From positions 1-55,812 of the forward strand of contig JBHLMP010000024.1 in the NCBI GenBank assembly GCA_048938025.1: a DNA stretch of 55,812 nucleotides, given 5' to 3'. The notes below the pieces were generated by a model that saw only the letters and a program-made list of their open reading frames with translations, had not been told where the DNA came from and did no database searches. Below are positions 1-55,812 of the stretch, piece after piece; within the stretch, counting starts at the first letter, position 1, and each line of letters opens with the position of its first letter. The position numbers were made by a program, and so were the translations under genes. The DNA is from Promethearchaeota archaeon (lineage in GTDB: Archaea > Asgardarchaeota > Lokiarchaeia > Sigyniarchaeales > SOKP01).

Positions 1-17
1 TATTATTTAAATTTGTT

Positions 18-1661
18 TTATGCATAATTGAAATTTATATATTCAGTTCCTGTCAGGGTGAATGCCGGAAATATTTGATGATAAGTATACATTATTATTA
101 CAATTATATAATTGTCACACCTAAAGACTTGAACATATTCTCTTATATCCAATTCCCAATTGATTTCAACTTGGTAATCACCAAATTTATTTTGGAGGTT
201 TAGATCCCACATTGTCCAAAGACTTAGTTCTTTTAGCGTCTGGCGTGGAGCAACTCCTGCATCGTAATCAAAAAGACCGGGACTCCCATAATCGCGTAAT
301 CCTACAGTCCATTCCACATAAAAATGATCACTCTCGACCGAATGGATGAGAGTTGAGGCTGTTAAAGACTCACCGCCGGTTAGATAACTCAAGTAGTCTA
401 CGATATAATTCCAATCAATATAACCAGGGATCATATCGACAAAAAGCTGAGTTAGAAGCCAAATAAGACGTTCTACTTGATCATTTTGATTGGAGGGGTC
501 TGGATCGGCTTCAGCAGAAGTTTCTTCTTCCTGTACGCTATATTTACCAAGGGTAAGATATTCTCCATTAGGATCGAGTATTCTGAATTGTAATTTAATT
601 TTATGAATATAATAATCTCTACTGAGGACTGGAAAACCAGTGCTTTCAACATCATCATCAATAGCCGCAACTAAAGAGGTAAAGAACCATGGATTATACA
701 CATCTATTTCACCATCTGAATTATAGAGGTTTGTAAGGAGCGTATTTAAAGCTACTGTCCCATAATCCATACTCTCGTTTTCAGATTTGATTATAGTCGG
801 GTTGTAGTAATCTCCATCATCATAAATAAATTGGGCAAATACAAGATTGGACACATTGAGATATTCTAACCGATAAGTATTATGCGTAAAATCATAACCT
901 TCTATTACAATTTCAATGATGTGTCCATAAAAGGAGCTTAATATCTGAGTTTGAAAATCTGTTTCATAAATACTATCTGAAATATAAGTTTTTGACCTTC
1001 GTAAAACTTCAATCTCATCTACCTTTACTACAATATCAAAACTATCAGAGGAAACCACATTAAAATAAATCTTAAAATCTATCATTGGAAGACTATGAGC
1101 AAAATAAGTATATATTGTATATCCTAATCTTGACGTATCTTCGCGGGGAAAGAATCTTTGCGTGCTACCAAGCAATATAGTTGGTTCTGATGGTAAATAT
1201 ACTACCACACATACTATATTTGAAGGATTATATCCATTACTATTATATGCTCTAACATAATACCACCATGTACCATCGGTAGTTGTATCTGTATAAGATA
1301 AAGAAGAAGTCGTCGCTATTAGGGTGTAAGGTCCCGATCTAGAGCTATCACTCCGATAGACTTTATACGATGATGCTCCATAAGATAAGCTCCATTGCAA
1401 TGTTATAATTCCATCACCATCAGGAGAAGGGGCTATTAAGGCAGGCGCAGGGGATGGTACTCCAAACATCCAAGGACAAGTATTAACATTACCAGTACAA
1501 CCAGGATTACCACATTCGCAAGGAATATATGAACCTTGTAGATGATCATGTTCATGGTCAATGCCATCAATTGATGTCTGTATTGAAGGTATTATAGCGA
1601 TTGGTAATAGAATAAGTATCCCAATAATTAGGGGTAAATATATTTTTTTGTTTTTTATAAT
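18..1661 (-). CDS. Secreted/surface protein with fibronectin type III domain; N-terminus extended beyond the ORF track (18..1469)
   Basis: FN3 pattern (ITLQW...ASSYKVYRS...SYTD...WWYYVRAYN). The frame stays open upstream of the ATG at 1469 and encodes a signal peptide (IKNKKIYLPLIIGILILLPIAIIPS), a His-rich stretch (DHEHDH) and a Cys-rich stretch (CECGNPGC...CP). Candidate starts are ATT 1661 or ATA 1658, after a GAGGGTGG SD-like motif. Confidence 0.7.
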   Translation of the reverse strand: MIKNKKIYLPLIIGILILLPIAIIPSIQTSIDGIDHEHDHLQGSYIPCECGNPGCTGNVNTCPWMFGVPSPAPALIAPSPDGDGIITLQWSLSYGASSYKVYRSDSSRSGPYTLIATTSSLSYTDTTTDGTWWYYVRAYNSNGYNPSNIVCVVVYLPSEPTILLGSTQRFFPREDTSRLGYTIYTYFAHSLPMIDFKIYFNVVSSDSFDIVVKVDEIEVLRRSKTYISDSIYETDFQTQILSSFYGHIIEIVIEGYDFTHNTYRLEYLNVSNLVFAQFIYDDGDYYNPTIIKSENESMDYGTVALNTLLTNLYNSDGEIDVYNPWFFTSLVAAIDDDVESTGFPVLSRDYYIHKIKLQFRILDPNGEYLTLGKYSVQEEETSAEADPDPSNQNDQVERLIWLLTQLFVDMIPGYIDWNYIVDYLSYLTGGESLTASTLIHSVESDHFYVEWTVGLRDYGSPGLFDYDAGVAPRQTLKELSLWTMWDLNLQNKFGDYQVEINWELDIREYVQVFRCDNYIIVIIMYTYHQIFPAFTLTGTEYINFNYA

Positions 1662-1928
1662 ATCATTCCACCCTCAATTTTATCATTCTTCTATAGCATA
1701 TAAGACAAACTATATCATCTGATTATTAGAAATAATGAATGATCTTTTGTCTTATTACTATCATTCTAAATTTTGAAATTAAATTGAATTGCAGTTAATC
1801 AATATTCAACTTAACTATATAAATTTTTTTACGTAGTACGAAATTTATGTTTTTCCAACTCTATTGGAGTTTAAATACTTATATCATATAGATATTGTAT
1901 AGCTTCTAAAAAGTGAAATTATGGTGAG

Positions 1929-2219
1929 ATTATTTCTTGGGATAATTCTTTTTTTAACGAGCAACCTTGTTGTCCCAGACAAAGTTCTTGAAGAATATCC
2001 CCATTAAATTGGGCTGTATATTATTGTGCTTGTACTTTAAAATACCATATAGGTTATTTTGATGGTGTTTGTCCTGATTGTTTGGAAAGTTAGGCTGAAG
2101 AAACTAAAAAAATTTCGGATAAGCTTAAGATCGCGGATTTTGCGTCAAGATTCTTAGTTGTTTTTATAGCCTTAGCAGGATTTGCTGCTCTAACATGGTA
2201 CTTTGGGAAGAAGATATAA
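1929..2219 (+). pseudogene. Interrupted small Cys-rich zinc-finger-like protein with C-terminal TM anchor
   Basis: One frame reads IISWDNSFFNEQPCCPRQSS*RISPLNWAVYYCACTLKYHIGYFDGVCPDCLES*AEETKKISDKLKIADFASRFLVVFIALAGFAALTWYFGKKI*. Internal stops are TGA 1989-1991 and TAG 2091-2093. Confidence 0.45.
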
Positions 2220-2228
2220 GCTTGAATT

Positions 2229-3494
2229 TTAAATATGTATTTTTTCTAAATTTTTATTTAATTGTTTTATTTCTTTTTTGGAGATTTTATTATTATGGAG
2301 TTCGATAAACTCTAATCGTGGAAGGTTTACTAATTTTTCAAGCTCTTTACTTTCTGATATTTTATTATTACTAAGATCCAAAATCAATAATTCTTCAAGA
2401 TTTTCAAGACCTTTCATTTCTGTTATTTTATTTTGAAAAAAACTTAAAATTTCTACTTTTTTCAAATTTTCAAGACTCTTAATTTCTGAAATCTGATTAT
2501 GATCTAAATATAATACCTCTAAATTAGTTAGGGTTTCAAGACCCTTTATTTCTCTTATCTGATTATTATTTAAATATAATTTTATTAAATTAGTTAGATT
2601 TTCTAGCCCTTTTATCTCAGAAATTCGATTTGATGAAAGATTTAGATGCTTTAATTCTTTTAGATTTTCAAGACCTTTAATTTCCCCTATCTGATTGCCT
2701 TCAAGAACTAACAATTCAAGATTTTTTAGAAAATCTAAGCCTTTTATTTCTGTAATTTCACTATTATCAAGAACTAAATACTTTAAATTTGGAAAATTTA
2801 CAGGTGAATCTATTTCAGTAATACCTGAAAGTCCTAAAAATTCTAATTTTTTTAATTTTTCGAGTCCTTTGAGATCGCTTAGCTTTTTAGTATTTAACGC
2901 TAGTTCTATAACATATCCCTCTTTTAAGAGATAGTGCATTAATTTATGTTGCTTATCTATATAATTGATAATTTTAAAATTAATATAAATTTCAAGCAAT
3001 TTCTCAAGATCCAATTGCTCAAATGGTTCCTTATCATTTAGATATTTAAGCCACTCAATGTAATTTTCAAGCTTTTCATCTGCAATATTATCAAGAATAT
3101 ATCTAAGGTATTCAATTAAACTTGTACCCAATGATTTTTCATTATCTTTTTTGAAAGATTCTATAAATATAGATATTATTTGGGGTGAAATTTCATATTT
3201 AATCGCCCATTCAATTAAAGATCCACATTTATTTGGGAAATTATTTGTTATAGATTTCGCTGCTGTGCTTCTTATTAATTCAATTTCATCTGAAATTAAT
3301 AATTCTTTAAGAATAGAAAATATTTTTTGATCCTCGAACCCCACTTCATTTAAAATCTCAAGGCTCTTAATCCTACTGTCAGTATTATCACTGTTCTCAA
3401 TTATTGAAATTAATATATCTATCAAGGATTTTCTATCGATCTTGCCATTTTTATATTGGTCAAGGATTACCATAGGATTTATCTTCCTTTTCAC
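2229..3494 (-). CDS. Leucine-rich repeat protein (SDS22-like LRRs) with N-terminal HEAT-like region
   Basis: About 9-10 22-aa repeats LxxLxLxxNxIxEIKGLExL; helical N-terminus. Confidence 0.9.
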   Translation of the reverse strand: MKRKINPMVILDQYKNGKIDRKSLIDILISIIENSDNTDSRIKSLEILNEVGFEDQKIFSILKELLISDEIELIRSTAAKSITNNFPNKCGSLIEWAIKYEISPQIISIFIESFKKDNEKSLGTSLIEYLRYILDNIADEKLENYIEWLKYLNDKEPFEQLDLEKLLEIYINFKIINYIDKQHKLMHYLLKEGYVIELALNTKKLSDLKGLEKLKKLEFLGLSGITEIDSPVNFPNLKYLVLDNSEITEIKGLDFLKNLELLVLEGNQIGEIKGLENLKELKHLNLSSNRISEIKGLENLTNLIKLYLNNNQIREIKGLETLTNLEVLYLDHNQISEIKSLENLKKVEILSFFQNKITEMKGLENLEELLILDLSNNKISESKELEKLVNLPRLEFIELHNNKISKKEIKQLNKNLEKIHI

Positions 3495-3740
3495 ATGAAA
3501 TTAATAGACTTTTTACTATTTAAATTTACCTTAACCAACGAATTTCTAATTTTTATAAACAACCTTTTGGTTTATGGGGTTTTATCATTAGGATTTTTAG
3601 TAGATTATAAAGCAGACAACAAATAAAAAAAAATATTAAAGTAAAAACTCCTTAAAAATTGAAAATCTAATTCATTGAATTTTGGCAATATCAACCTTCT
3701 AAGCGGCTATTATACAAAAACAAAACATTTAAATATGCAA

Positions 3741-3789
3741 CTTTATATATGTAAATTAATGATTGACGTCAAGAAATTGTTGTCAATCA
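3741..3789 (+). promoter_or_regulatory. TATA box plus downstream inverted repeat (candidate operator) upstream of hsp20
   Basis: CTTTATATAT at 3741-3750; TGATTGAC-N14-GTCAATCA at 3760-3789 with a nested TTGACGTCAA palindrome. Confidence 0.5.
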
Positions 3790-3824
3790 AATGTTACAAT
3801 AAGAAAAATTTGGAGGTAAAAAAT

Positions 3825-4406
3825 ATGACAGAAATAAAAGAAGATAAAAAGGTAGAAATTAAAGGAAAAAAACCTTTAGAGTCTGAAGAAGGAAATTCTA
3901 AAGAAGAACAGAAAAAAGGTGAACTTCAATTACGAAGATATCGTCCTCTTTCAATATTTGGCGGTATTGATCGTTTTTTCGATGAAATAGATAGAAGTTT
4001 TAGAGATTTTTGGAGGCCATCACGTTTTTGGGATTTTGAACCTTTTAATCTAAGTGTATTTGATGAGAATAAATTCTTCCGAACTCCATTAACAAATATA
4101 TCTGATGATGGAGACAAATATAGTATTACTGCTGAGTTGCCCGGCTTAGATAAGGGCGATTTAGAGATAACGATTCATGATGGACATTTAGAAATTAAAG
4201 GCGGTCGAAAGGAAGAATACGAAGAAAAGAAAGAAGGATATGTCAGAAAGGAATACAGCAGCTCAAGTTATCACAGGAGTTTTTCATTACCAGAGAATAT
4301 TGAAGAAGATAAAATTGATGCCACTTTAGACAAAGGAGTTTTAAAGTTAACTCTACCTAAGAAAGAAGAAGAAAAGAAGGAAAAGAAAAAGATTGAAGTT
4401 AAATAG
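3825..4406 (+). CDS. hsp20: Small heat shock protein Hsp20 (alpha-crystallin domain)
   Basis: AELPGLDKGDL...YHRSFSLPENI...A.LDKGVLKLTLPK and C-terminal IEV motif. Start moved to ATG 3825 because of GGAGGT SD upstream. Confidence 0.95.
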   Translation: MTEIKEDKKVEIKGKKPLESEEGNSKEEQKKGELQLRRYRPLSIFGGIDRFFDEIDRSFRDFWRPSRFWDFEPFNLSVFDENKFFRTPLTNISDDGDKYSITAELPGLDKGDLEITIHDGHLEIKGGRKEEYEEKKEGYVRKEYSSSSYHRSFSLPENIEEDKIDATLDKGVLKLTLPKKEEEKKEKKKIEVK

Positions 4407-4439
4407 GATTTTTTTTAATTTTATTTTTATTAATTTATG

Positions 4440-5237
4440 TTAATTTTCTTTTTCTAATTGTTTTTTTAAGAACTCTATATTTTCGTTAAGAGTTTGGGTT
4501 ATAGGCTCATTACTTAAATTAAGGTTATTTAAAATTTGGAGTGCATCTTCGAATAATTTTAAAGCCTCAGGATACTGAGTTCGTCTATAATAAACACCAG
4601 GGATATTAAAAAATTTATATGATATTAATTCAATTGCAGTAATTAAAATCCATAAATACATTAAAATTGTCAATATCCATTCAATAAAGGGTGTAAAAGG
4701 GTTATTCATTATGAGCATAATTGCAAGAATTATTAATACAACACCGTTGCTAAAGCCAAAATATGCATGATATTTTTTAAATGTCGGACCTTTATACATT
4801 TTCGATTTAGGGCCGTTATACATAAGTATACTATAAAGTACAATATATATTGATGATCCTGCAAAACTAACAGCAGCAACAAAACCATGAAATAATTGAA
4901 ATATGTCCCAAAAAGTTTCATCTGGAATTATTCCTACTAACGCGATGCATACGCATGTAAATATTGATACTCCTGTTGCCAGTCGTCTTATACTTTCCTT
5001 TATATTAATTAATTCTCGCTCGAGAAAGATAAAAAATGGAATACTTAATGATCCTCCTATAACAAAACTAATACTAAACAAAGTTTTTGCTTCCTCTTTT
5101 CCTAATGAGCTTACAGGGTTTATTAATGGATTATATCCTGGTGAAAAAATTGCTGCGGCAATTAATAATATAAATGAGACTAATGTGCCAAAAAATCCAA
5201 ATAATACCTCCATTCTATCTTCAGGTCTTTTAACCAT
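4440..5237 (-). CDS. DUF998-like multi-pass membrane protein
   Basis: GYNPLINPVSSLG motif, VGIIP..H motif, about 6 TM segments. Confidence 0.65.
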   Translation of the reverse strand: MVKRPEDRMEVLFGFFGTLVSFILLIAAAIFSPGYNPLINPVSSLGKEEAKTLFSISFVIGGSLSIPFFIFLERELINIKESIRRLATGVSIFTCVCIALVGIIPDETFWDIFQLFHGFVAAVSFAGSSIYIVLYSILMYNGPKSKMYKGPTFKKYHAYFGFSNGVVLIILAIMLIMNNPFTPFIEWILTILMYLWILITAIELISYKFFNIPGVYYRRTQYPEALKLFEDALQILNNLNLSNEPITQTLNENIEFLKKQLEKEN

Positions 5238-5405
5238 TCTTATTCCCCTTTTTGTTATAACGAAATATTCCTTTTTTCATTACTACATTATCATTATGTA
5301 AAGTTTTATTAAATTTTTATCAATATATTAAATTTTATATTAAAAAAAGTTTGATATTTATAATTGATCAAAAATTCTTTAATGAGAAATTAAGAGGATG
5401 ATTAT

Positions 5406-5969
5406 ATGTCAGGTGATCGTTGGTCATTTAAAATAACAGTTGTCGGAGATGGACAAGTAGGGAAAACATCTCTAATCCAAAAATTTACAAAAGGCAGTTT
5501 TCAAGAGGAATACATCAAAACAATTGGAGCCCAGTTTTCTATATATGAAATGGAAATAGATGGAGACTTTTGTGAGCTTTTTTTCTGGGATATTGCTGGT
5601 CAAGATGAGTTTCATTTCTTAAGACCCTCTTTCTATAAAGATAGCAAAGCAGCTATTATTGTATATTCGCTTGAAGAAAATGATCTTGGTAAAAATAGTC
5701 TTAAGCATATACCAAATTGGCATGATGATATTCTCAAATTTTGTGGTGATATTCCCATCGTGGTATTTGCTAATAAAGTTGATTTAGTTGATAAAGAGAA
5801 TTTGGTAGATACAAAGATTTTAAAAATTATTAAAAAAAGAAATTTTCTTGAATATTATAGAACATCAGCAAAAACAGGCGAAGGAGTATCTCAGGCCTTT
5901 CAAACAATAATCAGAGAACTATATAATAAATATAAAGCATTATTTTTAGAATTGAAAAGTAAAGGTTAG
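5406..5969 (+). CDS. Rab-like small GTPase
   Basis: G1 GDGQVGKT, G2 TIG, G3 WDIAGQ, G4 NKVD, G5 TSAK; no C-terminal prenylation Cys motif. Confidence 0.95.
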   Translation: MSGDRWSFKITVVGDGQVGKTSLIQKFTKGSFQEEYIKTIGAQFSIYEMEIDGDFCELFFWDIAGQDEFHFLRPSFYKDSKAAIIVYSLEENDLGKNSLKHIPNWHDDILKFCGDIPIVVFANKVDLVDKENLVDTKILKIIKKRNFLEYYRTSAKTGEGVSQAFQTIIRELYNKYKALFLELKSKG

Positions 5970-6024
5970 CTTGTATATTGCTTTCTCTTTATCTAAATAT
6001 TAATTTTTTCATTTAGGTCCTCTA

Positions 6025-6052
6025 ATAATCATTTTAATTAATCTTAATATCT
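6025..6052 (+). promoter_or_regulatory. Conserved upstream element, copy 1 (shared with 11557-11584)
   Basis: ATAATCATTTTAATTAATCTTA(a/t)TATCT; 27/28 identical to the copy upstream of the paralog at 11716. Confidence 0.6.
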
Positions 6053-6102
6053 ATTAATAAATTAAGTACAAAAAAGGATATAGAAAAAAATAGATATCTG
6101 CA

Positions 6103-8718
6103 ATGATATTAAAAATTTTTATTATCGCTCGTGGTGGAATTCTCTGTTATTCTAAGAATTTTTTTGAGCAGATTGATATAGATGAAACTGTAATTAGCGG
6201 ATTTCTTAAAGCTATAAGTGATTTTGCCAAAGAAATTAAAGGGGGTGAAGTAAAAGCACTTAATTTTAGAAATTTTAAGTTTATCTATTCTTATTCTTTT
6301 GAGTTTGATTGTATCTTTGTCATAGTAATTGATAAAGATGATTTAGTACAAGATACAAGAACTAAACTTGAACTGATGAAGAATGAGTTCATAATAAAAT
6401 ATAAACCATTTTTAGAGAATTGGACAGGAAATGTTAGTGTTTTTGAAGACTTTGATGATTTTGTGATTGAGAATGTATATATTCCACCTAAGATCTTATT
6501 AACTGGAGAAGATGGTGTAGGTAAAACAACAATTATGGATTTAATTCCTGGTGACACTATTTTGGAAATTGATGATAATTTAAATGAGGTTATTCAAAAA
6601 CCTATTAATTTTGATGATTTAAAGGGAATTCATCAATGTATTATACAAGAAATTAATATGGAAGAACTGACCTATAATTCACATCTATTCAAAAACTTAT
6701 TAAAATCTGTTGATGTTGTACTTATTGTTACAAATTCAGCCGCAAGTAATTTGGGTCGAACAAAGACTTTAGTCTCAGAATTAAAACCTGAAGTAAAGAA
6801 AGCAGACTTTTATCTTCTAGCAAACTTTCAAGATTTGAAAGATGTTGCATTCGAGCCCGAAAAAATAGAAGAAACGCTAGGAATCAAAACTTTTGGCTTT
6901 ACAGCAGTTAAGGAGGAATCTAAAACTAAAATAATTTTCATTATTAAAGAAATATTAAAAATTTCTATTTTAGACAAAATAGAAAAAAAACATATCTCCC
7001 CAATAGAAGAAGAACCTATTTTTTATAGTGAAGAAAAAGTTGAATATGAGAAGGTTGATTATGTTGATATTTGGGATCAAATAGAAAAAGCAAGAATTTT
7101 AGAAAGAAAAGGTGAACATCTTGCAGCTGCAGAAGAATTCTCTTGTGCTGCTACTCAATTTAAAGATATGTGCTCAAGAGTAGAATTCGAACTAGATATA
7201 GAAGAACTTACGGCTATATCTTTTCTTTGTAGAGCATGGGAGGCTATGGAATTTGCTGAAGAGTATGAAGATCCCGAAAGATTTTCGGAGGCAGCAGAGT
7301 TATTTAATGAAGCAAGTAAACATTTCACAAATAGTAAATTAAAGTTGTTAGCTTTAGGAAATTCTGCTTTTTGTCAAGCATTAGGTTTAGGTTGTGAATT
7401 TGACAAGACAAGCGATACATCTGTTAAAGCAGAATATTATCCAAAAATTAAAATGATGTTAAGAAATGCTGCAAATTTATATCAAAAGGGTGAATTTAAA
7501 AGTGAGGCAAATTGGGCTCTTGCTACTTCTACTTATTTTGATGCTACGTGGTATATAATCAGAGCAGATGAAGAATTAAATCTTGATGAAAAGAAAAAAC
7601 TTTTAGAAATTGGATCTGGTGTATTGAAATCTGCAGCTGAACTATTTGGTAAAGCAGGTTATAAAGACAGAGAAAAAGAAGTTTTAGATCGCTTGGATTT
7701 AATAGCGAAAGAAGAGAAAATAATAATTTCGGCATTAAGTACAATTAGCGAACCTTCTCTATCTAAAAATACTTTAGATTTATTGGTACCATCGATTCCA
7801 CACCCAACTCCGAAAAAAGAACTGCAAAAAAGGGGTAAAGAAAGAAAATATAAATTAATTTATAGAGATTTACTTAAAGAGTACCCAAAAATTCAGAGAA
7901 GAGAATGTAGAGTTGGTATTGCTCAGATAGGGGTATCTAGTACCGGAGATTATTTAAGAGAATTCTATAAAGAAAAATCACCTGGTTTGTTAGGACTCCG
8001 TAAGGATAAAATTGATGTGATTAGATCTAAGGTCAAGAAGATGATAGAAAAAGCACATGCCAGCAATGTAAATATTCTTATCTTCCCAGAAATGTCTATC
8101 GATCTCAATTATGGTAAATTTCTTGAAGATATATCTAATTTTGCTAAATCATATGAAATGTATATCATTCCAGGATCATATCACAACAAAGAAACTAAAC
8201 TAAATATTAGTATGGTTTTTGGTCCAGATGGAATCCTTTGGGAACAAGAAAAACATATTCCAGCAATAATCCATCTTAAAGGAAAAAGATTTACGGAAGG
8301 GATTAAGACAGAAACCTTACCAAGACAAACTATTATATGTAATACCGAATTTGGAAGGATGGCAATAGCAATATGCAGAGATTTTCTCGACATGGATCTC
8401 AGAGTTGAACTTAAGAATTTTGAACCACCAATAGATTTAATGTTTAATCCAGCTTTTACTCCTGTTACAGCCGATTTTAAAGCAGCTCATTTTGATGCCA
8501 GGAGGTCAATATATGCTTATTGTTTTTTTGTGAACATCGCTGAATTTGGAGGATCTCTTATTTACACACCAGAAAAAGAACGTATTGAAAGAACAATACA
8601 ACCTAAAGAAGAAGATATAATTTTTAAAGATATAGACCTCTTTAAATTACGATCAGAACGTAAAAAATGGGAAAAAGAACGAAAAAAAGATAAGAGCTTC
8701 ATACAAAGTACTAGATAA
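6103..8718 (+). CDS. Multidomain protein: longin-like + atypical small GTPase + TPR/SNAP-like helical repeats + carbon-nitrogen hydrolase (nitrilase family)
   Basis: N-terminal IFII.RGGILCYS...ISGFLKAI (longin-like); P-loop GEDGVGKTT; NFQD; repeated AAELF-type helices; nitrilase triad motifs IFPEMS, QEKHIP, AICRDF. Confidence 0.8.
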   Translation: MILKIFIIARGGILCYSKNFFEQIDIDETVISGFLKAISDFAKEIKGGEVKALNFRNFKFIYSYSFEFDCIFVIVIDKDDLVQDTRTKLELMKNEFIIKYKPFLENWTGNVSVFEDFDDFVIENVYIPPKILLTGEDGVGKTTIMDLIPGDTILEIDDNLNEVIQKPINFDDLKGIHQCIIQEINMEELTYNSHLFKNLLKSVDVVLIVTNSAASNLGRTKTLVSELKPEVKKADFYLLANFQDLKDVAFEPEKIEETLGIKTFGFTAVKEESKTKIIFIIKEILKISILDKIEKKHISPIEEEPIFYSEEKVEYEKVDYVDIWDQIEKARILERKGEHLAAAEEFSCAATQFKDMCSRVEFELDIEELTAISFLCRAWEAMEFAEEYEDPERFSEAAELFNEASKHFTNSKLKLLALGNSAFCQALGLGCEFDKTSDTSVKAEYYPKIKMMLRNAANLYQKGEFKSEANWALATSTYFDATWYIIRADEELNLDEKKKLLEIGSGVLKSAAELFGKAGYKDREKEVLDRLDLIAKEEKIIISALSTISEPSLSKNTLDLLVPSIPHPTPKKELQKRGKERKYKLIYRDLLKEYPKIQRRECRVGIAQIGVSSTGDYLREFYKEKSPGLLGLRKDKIDVIRSKVKKMIEKAHASNVNILIFPEMSIDLNYGKFLEDISNFAKSYEMYIIPGSYHNKETKLNISMVFGPDGILWEQEKHIPAIIHLKGKRFTEGIKTETLPRQTIICNTEFGRMAIAICRDFLDMDLRVELKNFEPPIDLMFNPAFTPVTADFKAAHFDARRSIYAYCFFVNIAEFGGSLIYTPEKERIERTIQPKEEDIIFKDIDLFKLRSERKKWEKERKKDKSFIQSTR

Positions 8719-8781
8719 AAATTAAATTATATAAAATCTCATCAGCTCTATAAATTATTTTAGATATAAAAAAGAACAGTA

Positions 8782-9822
8782 TTAATTCTTAGTTTTATCT
8801 TTTTCCTTAACTTCAGCTTCGGTTCCCTCAATTTTAATGGGTTTAACAGGTTTTGACTTATCAATTGGTTCATTACAAACCCAGCACATATTCTCAATAT
8901 TACTAAGTTCTTTTGAACAATTAATGCAATAAAGTGCACTACATTCTGGGCAAATATAATTTATTCCAGATACAGTTCCTTTACAAACTAGGCAAATTTT
9001 TCTTTCACGATGGAATGTTACTTCTTCTTCAGTTATATGGTCTGGTCTTTTAGTAAGTCTAAATAATGACTCTTCAATCTTAAGTTCAGCTTTCTTTTCT
9101 TTTTTTTCACGTTTTTCTGGTTCTTTTCTTAAGCCTAAATAAAAAAACCAAACACTACTCAGTGAACCAATCCTAATAAAACTTACAAGTTCCATTATAC
9201 CCAAAAAATCTAACAATGCTGATATGTTAAGGATTAAATATGCTATTGCTAAATAATAATATTTCTTACTAATTACACCTGAAGCTTTTCTACCTTTATA
9301 GAGAAGCCCTGGAGCTTGAAAAAAAATGCCTGTGAAAGTAAAAATAGTTCCTATGGTACCAGCAGGAGATCCAGTGATAAGGCTGTCATCAATTAATTCA
9401 TCACCGGTATTTGTAGCTCGGATAAATGTAATATTTCCATATGGATCTAAAAAAATACTCAATTCAAAAATTATGCTTAAAATGATAAATGTTGTTATTA
9501 GATAATATTTTTTTTTAGGTAATATGATTTCAAGCCCTACATAAAACGCTATTGTAAAAGAAATGGGAACAATTGGCCAAATTAGGTATCCTAGTAAAAG
9601 ATTAGTTGTATTGTGACCTGTAAAAACAATTGTTAAGAAATCAACACAAATCCCCAAATAACAAAGTCCTGCTAGGATTAAACTTATTCCCATTATTGTA
9701 AGAGTTTTAATATTAGTCTTTTTTGAAATATAGAAGAAATACACTCCAGAAATACAAAACGTTATAAGTACACCTAAGGTTGTTACACCAATGATCCCAC
9801 CTAAGGCAGATAAGAAAAGCAT
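8782..9822 (-). CDS. 7TM membrane protein with C-terminal C4C4 RING-like zinc finger (candidate membrane E3), paralog 1
   Basis: Seven hydrophobic segments, then a charged linker, then C-x2-C-x10-C-x2-C-x4-C-x2-C-x10-C-x2-C. Confidence 0.75.
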   Translation of the reverse strand: MLFLSALGGIIGVTTLGVLITFCISGVYFFYISKKTNIKTLTIMGISLILAGLCYLGICVDFLTIVFTGHNTTNLLLGYLIWPIVPISFTIAFYVGLEIILPKKKYYLITTFIILSIIFELSIFLDPYGNITFIRATNTGDELIDDSLITGSPAGTIGTIFTFTGIFFQAPGLLYKGRKASGVISKKYYYLAIAYLILNISALLDFLGIMELVSFIRIGSLSSVWFFYLGLRKEPEKREKKEKKAELKIEESLFRLTKRPDHITEEEVTFHRERKICLVCKGTVSGINYICPECSALYCINCSKELSNIENMCWVCNEPIDKSKPVKPIKIEGTEAEVKEKDKTKN

Positions 9823-9951
9823 TTTAATATTTCACCGTTGATAATTTAGATTACTATATTAGTTAATAATAATCGATATAGTAGTATTTAAATAAATTAT
9901 TATAAAAGCTTAATTACACGAATTGCCAAATTTGTAAAATTGAGAAATTTA

Positions 9952-10014
9952 TCAAAAATTATTTTCTTCAGTTTTTGTTTCACTTGCTTCTTCTTCCTTG
10001 GTGAATTTGTACAA
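9952..10014 (-). pseudogene. Remnant or micro-ORF homologous to the 3' half of the 53-aa ORF at 11332-11493
   Basis: (L/M)YKFTKEEEASETKTEENNF* aligns without gaps to FYKFTKKKDTNKSNTKENNIT*. Confidence 0.45.
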
Positions 10015-10086
10015 GATAAATAATAACCTATATAAATTTAAGAGGGGCTCATTAGGTCTTTAAATTAAATATAAAAAAGAAAAATA

Positions 10087-11154
10087 TTAACTTTTAGGTT
10101 TTTTTATTTTATCCTTAACTTCCGCTTCAGTTCCCTCAATTTTAAAAGGTTTTGAAGGTCTTGATTTGTCAATCGGTGCATTACACGCCCAACAAGCATT
10201 TTCTAAATTGGATAATGCACGTGCACAGTTTTCACAATATAATGCATCACAACCAGTGCAGATATACGTATTGAAACCCCCTACCTTACTTTTGCATACT
10301 AAACAGATTTTCTGTTCCCTATAATAAGTAACTTCTTCTTCAGTTATTTGACTAGGTCTTTTAGCAATCCTAAATAGTGAATCTTCAATTTTAACTTCTT
10401 TTTCGGTAGAAATTTTTTCAACTTTGATAGGTTCTTCTTTCAATCCCAAATAATACAGCCAAAATGTAAAGACCATGCCAATTCTTACTAAAAATAGTCC
10501 AACGCCAATAATTCCTGAACCCTCAATCAAACTAAATACAGAATTTAAAATAAAGCCAATTGATAAATAAAAATACTTTTTTCTTAGTACATCTGTTGAT
10601 TTAATACTTTTAATCAAATACCCAATTCCAAGAAAAATGAAGGAAGTAGCGACATATAATAAGCCAATTAGGTAAAAAAGGCTATTAGCGAGCATATCTT
10701 CATCAACAAGATCTTCACCTGGCTCATCGGGAACGTAAATTGATACAGATCCTAGTGGATCTAAGAAAAGAAGTAATTCCCATACAATTGATAAAAATAA
10801 AATAAATCCAACAATATACCATTTTCTTTTAGGAATTAGTAGTTCGCCACCAACATAAATGGTAAATATTATTGAAAAAGGTACCCAAATATAACTCATA
10901 ATAGCTTGTAATTCATATGGTATATCTATTCCATTTACAATATCAAAATTTTTACCTGTTATTAAAAGAGATAAAGATTCCCAGAAATTACCCCAATACC
11001 AAAGACCATTAAAAAAAATAGCCAAACCCATATAAAAGAGGAGTTTAACATTCGTCTTTCTACCTTGATACATAAAATATAAGCCAAAAGAACAGCCAAA
11101 TATAAGAATACCCATTATTGATATAACATTAAGCCAACCTACATCAGAAAGCAT
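10087..11154 (-). CDS. 7TM membrane protein with C-terminal C4C4 RING-like zinc finger, paralog 2
   Basis: Seven TM segments; CLVC-x11-CTGC-x4-CENC-x10-CWAC. C-terminal KIEGTEAEVK is shared with paralog 1. Confidence 0.75.
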   Translation of the reverse strand: MLSDVGWLNVISIMGILIFGCSFGLYFMYQGRKTNVKLLFYMGLAIFFNGLWYWGNFWESLSLLITGKNFDIVNGIDIPYELQAIMSYIWVPFSIIFTIYVGGELLIPKRKWYIVGFILFLSIVWELLLFLDPLGSVSIYVPDEPGEDLVDEDMLANSLFYLIGLLYVATSFIFLGIGYLIKSIKSTDVLRKKYFYLSIGFILNSVFSLIEGSGIIGVGLFLVRIGMVFTFWLYYLGLKEEPIKVEKISTEKEVKIEDSLFRIAKRPSQITEEEVTYYREQKICLVCKSKVGGFNTYICTGCDALYCENCARALSNLENACWACNAPIDKSRPSKPFKIEGTEAEVKDKIKKPKS

Positions 11155-11331
11155 TTTCAGAATCTCTCTTTTTAAATATATTTTTTTAAAATTTTAATGT
11201 AGATATTCTCGTTTTGATAATATAAAAAGATAATCACATTTATGTTCAATTTATTTAATCTTATTAATTAAATTATTAAAAATCCATAAAAATAGTTCAT
11301 TTTCATTTTGGGTTTACAACTAAGAATATTA

Positions 11332-11493
11332 TTAAGTAATATTATTCTCTTTTGTATTTGATTTATTTGTATCTTTTTTCTTAGTAAATTTGTAAAAAAT
11401 AATTTTGTCATTGGGAGGTTTTCGTTCAATTATTCCTTTCTTTTTTGTTTTTACTATTTTTGGATATAAATCTCTATTCTGTTTCTCATGCAT
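11332..11493 (-). CDS. Small basic 53-aa protein, absent from the ORF track
   Basis: MHEKQNRDLYPKIVKTKKKGIIERKPPNDKIIFYKFTKKKDTNKSNTKENNIT*. ATG start; homologous remnant at 9952-10014 differs by synonymous changes in the YKFTK core. Confidence 0.55.
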   Translation of the reverse strand: MHEKQNRDLYPKIVKTKKKGIIERKPPNDKIIFYKFTKKKDTNKSNTKENNIT

Positions 11494-11556
11494 GAGAGCT
11501 CTCTTGATATTTTTCTATAATTTTAAACTTGTCAATTATATTTATATATATTTTTC

Positions 11557-11584
11557 ATAATCATTTTAATTAATCTTATTATCT
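11557..11584 (+). promoter_or_regulatory. Conserved upstream element, copy 2 (shared with 6025-6052)
   Basis: 27/28 identity with 6025-6052; lies upstream of the gene run 11716-14780. Confidence 0.6.
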
Positions 11585-11715
11585 TAAATTAAATTAAAAA
11601 TTAAGTAGAAAAATAATTGAATAAAATAAGCATATATAATAAATTGAGATAAGTATATATCGCATCTATGAGATTAACCAAGATCTTAATATCTTATAGG
11701 ATATGAGCAGAAGAT

Positions 11716-12621
11716 ATGATATCAAGGATTTATGTTATAGCAAAAGGAGGGATACTGTGTTTCTCGAAAAACTTTATTTGTCCCAGTGAAGTAGAGGATG
11801 ATTTAATTAGTGGTTTTCTTACTGCAATTAGTGGTTTTGCCAAAGCAGTTAAAGTTGGTGAAATAAAATCACTTAACTTTAAAGATTTTAATTTTTTCTA
11901 TTCTTATTCATCTGAATACGATTGTATGTTTATTATTGTTACAGATATAGAAGATCTGGAAGATGAGGTAAGAGAAAAAGTAGAGTTGATGAAAGTTGAA
12001 TTTATTAATAGGTATCATGAATATTTAGAGGATTGGACAGGTAAAACTCAAATGTTTGAAAGTTTTGATGAGTTTATTGAAGAAAATATATATATTCCCC
12101 CAAAAGTCTTATTTGTTGGTGAAACTGGTGTAGGAAAAACAACTATCATCGATTTATTTCCTGGAGAAACTATTTTAGATATAGATGATGATATGAATGA
12201 AATCATTGAAAAATCAGTTGATATAACAAATTTAGGAAATATAAAGCAATTTATACTAAGAGAAATTGATTTAGAAAATTTAATTACTCATTCAAAGCAA
12301 TATGAAACTTTATTAAACATTTGCGATATTATTTGTATTATAACTAATTCAGCAGCCAGTAATTTAAGAAGAACAAAAAAATTATTTTTAAAACTTAAGA
12401 AAAAAGTCAGGAAAGCAGATTTCTATATAATTGCCAATTTTCAGGATTTAAAAGAAACTTCCTTTGAACCTAAAGAGATTGAAGATACTTTTGGTGTACA
12501 AACATTTGGATTTTCTGCAATCCAAGAAGATTCGGCTAAAAATATTTTTATCATAATGAATGAAATTCTAAAAAATTCCATTTATAATAAAATTCAAATG
12601 AAGCAAAAGCAAGTTTCTTAA
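11716..12621 (+). CDS. Longin-like domain + atypical small GTPase (paralog of the N-terminal third of 6103..8718)
   Basis: IYVIAKGGILCFS...ISGFLTAI; P-loop GETGVGKTT; TNSAASNL and ANFQD shared with 6103; no DxxG. Confidence 0.8.
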   Translation: MISRIYVIAKGGILCFSKNFICPSEVEDDLISGFLTAISGFAKAVKVGEIKSLNFKDFNFFYSYSSEYDCMFIIVTDIEDLEDEVREKVELMKVEFINRYHEYLEDWTGKTQMFESFDEFIEENIYIPPKVLFVGETGVGKTTIIDLFPGETILDIDDDMNEIIEKSVDITNLGNIKQFILREIDLENLITHSKQYETLLNICDIICIITNSAASNLRRTKKLFLKLKKKVRKADFYIIANFQDLKETSFEPKEIEDTFGVQTFGFSAIQEDSAKNIFIIMNEILKNSIYNKIQMKQKQVS

Positions 12622-12664
12622 ATAGAAAAATTAAACTAATTACAATAAAATAAATTCCTTAATT

Positions 12665-13177
12665 ATGGTAATTGACGAGAATTACGTATTTCCATTATAT
12701 ATTACTAAAGAAGTAATAGAAGGGATTAAAAAGATATGTAAAGAAAACGTTAAAGAAGTTTTTGGTTATTTAGTTGGAGAACGCTACATTTGGAATAAAC
12801 AGAAATATATTTTATTAAATCATTATCTTTACATAAAGGAGGCTTTCATAGCAAATGAATTTTATTTTCAAGAATCAGGAGAAAAAGGGATAGTCAATAA
12901 TATTCAATTTGAATTTTTTAAATATTCAGAGAAATTTGATAAATTAAAATTAGATCAAAATAATGAAAACTTACTAAGGTTAGGGTGGTGGCATTCCCAT
13001 CCAAATTTTGGATGCTTTTTAAGTAATGTTGATTTAGCTACGCAACGTTCAATTTTTAATAAATCATATCACGTAGCTTTAGTTGTTGATCCAATTAGAG
13101 ATGAATATAAATTTTTCACTTTAAATGATCAATTCGAAGATGGGTATAAAGAAATTAGTTATGCCATTATCAAGTAG
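12665..13177 (+). CDS. JAMM/MPN+ (JAB) metallopeptidase, Rpn11/CSN5-like deubiquitylase or Ubl-maturing enzyme
   Basis: EVFGYL...GWWHSHPNFGCFLSNVD.ATQ...ALVVDP is a complete JAMM motif. Confidence 0.93.
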   Translation: MVIDENYVFPLYITKEVIEGIKKICKENVKEVFGYLVGERYIWNKQKYILLNHYLYIKEAFIANEFYFQESGEKGIVNNIQFEFFKYSEKFDKLKLDQNNENLLRLGWWHSHPNFGCFLSNVDLATQRSIFNKSYHVALVVDPIRDEYKFFTLNDQFEDGYKEISYAIIK

Positions 13178-13230
13178 ATATTTGACAATTTTTAATTTCG
13201 ATTCAATCATTAAAATAATCTTGTAAAAAT

Positions 13231-14109
13231 ATGACAGATAACAGTGATAATGAATATAAAGTTTTAGGAGAGGAGGATTTAAATGAGGATAAGTATGATC
13301 GGCAGAAAAGAATTGCTGGTTGGGATCAAAATAAGATTTCAAATGCTACAGTGATGATAATAGGTGTTGGAGCAACTGGTAACGAAGTTGCAAAAAATCT
13401 AAGCCTAACTGGAATTGGAAAGTTGATTATTATTGATTATGATATTATTGAAAAATCCAATCTTAATCGATGCATTTTGTTTAATATGGAAAATAAAGTA
13501 GAAAGTAAATATAAAGTAGATATCATTAAAGCAGCGTGTGAAAAACTCAACCCTGAAGTTAAAATCTTAACAATAAAGAAAGCTCTAAATGAGATAGATA
13601 AAGATTTGTATAAACAAGTGGATGTGGTTTGCTCTTGTCTTGATAATATTGAAGCTAGACTTGAAGCAAATAATTATGCTTATTATTTCCAGGTACCTTT
13701 TATTGATTCTGGAATTGATGAATTCTTTGGAACAGTTCAAGCTGTATATTCTGGAGTTGTTGATGCCGCTTGTCTACAATGCGGAATTTCTGGCTCCGAT
13801 TTAGATTTAATGTGGTTAAAGTTTTCCTGTACAGGAGAAGAAATCGAATCTTCTAATGGAACTACTATTGGTAAGATTGCTACTATAATTACTACAACTT
13901 CGATTATAGGAGGAATTCAAACTCAACAAGTAATAAAATTTTTATTAGGAATTGATCAATTTAAAGAGCAAGGAAAATGGAATCCTCATATTGGAGAACC
14001 CTTGATAGGTAAACAATTAAATTATAATGGATTAATAAATAAATTTGAAGTTATTGAAAAGTTAAAGAATCCAGATTGTTGGACATGTTCTTATAAGCAT
14101 AATAAATAA
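13231..14109 (+). CDS. Ubiquitin-activating enzyme E1 (ThiF/UBA family)
   Basis: YDRQ, GVGATG, DYDIIEKSNLNR, CLDNIEAR; Zn pairs CLQC and CWTC; candidate catalytic Cys in FSCT. Confidence 0.93.
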   Translation: MTDNSDNEYKVLGEEDLNEDKYDRQKRIAGWDQNKISNATVMIIGVGATGNEVAKNLSLTGIGKLIIIDYDIIEKSNLNRCILFNMENKVESKYKVDIIKAACEKLNPEVKILTIKKALNEIDKDLYKQVDVVCSCLDNIEARLEANNYAYYFQVPFIDSGIDEFFGTVQAVYSGVVDAACLQCGISGSDLDLMWLKFSCTGEEIESSNGTTIGKIATIITTTSIIGGIQTQQVIKFLLGIDQFKEQGKWNPHIGEPLIGKQLNYNGLINKFEVIEKLKNPDCWTCSYKHNK

Positions 14110-14216
14110 AGATTAAATCTATTTCAAAATAAAAAATGATTATTATAAACGATATAATATAAATATAAAGAAAGGAAATATCAATATAACTCAATTAGAT
14201 TTTTAATTTTTAAAAA

Positions 14217-14780
14217 ATGCCAGAACTTCCTTTAGAAATTTGGAAAAATAGGATTGAAAATGAAATTAAAAGTTTAAAAAGTTTAAATGTTATCGATACC
14301 AATTCAATAATTCAAAGTGATGATCGAGTTAAATTTTTAATCAATTTAAAAGCCTTAGGATTTATTATGGGGACTTTCAAGGAAGGAATTGATATTGTTC
14401 CTCAAAAAGATCATCAAATTCATTTGGAACTAAATAGAGCTTTTCCATATCCTGGAGGTATTAGTTTTTCTTGGCAATCAAATATATTTCATCCTAATAT
14501 TCATCCTACCAAAACACCTTCACGTTACGAATCTGGAACGGGCTATATTTGTTTAAACATTCTAAAAAAATGGTCAAGACTTACAGATTTAGAGACTACA
14601 GTTAAAGCCTTGCAAAAATTAGTGGAGAACCCTAATCCCGATGATCCATTAAAATATGATATTTGTTTAGAAGCAGCAAATTTTTTTAAGCAAAATACCA
14701 TGGAAGACCTCAAGAGAGAGTTCAAAATCGAAGAAAAAGAAGAAGAGGAAGAAAAGGATGACATAGTTATTATAGATTAG
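14217..14780 (+). CDS. Ubiquitin-conjugating enzyme E2 (UBC fold)
   Basis: FPY, IFHPNI, GYICLNIL..W, PNPDDPL; acidic C-terminal tail. Confidence 0.93.
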   Translation: MPELPLEIWKNRIENEIKSLKSLNVIDTNSIIQSDDRVKFLINLKALGFIMGTFKEGIDIVPQKDHQIHLELNRAFPYPGGISFSWQSNIFHPNIHPTKTPSRYESGTGYICLNILKKWSRLTDLETTVKALQKLVENPNPDDPLKYDICLEAANFFKQNTMEDLKREFKIEEKEEEEEKDDIVIID

Positions 14781-14859
14781 GAATGTTAAATATTAATCTT
14801 AATTCTTCTTTATTAACTTATTCTTAATAAGTCTGTATTAAATCCAATTAAAAAACACT

Positions 14860-15126
14860 TCAACGTTTATAATTTCCTCCAATGACTCTTGCCCATAAAG
14901 CTAATTTGTCATTTTCTTTTAAACCAAATTTATGGACAGAATCCTCAATTGTTATTGTTGAAGGTAACTCCTTTCCATTTAATACTAAAGTATATGCACG
15001 TTCCTCAGCACTAATAATGCCCATATGCTTTATAATTATGTCTATAATCCTTTCAATTGTATGATGCTCCTTAACATCAAGTTTAATAACCTTACCTGTT
15101 CGTGAATCCTCAACAGTTATTCGCAT
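14860..15126 (-). CDS. Ubiquitin-like protein precursor (GG followed by NYKR)
   Basis: TGKVIKLDV, TIERI, LVLNGKEL and ARVIGG align to ubiquitin TGKTITLEV, TIENV, LIFAGKQL and LRLRGG. Confidence 0.9.
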   Translation of the reverse strand: MRITVEDSRTGKVIKLDVKEHHTIERIIDIIIKHMGIISAEERAYTLVLNGKELPSTITIEDSVHKFGLKENDKLALWARVIGGNYKR

Positions 15127-15268
15127 ATAAATCTCTCTCTTTTTTTAAATTATTGAATTTTTTTAATAATTAATTTAATTTATTTTAAAATTTATCTTAT
15201 ATATTTAAATATTTTATTTCTTTTCATGTAATCTTAATTTCATTTATTTATAATAACTTTTTGAAACT

Positions 15269-16372
15269 CTATTCTTCTCTTAGTGTTTTCCTTGATCCTT
15301 CAGATATTGTGATATCAATATCTTCTTCTTCAATTTTAAAAGGTTTAATAGGTTTTGAATCGTCAATTGGATTATTACAAGACCAACACATGTTTTCTAA
15401 CTGAGTTAATATTTGAGCGCAATTATCGCAATAAAATGATTTACACTTAGGGCAAATAAAAACATCAATGAATCCCTTTAATTTTTTTTTACAAACTAAA
15501 CAGATTGTTTGTTTTCGATATAACTCAATATCTTTTATGGATATATCAGAAGGTCTAGAATATGATAAAACCTCGGATAATGAAGTCGTCAGGACCTCAC
15601 CCTCAACTTCATCAGTATGAATACTTTCTTTTGGTAGAATTGGTTCTTCTTCTTTTTTTACTCCCAAAACAAAAAAAAGACCACTAATAACCATTCCATA
15701 TCTAATAATAATTAAAATGACTGTTGGTAGGAAAAATAAAATATCCACTGATCCAAACCCTATTAAGAGAATGAAACATATAGCTAACCTCGTGAATTTT
15801 TCTCTTAAGAGGCCTGTTGATTTAACAGATCCATATAAAAATCTAACAACATAGAATAGTATTGCTGTAATAAAAAAGATCAAAACTAAAATAGAAGCAG
15901 GAGAACCTACAATTAAAACATTATCAATTAAGTTTTCTCCCGATTTTGTAGGCATCTTATAATCCACAGTACCAAAGGGGTCTAAAAAAAGAAATAAATC
16001 AAAAATTATTGCCAAAATAATATAAATAAATAATATTGAATTTTTTAATTCTTTCTTAACACCTGGTATCACGAATTCAAGGCCAATATATATCCCAAAT
16101 GAGAGAGTAGGAGCTAACCATATAAATGTTAAAATACCATGAATTCCAGAAGTATTATTCAAATTCTTACCAGTAAAGAGGATTGTAAAAAAATCTAAAA
16201 CAATACCTGTGAAAAACATACTTATGAATATAATTGTTAAGCCAAAATACAGTAAAATATCTGCTTTTGATTTTTTATATCTATAAAGACTAAAACTACC
16301 CCAAATAAAGCCAGTGATATACCAAATAATTGCTGTTATTCCGTTAAATAGTCCAATAGGAGTTAAAGTAAT
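15269..16372 (-). CDS. 7TM membrane protein with C-terminal C4C4 RING-like zinc finger, paralog 3; probable ATT start
   Basis: The ORF track starts in mid-TM2 at 16219. The frame is open for 51 more codons (ITLTPIGLFNGITAIIWYITGFIWGSFSLYRYKKSKADILLYFGLTIIFIS), homologous to the N-terminus of paralog 4. AAGGTG precedes ATT 16372. Finger: CLVC-x12-CPKC-x4-CDNC-x10-CWSC. Confidence 0.75.
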   Translation of the reverse strand: MTLTPIGLFNGITAIIWYITGFIWGSFSLYRYKKSKADILLYFGLTIIFISMFFTGIVLDFFTILFTGKNLNNTSGIHGILTFIWLAPTLSFGIYIGLEFVIPGVKKELKNSILFIYIILAIIFDLFLFLDPFGTVDYKMPTKSGENLIDNVLIVGSPASILVLIFFITAILFYVVRFLYGSVKSTGLLREKFTRLAICFILLIGFGSVDILFFLPTVILIIIRYGMVISGLFFVLGVKKEEEPILPKESIHTDEVEGEVLTTSLSEVLSYSRPSDISIKDIELYRKQTICLVCKKKLKGFIDVFICPKCKSFYCDNCAQILTQLENMCWSCNNPIDDSKPIKPFKIEEEDIDITISEGSRKTLREE

Positions 16373-16600
16373 AGATTACACCTTTTTTAATTTTAGAGTA
16401 GTAGATTTAGTATTATATATGAGCTTGATATTGTTTAATGTTTTTCTTTTTAATAATAGCAAAATCAAAATTTATAGAAGATTACATAATTAATTTTACT
16501 CAGTTTCCTTAAAAATTTTTACACTTTACTGGAAAGCTAAATGTCATAACATTTTATTTTAATATTTTTAAAAAAGCTTTCTATTACCCTAAATTATATT

Positions 16601-17656
16601 TCAAGGTAATTCATTATCTTGCTTAATTGGTTTTGATTCATCGATTTGCTTATCACATATCCAACACATATTACTCATTTCTATCATCTTTTGCGTGCAT
16701 TTTTCACAATATAACGCTTCACATTGAGGACAAATAAAAACCTTAATAAAACCTTGTATTTCTTTCTCACAGATTAGACATATTGTTTGCTCTCGAAATG
16801 CTAAGATCTCTTCGGGTGATAGCTCTTTAGATTTAGTCTCAGATAATATATCTATAAGAGATGGTTTAGATTCTCCAGATTTAAATATTTTAATAGAAGG
16901 TTTTTCCATGCTTTTTACAGATTCTTCTTTTAAGCTAAAAAAAAAGAGAAATCCAGCAATAATCATGAACACTCTTATTATAATTATTGATGTACCTATC
17001 GGTAAATTAAAGAAATCTAAAGGGAAAATAGCTATATCTAAAGAACCAAAACCAAAAAATACTAAGAAAGTAATTAATAATAATATGAGTTTCTTTCTTA
17101 ATATTCCTGAGGATTTAATGCCCCCATACAAAAATGAAAGACTAAATACTATAATCCCCGGAAATAAAGAAATTGCAAGCATATAAAATGGAGGTGTCCA
17201 AAAAACTAAGATATTATCAATTAAATCTTGACCGGGTTCTGAGGGATTTTTATAAATGATCGAACTTGAATGAGTTAAAAATAATAGAATTTCGTAGATT
17301 ATACTTATTATTGAAAAATAAATTAGAATTAAATATTTCAACCATTTTTTAAAGTTCATAGCAATAAGTTCATTAAATATATAGGTACCAATAATTATTA
17401 AAGGGCCAAACCAGAAAAATGTAAGAATGCCATGTATATTTGTATCTAAGTTGCTCTCTGTAATGAGGACTAATAAAGAGTCTAAGAGCAAGCCTGAATA
17501 TAAAAAACTTATAAATAACACAGCCAGCCCCATAGAAAATAAAACATATGATTTTGTTTTCCTTGCCTTAACTAGACTATATGTCCCCCATATTAAACCG
17601 AGGGTAAACCATATAATAACGGTTAAAGCACTTATTACTCCAATAAGAGAAGGCAT
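16601..17656 (-). CDS. 7TM membrane protein with C-terminal C4C4 RING-like zinc finger, paralog 4
   Basis: Seven TM segments; CLIC-x12-CPQC-x4-CEKC-x10-CWIC. Confidence 0.75.
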   Translation of the reverse strand: MPSLIGVISALTVIIWFTLGLIWGTYSLVKARKTKSYVLFSMGLAVLFISFLYSGLLLDSLLVLITESNLDTNIHGILTFFWFGPLIIIGTYIFNELIAMNFKKWLKYLILIYFSIISIIYEILLFLTHSSSIIYKNPSEPGQDLIDNILVFWTPPFYMLAISLFPGIIVFSLSFLYGGIKSSGILRKKLILLLITFLVFFGFGSLDIAIFPLDFFNLPIGTSIIIIRVFMIIAGFLFFFSLKEESVKSMEKPSIKIFKSGESKPSLIDILSETKSKELSPEEILAFREQTICLICEKEIQGFIKVFICPQCEALYCEKCTQKMIEMSNMCWICDKQIDESKPIKQDNELP

Positions 17657-17699
17657 TTGTAATAAAACTGATTTAATTCTAACTTATTTGAATACAAAA

Positions 17700-18275
17700 T
17701 TAATATATTTTGAAAATTATATCATTTAAATCTCTTTTGGGTACATGTATGGTACCTTCTTCATCCTTCCAATAGTTAAAGGAATCTTTATAAGGTTCAA
17801 TGATAGCTAATTCATCTGGATATCCTAAACTTATAACATGCTTTATATCATAATAGTCAGGAATCTCAAATAATTCTCGAATCTTTTTTGCATTAATATT
17901 TCCCATCCAACAACAACCTATACCAAATTGTACTGCTCCAAGTAAAATATTTTCAACTGCTGCTCCAACATCAAAATCAACATAAGTTCTTTTTATTTCA
18001 GTATTTACGAGAACAATTATATAAGCTGTAGGTTCTCTTCCCTTTTCCGGAGTTCTTTCATTTTTGGGAAGAAGTGCTGCCCAATTCACTAATGGAAATA
18101 GTTTTTGACGATTTTCATCACTTTTAACTATAATAAATTCAAGAGCTTGCCGATTAGTTGCCATTGGAGCAACACGAGCGAAATCTATCAATTTCCTTAA
18201 TATCTCTAAAGGAATCGGATCTTGCTTAAATCTTCTTATCGTTCTTCTCTTAAATATAATTTCTTCTAATTTCAT
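17700..18275 (-). CDS. Nitroreductase family protein
   Basis: RRTIRRF, APMATNRQ, DVGAAVENILLGA...GIGCCW, ISLGYP. Confidence 0.92.
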   Translation of the reverse strand: MKLEEIIFKRRTIRRFKQDPIPLEILRKLIDFARVAPMATNRQALEFIIVKSDENRQKLFPLVNWAALLPKNERTPEKGREPTAYIIVLVNTEIKRTYVDFDVGAAVENILLGAVQFGIGCCWMGNINAKKIRELFEIPDYYDIKHVISLGYPDELAIIEPYKDSFNYWKDEEGTIHVPKRDLNDIIFKIY

Positions 18276-18475
18276 TATTTTACTTAAATTTTAATTATTT
18301 TTTAGAATTAATTAATGCTTCTGCGAATTAATAATTTGGCACTTCTTGGAAGTTTAAATAGTCTATACTTTGTTTACTTGTAAAAAGATTAAAAGTAAAT
18401 AAAATAGGAAAGTAGTTATATTTTTTAAGAATAGTTGATTATTCATTATTTAAAGTTTAAAGAGGAAGAAATCTT

Positions 18476-19009
18476 ATGGTAGAAGTTAGATATTGGGGTT
18501 CTTTATTTCCTTTAATTACAATTGTTTTATTAATTATATCACTATTTTTTCCTGTTATGAGTGTTTCAATTGATTATAGTCCTGTTTTTAATATAGAAGA
18601 TAAGTTATACATAACTGGTGGTGGAATTATTGATGCAATCGAACCTTATATTGATTCTTATCCTGAGATCAGAGACGTTAGAGAAGCTCTTATGGATATA
18701 ATAATCATTAGGATAATATTGATAATTTCTACTTCTATTTTATCAATAATCTCTGCGATTTTGTTAACAACTAGGAGTAAAGGGGTCAAAATAGCAAAGA
18801 TCATGTGGATAGTAACGGGTATTTCATTATTAACAAGTCAAATTTTTCTATTACCTTATAGTGAAATCTTTATATATTTACGTACTTATCAGGATGTTAG
18901 CCTTACTATGGGTTTTGGAATGATTTTTTTAATGATAGGAGGGGCTGTATTGCTATTAGGGGCTGTATGGCTATTCTATCTAAAGAAGATGCAGCTCATC
19001 CAGTATTAG
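18476..19009 (+). CDS. 4-TM membrane protein (claudin-like topology), function unknown
   Basis: Four hydrophobic segments; similar layout to 53651 and 54734 but no zinc ribbon. Confidence 0.6.
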   Translation: MVEVRYWGSLFPLITIVLLIISLFFPVMSVSIDYSPVFNIEDKLYITGGGIIDAIEPYIDSYPEIRDVREALMDIIIIRIILIISTSILSIISAILLTTRSKGVKIAKIMWIVTGISLLTSQIFLLPYSEIFIYLRTYQDVSLTMGFGMIFLMIGGAVLLLGAVWLFYLKKMQLIQY

Positions 19010-19608
19010 AAAAAATATTTATTGAATATTTAAAATCCATAGGCATTGAAGCGATTGGAGAGGCTGAAACTTCAATAGGTACAGTAGTTGATCTTGTAAT
19101 TAAGAGAAATATTAATTTCTTAACAAATATAGAGGGACAATGGGAAGAAGAAATTTTAGATATAAATCCTAACATTGATTGTATTACAGTTGATTTCACA
19201 GCGACATCTGATTATTCAATAATCCACGCGAAATTAAAGAAACCCTATCAAAGTCATAATAGATTTTTAGTAATAGTTCTTTATAGACAGAAGGATAAAG
19301 GTTATGTTGCAAGAGCAAATCAGTATTTTAAACAAAAATATCCAACAGAGAACTTCGAAATTATGACATTATTAGGAGACTCTAAAGCCAAAAAGGTTTT
19401 TAAGGAAGAAATTGTAAAGAGATTTGAATCTAAAAATATTTCAGTTATGAAATTTTTATTAAATGAAGATTTTCTTAATTATTTAGATATAAATGAATTA
19501 CAATATTTGATCGATGCTTTGGATATTCTTATTATGAAGACTAATGACATTGAAAAATCTCGGATCTTACAAAAAATAAGGTGTAAAATAAAGGATATTT
19601 ATATATAA
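18967..19608 (+). CDS. Hypothetical protein, possibly a chimeric fragment with a PD-(D/E)xK-like N-terminal part
   Basis: Overlaps the upstream gene by 43 nt; H..LE...E...VDLVI pattern is only weakly nuclease-like. Confidence 0.35.
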   Translation: MAILSKEDAAHPVLEKIFIEYLKSIGIEAIGEAETSIGTVVDLVIKRNINFLTNIEGQWEEEILDINPNIDCITVDFTATSDYSIIHAKLKKPYQSHNRFLVIVLYRQKDKGYVARANQYFKQKYPTENFEIMTLLGDSKAKKVFKEEIVKRFESKNISVMKFLLNEDFLNYLDINELQYLIDALDILIMKTNDIEKSRILQKIRCKIKDIYI

Positions 19609-19623
19609 TAATTATTATTAGTT

Positions 19624-20670
19624 TTATCCCAATTCGGTTTCAATACATTTTTTAGCGATTTGTTTAAAGACATCATGTATGTTTTCCCCTGTTAAAGCTG
19701 ATGTTTCATAATAATCAAGGCTTAATTTTTTAGCAATATCTTCTGCTTCTTTTCTTTTTATCATTCTTTTCTCAGTTAAGTCACATTTATTTCCAATTAT
19801 CATCATTGGTAAATTATGATTTAATTTTACTTCTTTCGTTATATCTTGATACCATTTGGGAATATTCTTAAGAGATTCTGGATTTGTTAGATCAAAAATT
19901 AAGAAAGCCGCCTCTGCTCCTTTATAGTAATGTTTTCTCATCATCTCGAATTTAAGTTGTCCAGCTATATCCCAGAGAATGAAATTTACCGTATCTTTAT
20001 CAATTAATACATTTTTCTCTGAAATTGAGACTCCAATAGTTGCAATATAAGTTCGCCTAAATGCATTATCAGTAAATCTTAAAATTGTTGACGTTTTTCC
20101 CACACCAGGATCTCCACAAACAACTACTTTAAATTTGTATTTTATAATCCCTTTATCTTCTATAGGTTCCTCAGGAAATGCTTCAGATTTTAAGGCAGAT
20201 TGTTCTTTTACTCGGAGATCCTCTAAAATATTTAAAATTTCAGTACGTAAATTATCTATTTGACTAGAAAGAATATCCTTTTTTTTTTTAATATCTTCTA
20301 TGTTAATTATTTCTTGAGTAATTTTATTAAATGCTGGTTCTAGAAAGCTCAAATATTTATAAAAAATCAGATCGTCAATTTCACTGAAAAGTAAAGTAAT
20401 AGATGATTGAGCAACACCACCACGGCGAGAATGATCTTCTTTTTCTATATATTTTATTATACCTTTCGAGGTTAATGATGGGAATGGCATAATTATTAAA
20501 GATTTAGGCATTAAACCTTGGTCTGCTGAGAGTATTGTAATTGATTTAATACTAACAGCCATGCGAAAGCTCTCAGGTAAATCAGAAGGATACCATAAAA
20601 TTGGGTTTGGTCCAAGTTCTTCGTCAAATTCTGTAAATATTATTGCTTTTATTAATTCTTTAGCTATCAT
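19624..20670 (-). CDS. uDENN/longin-like domain fused to Rab-like GTPase
   Basis: EFDEELGPNPILWYP (uDENN-like FD..GP motif); GDPGVGKT, WDIAGQ, NKCD, ETSA. Start moved to ATG 20670 by alignment with the paralog at 20932. Confidence 0.85.
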   Translation of the reverse strand: MIAKELIKAIIFTEFDEELGPNPILWYPSDLPESFRMAVSIKSITILSADQGLMPKSLIIMPFPSLTSKGIIKYIEKEDHSRRGGVAQSSITLLFSEIDDLIFYKYLSFLEPAFNKITQEIINIEDIKKKKDILSSQIDNLRTEILNILEDLRVKEQSALKSEAFPEEPIEDKGIIKYKFKVVVCGDPGVGKTSTILRFTDNAFRRTYIATIGVSISEKNVLIDKDTVNFILWDIAGQLKFEMMRKHYYKGAEAAFLIFDLTNPESLKNIPKWYQDITKEVKLNHNLPMMIIGNKCDLTEKRMIKRKEAEDIAKKLSLDYYETSALTGENIHDVFKQIAKKCIETELG

Positions 20671-20865
20671 CAGTTCAGCAAATTTATGACTTAAATAAAA
20701 ATTGACACTATATATGAATAATTTATATAAATTATAATAATTTAAACATTTGATCAATTTAAATAAGCAACGGAAAAAATATGTCTCAAGTTGACTTTCT
20801 TATAAATCCAGTATTTTAATAGCATAGGAGTTAATTCTTTATTATTATATAATAAACCACCATTC

Positions 20866-20889
20866 TTCGTGAAACTAAACTTTCACGAA
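20866..20889. other. Perfect 9-bp inverted repeat (hairpin or operator) between the two uDENN-Rab genes
   Basis: TTCGTGAAA-ctaaac-TTTCACGAA. Confidence 0.45.
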
Positions 20890-20931
20890 AAGTATAACTT
20901 AAAAGAAATCAAATTTTTGAATGGATTTTTA

Positions 20932-21981
20932 TTATAAATCATCTTTTAATGATTCATATAAAGTTTTGGCAATGTCATAAAAAGCTTGTTCAACATTATC
21001 TCCTGTTAAAGCTGAAGTTTCTATATAGTTAAGATTCAGATCATTCGCTAACTTATTTGCTTGTTCAAATCCAACAATTTTTTCATTAATTAAATCATTT
21101 TTATTACCAATTATAAATCCTATAATTTCTCTTGTATCTTTCAATTGGCTTTCAATATCTTTATACCATTTTAGAATGCTATCGAATGTTTTAGAGTTAG
21201 CTAAGTCAAATACTAGGAAAACTGCATCTGTTCCGAGATAAAACTGACGCCTCATGGTTTCGAATTTTACTTGACCCGCGATATCCCAAATCACAAGTTG
21301 AACAACAGAATCGTCTATTTTAAAGGTTCGGTCTGAAACCACGACTCCTAATGTTGGAATATACCTTCTTCTAAACGCTTTTTTAGTAAATCTTAAAATT
21401 AGGGAAGTTTTTCCTACGCTTGGGTCACCAACTATGCTGATTTTAAATTTGTAATCTATAAAATCAGAAGTTCTTCTTGATATTTCAGGAAAAGCTTCCA
21501 TATCTAGAGCAGAAGTTTCTTTAACTTTCAACTCATATAATACATTTAATATAACTCTTTCAAGTGTTTTTAACTCGTTTGTAATATATTTTTTATCTGC
21601 TTTTGATTTTTCTAACATCATGATTTTTGCAGCAATTTCATTAAAAATCAACTCAAGATTATTCTTATATTTATAAAATATAACGTCATCAACATTTTTA
21701 AAAAGTACAGTAATAGCAGCTTGACCAATATCACCTCTACGAGATTCATCCTCCCATATTATATATTTAATCAATCCCTTTAAATTTAGTGAAGGAAATG
21801 GAAGAATTACGAGAGATTCTGGAACCAGACCATGTTCACCAGAAAGAATTGTAATAACTTTTATACTGATATGCATTTGATCTTCATAAGAGAACTCTGA
21901 AGGAAGACTAGCGATTGGATTTGGTCCGAGTTCATCGTTGAGCTCGATATATAGAACTGCGGTTATGATATCTTCTTCCAT
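20932..21981 (-). CDS. uDENN/longin-like domain fused to Rab-like GTPase (tandem paralog)
   Basis: ELNDELGPNP; GDPSVGKT, WDIAGQ, NKND, ETSA. Confidence 0.85.
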   Translation of the reverse strand: MEEDIITAVLYIELNDELGPNPIASLPSEFSYEDQMHISIKVITILSGEHGLVPESLVILPFPSLNLKGLIKYIIWEDESRRGDIGQAAITVLFKNVDDVIFYKYKNNLELIFNEIAAKIMMLEKSKADKKYITNELKTLERVILNVLYELKVKETSALDMEAFPEISRRTSDFIDYKFKISIVGDPSVGKTSLILRFTKKAFRRRYIPTLGVVVSDRTFKIDDSVVQLVIWDIAGQVKFETMRRQFYLGTDAVFLVFDLANSKTFDSILKWYKDIESQLKDTREIIGFIIGNKNDLINEKIVGFEQANKLANDLNLNYIETSALTGDNVEQAFYDIAKTLYESLKDDL

Positions 21982-22134
21982 CTTAGATTTTCTCCATATA
22001 CAACTTTTTATGAAAGGATTATTTTAATTAAAAAAAATTGTTATTCAATTATATTTTGTATTTTCTTTTTTTATTTTTTTTGGAAATATTATATAAAAAA
22101 AAGAAAAAGAAAACAATTAATTTTTCGGCTATTC

Positions 22135-22839
22135 TTATCTTAATCCCACGTACATAAACCAAAAACTACTCAAGTACCCAATTCTTACGATAATCACCAT
22201 AAAACCTGGTGCAGTTAAACCTTCTAAAAGTCCGAAGATACAAAAGCAAAAAACTCCAATCGAGAGAAAATAGAATTTCTTTTTTATTTCACCTGTTGAT
22301 TGAAAAGCTTTATATAAAAATCCAAATCCAAGAAAAATCAATACTGATAATAAAAAGCTACCCATTAATATGCCGGCAAGTGTATTCAAATTAACATTAT
22401 AGTCAATTAATCTTTCAGGGGGAGTTGTAGTAGGTTCATCAAAATAGAAAGAACCTAGCGGATCCATAAATATGACAATTTCAAAAACTATGCTTAAAAT
22501 CAGAACTATTAACACAATATACCACTTTATATTCGGTGTTAGAAGTTCAGCTCCTATAAACATTGATACAATAATTACTGGACCAAACCATATATAGCTT
22601 AAAATTCCAACCAATCCATTCGTATTGTCGATATTATTTTCTGTTAATACAACTAGCAGAAAATCTAAAAACACTCCTAAAAACATAAGACCTGCAAGTA
22701 AATTTGCTAAACCTAAATAAATAAGAAGTTTAGCACCCCTTTTTCTTGATACATAAATAAAGAATAAACCAAAAATTATACCAAAAATAACAACGCCTGA
22801 GGCAGTAATACCATCGATCCAACCATCTGTAGAAACCAT
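22135..22839 (-). CDS. 7TM membrane protein of the same family, without the zinc-finger tail
   Basis: Aligns to paralogs 1-4 (DFL, YIW.P, GAELL, DPLGS, LID, STG..KKK, IRIG-like) and ends directly after TM7 (YVGLR). Confidence 0.8.
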   Translation of the reverse strand: MVSTDGWIDGITASGVVIFGIIFGLFFIYVSRKRGAKLLIYLGLANLLAGLMFLGVFLDFLLVVLTENNIDNTNGLVGILSYIWFGPVIIVSMFIGAELLTPNIKWYIVLIVLILSIVFEIVIFMDPLGSFYFDEPTTTPPERLIDYNVNLNTLAGILMGSFLLSVLIFLGFGFLYKAFQSTGEIKKKFYFLSIGVFCFCIFGLLEGLTAPGFMVIIVRIGYLSSFWFMYVGLR

Positions 22840-23027
22840 TATGAAATTTCACCAACAAGAATATTAATATTCGATTATAGTTCGAATAAATTATTTTATT
22901 AGTCTTAATACGAATATATAATTTTTTCTAAATAATATTAATGAATTGTTATTTTCCTATTTGAAGAGACATAAATAGGATAGAAAGACAAGACTCTTTG
23001 AATTTTTTAAGGTAAAATAAATTTTAA

Positions 23028-23309
23028 CTAATCTTTAATTTTTTCTAAAATTGAAAGAATTCTATATATTGTAGTGCGACTATGGAAGGGAATGTTTGGA
23101 TCTTGCGAGAGATCATCAACCATATACATTATATTGCTCGAAAGGACCCCAGCAGTTTCATCTTCTCTTTTTAACTCATTTATACATCTTTGAGAGATTC
23201 TTTTTATATTTCTAGGAACAGAACGATCATTAATCATTCCTTGTAGTAAGTGTTCCACATTCACAAAAGCTTCCTTAACTTCCTTGCTAAATTCATTTAC
23301 CCTTGCCAT
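23028..23309 (-). CDS. UPF0147 family protein
   Basis: D.SVPRNI.R and DPNIP.H.RT.I motifs. Confidence 0.9.
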   Translation of the reverse strand: MARVNEFSKEVKEAFVNVEHLLQGMINDRSVPRNIKRISQRCINELKREDETAGVLSSNIMYMVDDLSQDPNIPFHSRTTIYRILSILEKIKD

Positions 23310-23442
23310 AGAACAAAATCACCCAAAACAACGATTTTAGTGAATAAAGGGTTTTAATTCAGAAATATTTCTTAAAATATAATTTTTTTGATTTTTTATT
23401 GTCTTATAAAATAAGTATTTAATTAAATAATAAAGAAAATCT

Positions 23443-26355
23443 TTAATATATACCAAATTCACGAACTTTTCGCTGTAAATTTGGAAGTTCATTTACATAT
23501 TCAGTGATCTGACTGTGATATTTATTGAATAACTCGTTGAAAATAACGAATTTACCTTTATCAATCTCTTTTACAAAATCATAAGAAATTTTTTGTATTT
23601 CATCAAATATATTATTAAACAGATTGGTAGATTCCAATAATTTAGAAATTACTTCCTTTCCTTGTTTTCTTACCATATTTCGAAGTTTACCTCTAGGAAT
23701 CCTAATTGTTTCTATTAATTTATCACATTCATTTAAGAATTCATAAGACATTGCTCTTTCCTCATCATCTAGTTTTGCTTCGATTATTTCTGTTCTCCAT
23801 GTATTTATTCTACCTCTCGCATAAGTATCGAAATTTAAAGAAATTGAATCAATTCCTTCACGTACCAAAAACCTAAGGAACTCTGGGTCATCGCTTGGGG
23901 CTTGTCCACAAATTCCAACCTTTTTACCATAATGGTGTGCCACCTTTATTAACTCACTTAAAGCTCTTCGAATTGCTTCACTATTAGTTGTATAAGAATA
24001 GGATTTTGCAATCGGGATTAGTTTTGCTTCATCTCTATCAACACCATACATTAACTGAGTCAAATCATTAGATCCAATAGAAAAACCATCAAAATATTTG
24101 CAGAATAAATCTGCACATATTACATTTGAAGGAATTTCAGCCATTACATAAACTTTTAAATCATCTTCACCTCGTATTAAATCTTCAGTTTCCATTATTT
24201 GAATGATTTCGCTTCCCTCTTCTGGAGAACGACAGAATGGAACCATTGGAATGATGTTTTTTAATCCCCATTCGCGAGCTCGTTTAATAGCTCTTAACTC
24301 TAATATGAATGCATTCTGAAAATCGTTGGAGACGTATCGAGATGCGCCTCTAAAGCCCATCATGGGATTGTGCTCATCTTCTTCATATATCCATCCACCT
24401 ATTAGATTCGCATATTCATTAGTTTTGAAATCTGAAAGTCTTACAACACATTCTGCGATATTACCATCAGGTAATTTTTTCCAAACTCCAGCAGCAATCG
24501 TCGCAATTCCTTCTGCTAATTTTTCTATATAAAACTCTTCTTTATTGTCATATCCAACTGTTAATTCTCTGATTTTATCAAGAGTTTTTCTTAATTTCAA
24601 GATTTCTTGATTAAAAGGGTCTTTATGATATAAATCACTTTTTTTAATATTCTCAATTCTTTTTCTTTGCTCTAGTAAAATATCATATCTCATGACCAAT
24701 GCTTCAAAATCTATTAAAGCATTTGGATGAATTTGAATCTCATCGTTAATAATAAATTCTAGTCTTGCTAGACCCGTCCCATCGGGATATTTTCCAGAAG
24801 ATAATGCCCCTTTTGGAATACCTAAATTAACTAAAACCTTTGTTTGAGTATATGGAAGTTTTGCAAATTCAATTGTATCAAAATCATATTCCACATCTTT
24901 CAGCCAGATTCTTGGTTCCCCTTGGCTGCAATCAATAGTGATATATTCAATACCTTCACGTTGTTTTTCTTTCATTGTTTCCACTATATTATCAGCCCCT
25001 ACGATAGATGCTGTATTTAATTCTCTTGAAACTATAGCAGCATGACATGTAGGGCCTCCTCTTTCAGTTATTACACCACCCAAATTTTGCATATAGGATG
25101 TCCAATCAGGATTAGTCTCTTCTGTTATCAGAATATCCCCTTCTCTTAAAAAATGCGCATCATTAATTGATTCTATTACTTTAATTTTTCCATATCCTAT
25201 CCTTCTTCCAATGGCTATACCTGAATTCTCAATTAATAATCCTTCATTATTTAATTTTTCAGGATCTTCAAGAAGATAAAAGATTTCCTCAACATCACCT
25301 TTGATACTATGAACAGTTTCAGGACGTGCTTGCACTATGTATACTTTACCATTATTTCCAACCGCCCATTCTATATCCATCCTTTTTTCATAATGATTTC
25401 TAATTTTTTGAGCATAATCTGCTAAAATTATAACCTCATCATCAGTTAAGCAATATTGCATTTGCTTTTCTTGAGGTACAGGAACTACTTCTGTGCCTAT
25501 TTTTTCTCGACCCTTAGAAAAAATCATCATTTTTTCTTTTTTCACCAGCTCACGACGAATAATTCTTAGTTTTTTTGGATCATGCTTAAAAACGATGAAT
25601 TCGTCACCTTTTTCTATTCCTTGTACTATTAATTCGCCAAGCCCCCAAGTTCCTCTTATAACGACAACATTAGGATTTCCTGAATCAGGGTCTTCTGTGA
25701 ACATTACACCAGAAGATTTTACACCTGTTTTTCCTCCTGCTATTTCTTGAATTCCTACAGAGAGCTTTACATCAAAATGATTGAAATTTCCCCTTTCTCT
25801 ATACATTGTAGCACGAGTAGTAAAGACAGAAGCCATATCTTTTAAAATATATTCTAGAATTTCTTTCTCACCAGAGATGTTTAAATGAGTGTCTTGCTGT
25901 CCTGCAAATGAAGCATCGGGTAAATCTTCAGCGGTAGCAGAGCTTCTTACTGCAAAAGTTGATTCTTCTCCAATTTTCTTTATTAATTTGTTATACGCAT
26001 CTAAGATTTCATCTCTAAGTGAATCAGGAATTTTAGATTGTTCTATGATATATCTAATATTTGCACAGATCTTATCCACTTTTTCTACTGCTTTGATGTC
26101 TTCTGATTTTAGTTCATTTGAGAATTTTTTAATATCCCTAGCAATTAATTCACGAAGATTAACTTCTTTTTCTTTAATAGTGTAGTAATTTGTATCTAAT
26201 ATGTAATCATATGCTTTTGCTGTTACCGCAAAACCTAAAGGCACAGGTATTCCAAAACTTAAAAGTTCTCCTAAAGAAGCATTTTTACCTCCTACTAAAG
26301 GTACATCTGTATTTCGGACTTCTTCAAAAAACTTTACATAAACATATTCACTCAT
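23443..26355 (-). CDS. ppsA: Phosphoenolpyruvate synthase (pyruvate, water dikinase)
   Basis: VGGKNASLGE, AVRSSATAEDLPDASFAGQQ, phospho-His motif GGPTCHAAIVSRE, SIGSNDLTQ, GICGQAPSD. Confidence 0.97.
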   Translation of the reverse strand: MSEYVYVKFFEEVRNTDVPLVGGKNASLGELLSFGIPVPLGFAVTAKAYDYILDTNYYTIKEKEVNLRELIARDIKKFSNELKSEDIKAVEKVDKICANIRYIIEQSKIPDSLRDEILDAYNKLIKKIGEESTFAVRSSATAEDLPDASFAGQQDTHLNISGEKEILEYILKDMASVFTTRATMYRERGNFNHFDVKLSVGIQEIAGGKTGVKSSGVMFTEDPDSGNPNVVVIRGTWGLGELIVQGIEKGDEFIVFKHDPKKLRIIRRELVKKEKMMIFSKGREKIGTEVVPVPQEKQMQYCLTDDEVIILADYAQKIRNHYEKRMDIEWAVGNNGKVYIVQARPETVHSIKGDVEEIFYLLEDPEKLNNEGLLIENSGIAIGRRIGYGKIKVIESINDAHFLREGDILITEETNPDWTSYMQNLGGVITERGGPTCHAAIVSRELNTASIVGADNIVETMKEKQREGIEYITIDCSQGEPRIWLKDVEYDFDTIEFAKLPYTQTKVLVNLGIPKGALSSGKYPDGTGLARLEFIINDEIQIHPNALIDFEALVMRYDILLEQRKRIENIKKSDLYHKDPFNQEILKLRKTLDKIRELTVGYDNKEEFYIEKLAEGIATIAAGVWKKLPDGNIAECVVRLSDFKTNEYANLIGGWIYEEDEHNPMMGFRGASRYVSNDFQNAFILELRAIKRAREWGLKNIIPMVPFCRSPEEGSEIIQIMETEDLIRGEDDLKVYVMAEIPSNVICADLFCKYFDGFSIGSNDLTQLMYGVDRDEAKLIPIAKSYSYTTNSEAIRRALSELIKVAHHYGKKVGICGQAPSDDPEFLRFLVREGIDSISLNFDTYARGRINTWRTEIIEAKLDDEERAMSYEFLNECDKLIETIRIPRGKLRNMVRKQGKEVISKLLESTNLFNNIFDEIQKISYDFVKEIDKGKFVIFNELFNKYHSQITEYVNELPNLQRKVREFGIY

Positions 26356-26603
26356 TATAAGTCAATTATGGGATGCGGTTTAATTAAAAATTTTTTTATT
26401 CCTCTAATTATAAATTAAACCTTCATAAAAAAAATAAGTATTCTATTAACTTTAAGAAATAATTAATATTAAAAAGAAGAAGAAATATTAAATTTAAGTA
26501 AATTCAATATGGAATTACCTTAATAGTCAATTTATTATTTTTAAATACACTTACTTTGCAGTTTGTTGTACAAAATAGTATTACATAAAATAATAAATTG
26601 CAT

Positions 26604-27122
26604 CTAACTCAATTCTTTTTCAAATACTTTAAAATCATCAGAAGTGTATAAGCAGAATATTACTTCTTTGATTTGCGTCTTTTCTTTTAGATATTCTTTA
26701 ACTGTAGATATCATTATTTTTGCGCATCTATCTATAGGGAAACCAAATATTCCTGTTGAGATAGCTGGAAATGATATTGTTTGCAAATTATATTCATCCA
26801 TTAATTTAAGACTATTTAATGTGGCATTTTTTAGCTTTTGATCCTCATTTTCTTCTCCTCTTCTTGGACCAACTGCATGGATCACATGTTTTGCTTTTAA
26901 ATTGCCTCCTGTTGTTATAACTGCTCCTCCATGAAAGGTTCCACCTATTTTATTACATTCTTCTTGAATTTTAGGACCACCTTTTCTTCTAATTGCTCCT
27001 GCTACGCCCCCACCCATTATAAGCTGAGCGTTAGCAGCATTAACAATGACATCTGTTTCCATTTCAGTGATATCCCCTTGAACTAGCTTGATCAATGAGT
27101 TTCCCACTTTTAATTCTTTCAT
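26604..27122 (-). CDS. Macro domain protein (ADP-ribose binding/hydrolase)
   Basis: GDIT, IVNAAN, GGGVAGAI, VIHAVGP, FPAISTGIFGFP. Start moved to ATG 27122. Confidence 0.95.
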   Translation of the reverse strand: MKELKVGNSLIKLVQGDITEMETDVIVNAANAQLIMGGGVAGAIRRKGGPKIQEECNKIGGTFHGGAVITTGGNLKAKHVIHAVGPRRGEENEDQKLKNATLNSLKLMDEYNLQTISFPAISTGIFGFPIDRCAKIMISTVKEYLKEKTQIKEVIFCLYTSDDFKVFEKELS

Positions 27123-27169
27123 AATATGTTCCCTATCTTTTAGTTTCAAGAATAAAAAATTATAATCAC

Positions 27170-27904
27170 TTAATCTTGTGCTGGTTCTCTACTTTTTTTA
27201 AAAATCTCATCTAGTTTAGCACGATCCTCATCACTCATTTTACTCATAGCTTCCACATTTTGTCGCATTAAATCCATCATTATTTTTTGGGAAATTATTT
27301 GATTTAATACTGGTAAAGCTATCCTCATACGTGTAAGTTCATAATGCATAATTTTTGCTGTTTCTCGCATCTCTTTTAATTCCTCAGGAGTCATTCCTTC
27401 TTCTCCAACTCCTGGACAATCAGCATCCACCACGATAAAGTTTTTGCCGTCAAACTCCAGGGGATATGTGTGACAGCTGAGTGGTCTGTTCTCATAGATT
27501 AGGCATTTTTTATCATCTTTATTATATAATGGACATTTAACATCTAGCAATTCTTCAATAGGAACTGTTCTAAAGGGGTCTTTCTTGCTTTCTTCTTCAT
27601 TTTCATCTTCTTTAGGAGGGGGTGCTAATGGTTTTAATATTAAATCAATCCCACCATCTGGCTTATTATATATATCTAGATATGGTAAAAAATTAGCAAC
27701 TACGCCGTTTCGCGCCCACATTTCTAAATCCCAAATCGTTATCGGAATAGGACCTCTTTCTAAACAGCATGCATCACATTGAGTACATTTAAATGTAAAT
27801 TTTGCTTTTGGTTTTTCAGAATTTACTTCTTGATCTGTACTATTACTTTCAGATTTTTCTTCTTTTTCTCCAATGCTTTTATCGTCTTCATTTTTGTTTT
27901 CCAT
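27170..27904 (-). CDS. YkgJ family cysteine-cluster (CxxCxxCC) protein
   Basis: CTQCDACC...CPL...CLIYENRPLSCHTYP. Confidence 0.88.
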   Translation of the reverse strand: MENKNEDDKSIGEKEEKSESNSTDQEVNSEKPKAKFTFKCTQCDACCLERGPIPITIWDLEMWARNGVVANFLPYLDIYNKPDGGIDLILKPLAPPPKEDENEEESKKDPFRTVPIEELLDVKCPLYNKDDKKCLIYENRPLSCHTYPLEFDGKNFIVVDADCPGVGEEGMTPEELKEMRETAKIMHYELTRMRIALPVLNQIISQKIMMDLMRQNVEAMSKMSDEDRAKLDEIFKKSREPAQD

Positions 27905-28016
27905 AATAGAATTCTCCTCTTATGGTTAAATTTAGAATTGTTATCAATCTTTTTTTTGAAAAATAAGAATATACCCTTGAAAAAAAATTTTATTTTTTTA
28001 ATTTAACAAATATGAA

Positions 28017-28622
28017 TTATAAAAATAAATCCTTTCCTTTTATTAACTTTCCTAGATAAATCAAGGCAGGCTCAATTAGATTTTTTTCTCGAATTCCAGT
28101 AAAAACTATTTTTCCTGTACTAAAAAGTAAAAAAACTGACTTTACAGGATTAGTACAATTATATACTAATCCAGGAAATACTTCAGGTTCATAAATTGAG
28201 TTTTCAAGTTTAATAGCAGCTAAATCGAGATTGATTTTTTTAAAAAAGTCTGCAGTAATTACTATATTTACAACCATTGTGCTCATCAATTCTTTTTGTA
28301 TATGAATTCGAAGTATATTATTTAATTCTAAAATTAGCTTATCAATTACGAAATCAATATCTCCAAATGATTTTATACCTGTTAAAATTAGTTTACCATT
28401 CCTAAAAATAATAATTACACATTTTGGATTACTTAGTCTTAAAAAAAGTCCGGGAAAACGGTTCGAATTATATTCAACATTAATTAGTTTTTCTGATAAT
28501 TTCTTTAGATCTAATTCCAAATTTGGATTTAATGAAGATTTTAGAGAGGATTTGGCAACTATATTTTGTATTGTATAAGTCAAGCTATAATTGTCTTCTG
28601 CCGAGTTTTCTTCAAGAATCAT
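28017..28622 (-). CDS. tbp: TATA-box-binding protein
   Basis: Two repeats NIV...Y.P..FPGL...(I/L)F..GK..TG. Confidence 0.92.
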   Translation of the reverse strand: MILEENSAEDNYSLTYTIQNIVAKSSLKSSLNPNLELDLKKLSEKLINVEYNSNRFPGLFLRLSNPKCVIIIFRNGKLILTGIKSFGDIDFVIDKLILELNNILRIHIQKELMSTMVVNIVITADFFKKINLDLAAIKLENSIYEPEVFPGLVYNCTNPVKSVFLLFSTGKIVFTGIREKNLIEPALIYLGKLIKGKDLFL

Positions 28623-28868
28623 TAATGGATTCCTAATTTATTAATTTCATTCTTTATATTTCACACTAAACAAATAGTTTAGCATTCTATTTAATTTTAG
28701 TTTATCGCCCGAAATCTATACAAAAGGCATCTAACAGTTATTTTATGTCATTTCCCAAAATTAATAAAAAATAGAATTAAATAAATAGAATCTTTGACTC
28801 TTCTAAAAAAACCTTATTATCTATGATGAATTTGTTTTTTCATCTTTAAATGATAAAAGATAATCACT

Positions 28869-29969
28869 ATGGAGCTCTTAATCAAAAAAAAGTTAATCAT
28901 CTGGTTAGTTAATTCAATTAATTTGATACTAGCTTTTCTAATTGGTCTATTGATCGCTTCAAACATAGTAATAAATTTTCTTTATTTTGGATATATAATT
29001 ATTCTGATATTCCTAATTATTAGTTATTTCACATTGGAAATATTAAGAAGAGAACATATTAGATTAATACCCAAGAAAAGAGTTTATATCTGGATATTCT
29101 TTACAATTAATTTACTGTTTTCATTAAGCATTGGATTGACAATCCCAATCTTAAAATCAGAGAGTAGATATAATTTTGGTCTCGTTATGATTCCATTATT
29201 AGTAATCCTCAACTATATAATCGCAGATAGAATGAATTTTTATTTAAAACATATTAATGCTGGAGAAAGATTGATGAAGGATAAAAGTAAAAAAAATGAA
29301 AGACTAATTATAGAATTTGAGGGAAAAAAGTACATTTTCTCCGTAAAATCTATTATTCTTTTTGCTATTGGAGCACCAATATCTGCTTATCTTATATATT
29401 TATTTTTTGATTTAAAACTCAATTTTTGGTTGCATGAAATTGTTGTAAAGCAAACTGTTCTCTTTTTAAATTTATTCTTTGATATGGGTGCTAGCACAGG
29501 ATATACACATGTAGGGAAATATTACTGGGAATTTATTGTTCCAGGCAGATCTCCTATAGGATTTGAAACTTTTTGTACTGGAGTACAAGCTATTTGTGTA
29601 TTTGCAGGTATAATCATTTTCACACCCCACAGCCACGATTCAGCTACAAATGATGACATCATATGGAGAAAAGCCAAGGCTTTAGTTGTCTCATCTGTAA
29701 TCTTTTATGTTGTAAATGTAATTAGAATGCTTATTCAAATTTATCTGTATTATATAGGATATGACTGGGATGATATACATGTTTCTATAAGTGCCGCAAG
29801 TTCATTTATTGCAGCAATTATTGTTCTTCTATTACATAAATGGATTCCAGAATTCATTATATCAATAATTTATACCGGAATGCTTATTAGCCAAAAAGTT
29901 AAGAAATTAAGGGGTATTCCTATTGATTCAAAGAATAATTTAGAATTAAAATCTAAAAAAAAATCTTAA
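28869..29969 (+). CDS. Archaeosortase/exosortase family protein
   Basis: Multi-TM protein with the Cys-Arg-His triad in FCTG, NVIR and DIH. Confidence 0.85.
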   Translation: MELLIKKKLIIWLVNSINLILAFLIGLLIASNIVINFLYFGYIIILIFLIISYFTLEILRREHIRLIPKKRVYIWIFFTINLLFSLSIGLTIPILKSESRYNFGLVMIPLLVILNYIIADRMNFYLKHINAGERLMKDKSKKNERLIIEFEGKKYIFSVKSIILFAIGAPISAYLIYLFFDLKLNFWLHEIVVKQTVLFLNLFFDMGASTGYTHVGKYYWEFIVPGRSPIGFETFCTGVQAICVFAGIIIFTPHSHDSATNDDIIWRKAKALVVSSVIFYVVNVIRMLIQIYLYYIGYDWDDIHVSISAASSFIAAIIVLLLHKWIPEFIISIIYTGMLISQKVKKLRGIPIDSKNNLELKSKKKS

Positions 29970-29997
29970 CTATAATATAATTATACTTGCAAGGAGA

Positions 29998-30909
29998 GTG
30001 AAAATTTTGTTAAATTTTGAAATTGAGCAAAAAGTTGTAGAAATTGGGAATGTAAAATTAGGTGGTCAACCAGGAGAAAATTCAATAGTGCTAATTGGTA
30101 CTGTATTTTATGCCGGACATAAAGTATTATTAGATGAAAAAGTGGGAAAATTTGATAAAAATATTGTTGAAAAGGAAATTAATGAATTTGTAAGCATAGT
30201 TGATGAGAATGGCATGCAAGCTATTATTGATATAGTAGGTGCCTACCCTGAAGCACTTTTAAAAGAATGTGAATATATAGCAGACCTTACAGATTGTCCA
30301 TTCTTAGTTGATGGTTTAAATGATTCAATTAGGATTCCTGCAATGGAAGGATTGCAAGAAGAAGGATTGTTAAATAGAGCGATTTTGAATAGCATTGATG
30401 AGAATACAACTATTGAAAATCTTGAAAAAATTAAAGATGTTGGAGTTAGAAATGCTGTATTATTAAGTTTTGGGAGTAGATATATTTTTCCTCATCAAAA
30501 GTTACACTTACTACAAGAAAAGTTGATACCTAATGCCAAAAAAGCGAATATAGAAAATATAATAGTTGATACAGCTGTTTTAGACTTGCCTTCAATTGCA
30601 ATCAATGTTGAAACAACAAGATTAGTTAAAAAAGAATTAGGACTACCCACTGGTTTTGCTCCTGCTAATGCAATATATGGTTGGGATTTTGTTAAAAAGT
30701 ATGGTGATATTTCCCGGTGTGGTGCAATCGCATCACTTATGACTTATTGTGCCTCAGCAGGAAGTGATTTCATATTATTTGGTCCAGTTAAATTTGCTAA
30801 ATGTATTGTACCCTCTATTGCTTTAATCTCTGGTATTAATTCTTATTACAGAAAACGGATTTTAAGAAAATCAATATCAGATAAAACACCATTGAGATTT
30901 ATCTTTTAA
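29998..30909 (+). CDS. mtrH: Tetrahydromethanopterin S-methyltransferase subunit H homolog
   Basis: GGQPGE...LIGTVFY.GH, NSI, G.APAN, DFILFGP. Confidence 0.88.
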   Translation: MKILLNFEIEQKVVEIGNVKLGGQPGENSIVLIGTVFYAGHKVLLDEKVGKFDKNIVEKEINEFVSIVDENGMQAIIDIVGAYPEALLKECEYIADLTDCPFLVDGLNDSIRIPAMEGLQEEGLLNRAILNSIDENTTIENLEKIKDVGVRNAVLLSFGSRYIFPHQKLHLLQEKLIPNAKKANIENIIVDTAVLDLPSIAINVETTRLVKKELGLPTGFAPANAIYGWDFVKKYGDISRCGAIASLMTYCASAGSDFILFGPVKFAKCIVPSIALISGINSYYRKRILRKSISDKTPLRFIF

Positions 30910-30931
30910 TATTTTATTTATCTGATATTTC

Positions 30932-32434
30932 TTAGGAAATATATCTTAAGAGCAAATCTTTAGTGTAATCCAAGAAATAATCTAATTGCTCATCAATCAG
31001 TTCTTCTTTAGACTCATCATCAACTAAAAATAAAAGGAACATATTATTATCAGTAATACTAATTTTTCTAAAGATTATTACAGAATCAGCTACTTTAAAA
31101 ATTGCTTCTTCCTTTTGCAAAGTTTGAAATCTAGAAAATATTTTATATATAATGGCAAACTGAGGTGCTGTAACTTCAAAAACGTTAATAAGTTCAAATT
31201 CAGGAATTTCAATCAATTTGTTTGCTTCAGAAGAATAGAAATCAGCAAGAACTAAACCATCCGTACTTAATAATAATGTTAAATAAACATTCGTTTTCAT
31301 AGAAAAGGTTTTAAGATTATAATTGATTATCTCTCTATTTGGACTTAACTTTGAAATACCTGAAGAAAATGCTCTTAAAATTGTAAAAATTTGAAAAATG
31401 CTCGTTATATAGATTTCAAGAGAATCTTCAAGATTGATTTCTCTTAATTTATTTTTTATAATTCTTATATTTTCTTGGATTTCATCAGTATTTAATATAT
31501 CTGAATCCCCTTTTGATAAAATATATATTATTGGTGTTTTTTGATTATACTCATTTAAAATTTTTTTAAAATTCAGTAAATAATCAATACTTTCTTCAAA
31601 TCTATCTCGATTTTTAATATCAATAAAATAAAATACTAAATCTGCTTCATACAAATAAATATGAGCTTTGCTCAGATACTTCTTTCTATAATTTAGTTGG
31701 CCTCCTAAATCCCATAAAAATATGGTAGCTCCAAGAACTTCAATAGAATTCACTTTAGCTCCAGCAGTGGGCTTTAAACCTATTAATTTTGAGTATTTAC
31801 GGTCAACTGATAACAGAAAGGAAGTTTTCCCAGAATCATCGAGTCCTGAAAATAAAATTTTCATTTTTCTTTTACTGGTTATAATTGTTGATGGTGCTTT
31901 TTCAATTTCAATTAACTTTTTTAACAGGTTTTTAAACATGGGTTCAATTTCTTCCTTTTTTTTATAACCATCAAATAATTCTTTATCAAATTCAGGAAAA
32001 AATTCTAAAATTAGTGGTTTTATCCTATTTATATTATTATATAGAAAGCTCCTACTATTTTCATCAACTAAAATAGAAAAACTCGTAGCAAGAGGAGATT
32101 CAGTAAAATTAACTTTTATATAATGAAAAAATGTTAATGATGTTGCTTTAAAATCAGGATGCGGTAGAATTGCGAAATATTGTACGTTTTGGAAATCATC
32201 ATCATTCGATTTTTTTCTATCACTTATAAATAAGCTTAAATTCTTTATTGAAATTTGGGTATAATCACGCAAGGTTAATTTAAATAATTTTTTCTCATCG
32301 ATTTCTGAAGAATACTCTTTAAACTCATTGTCACTGATATATTCAGGAAACATATAAAATGGTTGAGGACCTAACTTATCATAGGTACTAAAAACAAGAC
32401 CCTTAATAACTGAATATTCAAATAATTCTTCCAT
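30932..32434 (-). CDS. uDENN-like + Rag/Arf-like GTPase + roadblock-like domain protein
   Basis: YDKLGPQP; GLDDSGKT, PT, WDLGGQ, SKGD, TSI; C-terminal LLSTDGLVLA. Confidence 0.8.
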   Translation of the reverse strand: MEELFEYSVIKGLVFSTYDKLGPQPFYMFPEYISDNEFKEYSSEIDEKKLFKLTLRDYTQISIKNLSLFISDRKKSNDDDFQNVQYFAILPHPDFKATSLTFFHYIKVNFTESPLATSFSILVDENSRSFLYNNINRIKPLILEFFPEFDKELFDGYKKKEEIEPMFKNLLKKLIEIEKAPSTIITSKRKMKILFSGLDDSGKTSFLLSVDRKYSKLIGLKPTAGAKVNSIEVLGATIFLWDLGGQLNYRKKYLSKAHIYLYEADLVFYFIDIKNRDRFEESIDYLLNFKKILNEYNQKTPIIYILSKGDSDILNTDEIQENIRIIKNKLREINLEDSLEIYITSIFQIFTILRAFSSGISKLSPNREIINYNLKTFSMKTNVYLTLLLSTDGLVLADFYSSEANKLIEIPEFELINVFEVTAPQFAIIYKIFSRFQTLQKEEAIFKVADSVIIFRKISITDNNMFLLFLVDDESKEELIDEQLDYFLDYTKDLLLRYIS

Positions 32435-32529
32435 TATTTAATTTTTTTTTTTTTATTTCTAAATTATTTATCTCTCTATAAATAATTTAAGCAAAATTAA
32501 TTATAAATAGCTTTATTTTAGAATAATAG

Positions 32530-33489
32530 ATGGTTCTTAAAAAAATAGCAGAAAGCATCAGAAGTAATAAAAATATCATAGAAAAAATTGAGATAAATCC
32601 TATAATTCAACATATAGATAATAACTCATTTAAAAGTACAAATATCTTTTCAGATATAGGAGAAGATTCAGCATCAATAATAGATGAAGATAAATTCATC
32701 TTAATAACAACTGATAGAATTAGAACAACCTTTGTTGAAAAATTCCCATTTGGTGCAGGATTTTCGTCTATACTAGTCGGAGTTGATGATATTTATGCTT
32801 GTGGAGGCACTCCTTTAGCTGCTAGTATTATTATTTCTGTAAAAGATGTAAAAATATGTAATAGTTTGCTTGATGGAATATGTGAGGGTTCTAAAAAATT
32901 TAAAGTTCCGATTATAAGAGGTCATACTAATATTCATGGGAAATGCTATGAATTAAGCTCTACAATGTTAGGAGAAATAAAGAAGGAAAATTATCTATCT
33001 GCAATTAATGCAAATTTAAATGATTCTATAATATTAGCTGTAGATTTTGATGGAAAAGTTGGGAAAGCAAGTAAATTATATTGGGATACTGTAACTTTTA
33101 AAAGTTCAGAAGAAATTCTAAATAGACGTAAATCTATGAATCTTTTAGCTGAATTACATCTTGCAAATTCTTCAAAAGATATTTCAAATGGAGGAATATT
33201 TGGAACTCTATTACAATTAATAAAATATTCGAATGTTGGAGCAGATATTAATATTAATAATATCGCTATCCCTCCAAAACTTCTAGAAGCACAATATAAT
33301 TTAGAAACTTATATAAAAATGTATTTAACAACTTCATTTGTAATTTCTGCTCCAAAAGCTAATTGTGATAAAATTCTTGAAATTTTTAGTACTTGTGGTT
33401 TAGAAGCAAGAGTTATTGGTGAAATTATTAAAGAAAAAAAGTTAAAAATTAATGATGGTCAAAAATCTACAGAAATCTTCAAATTTTAA
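32530..33489 (+). CDS. AIR synthase-related (PurM/ThiL-like) protein
   Basis: GEDSA, DDIYACGGTP, GHT, KDISNGG. Confidence 0.85.
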   Translation: MVLKKIAESIRSNKNIIEKIEINPIIQHIDNNSFKSTNIFSDIGEDSASIIDEDKFILITTDRIRTTFVEKFPFGAGFSSILVGVDDIYACGGTPLAASIIISVKDVKICNSLLDGICEGSKKFKVPIIRGHTNIHGKCYELSSTMLGEIKKENYLSAINANLNDSIILAVDFDGKVGKASKLYWDTVTFKSSEEILNRRKSMNLLAELHLANSSKDISNGGIFGTLLQLIKYSNVGADININNIAIPPKLLEAQYNLETYIKMYLTTSFVISAPKANCDKILEIFSTCGLEARVIGEIIKEKKLKINDGQKSTEIFKF

Positions 33490-33549
33490 AAATAAAATAA
33501 TAATAATTCTTTATAAAAACTCAGAATATTTGCTAAGGAGTCTAAGATA

Positions 33550-34110
33550 ATGAATTTTGACGTTAAAAAAGAATTTAAAGGAATTATATCAGTAGTCGGT
33601 GCCAGTGAAACAGATAAAGAGACAGAGAAAAAAGCATTTGAAATCGGAAAATTAATCGCAAAAAGTAAATATATTGTAGTATGTGGAGGATTATCAGGTG
33701 TAATGGAAGCTGTTTGTAAGGGAGCAAAAGAAGAAAATGGAATAACTATTGGAGTTATTCCGTATGCAGATAAAAGTGTTGCTAATAAATACATTGATAT
33801 TGTAATCCCATGCCCATTTTCTCAAGCTAGAAATATAGTTGTTGTTTTAACTGGTGATGCTTGCATAGCAATTAGTGGTAAGGCAGGTACATTATCAGAA
33901 ATTTGTTTTGCATGGATTTATCAGAAACCAATTGTTGCTTTAACTAGTTGTGAGGGGTGGTCTTCAAAAATAGCTAACCAAAAATTAGATGATAGACGAT
34001 TAGATAAAATTTATGGAGCAGAAACACCTCAAGAAGCAATTAAGAAAGTAATTGAGCTATTGGAAAAACCTGCGTATCGAAAAGATCTAAGTTTTACTAA
34101 TGAGTTTTGA
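33550..34110 (+). CDS. TIGR00725/LOG-like Rossmann-fold nucleotide-binding protein
   Basis: VCGGLSGVMEAVCKGA, ARN, GTLSEI. Confidence 0.88.
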   Translation: MNFDVKKEFKGIISVVGASETDKETEKKAFEIGKLIAKSKYIVVCGGLSGVMEAVCKGAKEENGITIGVIPYADKSVANKYIDIVIPCPFSQARNIVVVLTGDACIAISGKAGTLSEICFAWIYQKPIVALTSCEGWSSKIANQKLDDRRLDKIYGAETPQEAIKKVIELLEKPAYRKDLSFTNEF

Positions 34111-34288
34111 GTCTATTCAAAATAAGAAAGAATTTAACGACTCAATGGGTTTTCTAATTACCATTATTTTAGGCTATTTTTACATAATAAATTTTAATGC
34201 GAAACTTAAATAAATAATAATATCATTTTTAATCTTACAAAAGAATATATTTATAAATTACATTAATAATTTCAAAGGTGAGATTATT

Positions 34289-35254
34289 TTGGAAAAAGGT
34301 CAATCCATCTTATACTTGAAAAAAGAAGTAGAAGAAAAACCTGTTCAAAATAAGATTTTATTCACAGGTCTTGATAATGCAGGCAAAACAAGCATTATTT
34401 TAAGCCTTCAGCGAGAATTTTCTAAAATTGCCTTACTCTCTCCTACGAGGGGGGCTCAGAGAAGAATCTTCGATTTTCTTGGAAAGGAAATATCAGAATG
34501 GGATTTAGGTGGGCAACTTTCCTATAGAATTTCATACCTAAAGAGCCCGGGTAAATTTTTTGATGGAACAGAAATTGCTATATATGTTATAGATCTTCAG
34601 AATAAAGAACGGATTTCTGAAGCTATTAGTTATTTTAAAGATGTAGTAACACAATTTAGAAAGTTGGAAATAGAGCCACCTATTTATATTTTTCTACATA
34701 AATATGATCCAGCGTTAAAAAGGAATGCTAAGAATGAAATGACAAACCTTATTTTAGAAATAAAAGAAAAATTTAAAAAAGCTACAGATTATAAAAAACT
34801 CTTTTATTATGAAACATCGATTTATGATTTTTCTTCAATTATAACGGCAATGAGTGAAATTCTTTTAAGTTTATATCCTAAATCTGAATTAATAGCAAAA
34901 ACGATTCAGGAATTTGCGAAAAAAGTAAACTCTGAAGGAGTAGTTGTAATTGATGATAATTCTCTTATTATTGGTTCTTATTATAAAGATGATGAAGTAA
35001 AGCATCTCCTAACCGCCTCAACCCCATACTTTCTTACGTTGAATGATTCATTCGAATTTACTGACGTCATGGAAGAGAGATATGAAAATAGAATGATAGT
35101 TCAAAGATTTGGAAGAAATTTTATTTTCAAACAGATAACTCTGAAAAAAGGATTAACTCCATATTATCTACTTCTACTTAAAGGGGATCCCATTTTCCGT
35201 AAAGAAGATTTTGAATCTTTTGCTAATTTATTAAGAGAAATTATACAAAAATAG
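34289..35254 (+). CDS. Rag/Gtr-like GTPase with C-terminal roadblock-like domain
   Basis: GLDNAGKT, PT, WDLGGQ, HKYD (Rag-type G4), TSIYD. Confidence 0.85.
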   Translation: MEKGQSILYLKKEVEEKPVQNKILFTGLDNAGKTSIILSLQREFSKIALLSPTRGAQRRIFDFLGKEISEWDLGGQLSYRISYLKSPGKFFDGTEIAIYVIDLQNKERISEAISYFKDVVTQFRKLEIEPPIYIFLHKYDPALKRNAKNEMTNLILEIKEKFKKATDYKKLFYYETSIYDFSSIITAMSEILLSLYPKSELIAKTIQEFAKKVNSEGVVVIDDNSLIIGSYYKDDEVKHLLTASTPYFLTLNDSFEFTDVMEERYENRMIVQRFGRNFIFKQITLKKGLTPYYLLLLKGDPIFRKEDFESFANLLREIIQK

Positions 35255-35488
35255 TATTTATTATTCGATTTATCTTAATAATTAGTTAGATAATTGCCTT
35301 TTACTATCAAATTTTTAAAGATTTCTAAAATAATTTTAAATATGTAAGCCAAATTAAAATTTAGGTTACAATATTGGACGTTGAATAATAAAAGGAAAGA
35401 AATTTTATAGTAACTAACATTAATAATAGTGAATTTTTTTTATATTATTAATGAAAAAAGCAAATTTTTAGATTAAATAAAAGTATGT

Positions 35489-36454
35489 TTGGAGGCGTTA
35501 TTTACCATAATTATTTGTCAAAATTGCGGTGCAACAAATCAAGATGTTAAATTTTGCAGAAAATGTGGAGCATTACTTCCAGTTTCTTCTAAATCATCAC
35601 GATTGAGAGTATCGGTTTCTAAAACTAAAAAAGAGAAAGGACAAAAATTACAAAATTTAGATTTGCAAGAAATTCCAAAAGAATCTGAATCAATAGATCA
35701 ATTATCAGTGAACGATGAAATATTAGAAGATTTTATGGATAACGATGCGGAATCTATTATTGTACCTAAAAGCGAAGAATCTTTAAAAGACAAAAGAGAA
35801 GTATTGAAAGAGATTACTCCTCAACCCTATAGAAGCTCAATTATGGCATCAAATAGCGTTTCTCTTTCACATCCACGCGGAGAAACTTCAAGAACTCAAA
35901 CATTGCCACAAAATACAGAAGCAGAATCAACACTTATGAAACAGAAACAATTGGAGAAGGATATGACTGAAGTTTTAGGATTTTTATCAAAAAAAATTAC
36001 AGTAAAAAAATTAGATACTTCTAAATCTAAAACTAAAAAAGAAAAAGTGGCTGAAGAAAAAATCCCTCCAGCTAGTATGAATGAAATTTTAAACCAATTA
36101 TTAACATTAGACCTTCATATCGAAGCTTCAGCAATTATCAAGGATGATGGAACAATATTAGCATCTGCATTATCAAATAGAATTTCTGATACATTATTTG
36201 CTACTATAGGTCAAACCTTAAATCAGATTGGAGCAGATATACTAAATGGTTTGAGTGCTGGTTCTTTAAAATCTATTTCAGTAAAAGGTACCGAAGGAGT
36301 CATAGATTTAGCGCCAATAGATAAAGAATCTCAAAACATAAAAGACATGATTTTAGTCATTTACTCATATCCAAAAGCTAAAAGTGGAATCATTAATTTC
36401 GCAGCCAATATTGTTAAAAAACAAATTATAGAATATTTAGGTATAAAGATCTAA
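35489..36454 (+). CDS. Zinc-ribbon + low-complexity linker + roadblock/LC7 domain protein
   Basis: CQNCG...FCRKCG; C-terminal IEASAIIKDDGTILASA. The true start may be ATA 35507, after GGAGG. Confidence 0.8.
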   Translation: MEALFTIIICQNCGATNQDVKFCRKCGALLPVSSKSSRLRVSVSKTKKEKGQKLQNLDLQEIPKESESIDQLSVNDEILEDFMDNDAESIIVPKSEESLKDKREVLKEITPQPYRSSIMASNSVSLSHPRGETSRTQTLPQNTEAESTLMKQKQLEKDMTEVLGFLSKKITVKKLDTSKSKTKKEKVAEEKIPPASMNEILNQLLTLDLHIEASAIIKDDGTILASALSNRISDTLFATIGQTLNQIGADILNGLSAGSLKSISVKGTEGVIDLAPIDKESQNIKDMILVIYSYPKAKSGIINFAANIVKKQIIEYLGIKI

Positions 36455-36562
36455 TATTTAATTGAAATAGACTTCTTTTAATTTTTTGAAAATTTAAACA
36501 GATAAACTCCATTATTAATATCTTTAATATGAAGAAAAATTAAGGAGATTGTGACTAATCTT

Positions 36563-37366
36563 CTACAATTTTAGCAATTGTTTTTGTATAGAAACCTTGT
36601 AGACCATAACTTTCTTAAAATATTCCATGTTATTAGGTATTTCTTGTAAAAAAGAATTGAATTTATATATTGAAACCAGAGGTATTTGATTGTCACTTAT
36701 TTTGATAAAATTATCTTCAAATGTAACCATGATAGGTATTAATATTAAAGGTAAATTTCTTTTTAAACTAAGATTTATACCCATAAGTTCTTGAATTAAT
36801 CTAGAAAAAACATCTTGATTTTTCTTCAAAGCTAAAACACGTTGATATTGTAAATTGGCTGCTTTATTTAATGAACTATACGAATCTTTATGTCTCCATT
36901 GTTTAGCATCAATAATCAATACATAATTTAAATAAATACCTATGACATCAATTTCATATCTTTTCTGTAAAGTTTTTGATTTAAAATTGGATTTATCTGA
37001 AAACCTAAAATTTGTTGTAGTTTTATAACTGTTTTTCAATAAGATTTCTTGTACTAGTTTTTCAAAACCTTGATAATCTAGTAATATTGAAACGTCTTTA
37101 ATTTCAAATTGTAAAATTCTGACAGATTCCATAACAAATACAATTTTATTAATTACAATGTAATCTATATAATTTCCTTTTTGAATTGAGAGAAATTCAA
37201 ATAAATTTAAGAAATCTCTAAGTTCGTAATCATTAAATTTTTTAAAAAAATCTATCTCTGAAGCTTCACACCAGATTTCAGTTGCAGCCTTTTCAGTTTT
37301 TTTTAAAATATTAAATATTTCTATAAACAATTTTTTTAAAAGTGACTCTGACACTAACTTAAACAT
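36563..37366 (-). CDS. PD-(D/E)xK restriction-endonuclease-like (Mrr/NERD-like) protein
   Basis: FEKLV...EIDVIG...IIDAKQW. Confidence 0.75.
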   Translation of the reverse strand: MFKLVSESLLKKLFIEIFNILKKTEKAATEIWCEASEIDFFKKFNDYELRDFLNLFEFLSIQKGNYIDYIVINKIVFVMESVRILQFEIKDVSILLDYQGFEKLVQEILLKNSYKTTTNFRFSDKSNFKSKTLQKRYEIDVIGIYLNYVLIIDAKQWRHKDSYSSLNKAANLQYQRVLALKKNQDVFSRLIQELMGINLSLKRNLPLILIPIMVTFEDNFIKISDNQIPLVSIYKFNSFLQEIPNNMEYFKKVMVYKVSIQKQLLKL

Positions 37367-37665
37367 AAGTTAGAAGAGTATATTGCATTAAAATAAAGCA
37401 AGGAGAGTATCGAAATTTTAATGAACAATTATTTTAACTTTTTTAAAAAAAACTCTTAAATATAAATCCTTTTTTGAAGCGTAATCATATGGAACGACAA
37501 AATTCATAGATTAATTAGACTTATAGGAAGCCTACATTATAACTTAAAATTATATAGTAAGGAATTCCAATTTAATCTGTTAATAATATTTTTTTTAAGT
37601 CTCTTGAATATTATAATTAAATAAAAATAATATTAAACTAAAAAAAAATATTTTAAAGGCTTATT

Positions 37666-39474
37666 ATGGATTTATTACCTAAAGTATTTAGAACAGAGGG
37701 CGATATGGCTGAATTTGATCCCTCTAAAATTTTTAATAGCATTATAAAAGAAACACAAATGAATGAAGAAGATGCTAAACATATAACTGAGCTTGTTGTA
37801 CGAAGAATAATAAGTTCAGGTATAAAATTTCTTTCTGGTCCACATATAAGAGAAATTGTTTGTTCAATGCTTTCAGAGAACCATTTTGAGCAAGAGCGAA
37901 AACTTTACACCCGTATTGGTATGCCATTAATGGATTATGAACAAATTCTTGAAAAAGGACGAAAACCCTTTATTAAAGAGGTGATTAATCCTGAAAAAAT
38001 ACATCATTGGGCAGCAGATCAATTAGCTGAAGAATATACATTATTAAGAATTCTAGATGATAATGAGGCTAAAGCGCATTTGTATGGAGATATTCATATT
38101 CATAAACTTAAATATTTTGACTTAAGACCACTAGGTCAAATCTGGGATCCACGAATAATCTTAAAGAATGGAATACCTCCTATAATAAATAAAATTAAAT
38201 GCTGTAAATCAGGACCTGCTGATAATTTCAACATTGCCATTCATCACCTTTCTAAATGGTTAAGCTTAATTCAAAGTGAATTCTGTGGGAATCAAGGATT
38301 TCCTGCTATCACTACTTATCTTGCTCCTTATATAAAGGGCCTCTCTAATGAAGACTTAATTAATGGCATACGAGAATTAGTATATGAATTTAATCAATTG
38401 CCCACAATAATTGGTCGTAATATCTCAAAAACATTTATATCAGCTTCACCATTTATCCTTGAAGACCTCTCAGAATTTCCTGCAATAGGTCCTTATGGTA
38501 AAATTAAAGGGGTATATGGCGATTATAACGATGAATGTTTAAAACTATTTAATGCTCTTACTAAGGTTTTTATTAAAGGAGATTTTTTAGATAAATCGTT
38601 TAATTTTTTAAAACATCAAATATTTTTTACTGAAAAATCCTTAGATGATTTTGATTCAGCCTATACAAAGGTTTGGGAAGAGATCAAAAAAATGAAAACA
38701 CCTTATCTTCTAAATTTATGTTCTAATTGGTTTAAAACTAAATTAAAAAATCAAATAAATTTACTTAATAGCTCTAATATTGGAGTACTACAAAGTATTT
38801 GTTTAAATCTACCTAGATTTGCCTATATCGCGAAAGAAGAAGATAAATATATGGAAATTTTAGAGGAAAAAATAAAGTTTTGCTCTGTTATATTATTAAA
38901 AAAACATGATATAATAAGAAAAAGAATGAACACAAATCATTTGCCTTTTTGCAGTGGTTTTGTTAATAAACACCATCTTTTTAGTTTGGAAAATCAAAAT
39001 TTATCAATAAGTTTTGTCGGCTTGAATGAAACAGTGAAAATTCTAACCAATTATGAATTACATGAACATTCAGAAGCATATAACTTAGGAAAGAAAATTT
39101 TAAAGAAAATGATTAAAACTTGTGACGAACTATCTTCAAAAGAAGGTAAAAATTATTCGCTTATTGAAAATTCATCAAAAAAAGCATTAAATCGATTTGT
39201 CAGATTAGATTTAAAACATTTTCCAAAATTAGCAATACCTTATTCTAAAGGAAAAAGAAAATATTATACTAATTCTGCTCATTTTCGAGAAAATATAGAA
39301 TTTGATATATATGAGAAAGTGATTAAGCAAGGAGAATTCCACCCATTAATTCAAAATGAAATTTTGGAACAAATTTCCCTTAATGAACTTGATAAAAACA
39401 ATCTAAATTTAAAAGATTTCATAAAAAAGATTTGTAACACCTCAAAAATAGCATGTTTGAAATTTTTTCCTTAA
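37666..39474 (+). CDS. ATP-cone + class III ribonucleotide reductase (NrdD)-like protein, apparently catalytically dead
   Basis: N-terminal ATP cone (FDPSKI...IREIV), AHLYGDIHIH, NLPR, VGLNE, YYTNS.H. No C-terminal Zn ribbon or glycyl-radical R..GY motif. Confidence 0.75.
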   Translation: MDLLPKVFRTEGDMAEFDPSKIFNSIIKETQMNEEDAKHITELVVRRIISSGIKFLSGPHIREIVCSMLSENHFEQERKLYTRIGMPLMDYEQILEKGRKPFIKEVINPEKIHHWAADQLAEEYTLLRILDDNEAKAHLYGDIHIHKLKYFDLRPLGQIWDPRIILKNGIPPIINKIKCCKSGPADNFNIAIHHLSKWLSLIQSEFCGNQGFPAITTYLAPYIKGLSNEDLINGIRELVYEFNQLPTIIGRNISKTFISASPFILEDLSEFPAIGPYGKIKGVYGDYNDECLKLFNALTKVFIKGDFLDKSFNFLKHQIFFTEKSLDDFDSAYTKVWEEIKKMKTPYLLNLCSNWFKTKLKNQINLLNSSNIGVLQSICLNLPRFAYIAKEEDKYMEILEEKIKFCSVILLKKHDIIRKRMNTNHLPFCSGFVNKHHLFSLENQNLSISFVGLNETVKILTNYELHEHSEAYNLGKKILKKMIKTCDELSSKEGKNYSLIENSSKKALNRFVRLDLKHFPKLAIPYSKGKRKYYTNSAHFRENIEFDIYEKVIKQGEFHPLIQNEILEQISLNELDKNNLNLKDFIKKICNTSKIACLKFFP

Positions 39475-39597
39475 TAACATTATAACCTCTTAATTTTTTG
39501 GAAAAAAGATAATTTAATAGTAATAATTTTCTTAGGTATATTAGTATAATATTATGAATTAAATTCATGCTCTTTTAATTATAAAGCTGGGGATAAA

Positions 39598-41061
39598 TTG
39601 CCTAAATCAAATTTAAAATCAAAAAAAAGTAAAACAACTGAAGAAAAGCCAAATGAGAAGAAAGAGAACATAATAAAATCAATTGTTTTAAGTATTTTTG
39701 ATGAGAATGGCCCTACTCCAAAATTATATTGGCCTCAAGAGTTAGATGATAAAGCCCGTTTCTCCATCGCAATGAAAACAATCTCACTTTTAATGGGAGA
39801 GAGCACTTATCAGAACGGAACTGGAACAGAAGGAATTAATTATTTTGGCATCCTACCTTTTCCTGATTTAAAGTTAAACGGATTAACTTACTTTTTTTTG
39901 ATCCCTGAAGCAAAAGCGCGGGGTCAAGCGCTAGCATCAACAATAACAATTTTAATAGATGAAGACGATAGAGTATTTTTCTATGAAAATATGAAATATT
40001 TACGGATTATTATTGATAGAGCAGCTACAAGAATACAAGATTCTAATAATTCTAGTGAATATAAGGAGATTTTGGCTAATTTGAGAGCAGAATTGTTTGA
40101 ATTTACTAAAGAATTAAAAGATCCTTTATCTCTTAAAAGACAGATAAAAATTTTATTAACAGGTCTCGATAAAGCTGGTAAAACAAGTTTCCTTTATGGA
40201 GTGAAGAGAAAATACTCTGAAATTATCAAATCACTTCCTACGAGAGGAGTTGATAGGACAGAAGAAAAAATTTTTGAGGAACAAAATTCTCAAATATCTA
40301 TTTGGGATTTAGGTGGACAAAAACAATATAGAGAAAGATTTCTTGAACAAGGAAAAGTTTATATGTATAATATTGACTTGATGTTCTTTTTTATTGACAT
40401 ACAGGATACTGAAAGAATTAAGGAAGCACTATCTCTATTTAAAAATATATTGAATTCATTAAAAGAATTGGATGAATATCCACCAATTGTAGTCTGTTTA
40501 AATAAATTTGATCCAGATTTGAAAGGTTCTAAAGAAATATTTGAAAGTTTAGAAGTTATAGCAGATGAAATCAACGAAAATACTGATACTTTTTTCATAA
40601 AAATTTTTCAGACATCTATTTTTGATCATTGGTCATTAATTACTGCTTACTCTTATGGTTTATCACAGTTAAGTCCAAACCGGGAATTGTTTAGGAATCA
40701 ATTAAGGAAATTCGCGAGAAAAATAAATTCAGATTCAATTTTATTACTAAATGAAAATGGCATTATCCTATCAAATTATTCAAAATCTGAAATTTATGGA
40801 AAGGTATTTGAAATTTCAGCACCACATTTTGAAACCTTATACAAAACATTCAAAGAATTTAAACTGTTAAAGAAAGATTTTATTGTATCCTCAGGAATAA
40901 CTGATGAATCCAAGAAAGTAGTCTTTAAAAAAATAACTGTCGAAAAATACAATTTGTATTTACTTCTCTTTATAGAAAAAACTCTTGATTTAGAAAAAAT
41001 TGAGAAATATCTGCCTAATTTTTCAAAGAACCTTATTGATTTAATTCATACATATATTTAG
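39598..41061 (+). CDS. uDENN-like + Rag/Arf-like GTPase + roadblock-like domain protein (paralog of 30932)
   Basis: FDENGPTP; GLDKAGKT, PT, WDLGGQ, NKFD, TSI; LSPNRE and FEISAPHF match 30932. Confidence 0.8.
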   Translation: MPKSNLKSKKSKTTEEKPNEKKENIIKSIVLSIFDENGPTPKLYWPQELDDKARFSIAMKTISLLMGESTYQNGTGTEGINYFGILPFPDLKLNGLTYFFLIPEAKARGQALASTITILIDEDDRVFFYENMKYLRIIIDRAATRIQDSNNSSEYKEILANLRAELFEFTKELKDPLSLKRQIKILLTGLDKAGKTSFLYGVKRKYSEIIKSLPTRGVDRTEEKIFEEQNSQISIWDLGGQKQYRERFLEQGKVYMYNIDLMFFFIDIQDTERIKEALSLFKNILNSLKELDEYPPIVVCLNKFDPDLKGSKEIFESLEVIADEINENTDTFFIKIFQTSIFDHWSLITAYSYGLSQLSPNRELFRNQLRKFARKINSDSILLLNENGIILSNYSKSEIYGKVFEISAPHFETLYKTFKEFKLLKKDFIVSSGITDESKKVVFKKITVEKYNLYLLLFIEKTLDLEKIEKYLPNFSKNLIDLIHTYI

Positions 41062-41080
41062 AAAATAAAAAAAAAATGAT

Positions 41081-42340
41081 TTAATATTCATAGAAAGCTT
41101 CTTTTTTACGTTTTCCCTTCATAGTCATAATTAAGACTATAGCAACTATAGCAATAACCGCAGCAGCAATTACAACTGTAATAATTACAATAGGAAATTG
41201 AGTCGATGTACTTAAACTGGATTCGGTTGCAGTTACTCTAAATTGATAAACAAAATTAAAGTTAGGATTATTATAAACTATACATGGATGCGGAAATTCA
41301 CTTTCATCGGGTAAAATTGGTATAGAGAACCATTGCCCTATATTTAAATTAAATCGAAGATAATCAATCCGATTAATATAATCATATCCACCACTTTGCC
41401 ATGTTGGATCACACGCAATCCAGCCAATATCTGGGACATAATATTCAACCCAAGCATGTCCCAAAAAGTTTGAACCTGAGTTACTAGCAATAAAATTCCA
41501 AACTTGTCCTTCAGTAGGTTTAGTGTTTGGATTTGCGGAAATACAAAATCCGGTAACTTTGCGAGCAGGTATACCTTGAATCCTTAATAAAGTTACCATT
41601 AAACTTGAGTATTCACTACAATCTCCTATCTTGTTATTATAAGCCCATAAAGCACCCATCTCTTGTGCGGGTAAAGTACCATCATATGTAAGATAGTTAG
41701 CAACCCAACTACAGATCTTCTCAGCTTTTTCAATCGGATTATCACCTGGATCAACAATGTTATTCGACTCAGTAATTAGTGCTGAATCATTCCGCTCATA
41801 ATATTGTTCTGAATTATTACAGTATAAATCAAACATCTCATCATATACATCATAAGATCCAATATCTGAGTAATTAACGTTTTTAAAAGAAACAGCATTT
41901 AAAGTAACATTATATCTTTGACTAACACTAACAGATTGACCAGTAGACAATGTACTATTGAAAAGATCGTAAGTATTATTAAATTTATCTCGCATTACAT
42001 ATGGAGAGCTATCAGATCCTACAATATTTGAATAAAACAATTCACTCTCTTGATAAGGTGGGCAATATTGAGTTAGTAGTGAGTTTGGTTGTCGATCATT
42101 TAATCGGGAGAACTGAAACCAATAATTACCTGCACTTGAGGTAACAGTTAATGTAAAATTAATTTCTACCTGATAAGTCACACTTCCACTAATATTATAG
42201 TTTGAAACTCCGTTACTTGTAAACAATTTTGGATAAGGATGACTTAAGAATCCAGTAGGTGCCGAAATTGTTAGAGTTGTCGAAAATATCCAAGGAAAAA
42301 TAAATAAAAATACAATAAAAAATATCTTTTTAACTTTCAT
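41081..42340 (-). CDS. Membrane-anchored transglutaminase-like cysteine protease
   Basis: Signal peptide; GDCSEYS, GHAWVE, DPT triad; C-terminal TM and basic tail. Confidence 0.9.
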   Translation of the reverse strand: MKVKKIFFIVFLFIFPWIFSTTLTISAPTGFLSHPYPKLFTSNGVSNYNISGSVTYQVEINFTLTVTSSAGNYWFQFSRLNDRQPNSLLTQYCPPYQESELFYSNIVGSDSSPYVMRDKFNNTYDLFNSTLSTGQSVSVSQRYNVTLNAVSFKNVNYSDIGSYDVYDEMFDLYCNNSEQYYERNDSALITESNNIVDPGDNPIEKAEKICSWVANYLTYDGTLPAQEMGALWAYNNKIGDCSEYSSLMVTLLRIQGIPARKVTGFCISANPNTKPTEGQVWNFIASNSGSNFLGHAWVEYYVPDIGWIACDPTWQSGGYDYINRIDYLRFNLNIGQWFSIPILPDESEFPHPCIVYNNPNFNFVYQFRVTATESSLSTSTQFPIVIITVVIAAAVIAIVAIVLIMTMKGKRKKEAFYEY

Positions 42341-42414
42341 TTCCCTAAATTGGTTTTATTAATATTTATTAAATCAATATAAATTTGAACATTTAATTTT
42401 AATCATTTAAATTT

Positions 42415-43122
42415 ATGCGAGCATTCAAAAGAAAGTATTTTTATTATGATAATAAAAAAAAAATAGATTTTTCTATTTCAACCTTGATCTATAAAGTATA
42501 TTTAATTGATGGAGATAGCTCGATTTCTCTTTTAGAATTAACATTCAAAGAATTAAAGAAAATTCAAGATGATATTTTAACGGGATTTTTCAATGCTATC
42601 AATAAAACAATTGATCTTATCCATGAAGCGATGACTAAAGGGAGACGTGTAAATGAAATGAATAGAGTCTTAGGATCAGAGGATTCAATTATTTTTATTT
42701 ATTATCATCCCGCATCACGAGTTTTATTCTGTTCTATTTCTGATGCTGATGATAATACTGAAAAAATCAAAGAAGTAATTCATAAGATAGCAAATCGCTT
42801 TTGGAAAAAACATAATTCTGATCTTAAAATTTTTAGATCAACAACAGAAAAAAGTAGGTTTAACACCTTAAAAGCAGATATTGAGAATTTAACTATCGGG
42901 GGGCATGTTGCTGAAGAATTTCCTAAATTATTAGTAGTTAAAAATGTATTAGAAAAAGTTCTCTCAATGGGAATGATATCAGACTTTGAGTTTCACGTTG
43001 CGATACAATGTACTGGCAAAAATTCACCACTTAAAATCTCTAGAATATTAAATAAAAAGCGATCAGAGATAAATGATGTATTAAAGAAATTAGAACAACT
43101 TGATATAATAACCATTAAATAA
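42415..43122 (+). CDS. Longin-like domain + C-terminal winged-helix-like protein
   Basis: VYLID...LTGFFNAI...ISD; C-terminal ISRILN...INDVLKKLEQLDII. Start uncertain. Confidence 0.6.
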   Translation: MRAFKRKYFYYDNKKKIDFSISTLIYKVYLIDGDSSISLLELTFKELKKIQDDILTGFFNAINKTIDLIHEAMTKGRRVNEMNRVLGSEDSIIFIYYHPASRVLFCSISDADDNTEKIKEVIHKIANRFWKKHNSDLKIFRSTTEKSRFNTLKADIENLTIGGHVAEEFPKLLVVKNVLEKVLSMGMISDFEFHVAIQCTGKNSPLKISRILNKKRSEINDVLKKLEQLDIITIK

Positions 43123-43138
43123 AAAGAAAAAATTAGGT

Positions 43139-43261
43139 TTAATTTTTCCTGTGTTTTTTTATAATAACTGTTATTACTAGAATAATTATAGTTGTAAAAA
43201 TGAATAGTTCATATCCGGGAATTTCCAATCCATTACCATCACCATTACTAGGTTCAATTTC
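43139..43261 (-). pseudogene. Orphan C-terminal sorting signal (IPGY-TM-basic), remnant or micro-protein
   Basis: EIEPSNGDGNGLEIPGYELFIFTTIIILVITVIIKKHRKN*, with an in-frame stop immediately upstream. Confidence 0.6.
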
Positions 43262-43389
43262 TTACCTAATTTTCAATTAGATATTTTTTAAGTAGAATTT
43301 ATGGTTTTACTATTTTCAATAGAAAAAAATAAAAACTTTCTAATTTTATCTAAATTACATAACTGACATATCAAAACTGTGTTGATAGT

Positions 43390-43980
43390 ATGGAAAGTAA
43401 ACAGAAACATATTGCTATGGTAAAAAGCCCAGCTAAAGATGCTCATTTAAGAGAGGGTAAAGGTTTTTCTTTAAAAGAAATTAAGGAATCTGGAAAAACT
43501 ATTGATTTATTAGAACAGTTAAACATTAAAATTGATTACTTTAGAAAATCATCCTATCAAGAAAATATTGAAAAATTAAAATCTATTGAATTCCCTAAGA
43601 AAAAAGGAAAAAAAAGGGAACCATTTGTTAAAAAAGAAAAGAAAAGGACGCCATTTAAACCTGAACTAGAGAAAGCTAAAGTAAAACGTGTAATAAAACC
43701 AAAAGCTCCTCCTAAAAAGCCTGTAATGAAGGAAAAGCCGAGACCAATTAAGAAAAAGGAAATTAAGAAAGAAAAAGTTATTGTTGAGGCTAAAGGAACT
43801 CCCCTAACACAATTAACAGGATTAGGTACCGCAACTGCCAAGAAATTTATAGAGCTTGGAGTTAATAATGTAGAGGAACTTAGTAAGGAAAATCCTGAAG
43901 AATTAGCTGCATTAATTAAAGGTGTTTCAGAAGAAAGATTAAAAAAATGGATTGAAGAAGCTATCGAGTTAATCAAGTAG
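43390..43980 (+). CDS. rpl13e: Ribosomal protein L13e-like domain fused through a Lys/Pro-rich linker to a helix-hairpin-helix domain
   Basis: REGKGFSLKEI...ID..RKS...EN (L13e); LTGLG.ATAKK...GV (HhH). Confidence 0.7.
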   Translation: MESKQKHIAMVKSPAKDAHLREGKGFSLKEIKESGKTIDLLEQLNIKIDYFRKSSYQENIEKLKSIEFPKKKGKKREPFVKKEKKRTPFKPELEKAKVKRVIKPKAPPKKPVMKEKPRPIKKKEIKKEKVIVEAKGTPLTQLTGLGTATAKKFIELGVNNVEELSKENPEELAALIKGVSEERLKKWIEEAIELIK

Positions 43981-44139
43981 TATAGAATTTTTTATTTTTA
44001 ATTTGAATTGTTTTATTAATATATCAGTTTAATAATCACACTTCAAATTATTTCCTTTTTAACAAAAAATAAAACTTTAAAAAACCTAAATATATGTTAG
44101 AAATAAGCTTTTTCTTAAAACTAATAATTAGGTGTGAAT

Positions 44140-44631
44140 ATGGAATACAATTACTACGTGTATAACAAACCAGAATGTAATGTTATAGTTAACAAAATGC
44201 CAAAATGGTACAGAGAAGTAAAATACGAAGGGGATGATTCTCATGGTTCCATTACATTTCATTCTCAAAATGATTATGATGAAATTTGGGGTCCCAATTC
44301 AACACTAGAAATTAATTGGGAGAAAAAGGATAGAATGAATCTCCTTTATTATAAAGAAGTACAGAATTCAATAGATGTTTACAATGCCATTGGTGTAGTA
44401 GTTACAAAAAAAGAACAGGATTGGTTGCTAAGTCATGAACAAACAATTTGGTTTGGGCAACGAAGAAAAATGATGAGAAAACGATATTATGTCGAAAAGT
44501 CAATTCATGTTATTTTTTATTGCGATATTTCGGAAAGAATATTTAATGTTCATGCGATTATAATAGGAAAACTATATGAAAATTTTGAACCCTTTATTTT
44601 AAAAGCATTTCATTCAATGGTATGTCATTAA
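44140..44631 (+). CDS. Hypothetical protein
   Basis: 163-aa ORF with AGGTG SD before ATG 44140. Confidence 0.6.
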   Translation: MEYNYYVYNKPECNVIVNKMPKWYREVKYEGDDSHGSITFHSQNDYDEIWGPNSTLEINWEKKDRMNLLYYKEVQNSIDVYNAIGVVVTKKEQDWLLSHEQTIWFGQRRKMMRKRYYVEKSIHVIFYCDISERIFNVHAIIIGKLYENFEPFILKAFHSMVCH

Positions 44632-44658
44632 AGTTAGAAAATATTGAATCAAATTCAA

Positions 44659-45408
44659 TTATTTTAGTTTTTGGGCTAAAATAAAAAAATTATCTTGATT
44701 ATTTGGTCCACCCAATATTTTAAACTCTTGGACTTTAAATGTTTTGATTAACTTCTTAATCTCACGTTTTGAAAAGAAATGATAAAATCTATTATATTTC
44801 TTTTTCTCGCTTGATATTTTCCAAGGGACATATTTATCTCCAAATTCATCTAAACCTTCCGTCTTTTGTTCTCTTTTATACGTAGAACTAATCATTCTTC
44901 GAAACCAATCGTGAAAAAAATAACTTGTATACTTCTTTTGCCATTTACGCCATACAGTTATTATAATATAACCATTATCTTTTAGTAAATCAAATAATTC
45001 CTTAATTGCACCTTGTCTTTCAAATTTATGTCTTATATGATGAATTGATGCAATTGAGAAAATGTTTTGTATTATATTTAGTCTTATAGGTAAAAATCTT
45101 AGATCCGCAAGGATAATTTGTATAAAATTTATCTTACTATTAGTATCTTGATCGTTATCCTTTAAACTTTCAAGAGCAATCTTTAATATTTCAATTGAAT
45201 TATCAATTCCAATTAATTTAAAACTTCTTTTTTGTAATAATTTAAAATGTCTACCATTACCACATCCTAAATCAATATTAAGGCCTTTAAAGTTATAGCC
45301 TTTCTTCTCTAAATAGATTAAAAATGATTCTAAAGGTTTCCAAGGCTTTTTTCTTTTCAAATGATAATCTTTAGCAATATGGTTAAAAAAGCAGTTTTCC
45401 ATCAGCAA
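44659..45408 (-). CDS. Class I SAM-dependent methyltransferase (Trm9/ALKBH8-like)
   Basis: DLGCGNGRH, GID, SIASIHHI, ITVW, VPW, RFYHFF. Confidence 0.85.
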   Translation of the reverse strand: MLMENCFFNHIAKDYHLKRKKPWKPLESFLIYLEKKGYNFKGLNIDLGCGNGRHFKLLQKRSFKLIGIDNSIEILKIALESLKDNDQDTNSKINFIQIILADLRFLPIRLNIIQNIFSIASIHHIRHKFERQGAIKELFDLLKDNGYIIITVWRKWQKKYTSYFFHDWFRRMISSTYKREQKTEGLDEFGDKYVPWKISSEKKKYNRFYHFFSKREIKKLIKTFKVQEFKILGGPNNQDNFFILAQKLK

Positions 45409-45514
45409 AACGCGTTTTCTTCTTTTTTAAGATTTTCAATATAAAACATAAATGTTTATATTGATTATAGATATAAGATTAATAAATAAATTGCTCAATT
45501 AAGAAAATTGAAAG

Positions 45515-47176
45515 ATGGAAGAAATAAAACCAATTTTAACTAACTTTTTATCATCTCTAAAAGCAGAGATTTTAGATTACTTTAACCATAGCTACTCCTA
45601 TTTAAAGAATCTCATTTCTTACAAAAACATTGATTTGAATAAAAAAACATCTGATGATAGTAAGAAATCAATGAAGAATACATCAAAGGATATTATAAAA
45701 GCAATAAAAACAGGTTTAAATACAATAGGAGTTTCAATGGATAAAATAACAGATGAACAGAAAAAATTTGAAGAAAATTTTAAAATTAAACAATTTCCTG
45801 ATTATAACACTTTTTTTAAAAAGAATTTAATTATTTATGTAAACAAAATCTTGTTTGAAATTTTAGTCAAATATATTATTGATTTTGATAAGAAACAGAT
45901 TGAGGATTTAAACCTTTTTAACTTAATACCCCAGGATTTCATTCAGAAACTAAATAATTTTAGAGAGAATAATATTACTACACCTCGTATTAAGGAAGTA
46001 TTTGAAACAAGTAAAATCTATGATTTTATTGATTATACTAATCTACATCTAATAATTGAAAAAGTAGGGGAGGTTGGATCAGTTGAAAAATCTAAAGAAC
46101 AAAAGCAAGAGCGTGATATTTTAAAACAGCTTCAAATTGCTAAAAGAGATAGTATTGAGACTCTAAAAACCCCAAAAAAAGAAATAATCAAAGAAGAAAC
46201 CTCACTTAAAGCAAATCTTACTGAGATCACACCGAATGACCAATTAATAGATTTACAGTCCATTAATTATGATAAAGAGCCAAAATCAACATATCTTGAT
46301 TATTTTGGGAATTTTCCCTCTACTCATCCAGAGATTATCAATAAAATCAAAATTGAAATTATGAATTTTTTAAATTCTAGAGTTGTAAATCCTGATTATC
46401 TTGACTTAGAAAATCTCTTTTATTATATTTGTATATTAAAAATGTTAAATATAGAGTTTCCTTTTACTTCTATTGAAATTTTAGAGATTATGAAGAAGTA
46501 TATAAATGGAAAGATGTTTAGTTCTTCAAGAGAAGCTAAACCTGACCCTGTAAATACTTTTTTTGGTCTTATTATATTTTCGGAATTGAATCTCCTAAAT
46601 AACACAGATATTATAGATCTTCTTGCTATTGAAATGTTCCTTGAATCAGAATTGAAAAAATTTACTCCAGAGAAATTAAGTTTGAATTTCTATACTTTAT
46701 TTAGTTTGAGGTTATTGGAAAAAAGTGGAACTATCATAATGAATAAGAAAGATCTTCTAAATCCTATTTTAAACCTTAATTTACATAATCTAGAAGGATA
46801 TAAACCTTCTATTGATATTTATCATCAACTTACATTGATAAAATTGATTGATAAGAGAATTAACCTTCAACCATTTAAATCCCGTTATAATAATGAGCTA
46901 AAAAAGTTAATAAAATCCAATGGATCGATCAATGATATTATTACTGATTCGGCTAAAGTATTATTGATATATGATCTACTTGAGTTAAAAGAACAAGAAT
47001 CAGAATTTTGTAGTCGATTATTAAATTTCATAACTAAATCAACAACTTTTTTTAGCCTAGAAGAGATTAATAAAGACTTTAACTGGCGAACTGATAAATT
47101 AGGGTATAAAGTTGAATTAAGGATGTTATTTTGGGCATTATTAGCAAGTGCTCAATATGGGCCACTACTTTCTTAA
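45515..47176 (+). CDS. Hypothetical all-alpha protein
   Basis: 553-aa ORF; no motif recognised. Confidence 0.6.
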   Translation: MEEIKPILTNFLSSLKAEILDYFNHSYSYLKNLISYKNIDLNKKTSDDSKKSMKNTSKDIIKAIKTGLNTIGVSMDKITDEQKKFEENFKIKQFPDYNTFFKKNLIIYVNKILFEILVKYIIDFDKKQIEDLNLFNLIPQDFIQKLNNFRENNITTPRIKEVFETSKIYDFIDYTNLHLIIEKVGEVGSVEKSKEQKQERDILKQLQIAKRDSIETLKTPKKEIIKEETSLKANLTEITPNDQLIDLQSINYDKEPKSTYLDYFGNFPSTHPEIINKIKIEIMNFLNSRVVNPDYLDLENLFYYICILKMLNIEFPFTSIEILEIMKKYINGKMFSSSREAKPDPVNTFFGLIIFSELNLLNNTDIIDLLAIEMFLESELKKFTPEKLSLNFYTLFSLRLLEKSGTIIMNKKDLLNPILNLNLHNLEGYKPSIDIYHQLTLIKLIDKRINLQPFKSRYNNELKKLIKSNGSINDIITDSAKVLLIYDLLELKEQESEFCSRLLNFITKSTTFFSLEEINKDFNWRTDKLGYKVELRMLFWALLASAQYGPLLS

Positions 47177-47200
47177 AAGTAGCTCTAACTTTTAATATCT

Positions 47201-47827
47201 CTAATCTTGATTTGTTATTTTTATATTAAAAATGGTTAAAAGAAGATTTTTAACTGTGGGAGTAACTTGACCAAGTTTTACAGCTTTATTCCATTTTTCT
47301 ATTAAAATTTCATTATTGTTCAATTCTTCTATTGTATGTTTTCCTAATTCTATCCATTTATCTTCATTAATAAGAGGGGCATCACCTCCAATACCAGGAC
47401 AATATTGTTTCCCTTTTTCAGTATAAAACATTTTAATTTTAGCACTTGTTTTATTAGACTTATTAAAAATAAGATTGAATGAAAAAGGGAAAGTTTTACA
47501 AAACATAGGTCTTAAATCATATATTAAACATTTCTTTTCTGAATCATTATAAAAATAACAAAAACCTGAATCTTTCTTGAGAAGTCCAATAAATGCTAAT
47601 CCTCTTTCTGTTTCTATTGGAGAAACCACCATTTTATGTTCTTCATTTATTGTTTCTTTATCAAAAATATAAAAACCAGTAACTTCAAGAATTTCTTCAA
47701 TGCTTAAATTTAAACCATTTCTGATTCTTAGTATATCAAAATAAGTTAAATTAACTATTGTATTTTTATCGCTACAACAATTACCGCATCTAGTGCATAT
47801 AAATCTGAAATCTTTCAAATGATTCAT
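47201..47827 (-). CDS. YkgJ family cysteine-cluster (CxxCxxCC) protein
   Basis: CTRCGNCC...CYF...CLIYDLRPMFCKTFP. Confidence 0.88.
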   Translation of the reverse strand: MNHLKDFRFICTRCGNCCSDKNTIVNLTYFDILRIRNGLNLSIEEILEVTGFYIFDKETINEEHKMVVSPIETERGLAFIGLLKKDSGFCYFYNDSEKKCLIYDLRPMFCKTFPFSFNLIFNKSNKTSAKIKMFYTEKGKQYCPGIGGDAPLINEDKWIELGKHTIEELNNNEILIEKWNKAVKLGQVTPTVKNLLLTIFNIKITNQD

Positions 47828-47871
47828 AAAATAAATAAAAAAAATAAGTATATTATGATTTTGATGAAATT

Positions 47872-50800
47872 CTATAAATTATATGGAATAATTATCTTTT
47901 GTGCTATTAATGATTCTATCGCTTTTATAATGATATCTTTATTTTCTTCATGAACTAGATTAATTATCGTATCTAAATGAATAATGTTCTCCTTGCTTTT
48001 GGCCACAGAATTAATAACGTTTAAAACTCTGATTTCCATTTTATTTAAACTTTTATCTTTTGTCATCTTGAGGAATTCAGTATCTCTAATGTTCAATTGA
48101 AATGATTCTTTATAATAAAGTTCAAAATACTCATTTAATATTGATGGCAATATGATCTCAAATTGTTCTAATGAGCCATCCCAGCTTTGTAATTGTTCTG
48201 ATAGATTCAAATTTAAAGCTAATAAAAGGTGTCTAAGTTGACTTTTTAATCGTTCAGATGACTTTTCACTAAGTACTAAGACTGTTCTTACTTCTTCTAA
48301 ATCAGCAATAAGGCAGTAGAAGTATTTGAAATCTAATTCCATAATTCTTTCGCTACCATACCCTTTAGCTGATTCTTTCATTTTAGGTTTTGTGGATTCT
48401 CGCTCAGCAAATTCTTCTCCAATGGTAGTTATTGCTTGAATAAATCCAGAAAAAAGTTCTTTATTATGTTTCTCTAAAATAGAATAACTTCTTGAAAAAA
48501 TTGGAATTCCACTTAACTTGTGAATTACTACTATTGCCTGAATGTTTCGGATATCTTTAAATCTTTGAGTTTCAGCTAAGAGTTCGGATTCCTTCCTCCT
48601 CTTTCTTGGCAGTATCACATAAGATCTTAAGCTTAAAGCAGCAAATATAGCACCTATTCCAATGGACGCAAATAATATTCCCAGTAACAAATAATTTGGC
48701 TCTTCGCGTGTTTCAGGAGGATTTATGATTTCAAATTGGAATATATGAGTCTGTGGTTCAAAACCAATAGCAGAAAAATCAAACACCAATCGATAAATTC
48801 CTAGGTCATCAATAAACTCAGTACTGAATTCAATTGAGTAATAACCATCAGAATCATCCTGTACTGTATAATAGGCTGGATTACTTATATTTACTAAAAC
48901 TTGTGCTCCAGGGATCCCTTCCTCATCAAATTCTGAATAATAAAAGAATCTAATAGTACTATTTCTATGTATAACTATTTTTGAATCAGACTCTAATCTC
49001 TGTAAATTTGAATCTTCTCCAAGGTTTATTCTCAAAGTTAAATTACTATTTATAAAACCAACCCTACTTGTACTTATGATTATATTATATAATCCAAACC
49101 CACCTAAATCTGCTGTATCCAGAACGGTTTCATAAATACCTAATGACGCCTCTACTAAAAATTCTGTACCTGTGGTCCAATTATATGAAACTAAAGCATC
49201 GGAGATATATAAATCATTTTCAGCGTCTCGTAAATAGATTCTCAAGGGAATAATATCTCCAACAGTACCCCCTGTCTGGTTGTCTAATTTAGCATCATCA
49301 GGTTTTAAGATTGTTAAATAACTAGCATGAATTACAGCAAAATTAGATTTCAATCCACCTAAAGCTGTTCCATTACTCCAGAATAATGTATAATTGTAAA
49401 TCCCTCCTACTGAATTTAGTGAAGTAAGTAGTATTTCTGAGAAAATTACAGATCCGTTTGATAATGGTATTTTAGACTCTTGATACCACATTGTTCCATT
49501 AGGATAATAAATTGTGAGATTTATTGTTGTTTGATCTAAATTCAATGGAATTTCATTAGTATAATTTACTTGAGTCTTAATTTTTATTGAATCTCCAGAA
49601 TAAAATTCATTAAATCCCCACTGCCCATTTCTCGATATTTTTGTATTAGTCATATTCAGATAATTAGGTGAACTAGCTCGAAATTTCCACCATCCTGGAT
49701 AAATTGCATTTGAAGTATTTATTTTTAAATAATTATCAACAATATCTCCTCCTTCAAAAGTTCTTGATTGAAGAGTGGGATCTAATACAGATATTATTTT
49801 CCAATTATAAGGTTTTTTAATAAAAAATTCGAAATCTGAATATTCTGCAGGCATATAGAAATTATGATAGAACTCCCAGAATATTGAAGAATTTTCTAAA
49901 ACTTGATATGAAATTCCTTGGACATTTAGTTGATTAATTTTTGATGTAGTTTCGTGATATCCATATAAAATTGTATTTAAATCAAAAGCTAAATCAGGTG
50001 AAGTTGTATTTATTGTTAAAGTCACAGGATTATTTTCCCATCCATCGGTTAAATTTAAAAATGAAGAACCCCATACGCTTCCGTCAATTAAATCATGGTT
50101 ATTTACGTTTAAATTTATACCATCTTGAGTTGAATTAGCTATAGTAGTCAATCCTAACGTAAGATTATCAAAACCGATAACTTGCTGGAATTCATCTGGT
50201 GTATAGGAATAAGTCCACCCAACAAGGCATCTAATACCAATTGAGATATTAATATTTTGGGTATCAATAACATCATTAAAAACATTCGATGTATTTGTCC
50301 AAAAAAGTAGATTTACTTTTCCTGTATTTTGCCATGTATATTTTCCAGCCTGCACAATAGGATAAAACCCCTTTGAATAAATCTCTTGACCGTTAATGCT
50401 ACAATAAATAGCAAAATCATTAGCTGCCATTGCATAATCAGCATAATAATCAAAACTTATATAACCATCAACAACAGAGCCTCTTGGAATTGTTAGATTT
50501 TGATAAATTTCAACATAATCATCATCATAATAAGTGGGAAAATATCCTTCTACTGCATCACCTAGAAGATCAGCATACATACCAACGTACATAGCGGAAT
50601 TATTGCCTAAAAGAGTAGACCCATGAATATATTGTGAGTATGCAATGTCATCATAGCCCCACGGATTGGTATCAATTGTTCCATTAACAAATTCATAAAA
50701 ATCTATATAGTATCCATAATCATTTACAACACCATCAGTAATGAGATAAACATCTAAAGTATCTCCAGGTATCCAAGGTGAAAAAAATGGAGTCAATTTA

Positions 50801-51411
50801 GTATATGAAGCTTGAAAACCAGTATTTCCATCTTTATCATCAATAAATACATAATCATAATAATCTTCCATTGAGTAATTCATAAAGTGAGCTCGCATCG
50901 CAATTGCTCCTGTATGGCTTATTGGATCCAAACTATTACCCTTATCTCTATTATTTCGATATTCACCAGCTACACGATCATTTTCATGTGTTTCATTAAC
51001 TCTATATATATTTAACCCTATACTTTGAAAATCACTATCTTCAACCCATTCTCTTGTATCTCGAACATTTGTAATGGTATTTTGAATTTTTGAGATTTTC
51101 CAATCATGTACATCGTCTAAATAATAAGTTAAATTAATTTCTTCTTGATTTGTTAATGAAATTTCTTGGTTAGATTCATATAAATTACCTTTATCAGTAA
51201 TATTTAAGGATACTTCATTTCCTTGGAATAAATATGGACTTGAATCTGCACTTCTCAGATCTAATGCGATATTATCATCTTTATGATAATTAATAAAATG
51301 ATTAGAAGATGCGCTTATAGGTATTATAAATATGACAATAATGAAAACTGCTACGATTACCTTCTTGTTAAACTTACATTTATAGTATGATTTAGACAAA
51401 AAAATCCCCAT
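47872..51411 (-). CDS. Large receptor-like protein: extracellular beta-rich region (CUB-like, Ig-like), TM, cytoplasmic longin-like domain
   Basis: N-terminal signal/TM; E..YDYV.I...TDG...GY (CUB-like); N-x-S/T-rich ectodomain; TM followed by PRKRRK; IQAIVVIHKLSGIPI...FSGFIQAI. Confidence 0.7.
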   Translation of the reverse strand: MGIFLSKSYYKCKFNKKVIVAVFIIVIFIIPISASSNHFINYHKDDNIALDLRSADSSPYLFQGNEVSLNITDKGNLYESNQEISLTNQEEINLTYYLDDVHDWKISKIQNTITNVRDTREWVEDSDFQSIGLNIYRVNETHENDRVAGEYRNNRDKGNSLDPISHTGAIAMRAHFMNYSMEDYYDYVFIDDKDGNTGFQASYTKLTPFFSPWIPGDTLDVYLITDGVVNDYGYYIDFYEFVNGTIDTNPWGYDDIAYSQYIHGSTLLGNNSAMYVGMYADLLGDAVEGYFPTYYDDDYVEIYQNLTIPRGSVVDGYISFDYYADYAMAANDFAIYCSINGQEIYSKGFYPIVQAGKYTWQNTGKVNLLFWTNTSNVFNDVIDTQNINISIGIRCLVGWTYSYTPDEFQQVIGFDNLTLGLTTIANSTQDGINLNVNNHDLIDGSVWGSSFLNLTDGWENNPVTLTINTTSPDLAFDLNTILYGYHETTSKINQLNVQGISYQVLENSSIFWEFYHNFYMPAEYSDFEFFIKKPYNWKIISVLDPTLQSRTFEGGDIVDNYLKINTSNAIYPGWWKFRASSPNYLNMTNTKISRNGQWGFNEFYSGDSIKIKTQVNYTNEIPLNLDQTTINLTIYYPNGTMWYQESKIPLSNGSVIFSEILLTSLNSVGGIYNYTLFWSNGTALGGLKSNFAVIHASYLTILKPDDAKLDNQTGGTVGDIIPLRIYLRDAENDLYISDALVSYNWTTGTEFLVEASLGIYETVLDTADLGGFGLYNIIISTSRVGFINSNLTLRINLGEDSNLQRLESDSKIVIHRNSTIRFFYYSEFDEEGIPGAQVLVNISNPAYYTVQDDSDGYYSIEFSTEFIDDLGIYRLVFDFSAIGFEPQTHIFQFEIINPPETREEPNYLLLGILFASIGIGAIFAALSLRSYVILPRKRRKESELLAETQRFKDIRNIQAIVVIHKLSGIPIFSRSYSILEKHNKELFSGFIQAITTIGEEFAERESTKPKMKESAKGYGSERIMELDFKYFYCLIADLEEVRTVLVLSEKSSERLKSQLRHLLLALNLNLSEQLQSWDGSLEQFEIILPSILNEYFELYYKESFQLNIRDTEFLKMTKDKSLNKMEIRVLNVINSVAKSKENIIHLDTIINLVHEENKDIIIKAIESLIAQKIIIPYNL

Positions 51412-51588
51412 TAATTAAACAAAATATATTTTTATGTAATAAGAAAAAAATATACAAATTTAAATAATTGCGATAGTAAAAAGCAGAAATTTTTTACAAT
51501 TTTGAACCTCTTATTAGATTTTTAAATATAATCTTATTGTTATTTAAGTAAAAGTAGCTAATTTAAACATTAGAGCTTAATTAATAAA

Positions 51589-51903
51589 TTAGTTTGGTAA
51601 AAATTCATTTTTTAATTCTGCTATGAAAATTTTTCTTTCTTCTTTAGATATATTATGAGCATCTTCTCCACAATTATTATAAATATCAGGTGGTTTATCC
51701 TCAAACAAGGAGATTAATAAAAGAAGTGCGTTTGTGACTAAAGTTCTATTTCTGGTACGTTTAAAAAATTCCATTAATTCAATTAGAGCCTTACTTCTCC
51801 AAATCTCCGCTTTTCTATATTCAATATTTCCTTTTTGAAAGTAGTCAATTATTCTAATATAATAGTTTAACTCAAAATCTATGTCATTATTAATTAAACT
51901 CAT
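51589..51903 (-). CDS. Hypothetical protein
   Basis: 104-aa ATG ORF filling an intergenic gap. Confidence 0.6.
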   Translation of the reverse strand: MSLINNDIDFELNYYIRIIDYFQKGNIEYRKAEIWRSKALIELMEFFKRTRNRTLVTNALLLLISLFEDKPPDIYNNCGEDAHNISKEERKIFIAELKNEFLPN

Positions 51904-52231
51904 CTTTCTTTACTTATTCGTTCTTAGCTAATTATTTAAACTTAGAAATTATTTTTAAATTAATATCTTTTTATTCTTATATGTTATATCATTCCGCACA
52001 TTTTTGTTTCTTCGCGGAATTAAAATTCAATTCAACTAAATTAATATTTGTGTGCAAAAATTTTACAATTTTTAGTTATTAAATTTCTTGCCTATTTTAT
52101 TTTCTATTATGATACGTAGATATCATATATATACGATAATTATGAAGAGAAACAGTAAAAAACGACTTAATTAACTAACTTATATTATTAAATAATTTGA
52201 ATTTTATAGTATGGTTAATTACTAAGAAAAA

Positions 52232-52858
52232 ATGGAAACCTTACTGGAAACTGTAGATCAATTAAAAAAGTGTGAAGTAGAGGCATTAATAAAAACACGT
52301 ATCAATGAATTCAGTGATATCAAACAAGGTTCTATTAATGATATTTTTAAAGAATTATGCTTCTGTATAATGACTGCTAACTGTGGAGCTGAAAAATGCA
52401 TTGAAATTCATGAAAAAATCGATAAGGAATTCTTAAATCTAACTCAACCACAGTTAGCAGAGAGATTTAAAGATTTAGGTTATCGATTTCCAAATGCACG
52501 ATCAGAATTTATCGTAGATGCCAGAAAGAAAATAAAGAATCTCAATAAGGCAATCAAATTAAATAATGATGAATTTGAACTAAGAGAATGGCTTGTTAAA
52601 AATATAAAAGGAATTGGATATAAAGAAGGAAGTCATTTTCTTAGAAATATTGGCTATAAAAATCTAGCAATTGTAGATTTCCATATTTTAGATCTCTTAG
52701 TTCAACATGAATTAATTAAAAAACCAAAAGTATTAACTAAAAAAATATATCTTGATATTGAAAATTTATTAAAAAGAATAGCAGAAGAATTAAACTTAAA
52801 TTTAGCTGAATTAGATTTGTATCTATGGTATTTAGAAACAGGTAAAATACTTAAATAA
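52232..52858 (+). CDS. ogg: 8-oxoguanine DNA glycosylase/AP lyase
   Basis: ELCFCI.TAN, GYRFPN.R, KGIGYKE.SHFLRN.G, AIVDFHI, LDLYLWY.ETGKILK. Confidence 0.95.
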   Translation: METLLETVDQLKKCEVEALIKTRINEFSDIKQGSINDIFKELCFCIMTANCGAEKCIEIHEKIDKEFLNLTQPQLAERFKDLGYRFPNARSEFIVDARKKIKNLNKAIKLNNDEFELREWLVKNIKGIGYKEGSHFLRNIGYKNLAIVDFHILDLLVQHELIKKPKVLTKKIYLDIENLLKRIAEELNLNLAELDLYLWYLETGKILK

Positions 52859-52907
52859 TCTAATTGGGCTTAATTTAAAAAAAGATAAAATAAGAAAATT
52901 TATTTAA

Positions 52908-53171
52908 TTATTCTTCAAGATCAATAGTCAAAAATTCTTCATCAGAATTTTTCAACTTTTTCATTAACTGTCTTGCACCATAATCATTAAGTAATAGTTC
53001 TAATAAGTTTTTATAGAGAGCTTCAAGATTATCCAAACCCATTTTACAAAAAGCATCATCTTCACATGAAATTTTTAAGATTTGGTATAATCCTCTTATG
53101 GATTCCTTGATGTTTTCGAAATTTTTGTCCGCTTTGTTTTGCTGGTTTACTACAAAATTTATATTTTCCAT
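52908..53171 (-). CDS. Small helical hypothetical protein
   Basis: GAGGTGA SD upstream of ATG 53171; 87 aa. Confidence 0.65.
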   Translation of the reverse strand: MENINFVVNQQNKADKNFENIKESIRGLYQILKISCEDDAFCKMGLDNLEALYKNLLELLLNDYGARQLMKKLKNSDEEFLTIDLEE

Positions 53172-53217
53172 TTTTTGTATCACCTCAAGTAATGATAATT
53201 AACATGAATATTTAAAT

Positions 53218-53586
53218 ATGATCATTTCTATGATCATTCCACGATGGATCATTTGTGGGAATCGACGGAAAATATACATAAAGAGTCGCATATTGTTGAA
53301 GACCATAAAGAGAAATATCTCTAATTCTAATAATTGTGAATTATTAGTTATTATGATCACTGATTATGATCATTATATCAGTTGTTAATCAGAAAGAAAA
53401 TGTTAGATTTGGGTAATCGTCAAGAATAAATAATAAAGGTCACTGATTATGATCATTATATCAGTTGTTAATCAGAAAGAAAATGTTAGATTTGGGTAAT
53501 CGTCAAGAATAAATAATAAAGGTCACTGAAAATGATCATTATTTCCCATTTGGATCACTAAAATATTTAAGATTTACCAAATGATC
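53218..53586. promoter_or_regulatory. Array of ATGATCAT/GATC palindromes
   Basis: ATGATCAT at 53218, 53230, 53366, 53449, 53532; further GATC at 53247, 53355, 53553, 53583. Confidence 0.55.
53357..53529. repeat. Exact 83-bp tandem duplication plus partial third unit
   Basis: Units start at 53357, 53440 and 53523 (TCACTGA...). Confidence 0.95.
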
Positions 53587-53650
53587 TAAATTCGAACTAA
53601 GATTCTTAAAAATAAGTGATTTTAAACTAAATAAAAAAAAAAAATTAAGA

Positions 53651-54364
53651 TTAAAATTTGTGACCGCAAGCTGAACAAAATGTTGAATCTGCTTGTTCAA
53701 TTTTTGTCCCACATTCAGGGCAAAAACGCACAACCTTAGCTTCTTCAGTAACTGGAGTTGGAGTAGGAGCAGGTCTTTCAGCCACAGGAACTGGTTTTTC
53801 TACTTTAGGGGCAGCTTTTGGTTTGCCAATACCTTCTTGTTTACCAATTGATTTACCTATAATTGCTCCTAAAAGTGCTAATCCTCCTCCAATAAATGGG
53901 GCAATAACTGCGAAACCAGGATTATAATCATAATCGTTCCAAAAACTAATCCATTCGGGGGTATAACCATAGGTTTCAAACTCGTTAAACCAATGAATTG
54001 CAACACCTATCTCTACACCTACTATAAAATAAATTGCTCCTCCAATGAGAAGGATACCTAAAGCAATCCATGAACCAGGAGTTTCTTTTTGTCTATGAGT
54101 AAGGGATGATACGAACAATATAATTGTACATACTGTTAAGAAAATTGTAGCAATAATTCCAGGAATATAATATCCAGCTATGTCAATAAAGTCAGTCTCG
54201 GGACCAGACGGTCCACCAGTAAATACAGCGAAACCATCCATCCAAATAAATTGTGAACCCCCCATTGGGTACGATTTAAATACAGCAGGAGTGAAAAGAC
54301 TAATTGCAGTAAGGATAGCACCAATAAATGGAAATAACCAAATATAATCTTTAGCCTCTGCCAT
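53651..54364 (-). CDS. 4-TM membrane protein with C-terminal zinc ribbon
   Basis: Four TM segments, Pro-rich linker, FCPECG-x9-FCSACG; AAGGTGA SD before ATG 54364. Confidence 0.8.
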   Translation of the reverse strand: MAEAKDYIWLFPFIGAILTAISLFTPAVFKSYPMGGSQFIWMDGFAVFTGGPSGPETDFIDIAGYYIPGIIATIFLTVCTIILFVSSLTHRQKETPGSWIALGILLIGGAIYFIVGVEIGVAIHWFNEFETYGYTPEWISFWNDYDYNPGFAVIAPFIGGGLALLGAIIGKSIGKQEGIGKPKAAPKVEKPVPVAERPAPTPTPVTEEAKVVRFCPECGTKIEQADSTFCSACGHKF

Positions 54365-54733
54365 TATATTCACCTTATTTATTTCATACTTTTATGTTAG
54401 ATCTCTTTAAATTTTTAGATTTGATATATAATATAATACTGTGATATTTAATATTATATTTTTTATCTTTTAGAATTCATTTAAGTCATCTTAATAAGAG
54501 TTAAGAATATATCTGTACAAGTCTTCAATTGAACCAAGTGGTAATATTAATGTTAAGATACTAAACTTTACGACCATAAAAATAAATAATTAAAAAAAGG
54601 AAAGAATTTTAATCTTTGTTCTTCTCTTTATTAGCGAGGGAATTCAAATTTACAACTAGAACAGTAATTTTATTCGCCTAATTTTTTTTGAAATTTATTA
54701 AATTAGATTACTTAAATGGTTTTAATATTAATA

Positions 54734-55417
54734 CTAAAATTTAAAGCCACAACTAGGACAAACGGTTACCCCTTCTTGTTCAATTTTTTGTCCACATTCA
54801 GGGCAAAATTTTAGTGTAGCAGGTTTTTCCTTTACAGGTTCTTTTTCTCCTACTTCTCTTTTAGGCTCGCGTATTCCAGCTTTTTCTTTAAGGTAATAAT
54901 AATATAAACCTACTCCAATAAAAGCTATAGCTGTTCCGATGAATGGAGCTATGATTCCGAAATTTACATCAAACCAATCCCAGAAATCATAGCCTGGAGG
55001 AGTGGTTATTTCACCTATAATTGGCCAATCTGCGCCAATTAACCAAATAATTGGCCCAATTAGAAGTAATAATGCCCCTATCGATGACATTATTATAAGA
55101 TTCATATTATACTGAGTAGATCTCTTACTTAGAACACCTCCTATTATAAGAACTACTATACCAATAGCGATAATTATAGTACTAATAATTGACACTGCTA
55201 ATACCATATTATCTGTTATAAGTCCAAATTCATTTGTAGAGTAAGGTCCATAAGAAGCCGATACTGAAGTTAGTCCCCAAATCCAACAATACCAATCTAT
55301 AGATATATAACCTCCATAACTATAAGTCCAATCAGCTGCTGGTGCTAGAAATGTAATAATTCCAAAAATAGCGCCAACAATTGGAAATACCCAAAGATAG
55401 TCTTTAATATCTGCCAT
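54734..55417 (-). CDS. 4-TM membrane protein with C-terminal zinc ribbon (tandem paralog)
   Basis: KDY.W.FP..GAI and IAPFIG shared with 53651; FCPECG...VCPSCG. Confidence 0.8.
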   Translation of the reverse strand: MADIKDYLWVFPIVGAIFGIITFLAPAADWTYSYGGYISIDWYCWIWGLTSVSASYGPYSTNEFGLITDNMVLAVSIISTIIIAIGIVVLIIGGVLSKRSTQYNMNLIIMSSIGALLLLIGPIIWLIGADWPIIGEITTPPGYDFWDWFDVNFGIIAPFIGTAIAFIGVGLYYYYLKEKAGIREPKREVGEKEPVKEKPATLKFCPECGQKIEQEGVTVCPSCGFKF

Positions 55418-55812
55418 TAAATTCACCTTATTTATCTTTAATTTTTATATTAGATTTCTTAAAATTTCGAAATTTGATAGACAATAAACTACATTTATAT
55501 TTAATTTTATTTATGCTTTTTTAGTTTGATTTACTTTAGCTCAATAAAGATTAAGAATTTAGGTATAGGCATGTAAGATATTAATGGATATTTTATAAGA
55601 TAAAGCAAAATAAAAGGTGGGGTGATAATAGAATTTTTTTTAGGGAAAAATGGATTTTTTCCTATTGTATGTATTTTATGTACTTACTCTGTGGATAATG
55701 TGATTATTAACTTTTTCAGTACATTGTATACTCGATCTTCTCTATATCACCCCTTTTTAAAGGAAATGATATTTTTTCTGCATTAAAATAATAAGACAAA
55801 AGTGTATATAAA

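Follow-up and report, generated by a model that had tools for sequence, protein, structure and literature searches.

Ubiquitin operons with soluble RING E3 proteins are already known from Asgard and Aigarchaeal genomes, and two of them have been reconstituted. The srfp gene of Caldiarchaeum subterraneum and the gene of a Helarchaeial RING E3 have, like the genes described here, a pro-ubiquitin gene (GG and a few further residues) as a neighbour, together with genes for a ThiF-type E1, an E2 and a JAB/Rpn11 protease, and E3 function of both has been demonstrated in vitro (PMC5654768; bioRxiv 10.1101/2023.07.25.550441). Both are small soluble proteins, and for both, as for the family studied here, docking of the RING on the PY loop of the E2 is expected. 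The srfp finger is described as a RING-H2 (C3H2C3) in which R69 serves as a functional 'linchpin' Arg. Prok-RING_1 (PF14446), too, is a prokaryotic RING-like finger tied to neighbourhoods of ubiquitin, E1, E2 and JAB genes, as is the case here. This domain model reportedly goes back to the work of Burroughs, Iyer and Aravind, who surveyed RING fingers of prokaryotes in 2011.

Membrane RING E3s are known as a hallmark of quality control in the eukaryotic ER, Golgi and endosomes. Multi-pass enzymes such as Tul1 of the Dsc complex, Hrd1, Doa10/MARCH6 and the MARCH family span the membrane several times and carry a RING on the cytoplasmic side at the C-terminus, an order also predicted for the proteins described here; their RINGs are of the RING-H2 or RING-CH type, not C4C4. 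Tul1 has about seven transmembrane (TM) helices and marks membrane proteins for ESCRT-dependent sorting. Fingers with eight Cys ligands are known from TFIIH p44 (Ssl1) and from CNOT4, both described as C4C4 RINGs (PMC7614390, PMC5737387). Here we describe archaeal genes, syntenic with ubiquitin, whose products combine a predicted seven-helix (7TM) domain with an all-Cys, RING-like finger.

Results

Four paralogous genes flank a ubiquitin gene cluster

In the window, that is, the whole stretch of 55,812 nucleotides analysed from a Promethearchaeota archaeon, four paralogous genes (A to D, Table 1) are encoded on the minus strand. The segment to which the initial annotation referred (8782-11154) contains A and B only, C and D lying outside it. 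As the frame of paralog C is open upstream to position 16375 and its N-terminus is homologous to that of D, its start is probably an ATT at 16372, behind GGTG, rather than the listed ATG.

The genes for pro-ubiquitin, E2, E1 and JAB sit between B and C. The pro-ubiquitin gene, located 142 nt downstream of C on the same strand, gave weak, sub-threshold Rad60-SLD/ubiquitin matches, and residues H92, P93, N94 and C112 of the E2 were invariant in 53 sequences. NCBIfam ThiF/MoeB/Ube1 matches of the E1-like protein were below the cut-offs; its short length would fit the 'Cluster III', bacterial-like operons in the supplement of the cited archaeal-operon work. The JAB protein is a candidate for both the pro-ubiquitin processing enzyme and a deubiquitinase. 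The P-loop/GTPase-like gene is the conserved first gene of the JAB-E1-E2 operon, with a homolog in 15 of 15 loci carrying the full ubiquitin set. Among 78 related loci from 42 assemblies, 18 (in 18 assemblies) had a ubiquitin-system gene within 10 kb, while 60 were located away from ubiquitin genes. Fifteen of the 18 linked loci contained ubiquitin, E2, E1 and JAB in the fixed order RING>Ub> <E2<E1<JAB, and in 13 of the 18 the ubiquitin homolog followed immediately after the RING gene. This genomic context is the decisive evidence for reading the paralogs as ligases.

Table 1. Paralogs and ubiquitin-system genes in the window (TM assignments are predicted).
Feature	Position	Strand	Description	Evidence
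Paralog A	8782-9822	minus	346 aa, architecture as in B	ORF listing, alignment
Paralog A finger, C1-C8	8875-8994	minus	first loop x10	
Paralog B	10087-11154	minus	355 aa; order: 7TM domain, disordered acidic/basic linker, conserved pre-finger helix, C4C4 finger, tail PIDKSRP	ORF; AF2 full-length model pLDDT 87.5, 7 TM helices; 256 homologs
Paralog B 7TM domain	about 10441-11154	minus	residues 1-238	
Paralog B finger, C1-C8	10183-10305	minus	residues 284-324; C-x2-C-x11-C-x2-C-x4-C-x2-C-x10-C-x2-C	AF2 core pLDDT 83-91
P-loop/GTPase-like protein	11716-12621	plus	roadblock-like N-terminus (label read from sequence)	weak P-loop matches only
JAB/MPN metalloprotease (Rpn11-like)	12665-13177	plus		Pfam JAB 2.9e-10
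E1-like ThiF adenylyltransferase	13231-14109	plus	292 aa	Pfam ThiF 2.4e-46
E2 (UQ_con)	14217-14780	plus	HPN motif, catalytic Cys112	Pfam 6.2e-12
Pro-ubiquitin-like gene	14860-15126	minus	88 aa, end ...RVIGG+NYKR (GG+4)	
Paralog C	15269-16219 (listed); 15269-16372 (probable)	minus	316 aa (ATG 16219); 367 aa (probable)	
Paralog C finger, C1-C8	15377-15502	minus	first loop x12	
Paralog D	16601-17656	minus	351 aa	
Paralog D finger, C1-C8	16655-16780	minus	first loop x12	

An all-Cys finger with the predicted fold of a RING

The initial annotation had described four paralogs with the pattern C-x2-C-x(10-12)-C-x2-C-x4-C-x2-C-x10-C-x2-C followed by ID.S[KR]P, which a regular-expression check bore out, and a four-way alignment likewise showed CL.C, YC..C, N.CW.C and ID.S[KR]P to be invariant. 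In six-frame translation, the window contained four copies of the strict finger pattern and none of 200 shuffled windows contained one; the 3.52-Mb genome has nine. Three matches (0.01 expected) were obtained with the DNA pattern for CW.CN, which misses paralog D because it reads CWICD. Mean pairwise identity was 53% for the finger and 33% for the TM region, in agreement with the proposal of stronger conservation in the finger. Across 65 family sequences the eight Cys ligands were invariant except for ligand 5 (C in 58, H in 7), and the C3-C4 spacing was reduced to 1 in five, so the all-Cys x2 pattern is not fixed within the family. Trp directly followed ligand 7 in all 65 sequences; in HMM alignments to RNF4 and MDM2 it stood opposite the Pro of C-P-x-C, the position to which the initial annotation had assigned it. 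The gap between ligands 4 and 5 is four residues, the value of the C4C4 subclass, compared to two to three residues in the classical RING consensus and four in PHD fingers, and the other loops agree with the classical RING consensus. The PHD consensus, C4HC3 with a Trp two residues before ligand 7, does not fit the finger in ligands or Trp position: the four window copies have Cys at ligand 5 and Trp after ligand 7.

An AlphaFold2 (AF2) model of the last 100 residues (mean pLDDT 75.9, 83-91 in the blocks spanning residues 11-80) showed a beta-hairpin and a 10-residue helix spanning the gap between ligands 6 and 7, and the full-length model repeated this secondary structure. The best Foldseek matches in the PDB were Bmi1/Ring1b, TRIM37, PCGF5, UHRF1, HRD1, Bre1, Rad18 and RNF165 (E 0.01-0.2, probability up to 0.99), with a PHD chain at rank 36 (probability 0.12). 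VIA-align against 48,161 chains returned 226 chains with Z of at least 2, the best being Nse1 (Z 5.0, rmsd 2.3, 51 aligned), APIP6 (4.7), TFIIH chain E residues 339-387 (4.7) and GATOR2 (4.6); the best 50 of the 226 were all RING/U-box chains except for a ribosomal zinc protein and alpha-COP. A second VIA-align search (996 chains) was concordant, nearly all of the matches listed being RING/U-box chains, and in both searches Z reached 5.0-5.2 on such chains, with rmsd 1.7-2.6 and 46-52 residues aligned. PHD, FYVE, LIM and double-ribbon folds, the structural alternatives named beforehand, were not the best matches: none was found in the best 50 of the large search, and no PHD chain was among the matches listed in either. 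The finger is thus best read as a cross-brace RING, as had been suggested, with Foldseek and both VIA-align searches giving almost only RING/U-box structures. The core of the predicted model is a treble clef with a beta-hairpin, its central helix lying between the third and fourth ligand pairs, and can be superposed on solved RINGs; two zinc ions would presumably be held in interleaved (cross-brace) pairing. Z scores of 4 to 5, as obtained for the finger, are modest in absolute terms, and all of the structural comparisons used predicted models that contain no zinc.

Sequence models gave a more mixed picture. On none of the four paralogs did a Pfam RING model attain its gathering score; the highest scores were those of zf-C3HC4_3, with 20.5 bits for B, 17.6 for D and 23.6 for the isolated domain (cut-off 27). 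When members were scanned one by one at E<=0.01, C1_2 was matched in 44 of 65, any RING model in 25 of 65 and PF14446 in 8 of 65 (best 1.9e-6). PF14446 is also the precomputed label on some cluster representatives of the family; none of the window copies reached its cut-off of 29.1 bits (protein scan and genome scan gave 18.6 and 20.8 bits for C and 14.6 and 18.5 for D, with no listing of A or B), and other ORFs in the genome outscored them. Among PDB sequences, the finger profile matched KMT2D best, at a pair of PHD fingers (E 5.4e-5 over the complete chain, with 0.04 and 0.64 for the single domains), and RING, C1, p44 and FYVE matches were interleaved below it.

Resemblance to p44 and CNOT4

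Like the fingers of p44/Ssl1 and CNOT4, the family finger has eight Cys ligands with a four-residue gap between ligands 4 and 5. The spacing of the p44 finger, which we take to be x2-x11-x2-x4-x2-x10-x2, had been likened to that of the paralogs; it is exact in B, whereas the first loop has 10 residues in A and 12 in C and D, the remaining gaps (x2-x4-x2-x10-x2) being the same in all. The alignment ranges are consistent with this spacing, profile positions 3-46 aligning to GTF2H2 343-387 with one net extra residue, which fits the spacing of B. A specific kinship with p44/Ssl1 could not be upheld. In structure p44 (Z 4.7-4.8, compared to 3.7 for CNOT4, 1ur6_B) was tied with many ordinary E3 RINGs, including Nse1, IFT-A and Prp19 (5.0-5.2), GATOR2 and RNF165, all within less than one Z unit. 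By sequence p44 (1z60) ranked only tenth (E 0.025), behind PHD, RNF4, RNF113B, MDM2 and a C1 domain. The family carries a 7TM domain in place of a vWA/Ssl1 domain and, unlike CNOT4, no RRM: Pfam gave no match at E<=10 to the vWA/Ssl1 domain or the central zinc finger of p44 in the paralogs, and no TFIIH finger model was among the Pfam matches listed for the paralogs or the family. The resemblance to p44 looks like shared RING geometry, not kinship.

Predicted docking on the E2

A predicted complex of E2 (residues 1-170), finger (residues 14-86) and two zinc ions scored 0.64, 0.59 and 0.61 (median 0.61; best of three controls 0.01), with contact agreement of at least 83% between runs and partner pLDDT of at least 80. 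Of 157 solved complexes, 116 reach the mark applied to this score, as do 2 of 215 mismatched pairs; since RINGs and E2s are textbook partners, the high score may stem from resemblance to known structures. Contacts were predicted between E2 helix 1 (residues 2-19) and Y78-P79 on one side and finger residues 31-34, 54-55, 58, 62-63 and 82 on the other, involving the first loop and the helix of the finger. RINGs contact an E2 by the loop following ligand 1, by the central helix and by the loop at ligand 7; the invariant Trp after ligand 7, which the initial annotation had suggested could define a distinct E2-binding surface, was absent from the confident contacts. At the positions expected of an E2-binding RING, C1+2 was V or I in 64 of 65 sequences and C6+4 was L, I or M in all 65. 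These two positions would correspond to I30 and W58 of Caldiarchaeum srfp, which were needed for the activity of that protein (PMC5654768). The position after the last Cys, occupied by the linchpin Arg in RNF4 and MDM2, was N in 47, D in 13, E in 2 and I, G or L in 3 of the 65 sequences, K or R never being found. With no basic residue there, the finger may be a weak stimulator of E2~Ub discharge or depend on a further element.

A predicted GPCR-like bundle with the finger in the cytoplasm

The N-terminal 240 residues were modelled by AF2 with pLDDT 92-99 nearly throughout (80 in the block 71-80) and are predicted to form a 7TM, GPCR-like bundle with the N-terminus outside and the finger in the cytoplasm. 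The charges obey the positive-inside rule, mean K+R over 92 sequences being 3.26, 1.71, 0.97 and 7.36 in the predicted cytoplasmic segments and 0.02, 0.5, 0.7 and 0.11 in the outer ones, which would place the finger on the side of E1, E2 and ubiquitin. GPCR bundles (class C, adhesion, frizzled and class A) and microbial rhodopsins show the same order of seven helices and the same N-out/C-in orientation. The best Foldseek matches were GABA-B, CaSR and TAS1R (E 4e-4 to 8e-3), and VIA-align gave ADGRL3 (Z 13.5, rmsd 4.1, 212 aligned), GABA-B (13.4), GPR156 (13.2) and rhodopsins (11-11.8), where, according to the tool's note, Z near 13 can be attained by helical bundles through arrangement alone. 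The Z scores of 11-13.5 to GPCRs across 207-232 residues are evidence of likeness in fold only; identity was 5-12%, with TM-scores of 0.3-0.46 and rmsd of about 4 Å or more. Pfam 7tm_1, 7tm_2 and 7tm_3 matched neither the paralogs nor the family, NCBIfam gave nothing, and HisKA_7TM was weakly matched in 2 of 65 members. In contrast to GPCRs, the family shows no sign of G-protein coupling and would have a RING as its output domain.

Distribution of the family

About ten genes in the genome bear the finger, and relatives have 1 to 16 matches per genome. The same finger was also found at the C-terminus of TPR proteins in this genome, which fits the earlier idea of variable front ends with a common output. 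In a sample of 121 genomes of the phylum, the family was found only within the GTDB family of the window's own genome (8 of 15 other genomes), and it is therefore a lineage-specific elaboration and no ancestral Asgard trait.

Other readings of the finger

The finger might instead be a non-catalytic adaptor of the RING/PHD superfold that tethers a partner, perhaps a ubiquitin-system protein or a GTPase, without activating an E2, in the manner of the p44 RING, which holds the p34 vWA domain, or of a PHD 'reader'. A TFIIH study describes p34 as being bound by the p44 RING 'in an E3-RING/E2 like fashion', and whether p44 acts as a ligase within TFIIH is doubted (PMC5737387). The ligand set and spacing are shared with p44, itself among the tied best structures (rmsd 3.1-3.2, 49 aligned), the top sequence match is a PHD, a basic linchpin is present in none of the 65 sequences, and automatic NCBI names of relatives include 'PHD finger domain-containing protein'. 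An adaptor is nevertheless distinctly improbable, given that 18 of 42 assemblies retain the synteny with ubiquitin, E2, E1 and JAB, that the predicted docking uses the E2 surface used by RINGs, that neither VIA-align search has a PHD chain in its best 50, and that the Trp is not at its PHD position.

Less probable still is a C1/DC1- or FYVE-like module that binds membranes or lipids, folds back on the membrane and regulates a 7TM transporter or receptor unrelated to ubiquitylation, even though C1_2 is the commonest sub-threshold Pfam match (best 2.9e-5), PKC C1 and FYVE domains are among the PDB sequence matches, the finger lies near the membrane and most loci are away from ubiquitin genes. 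The C1_2 matches stop at ligand 6 (profile 13-48 of 48) and leave the last C-x2-C knuckle uncovered; in C1 domains the second site is split between the two termini (PMC4506424), whereas a normal knuckle closes the finger. Soluble TPR proteins carry the same finger as a fusion, and the structural matches listed are RINGs, not C1 or FYVE domains. Weak DZR/DZR_2 and zinc-ribbon Pfam matches (E 0.06-3.5), a ribosomal zinc-ribbon protein at Z 3.8 and the fact that the AF2 models contain no metal could be taken to mean that the eight Cys make up two zinc ribbons in succession, as in a double zinc ribbon or a LIM-like arrangement, in a nucleic-acid- or protein-binding tail, the RING-like model being a prediction artefact. 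This we consider extremely unlikely, as two independent predictors, AF2 alone and the complex predictor with zinc, were concordant and confident, the four-residue spacer from ligand 4 to ligand 5, with a helix starting at ligand 5/6, is a treble-clef arrangement, and the RING superpositions span about 50 residues with rmsd 2.0-2.6.

Discussion

The paralogs, seven-helix proteins that carry an all-Cys RING and flank a complete ubiquitin toolkit, most likely function as ubiquitin ligases bound to the membrane, each gene probably encoding a membrane-anchored RING-type ubiquitin (E3) ligase. The sequences show directly the finger motif with its conservation and the operon with its conserved synteny; the RING-like finger model and the 7TM model with its topology are predictions, and we infer zinc binding with cross-brace pairing, E2 binding (in silico), ligase activity, substrates and any ligand. 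Our verdict is a lineage-restricted family of probable 7TM-anchored C4C4 RING E3 ligases that are RING-like in mechanism and not relatives of p44. In the proposed mechanism, the seven-helix bundle, N-out and C-in, would hold a binuclear C4C4 cross-brace finger in the cytoplasm, the JAB protease would trim the GG+4 pro-ubiquitin, and the ThiF-type E1 would activate the trimmed ubiquitin, which the E2 would bear as a thioester. By docking on the N-terminal helix and PY loop of the E2, the finger would promote ubiquitin transfer to lysines on membrane or membrane-proximal substrates, and the 7TM domain may select these substrates or gate the finger.

Compared to srfp and the Helarchaeial RING, the family differs in the fusion of the finger to a 7TM domain, in a conserved pre-finger helix and a PID.SKP tail, in the short E1 (292 aa) encoded nearby and, with respect to srfp, in its all-Cys ligands and the N/D at the linchpin position. 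The RING of HRD1 was among the structural matches (6a3z, Z 4.4); no sequence relationship to eukaryotic membrane RING E3s was found, and the TM fold is like GPCR and rhodopsin bundles, unlike that of Hrd1. We found no account in the literature of a 7TM-RING family in archaea. What is new is that the ubiquitin-syntenic E3 would be a membrane protein with seven helices and a receptor-like build, an unusual package for a well-known type of enzyme, and that an all-Cys RING with p44/CNOT4 spacing is present in prokaryotes.

It is conceivable, but unlikely, that the 7TM domain acts as a genuine receptor that senses a ligand or a state and perhaps shares ancestry with the GPCR bundle of eukaryotes, with a ubiquitin ligase and not a G protein as its output; a cue from outside the cell or from the membrane, acting at the conserved acidic beta-hairpin loop (FLDP.G...), would then switch the RING and lead to ubiquitylation of membrane proteins for ESCRT-type sorting. 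If this were true, it would represent an archaeal receptor-to-ubiquitin signalling pathway, and both ubiquitin-dependent control of membrane proteins and a GPCR-like fold would predate eukaryogenesis. The membrane-anchored ligases proposed here would, if active, offer a handle on the targets of archaeal ubiquitin systems and on whether membrane proteins were already marked with ubiquitin, as ESCRT sorting requires for its input, before eukaryotes arose.

Four paralogs share a conserved C-terminal finger

The spacing C-x2-C-x(10/11/12/12)-C-x2-C-x4-C-x2-C-x10-C-x2-C was present in A/B/C/D, four minus-strand paralogs that join a predicted seven-transmembrane (7TM) domain to a C-terminal eight-cysteine finger, just as the initial annotation had described it, and the elements CL.C, YC..C, N.CW.C and ID.S[KR]P were invariant in a four-way alignment. 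The motif had been assigned to positions 8782-11154, which take in A and B only, but all four paralogs carry it. Six-frame translation of the window gave four occurrences of the strict pattern and the entire 3.52-Mb genome nine, against none in 200 shuffled windows, and the finger was indeed better conserved than the membrane part (mean pairwise identity 53% vs 33%). Paralog C is not truncated: its reading frame runs on without a stop to 16375, and what is encoded upstream can be aligned with the start of the D protein; the listed ATG at 16219 removes the first two TM helices (16219-16375, minus strand). Upstream of this start a GGTG is followed 7 nt later by an ATT at 16372, which makes a non-canonical or lost start likely.

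The window has a G+C content of about 28%, contains many Ras/Arf/Rag-type GTPases, TBP, MtrH and an L13e-like gene, and its proteins have close homologs labelled Promethearchaeota, i.e. Asgard archaea. The genes for Ras-, Arf- and RagA/Gtr1-like small GTPases are dense, several of their products having long N-terminal extensions, and an LRR protein is also encoded. Two neighbouring proteins, paralogous to each other, each carry a single C-terminal zinc ribbon (Zn_Ribbon_1/DZR matches), a different zinc module from the C4C4 finger.

Features of the window discussed in the text
Feature	Position	Strand	Description
LRR protein gene	2229-3494
Small GTPase gene	5406-5969
Long P-loop/GTPase-like gene	6103-8718	+	871 aa
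Paralog A	8782-9822	-	ORF, 346 aa
Paralog B	10087-11154	-	ORF, 355 aa
P-loop/GTPase-like gene	11716-12621	+	Between B and C; short copy, 301 aa
JAB/MPN protease	12665-13177	+	Between B and C
ThiF-type E1	13231-14109	+	Between B and C
UQ_con E2	14217-14780	+	Between B and C
Paralog C	15269-16219	-	ORF as listed, 316 aa
Paralog D	16601-17656	-	ORF, 351 aa
Small GTPase gene	19624-20757
Small GTPase gene	20932-21981
Small GTPase gene	30932-32434
Small GTPase gene	34289-35254
Small GTPase gene	39598-41061
Zinc ribbon protein	53651-54373	-	240 aa
Zinc ribbon protein	54734-55426	-	230 aa

The finger is predicted to fold as a RING

Searches with the four paralogs returned nothing above cut-off in Pfam and nothing in NCBIfam, and sub-threshold Pfam matches were scattered over C1_2, RING, zf-Tnp_2, Prok-RING, PHD, B-box, FYVE and DZR. 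When 65 members were scanned singly (E ≤ 0.01), C1_2 was matched by 44, zf-C3HC4_3 by 25, zf-Tnp_2 by 20, Prok-RING_1 and zf-RING_2 by 8 each and PHD by 5. A finger-only profile compared with PDB sequences placed the KMT2D double PHD at the top (E = 5.4e-5; 0.04 and 0.64 per domain), followed by the RNF4 tandem RING (2e-4), another PHD, RNF113B, MDM2 and a PKC C1 domain, with p44 (1z60) at E = 0.025 below RNF4, RNF113B, MDM2 and PKC C1. PHD, RING, C1 and p44 were inseparable by full-length or finger-only PDB profiles, and a fold assignment from sequence comparison was therefore set aside. Prok-RING_1 was likewise rejected as the identity of the finger: the family is a weak, sub-threshold relative, the window's four copies stay below the cut-off, and better fits exist elsewhere in the genome. 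These are ORFs of 387, 405 and 410 aa (window's genome, G000, contigs C76: 77007-77102, C66: 63949-64050 and C75: 7660-7773); as they outscore the paralogs on Prok-RING_1, one of them above cut-off, the genome encodes at least one further RING-like family.

Predicted structure pointed to a RING. When the last 100 residues of B were modelled with AlphaFold2 (AF2; 65-row alignment), blocks of ten residues had pLDDT values of 83-91 over residues 11-80, and the finger consisted of a helix (17-25), a hairpin (41-43/50-52) and a second helix (53-62) occupying the stretch from ligand 6 to ligand 7; the full-length model had the same finger secondary structure. The top Foldseek rows against the PDB were RING E3s (Bmi1/Ring1b, TRIM37, PCGF5, UHRF1, HRD1, Bre1, Rad18 and RNF165), with weak E-values of 0.01-0.2 and probabilities of up to 0.99, while a PHD ranked 36th (probability 0.12) and a LIM domain 48th. 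In a VIA-align comparison with 48,161 representative chains, 226 reached Z ≥ 2, no value exceeded 5, and the best 50 of these 226 were RING or U-box structures, save one ribosomal zinc protein and alpha-COP. Among the top rows were Nse1 (Z 5.0, rmsd 2.3, 51 aligned), APIP6 (4.7), GATOR2 (4.6), CesA (4.6), EL5 (4.5) and HRD1 (4.4). A second comparison with Foldseek's best 996 chains gave IFT-A 5.2, Prp19 5.1, Nse1 5.0, RNF165 4.9 and p44 4.7-4.8. These modest Z values, tied within one unit, indicate a RING/U-box fold and not which RING.

PHD, FYVE, LIM and double-ribbon folds, named in the initial annotation as the matches that would speak against a RING, did not appear among the best 50 rows of either VIA-align search, an absence that is no exclusion of these folds, and PHD and LIM occurred only low in the Foldseek list. 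Superpositions of the metal-free model suggest that the zinc ligands are paired in an interleaved manner. The RING reading is thus supported by the match of the predicted fold to RING/U-box structures and by the Ub, E1, E2 and JAB neighbours described below.

The narrower label, p44/Ssl1-type, did not hold. The finger family and p44 have the ligand set in common, and B in addition has the p44 spacing (the alignment ranges fit). TFIIH chain E residues 339-387 gave Z 4.7 (rmsd 3.2, 49 aligned) and can be taken as the p44 finger, since a sequence search places the GTF2H2 finger at 343-387; CNOT4 (3.7) and the p44/p34 crystal chains (3.5) came lower. The finger is no nearer to p44, which is tied with other RINGs in structure, and the other domains of p44 are absent from the paralogs. 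The C4C4 RINGs described so far, according to passages of PMC7614390 and PMC5737387, are p44 and CNOT4, and the latter source has the p44 RING binding p34 in an E2-like manner and doubts a ligase role within TFIIH.

Finger genes are linked to a ubiquitin operon

The strongest evidence for a role in ubiquitin modification is the gene context. The E2 encoded between B and C has an HPN motif and a catalytic Cys that are invariant in 53 homologs. An 88-aa ORF ending in RVIGG-NYKR lies 142 nt downstream of paralog C and converges on the four plus-strand genes between B and C; its Pfam matches to Rad60-SLD and ubiquitin were below cut-off, and it is a putative pro-ubiquitin of the kind trimmed by Rpn11 in Caldiarchaeum (passages of PMC5654768).

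A synteny scan with one genome per species covered 78 loci in 42 assemblies, all labelled Asgard. A gene of the Ub system was located within 10 kb in 18 of the 78 loci, each from a different assembly; E2 was present in 16 of these, and Ub, E2, E1 and JAB occurred together in 15. The order in linked loci was constant (RING>Ub> <E2<E1<JAB<P-loop gene), and 13 of the 18 had the Ub gene within about 200 nt after the RING gene. The 60 loci that had no such neighbour are expected if a genome has several RING paralogs and one operon. By our own estimate, rather than a computed test, the linkage is far above chance, since a 20-kb span is about 0.5% of such a genome.

First place in the JAB-E1-E2 operon is constantly taken by the gene for the P-loop/GTPase-like protein, which has an apparently roadblock-like N-terminus; a homolog was present in 15/15 full-set loci. 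Most genomes have a long form of about 870-890 aa; that of the window ends in a CN_hydrolase domain and lies apart from the operon, adjoining paralog A, and the operon itself holds the short copy.

Predicted docking of the finger on the E2

Complexes of E2 residues 1-170 (53-row alignment) and finger residues 14-86 (65-row alignment) with two zinc ions scored 0.64, 0.59 and 0.61, and three controls 0.00, 0.00 and 0.01; the E2-finger runs had at least 83% of contacts in common and a partner pLDDT of at least 80. In calibration, done with other alignments and no riding ligand, 116 of 157 solved complexes attained the mark, as did 2 of 215 mismatched pairs. RING-E2 is a textbook pair, and the pass shows likeness to solved complexes and is no proof of binding. 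The predicted contacts comprise, on the E2, the N-terminal helix (2, 4-5, 8, 11-12, 15-16, 19) and Y78-P79, many of them invariant, and on the finger V31-S34 in the loop that follows ligand 1, residues 54-55, 58 and 62-63 of the central helix, and F82. The face predicted in this way is the E2 face used by RINGs. In the Caldiarchaeum cascade the PY loop is essential (passages of PMC5654768).

The invariant Trp aligned in RNF4 and MDM2 with the Pro of C-P-x-C, as had been proposed. Its suggested role as an E2 contact was not borne out, as it is missing from the confident predicted contacts, though absence there is no evidence against touching. Directly behind the last Cys, where RNF4 and MDM2 have their linchpin Arg in the alignment, 62 of 65 fingers carried N, D or E and none a basic residue (0/65); in this the family truly differs from the active RINGs that have been studied well. 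It may be that the invariant tail P-[IF]-D-x-[ST]-K-P makes up for the missing linchpin.

The membrane domain is a predicted 7TM bundle

The full-length AF2 model (92-row alignment, pLDDT 87.5) contained seven helices (4-33, 37-66, 80-106, 108-131, 159-185, 188-212 and 218-238), with a beta-hairpin (137-154) in an acidic loop (132-158, FLDP.G) and, after the helices, a disordered linker leading to the finger. Mean Lys+Arg counts in the family (3.26, 1.71, 0.97 and 7.36 inside vs 0.02, 0.5, 0.7 and 0.11 outside) suggest, by the positive-inside rule, that the N-terminus is out and the finger in. No Pfam or NCBIfam family covers this domain. Its best Foldseek matches were class C GPCR 7TM domains, namely GABA-B (E = 4e-4), CaSR and TAS1R, with TM-scores of 0.3-0.46. 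VIA-align gave ADGRL3 (Z 13.5, rmsd 4.1, 212 aligned), GABA-B (13.4), a designed GPCR-like fold (13.3), GPR156 (13.2), microbial rhodopsins (11-11.8) and ceramidase (11.2), and since, by the program's own note, helix arrangement alone can yield Z near 13, the label GPCR/rhodopsin-like 7TM bundle denotes the fold only and makes no claim of homology.

Size, variation and range of the finger family

With B as query, 256 of 3653 candidate proteins matched at E ≤ 0.001, nearly all of 340-370 aa; those with a name, either 'hypothetical' or automatic (B-box, DC1, PHD), were from Asgard archaea. The last 100 residues retrieved 870 cluster representatives at E ≤ 0.001 (548 at E ≤ 1e-10), proteins of 95 to 670 aa in which the module was C-terminal in every match. 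Seven Cys, the Tyr before ligand 5, the Asn two before ligand 7, the Trp after ligand 7 and the Asp in the tail were invariant in 65 aligned fingers. Ligand 5 was Cys in 58 and His in 7 of them (His was read in 10/65 rows of a first alignment), and the C3-C4 gap was 2 in 60 and 1 in 5, so that the all-Cys x2 pattern is the majority form and no fixed rule. The minority with C-x-C at ligands 3/4 and the C4HC3 members with His at ligand 5 (loci L025, L069, L074, L076 and L077) show that the ligand pattern varies within one family by the very differences that distinguish named RING subclasses.

An HMM of the finger found 10 ORFs at E < 1e-20 in the window's genome: A-D, one more family member of about 350 aa, a 344-aa TM protein and a 414-aa protein (these three without Pfam match), a 97-aa ORF, and two proteins (585 and 460 aa) with TPR arrays as their N-terminal parts, a typical substrate-adaptor-plus-RING layout. 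The TPR proteins (contigs C9: 56079-57833 and C35: 1-1380; loci L079 and L080) are soluble and share an EEEV helix before the finger. In three weaker matches His replaces the second Cys. A degenerate finger (first pair C-x2-H) ends two large proteins with open frames of 1080 and 715 aa (contig C82: 70508-73747 and 73859-76003; L084 and L085), in which the preceding helical module is 45% identical, along 363 residues, to the central part of the 871-aa protein of the window; one scaffold thus bears a RING-like finger in some proteins and an amidase-like domain in another.

The finger was detected at E ≤ 1e-8 in 9 of 121 genomes sampled across the phylum, all 9 in the window's GTDB family, so that in this sample no pan-Asgard distribution was seen. 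Within that family it occurred in 8 of 15 other genomes and the window's own, with 1 to 16 matches per genome. Submitters' labels of related contigs name several Asgard groups.

Relation to known RING ligases

Working analogues of the family are the eukaryotic polytopic RING ligases Tul1, Hrd1 and the MARCH family. Archaeal RING E3s encoded in operons are established: Caldiarchaeum srfp (PMC5654768) and a Helarchaeial RING E3 (bioRxiv 10.1101/2023.07.25.550441) both work in vitro, according to passages of these sources. Our literature search found no description of an archaeal 7TM-RING family. Passages of preprint 10.64898/2026.10.28.762692 report Asgard '7TM proteins' and 'a class C GPCR' structural cluster and mention no RING, and its cluster tables might include the family; passages of PMC12962969 and PMC11188069 contained nothing relevant, and Protein Atlas gave only unnamed Asgard clusters and no structure for the protein. 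The paralogs belong to a family of all-Cys RING proteins that is 7TM-anchored and restricted to one lineage, and there is good reason to regard these 7TM-RING proteins as the syntenic, probably cognate, E3 ligases of the Asgard ubiquitin operon.
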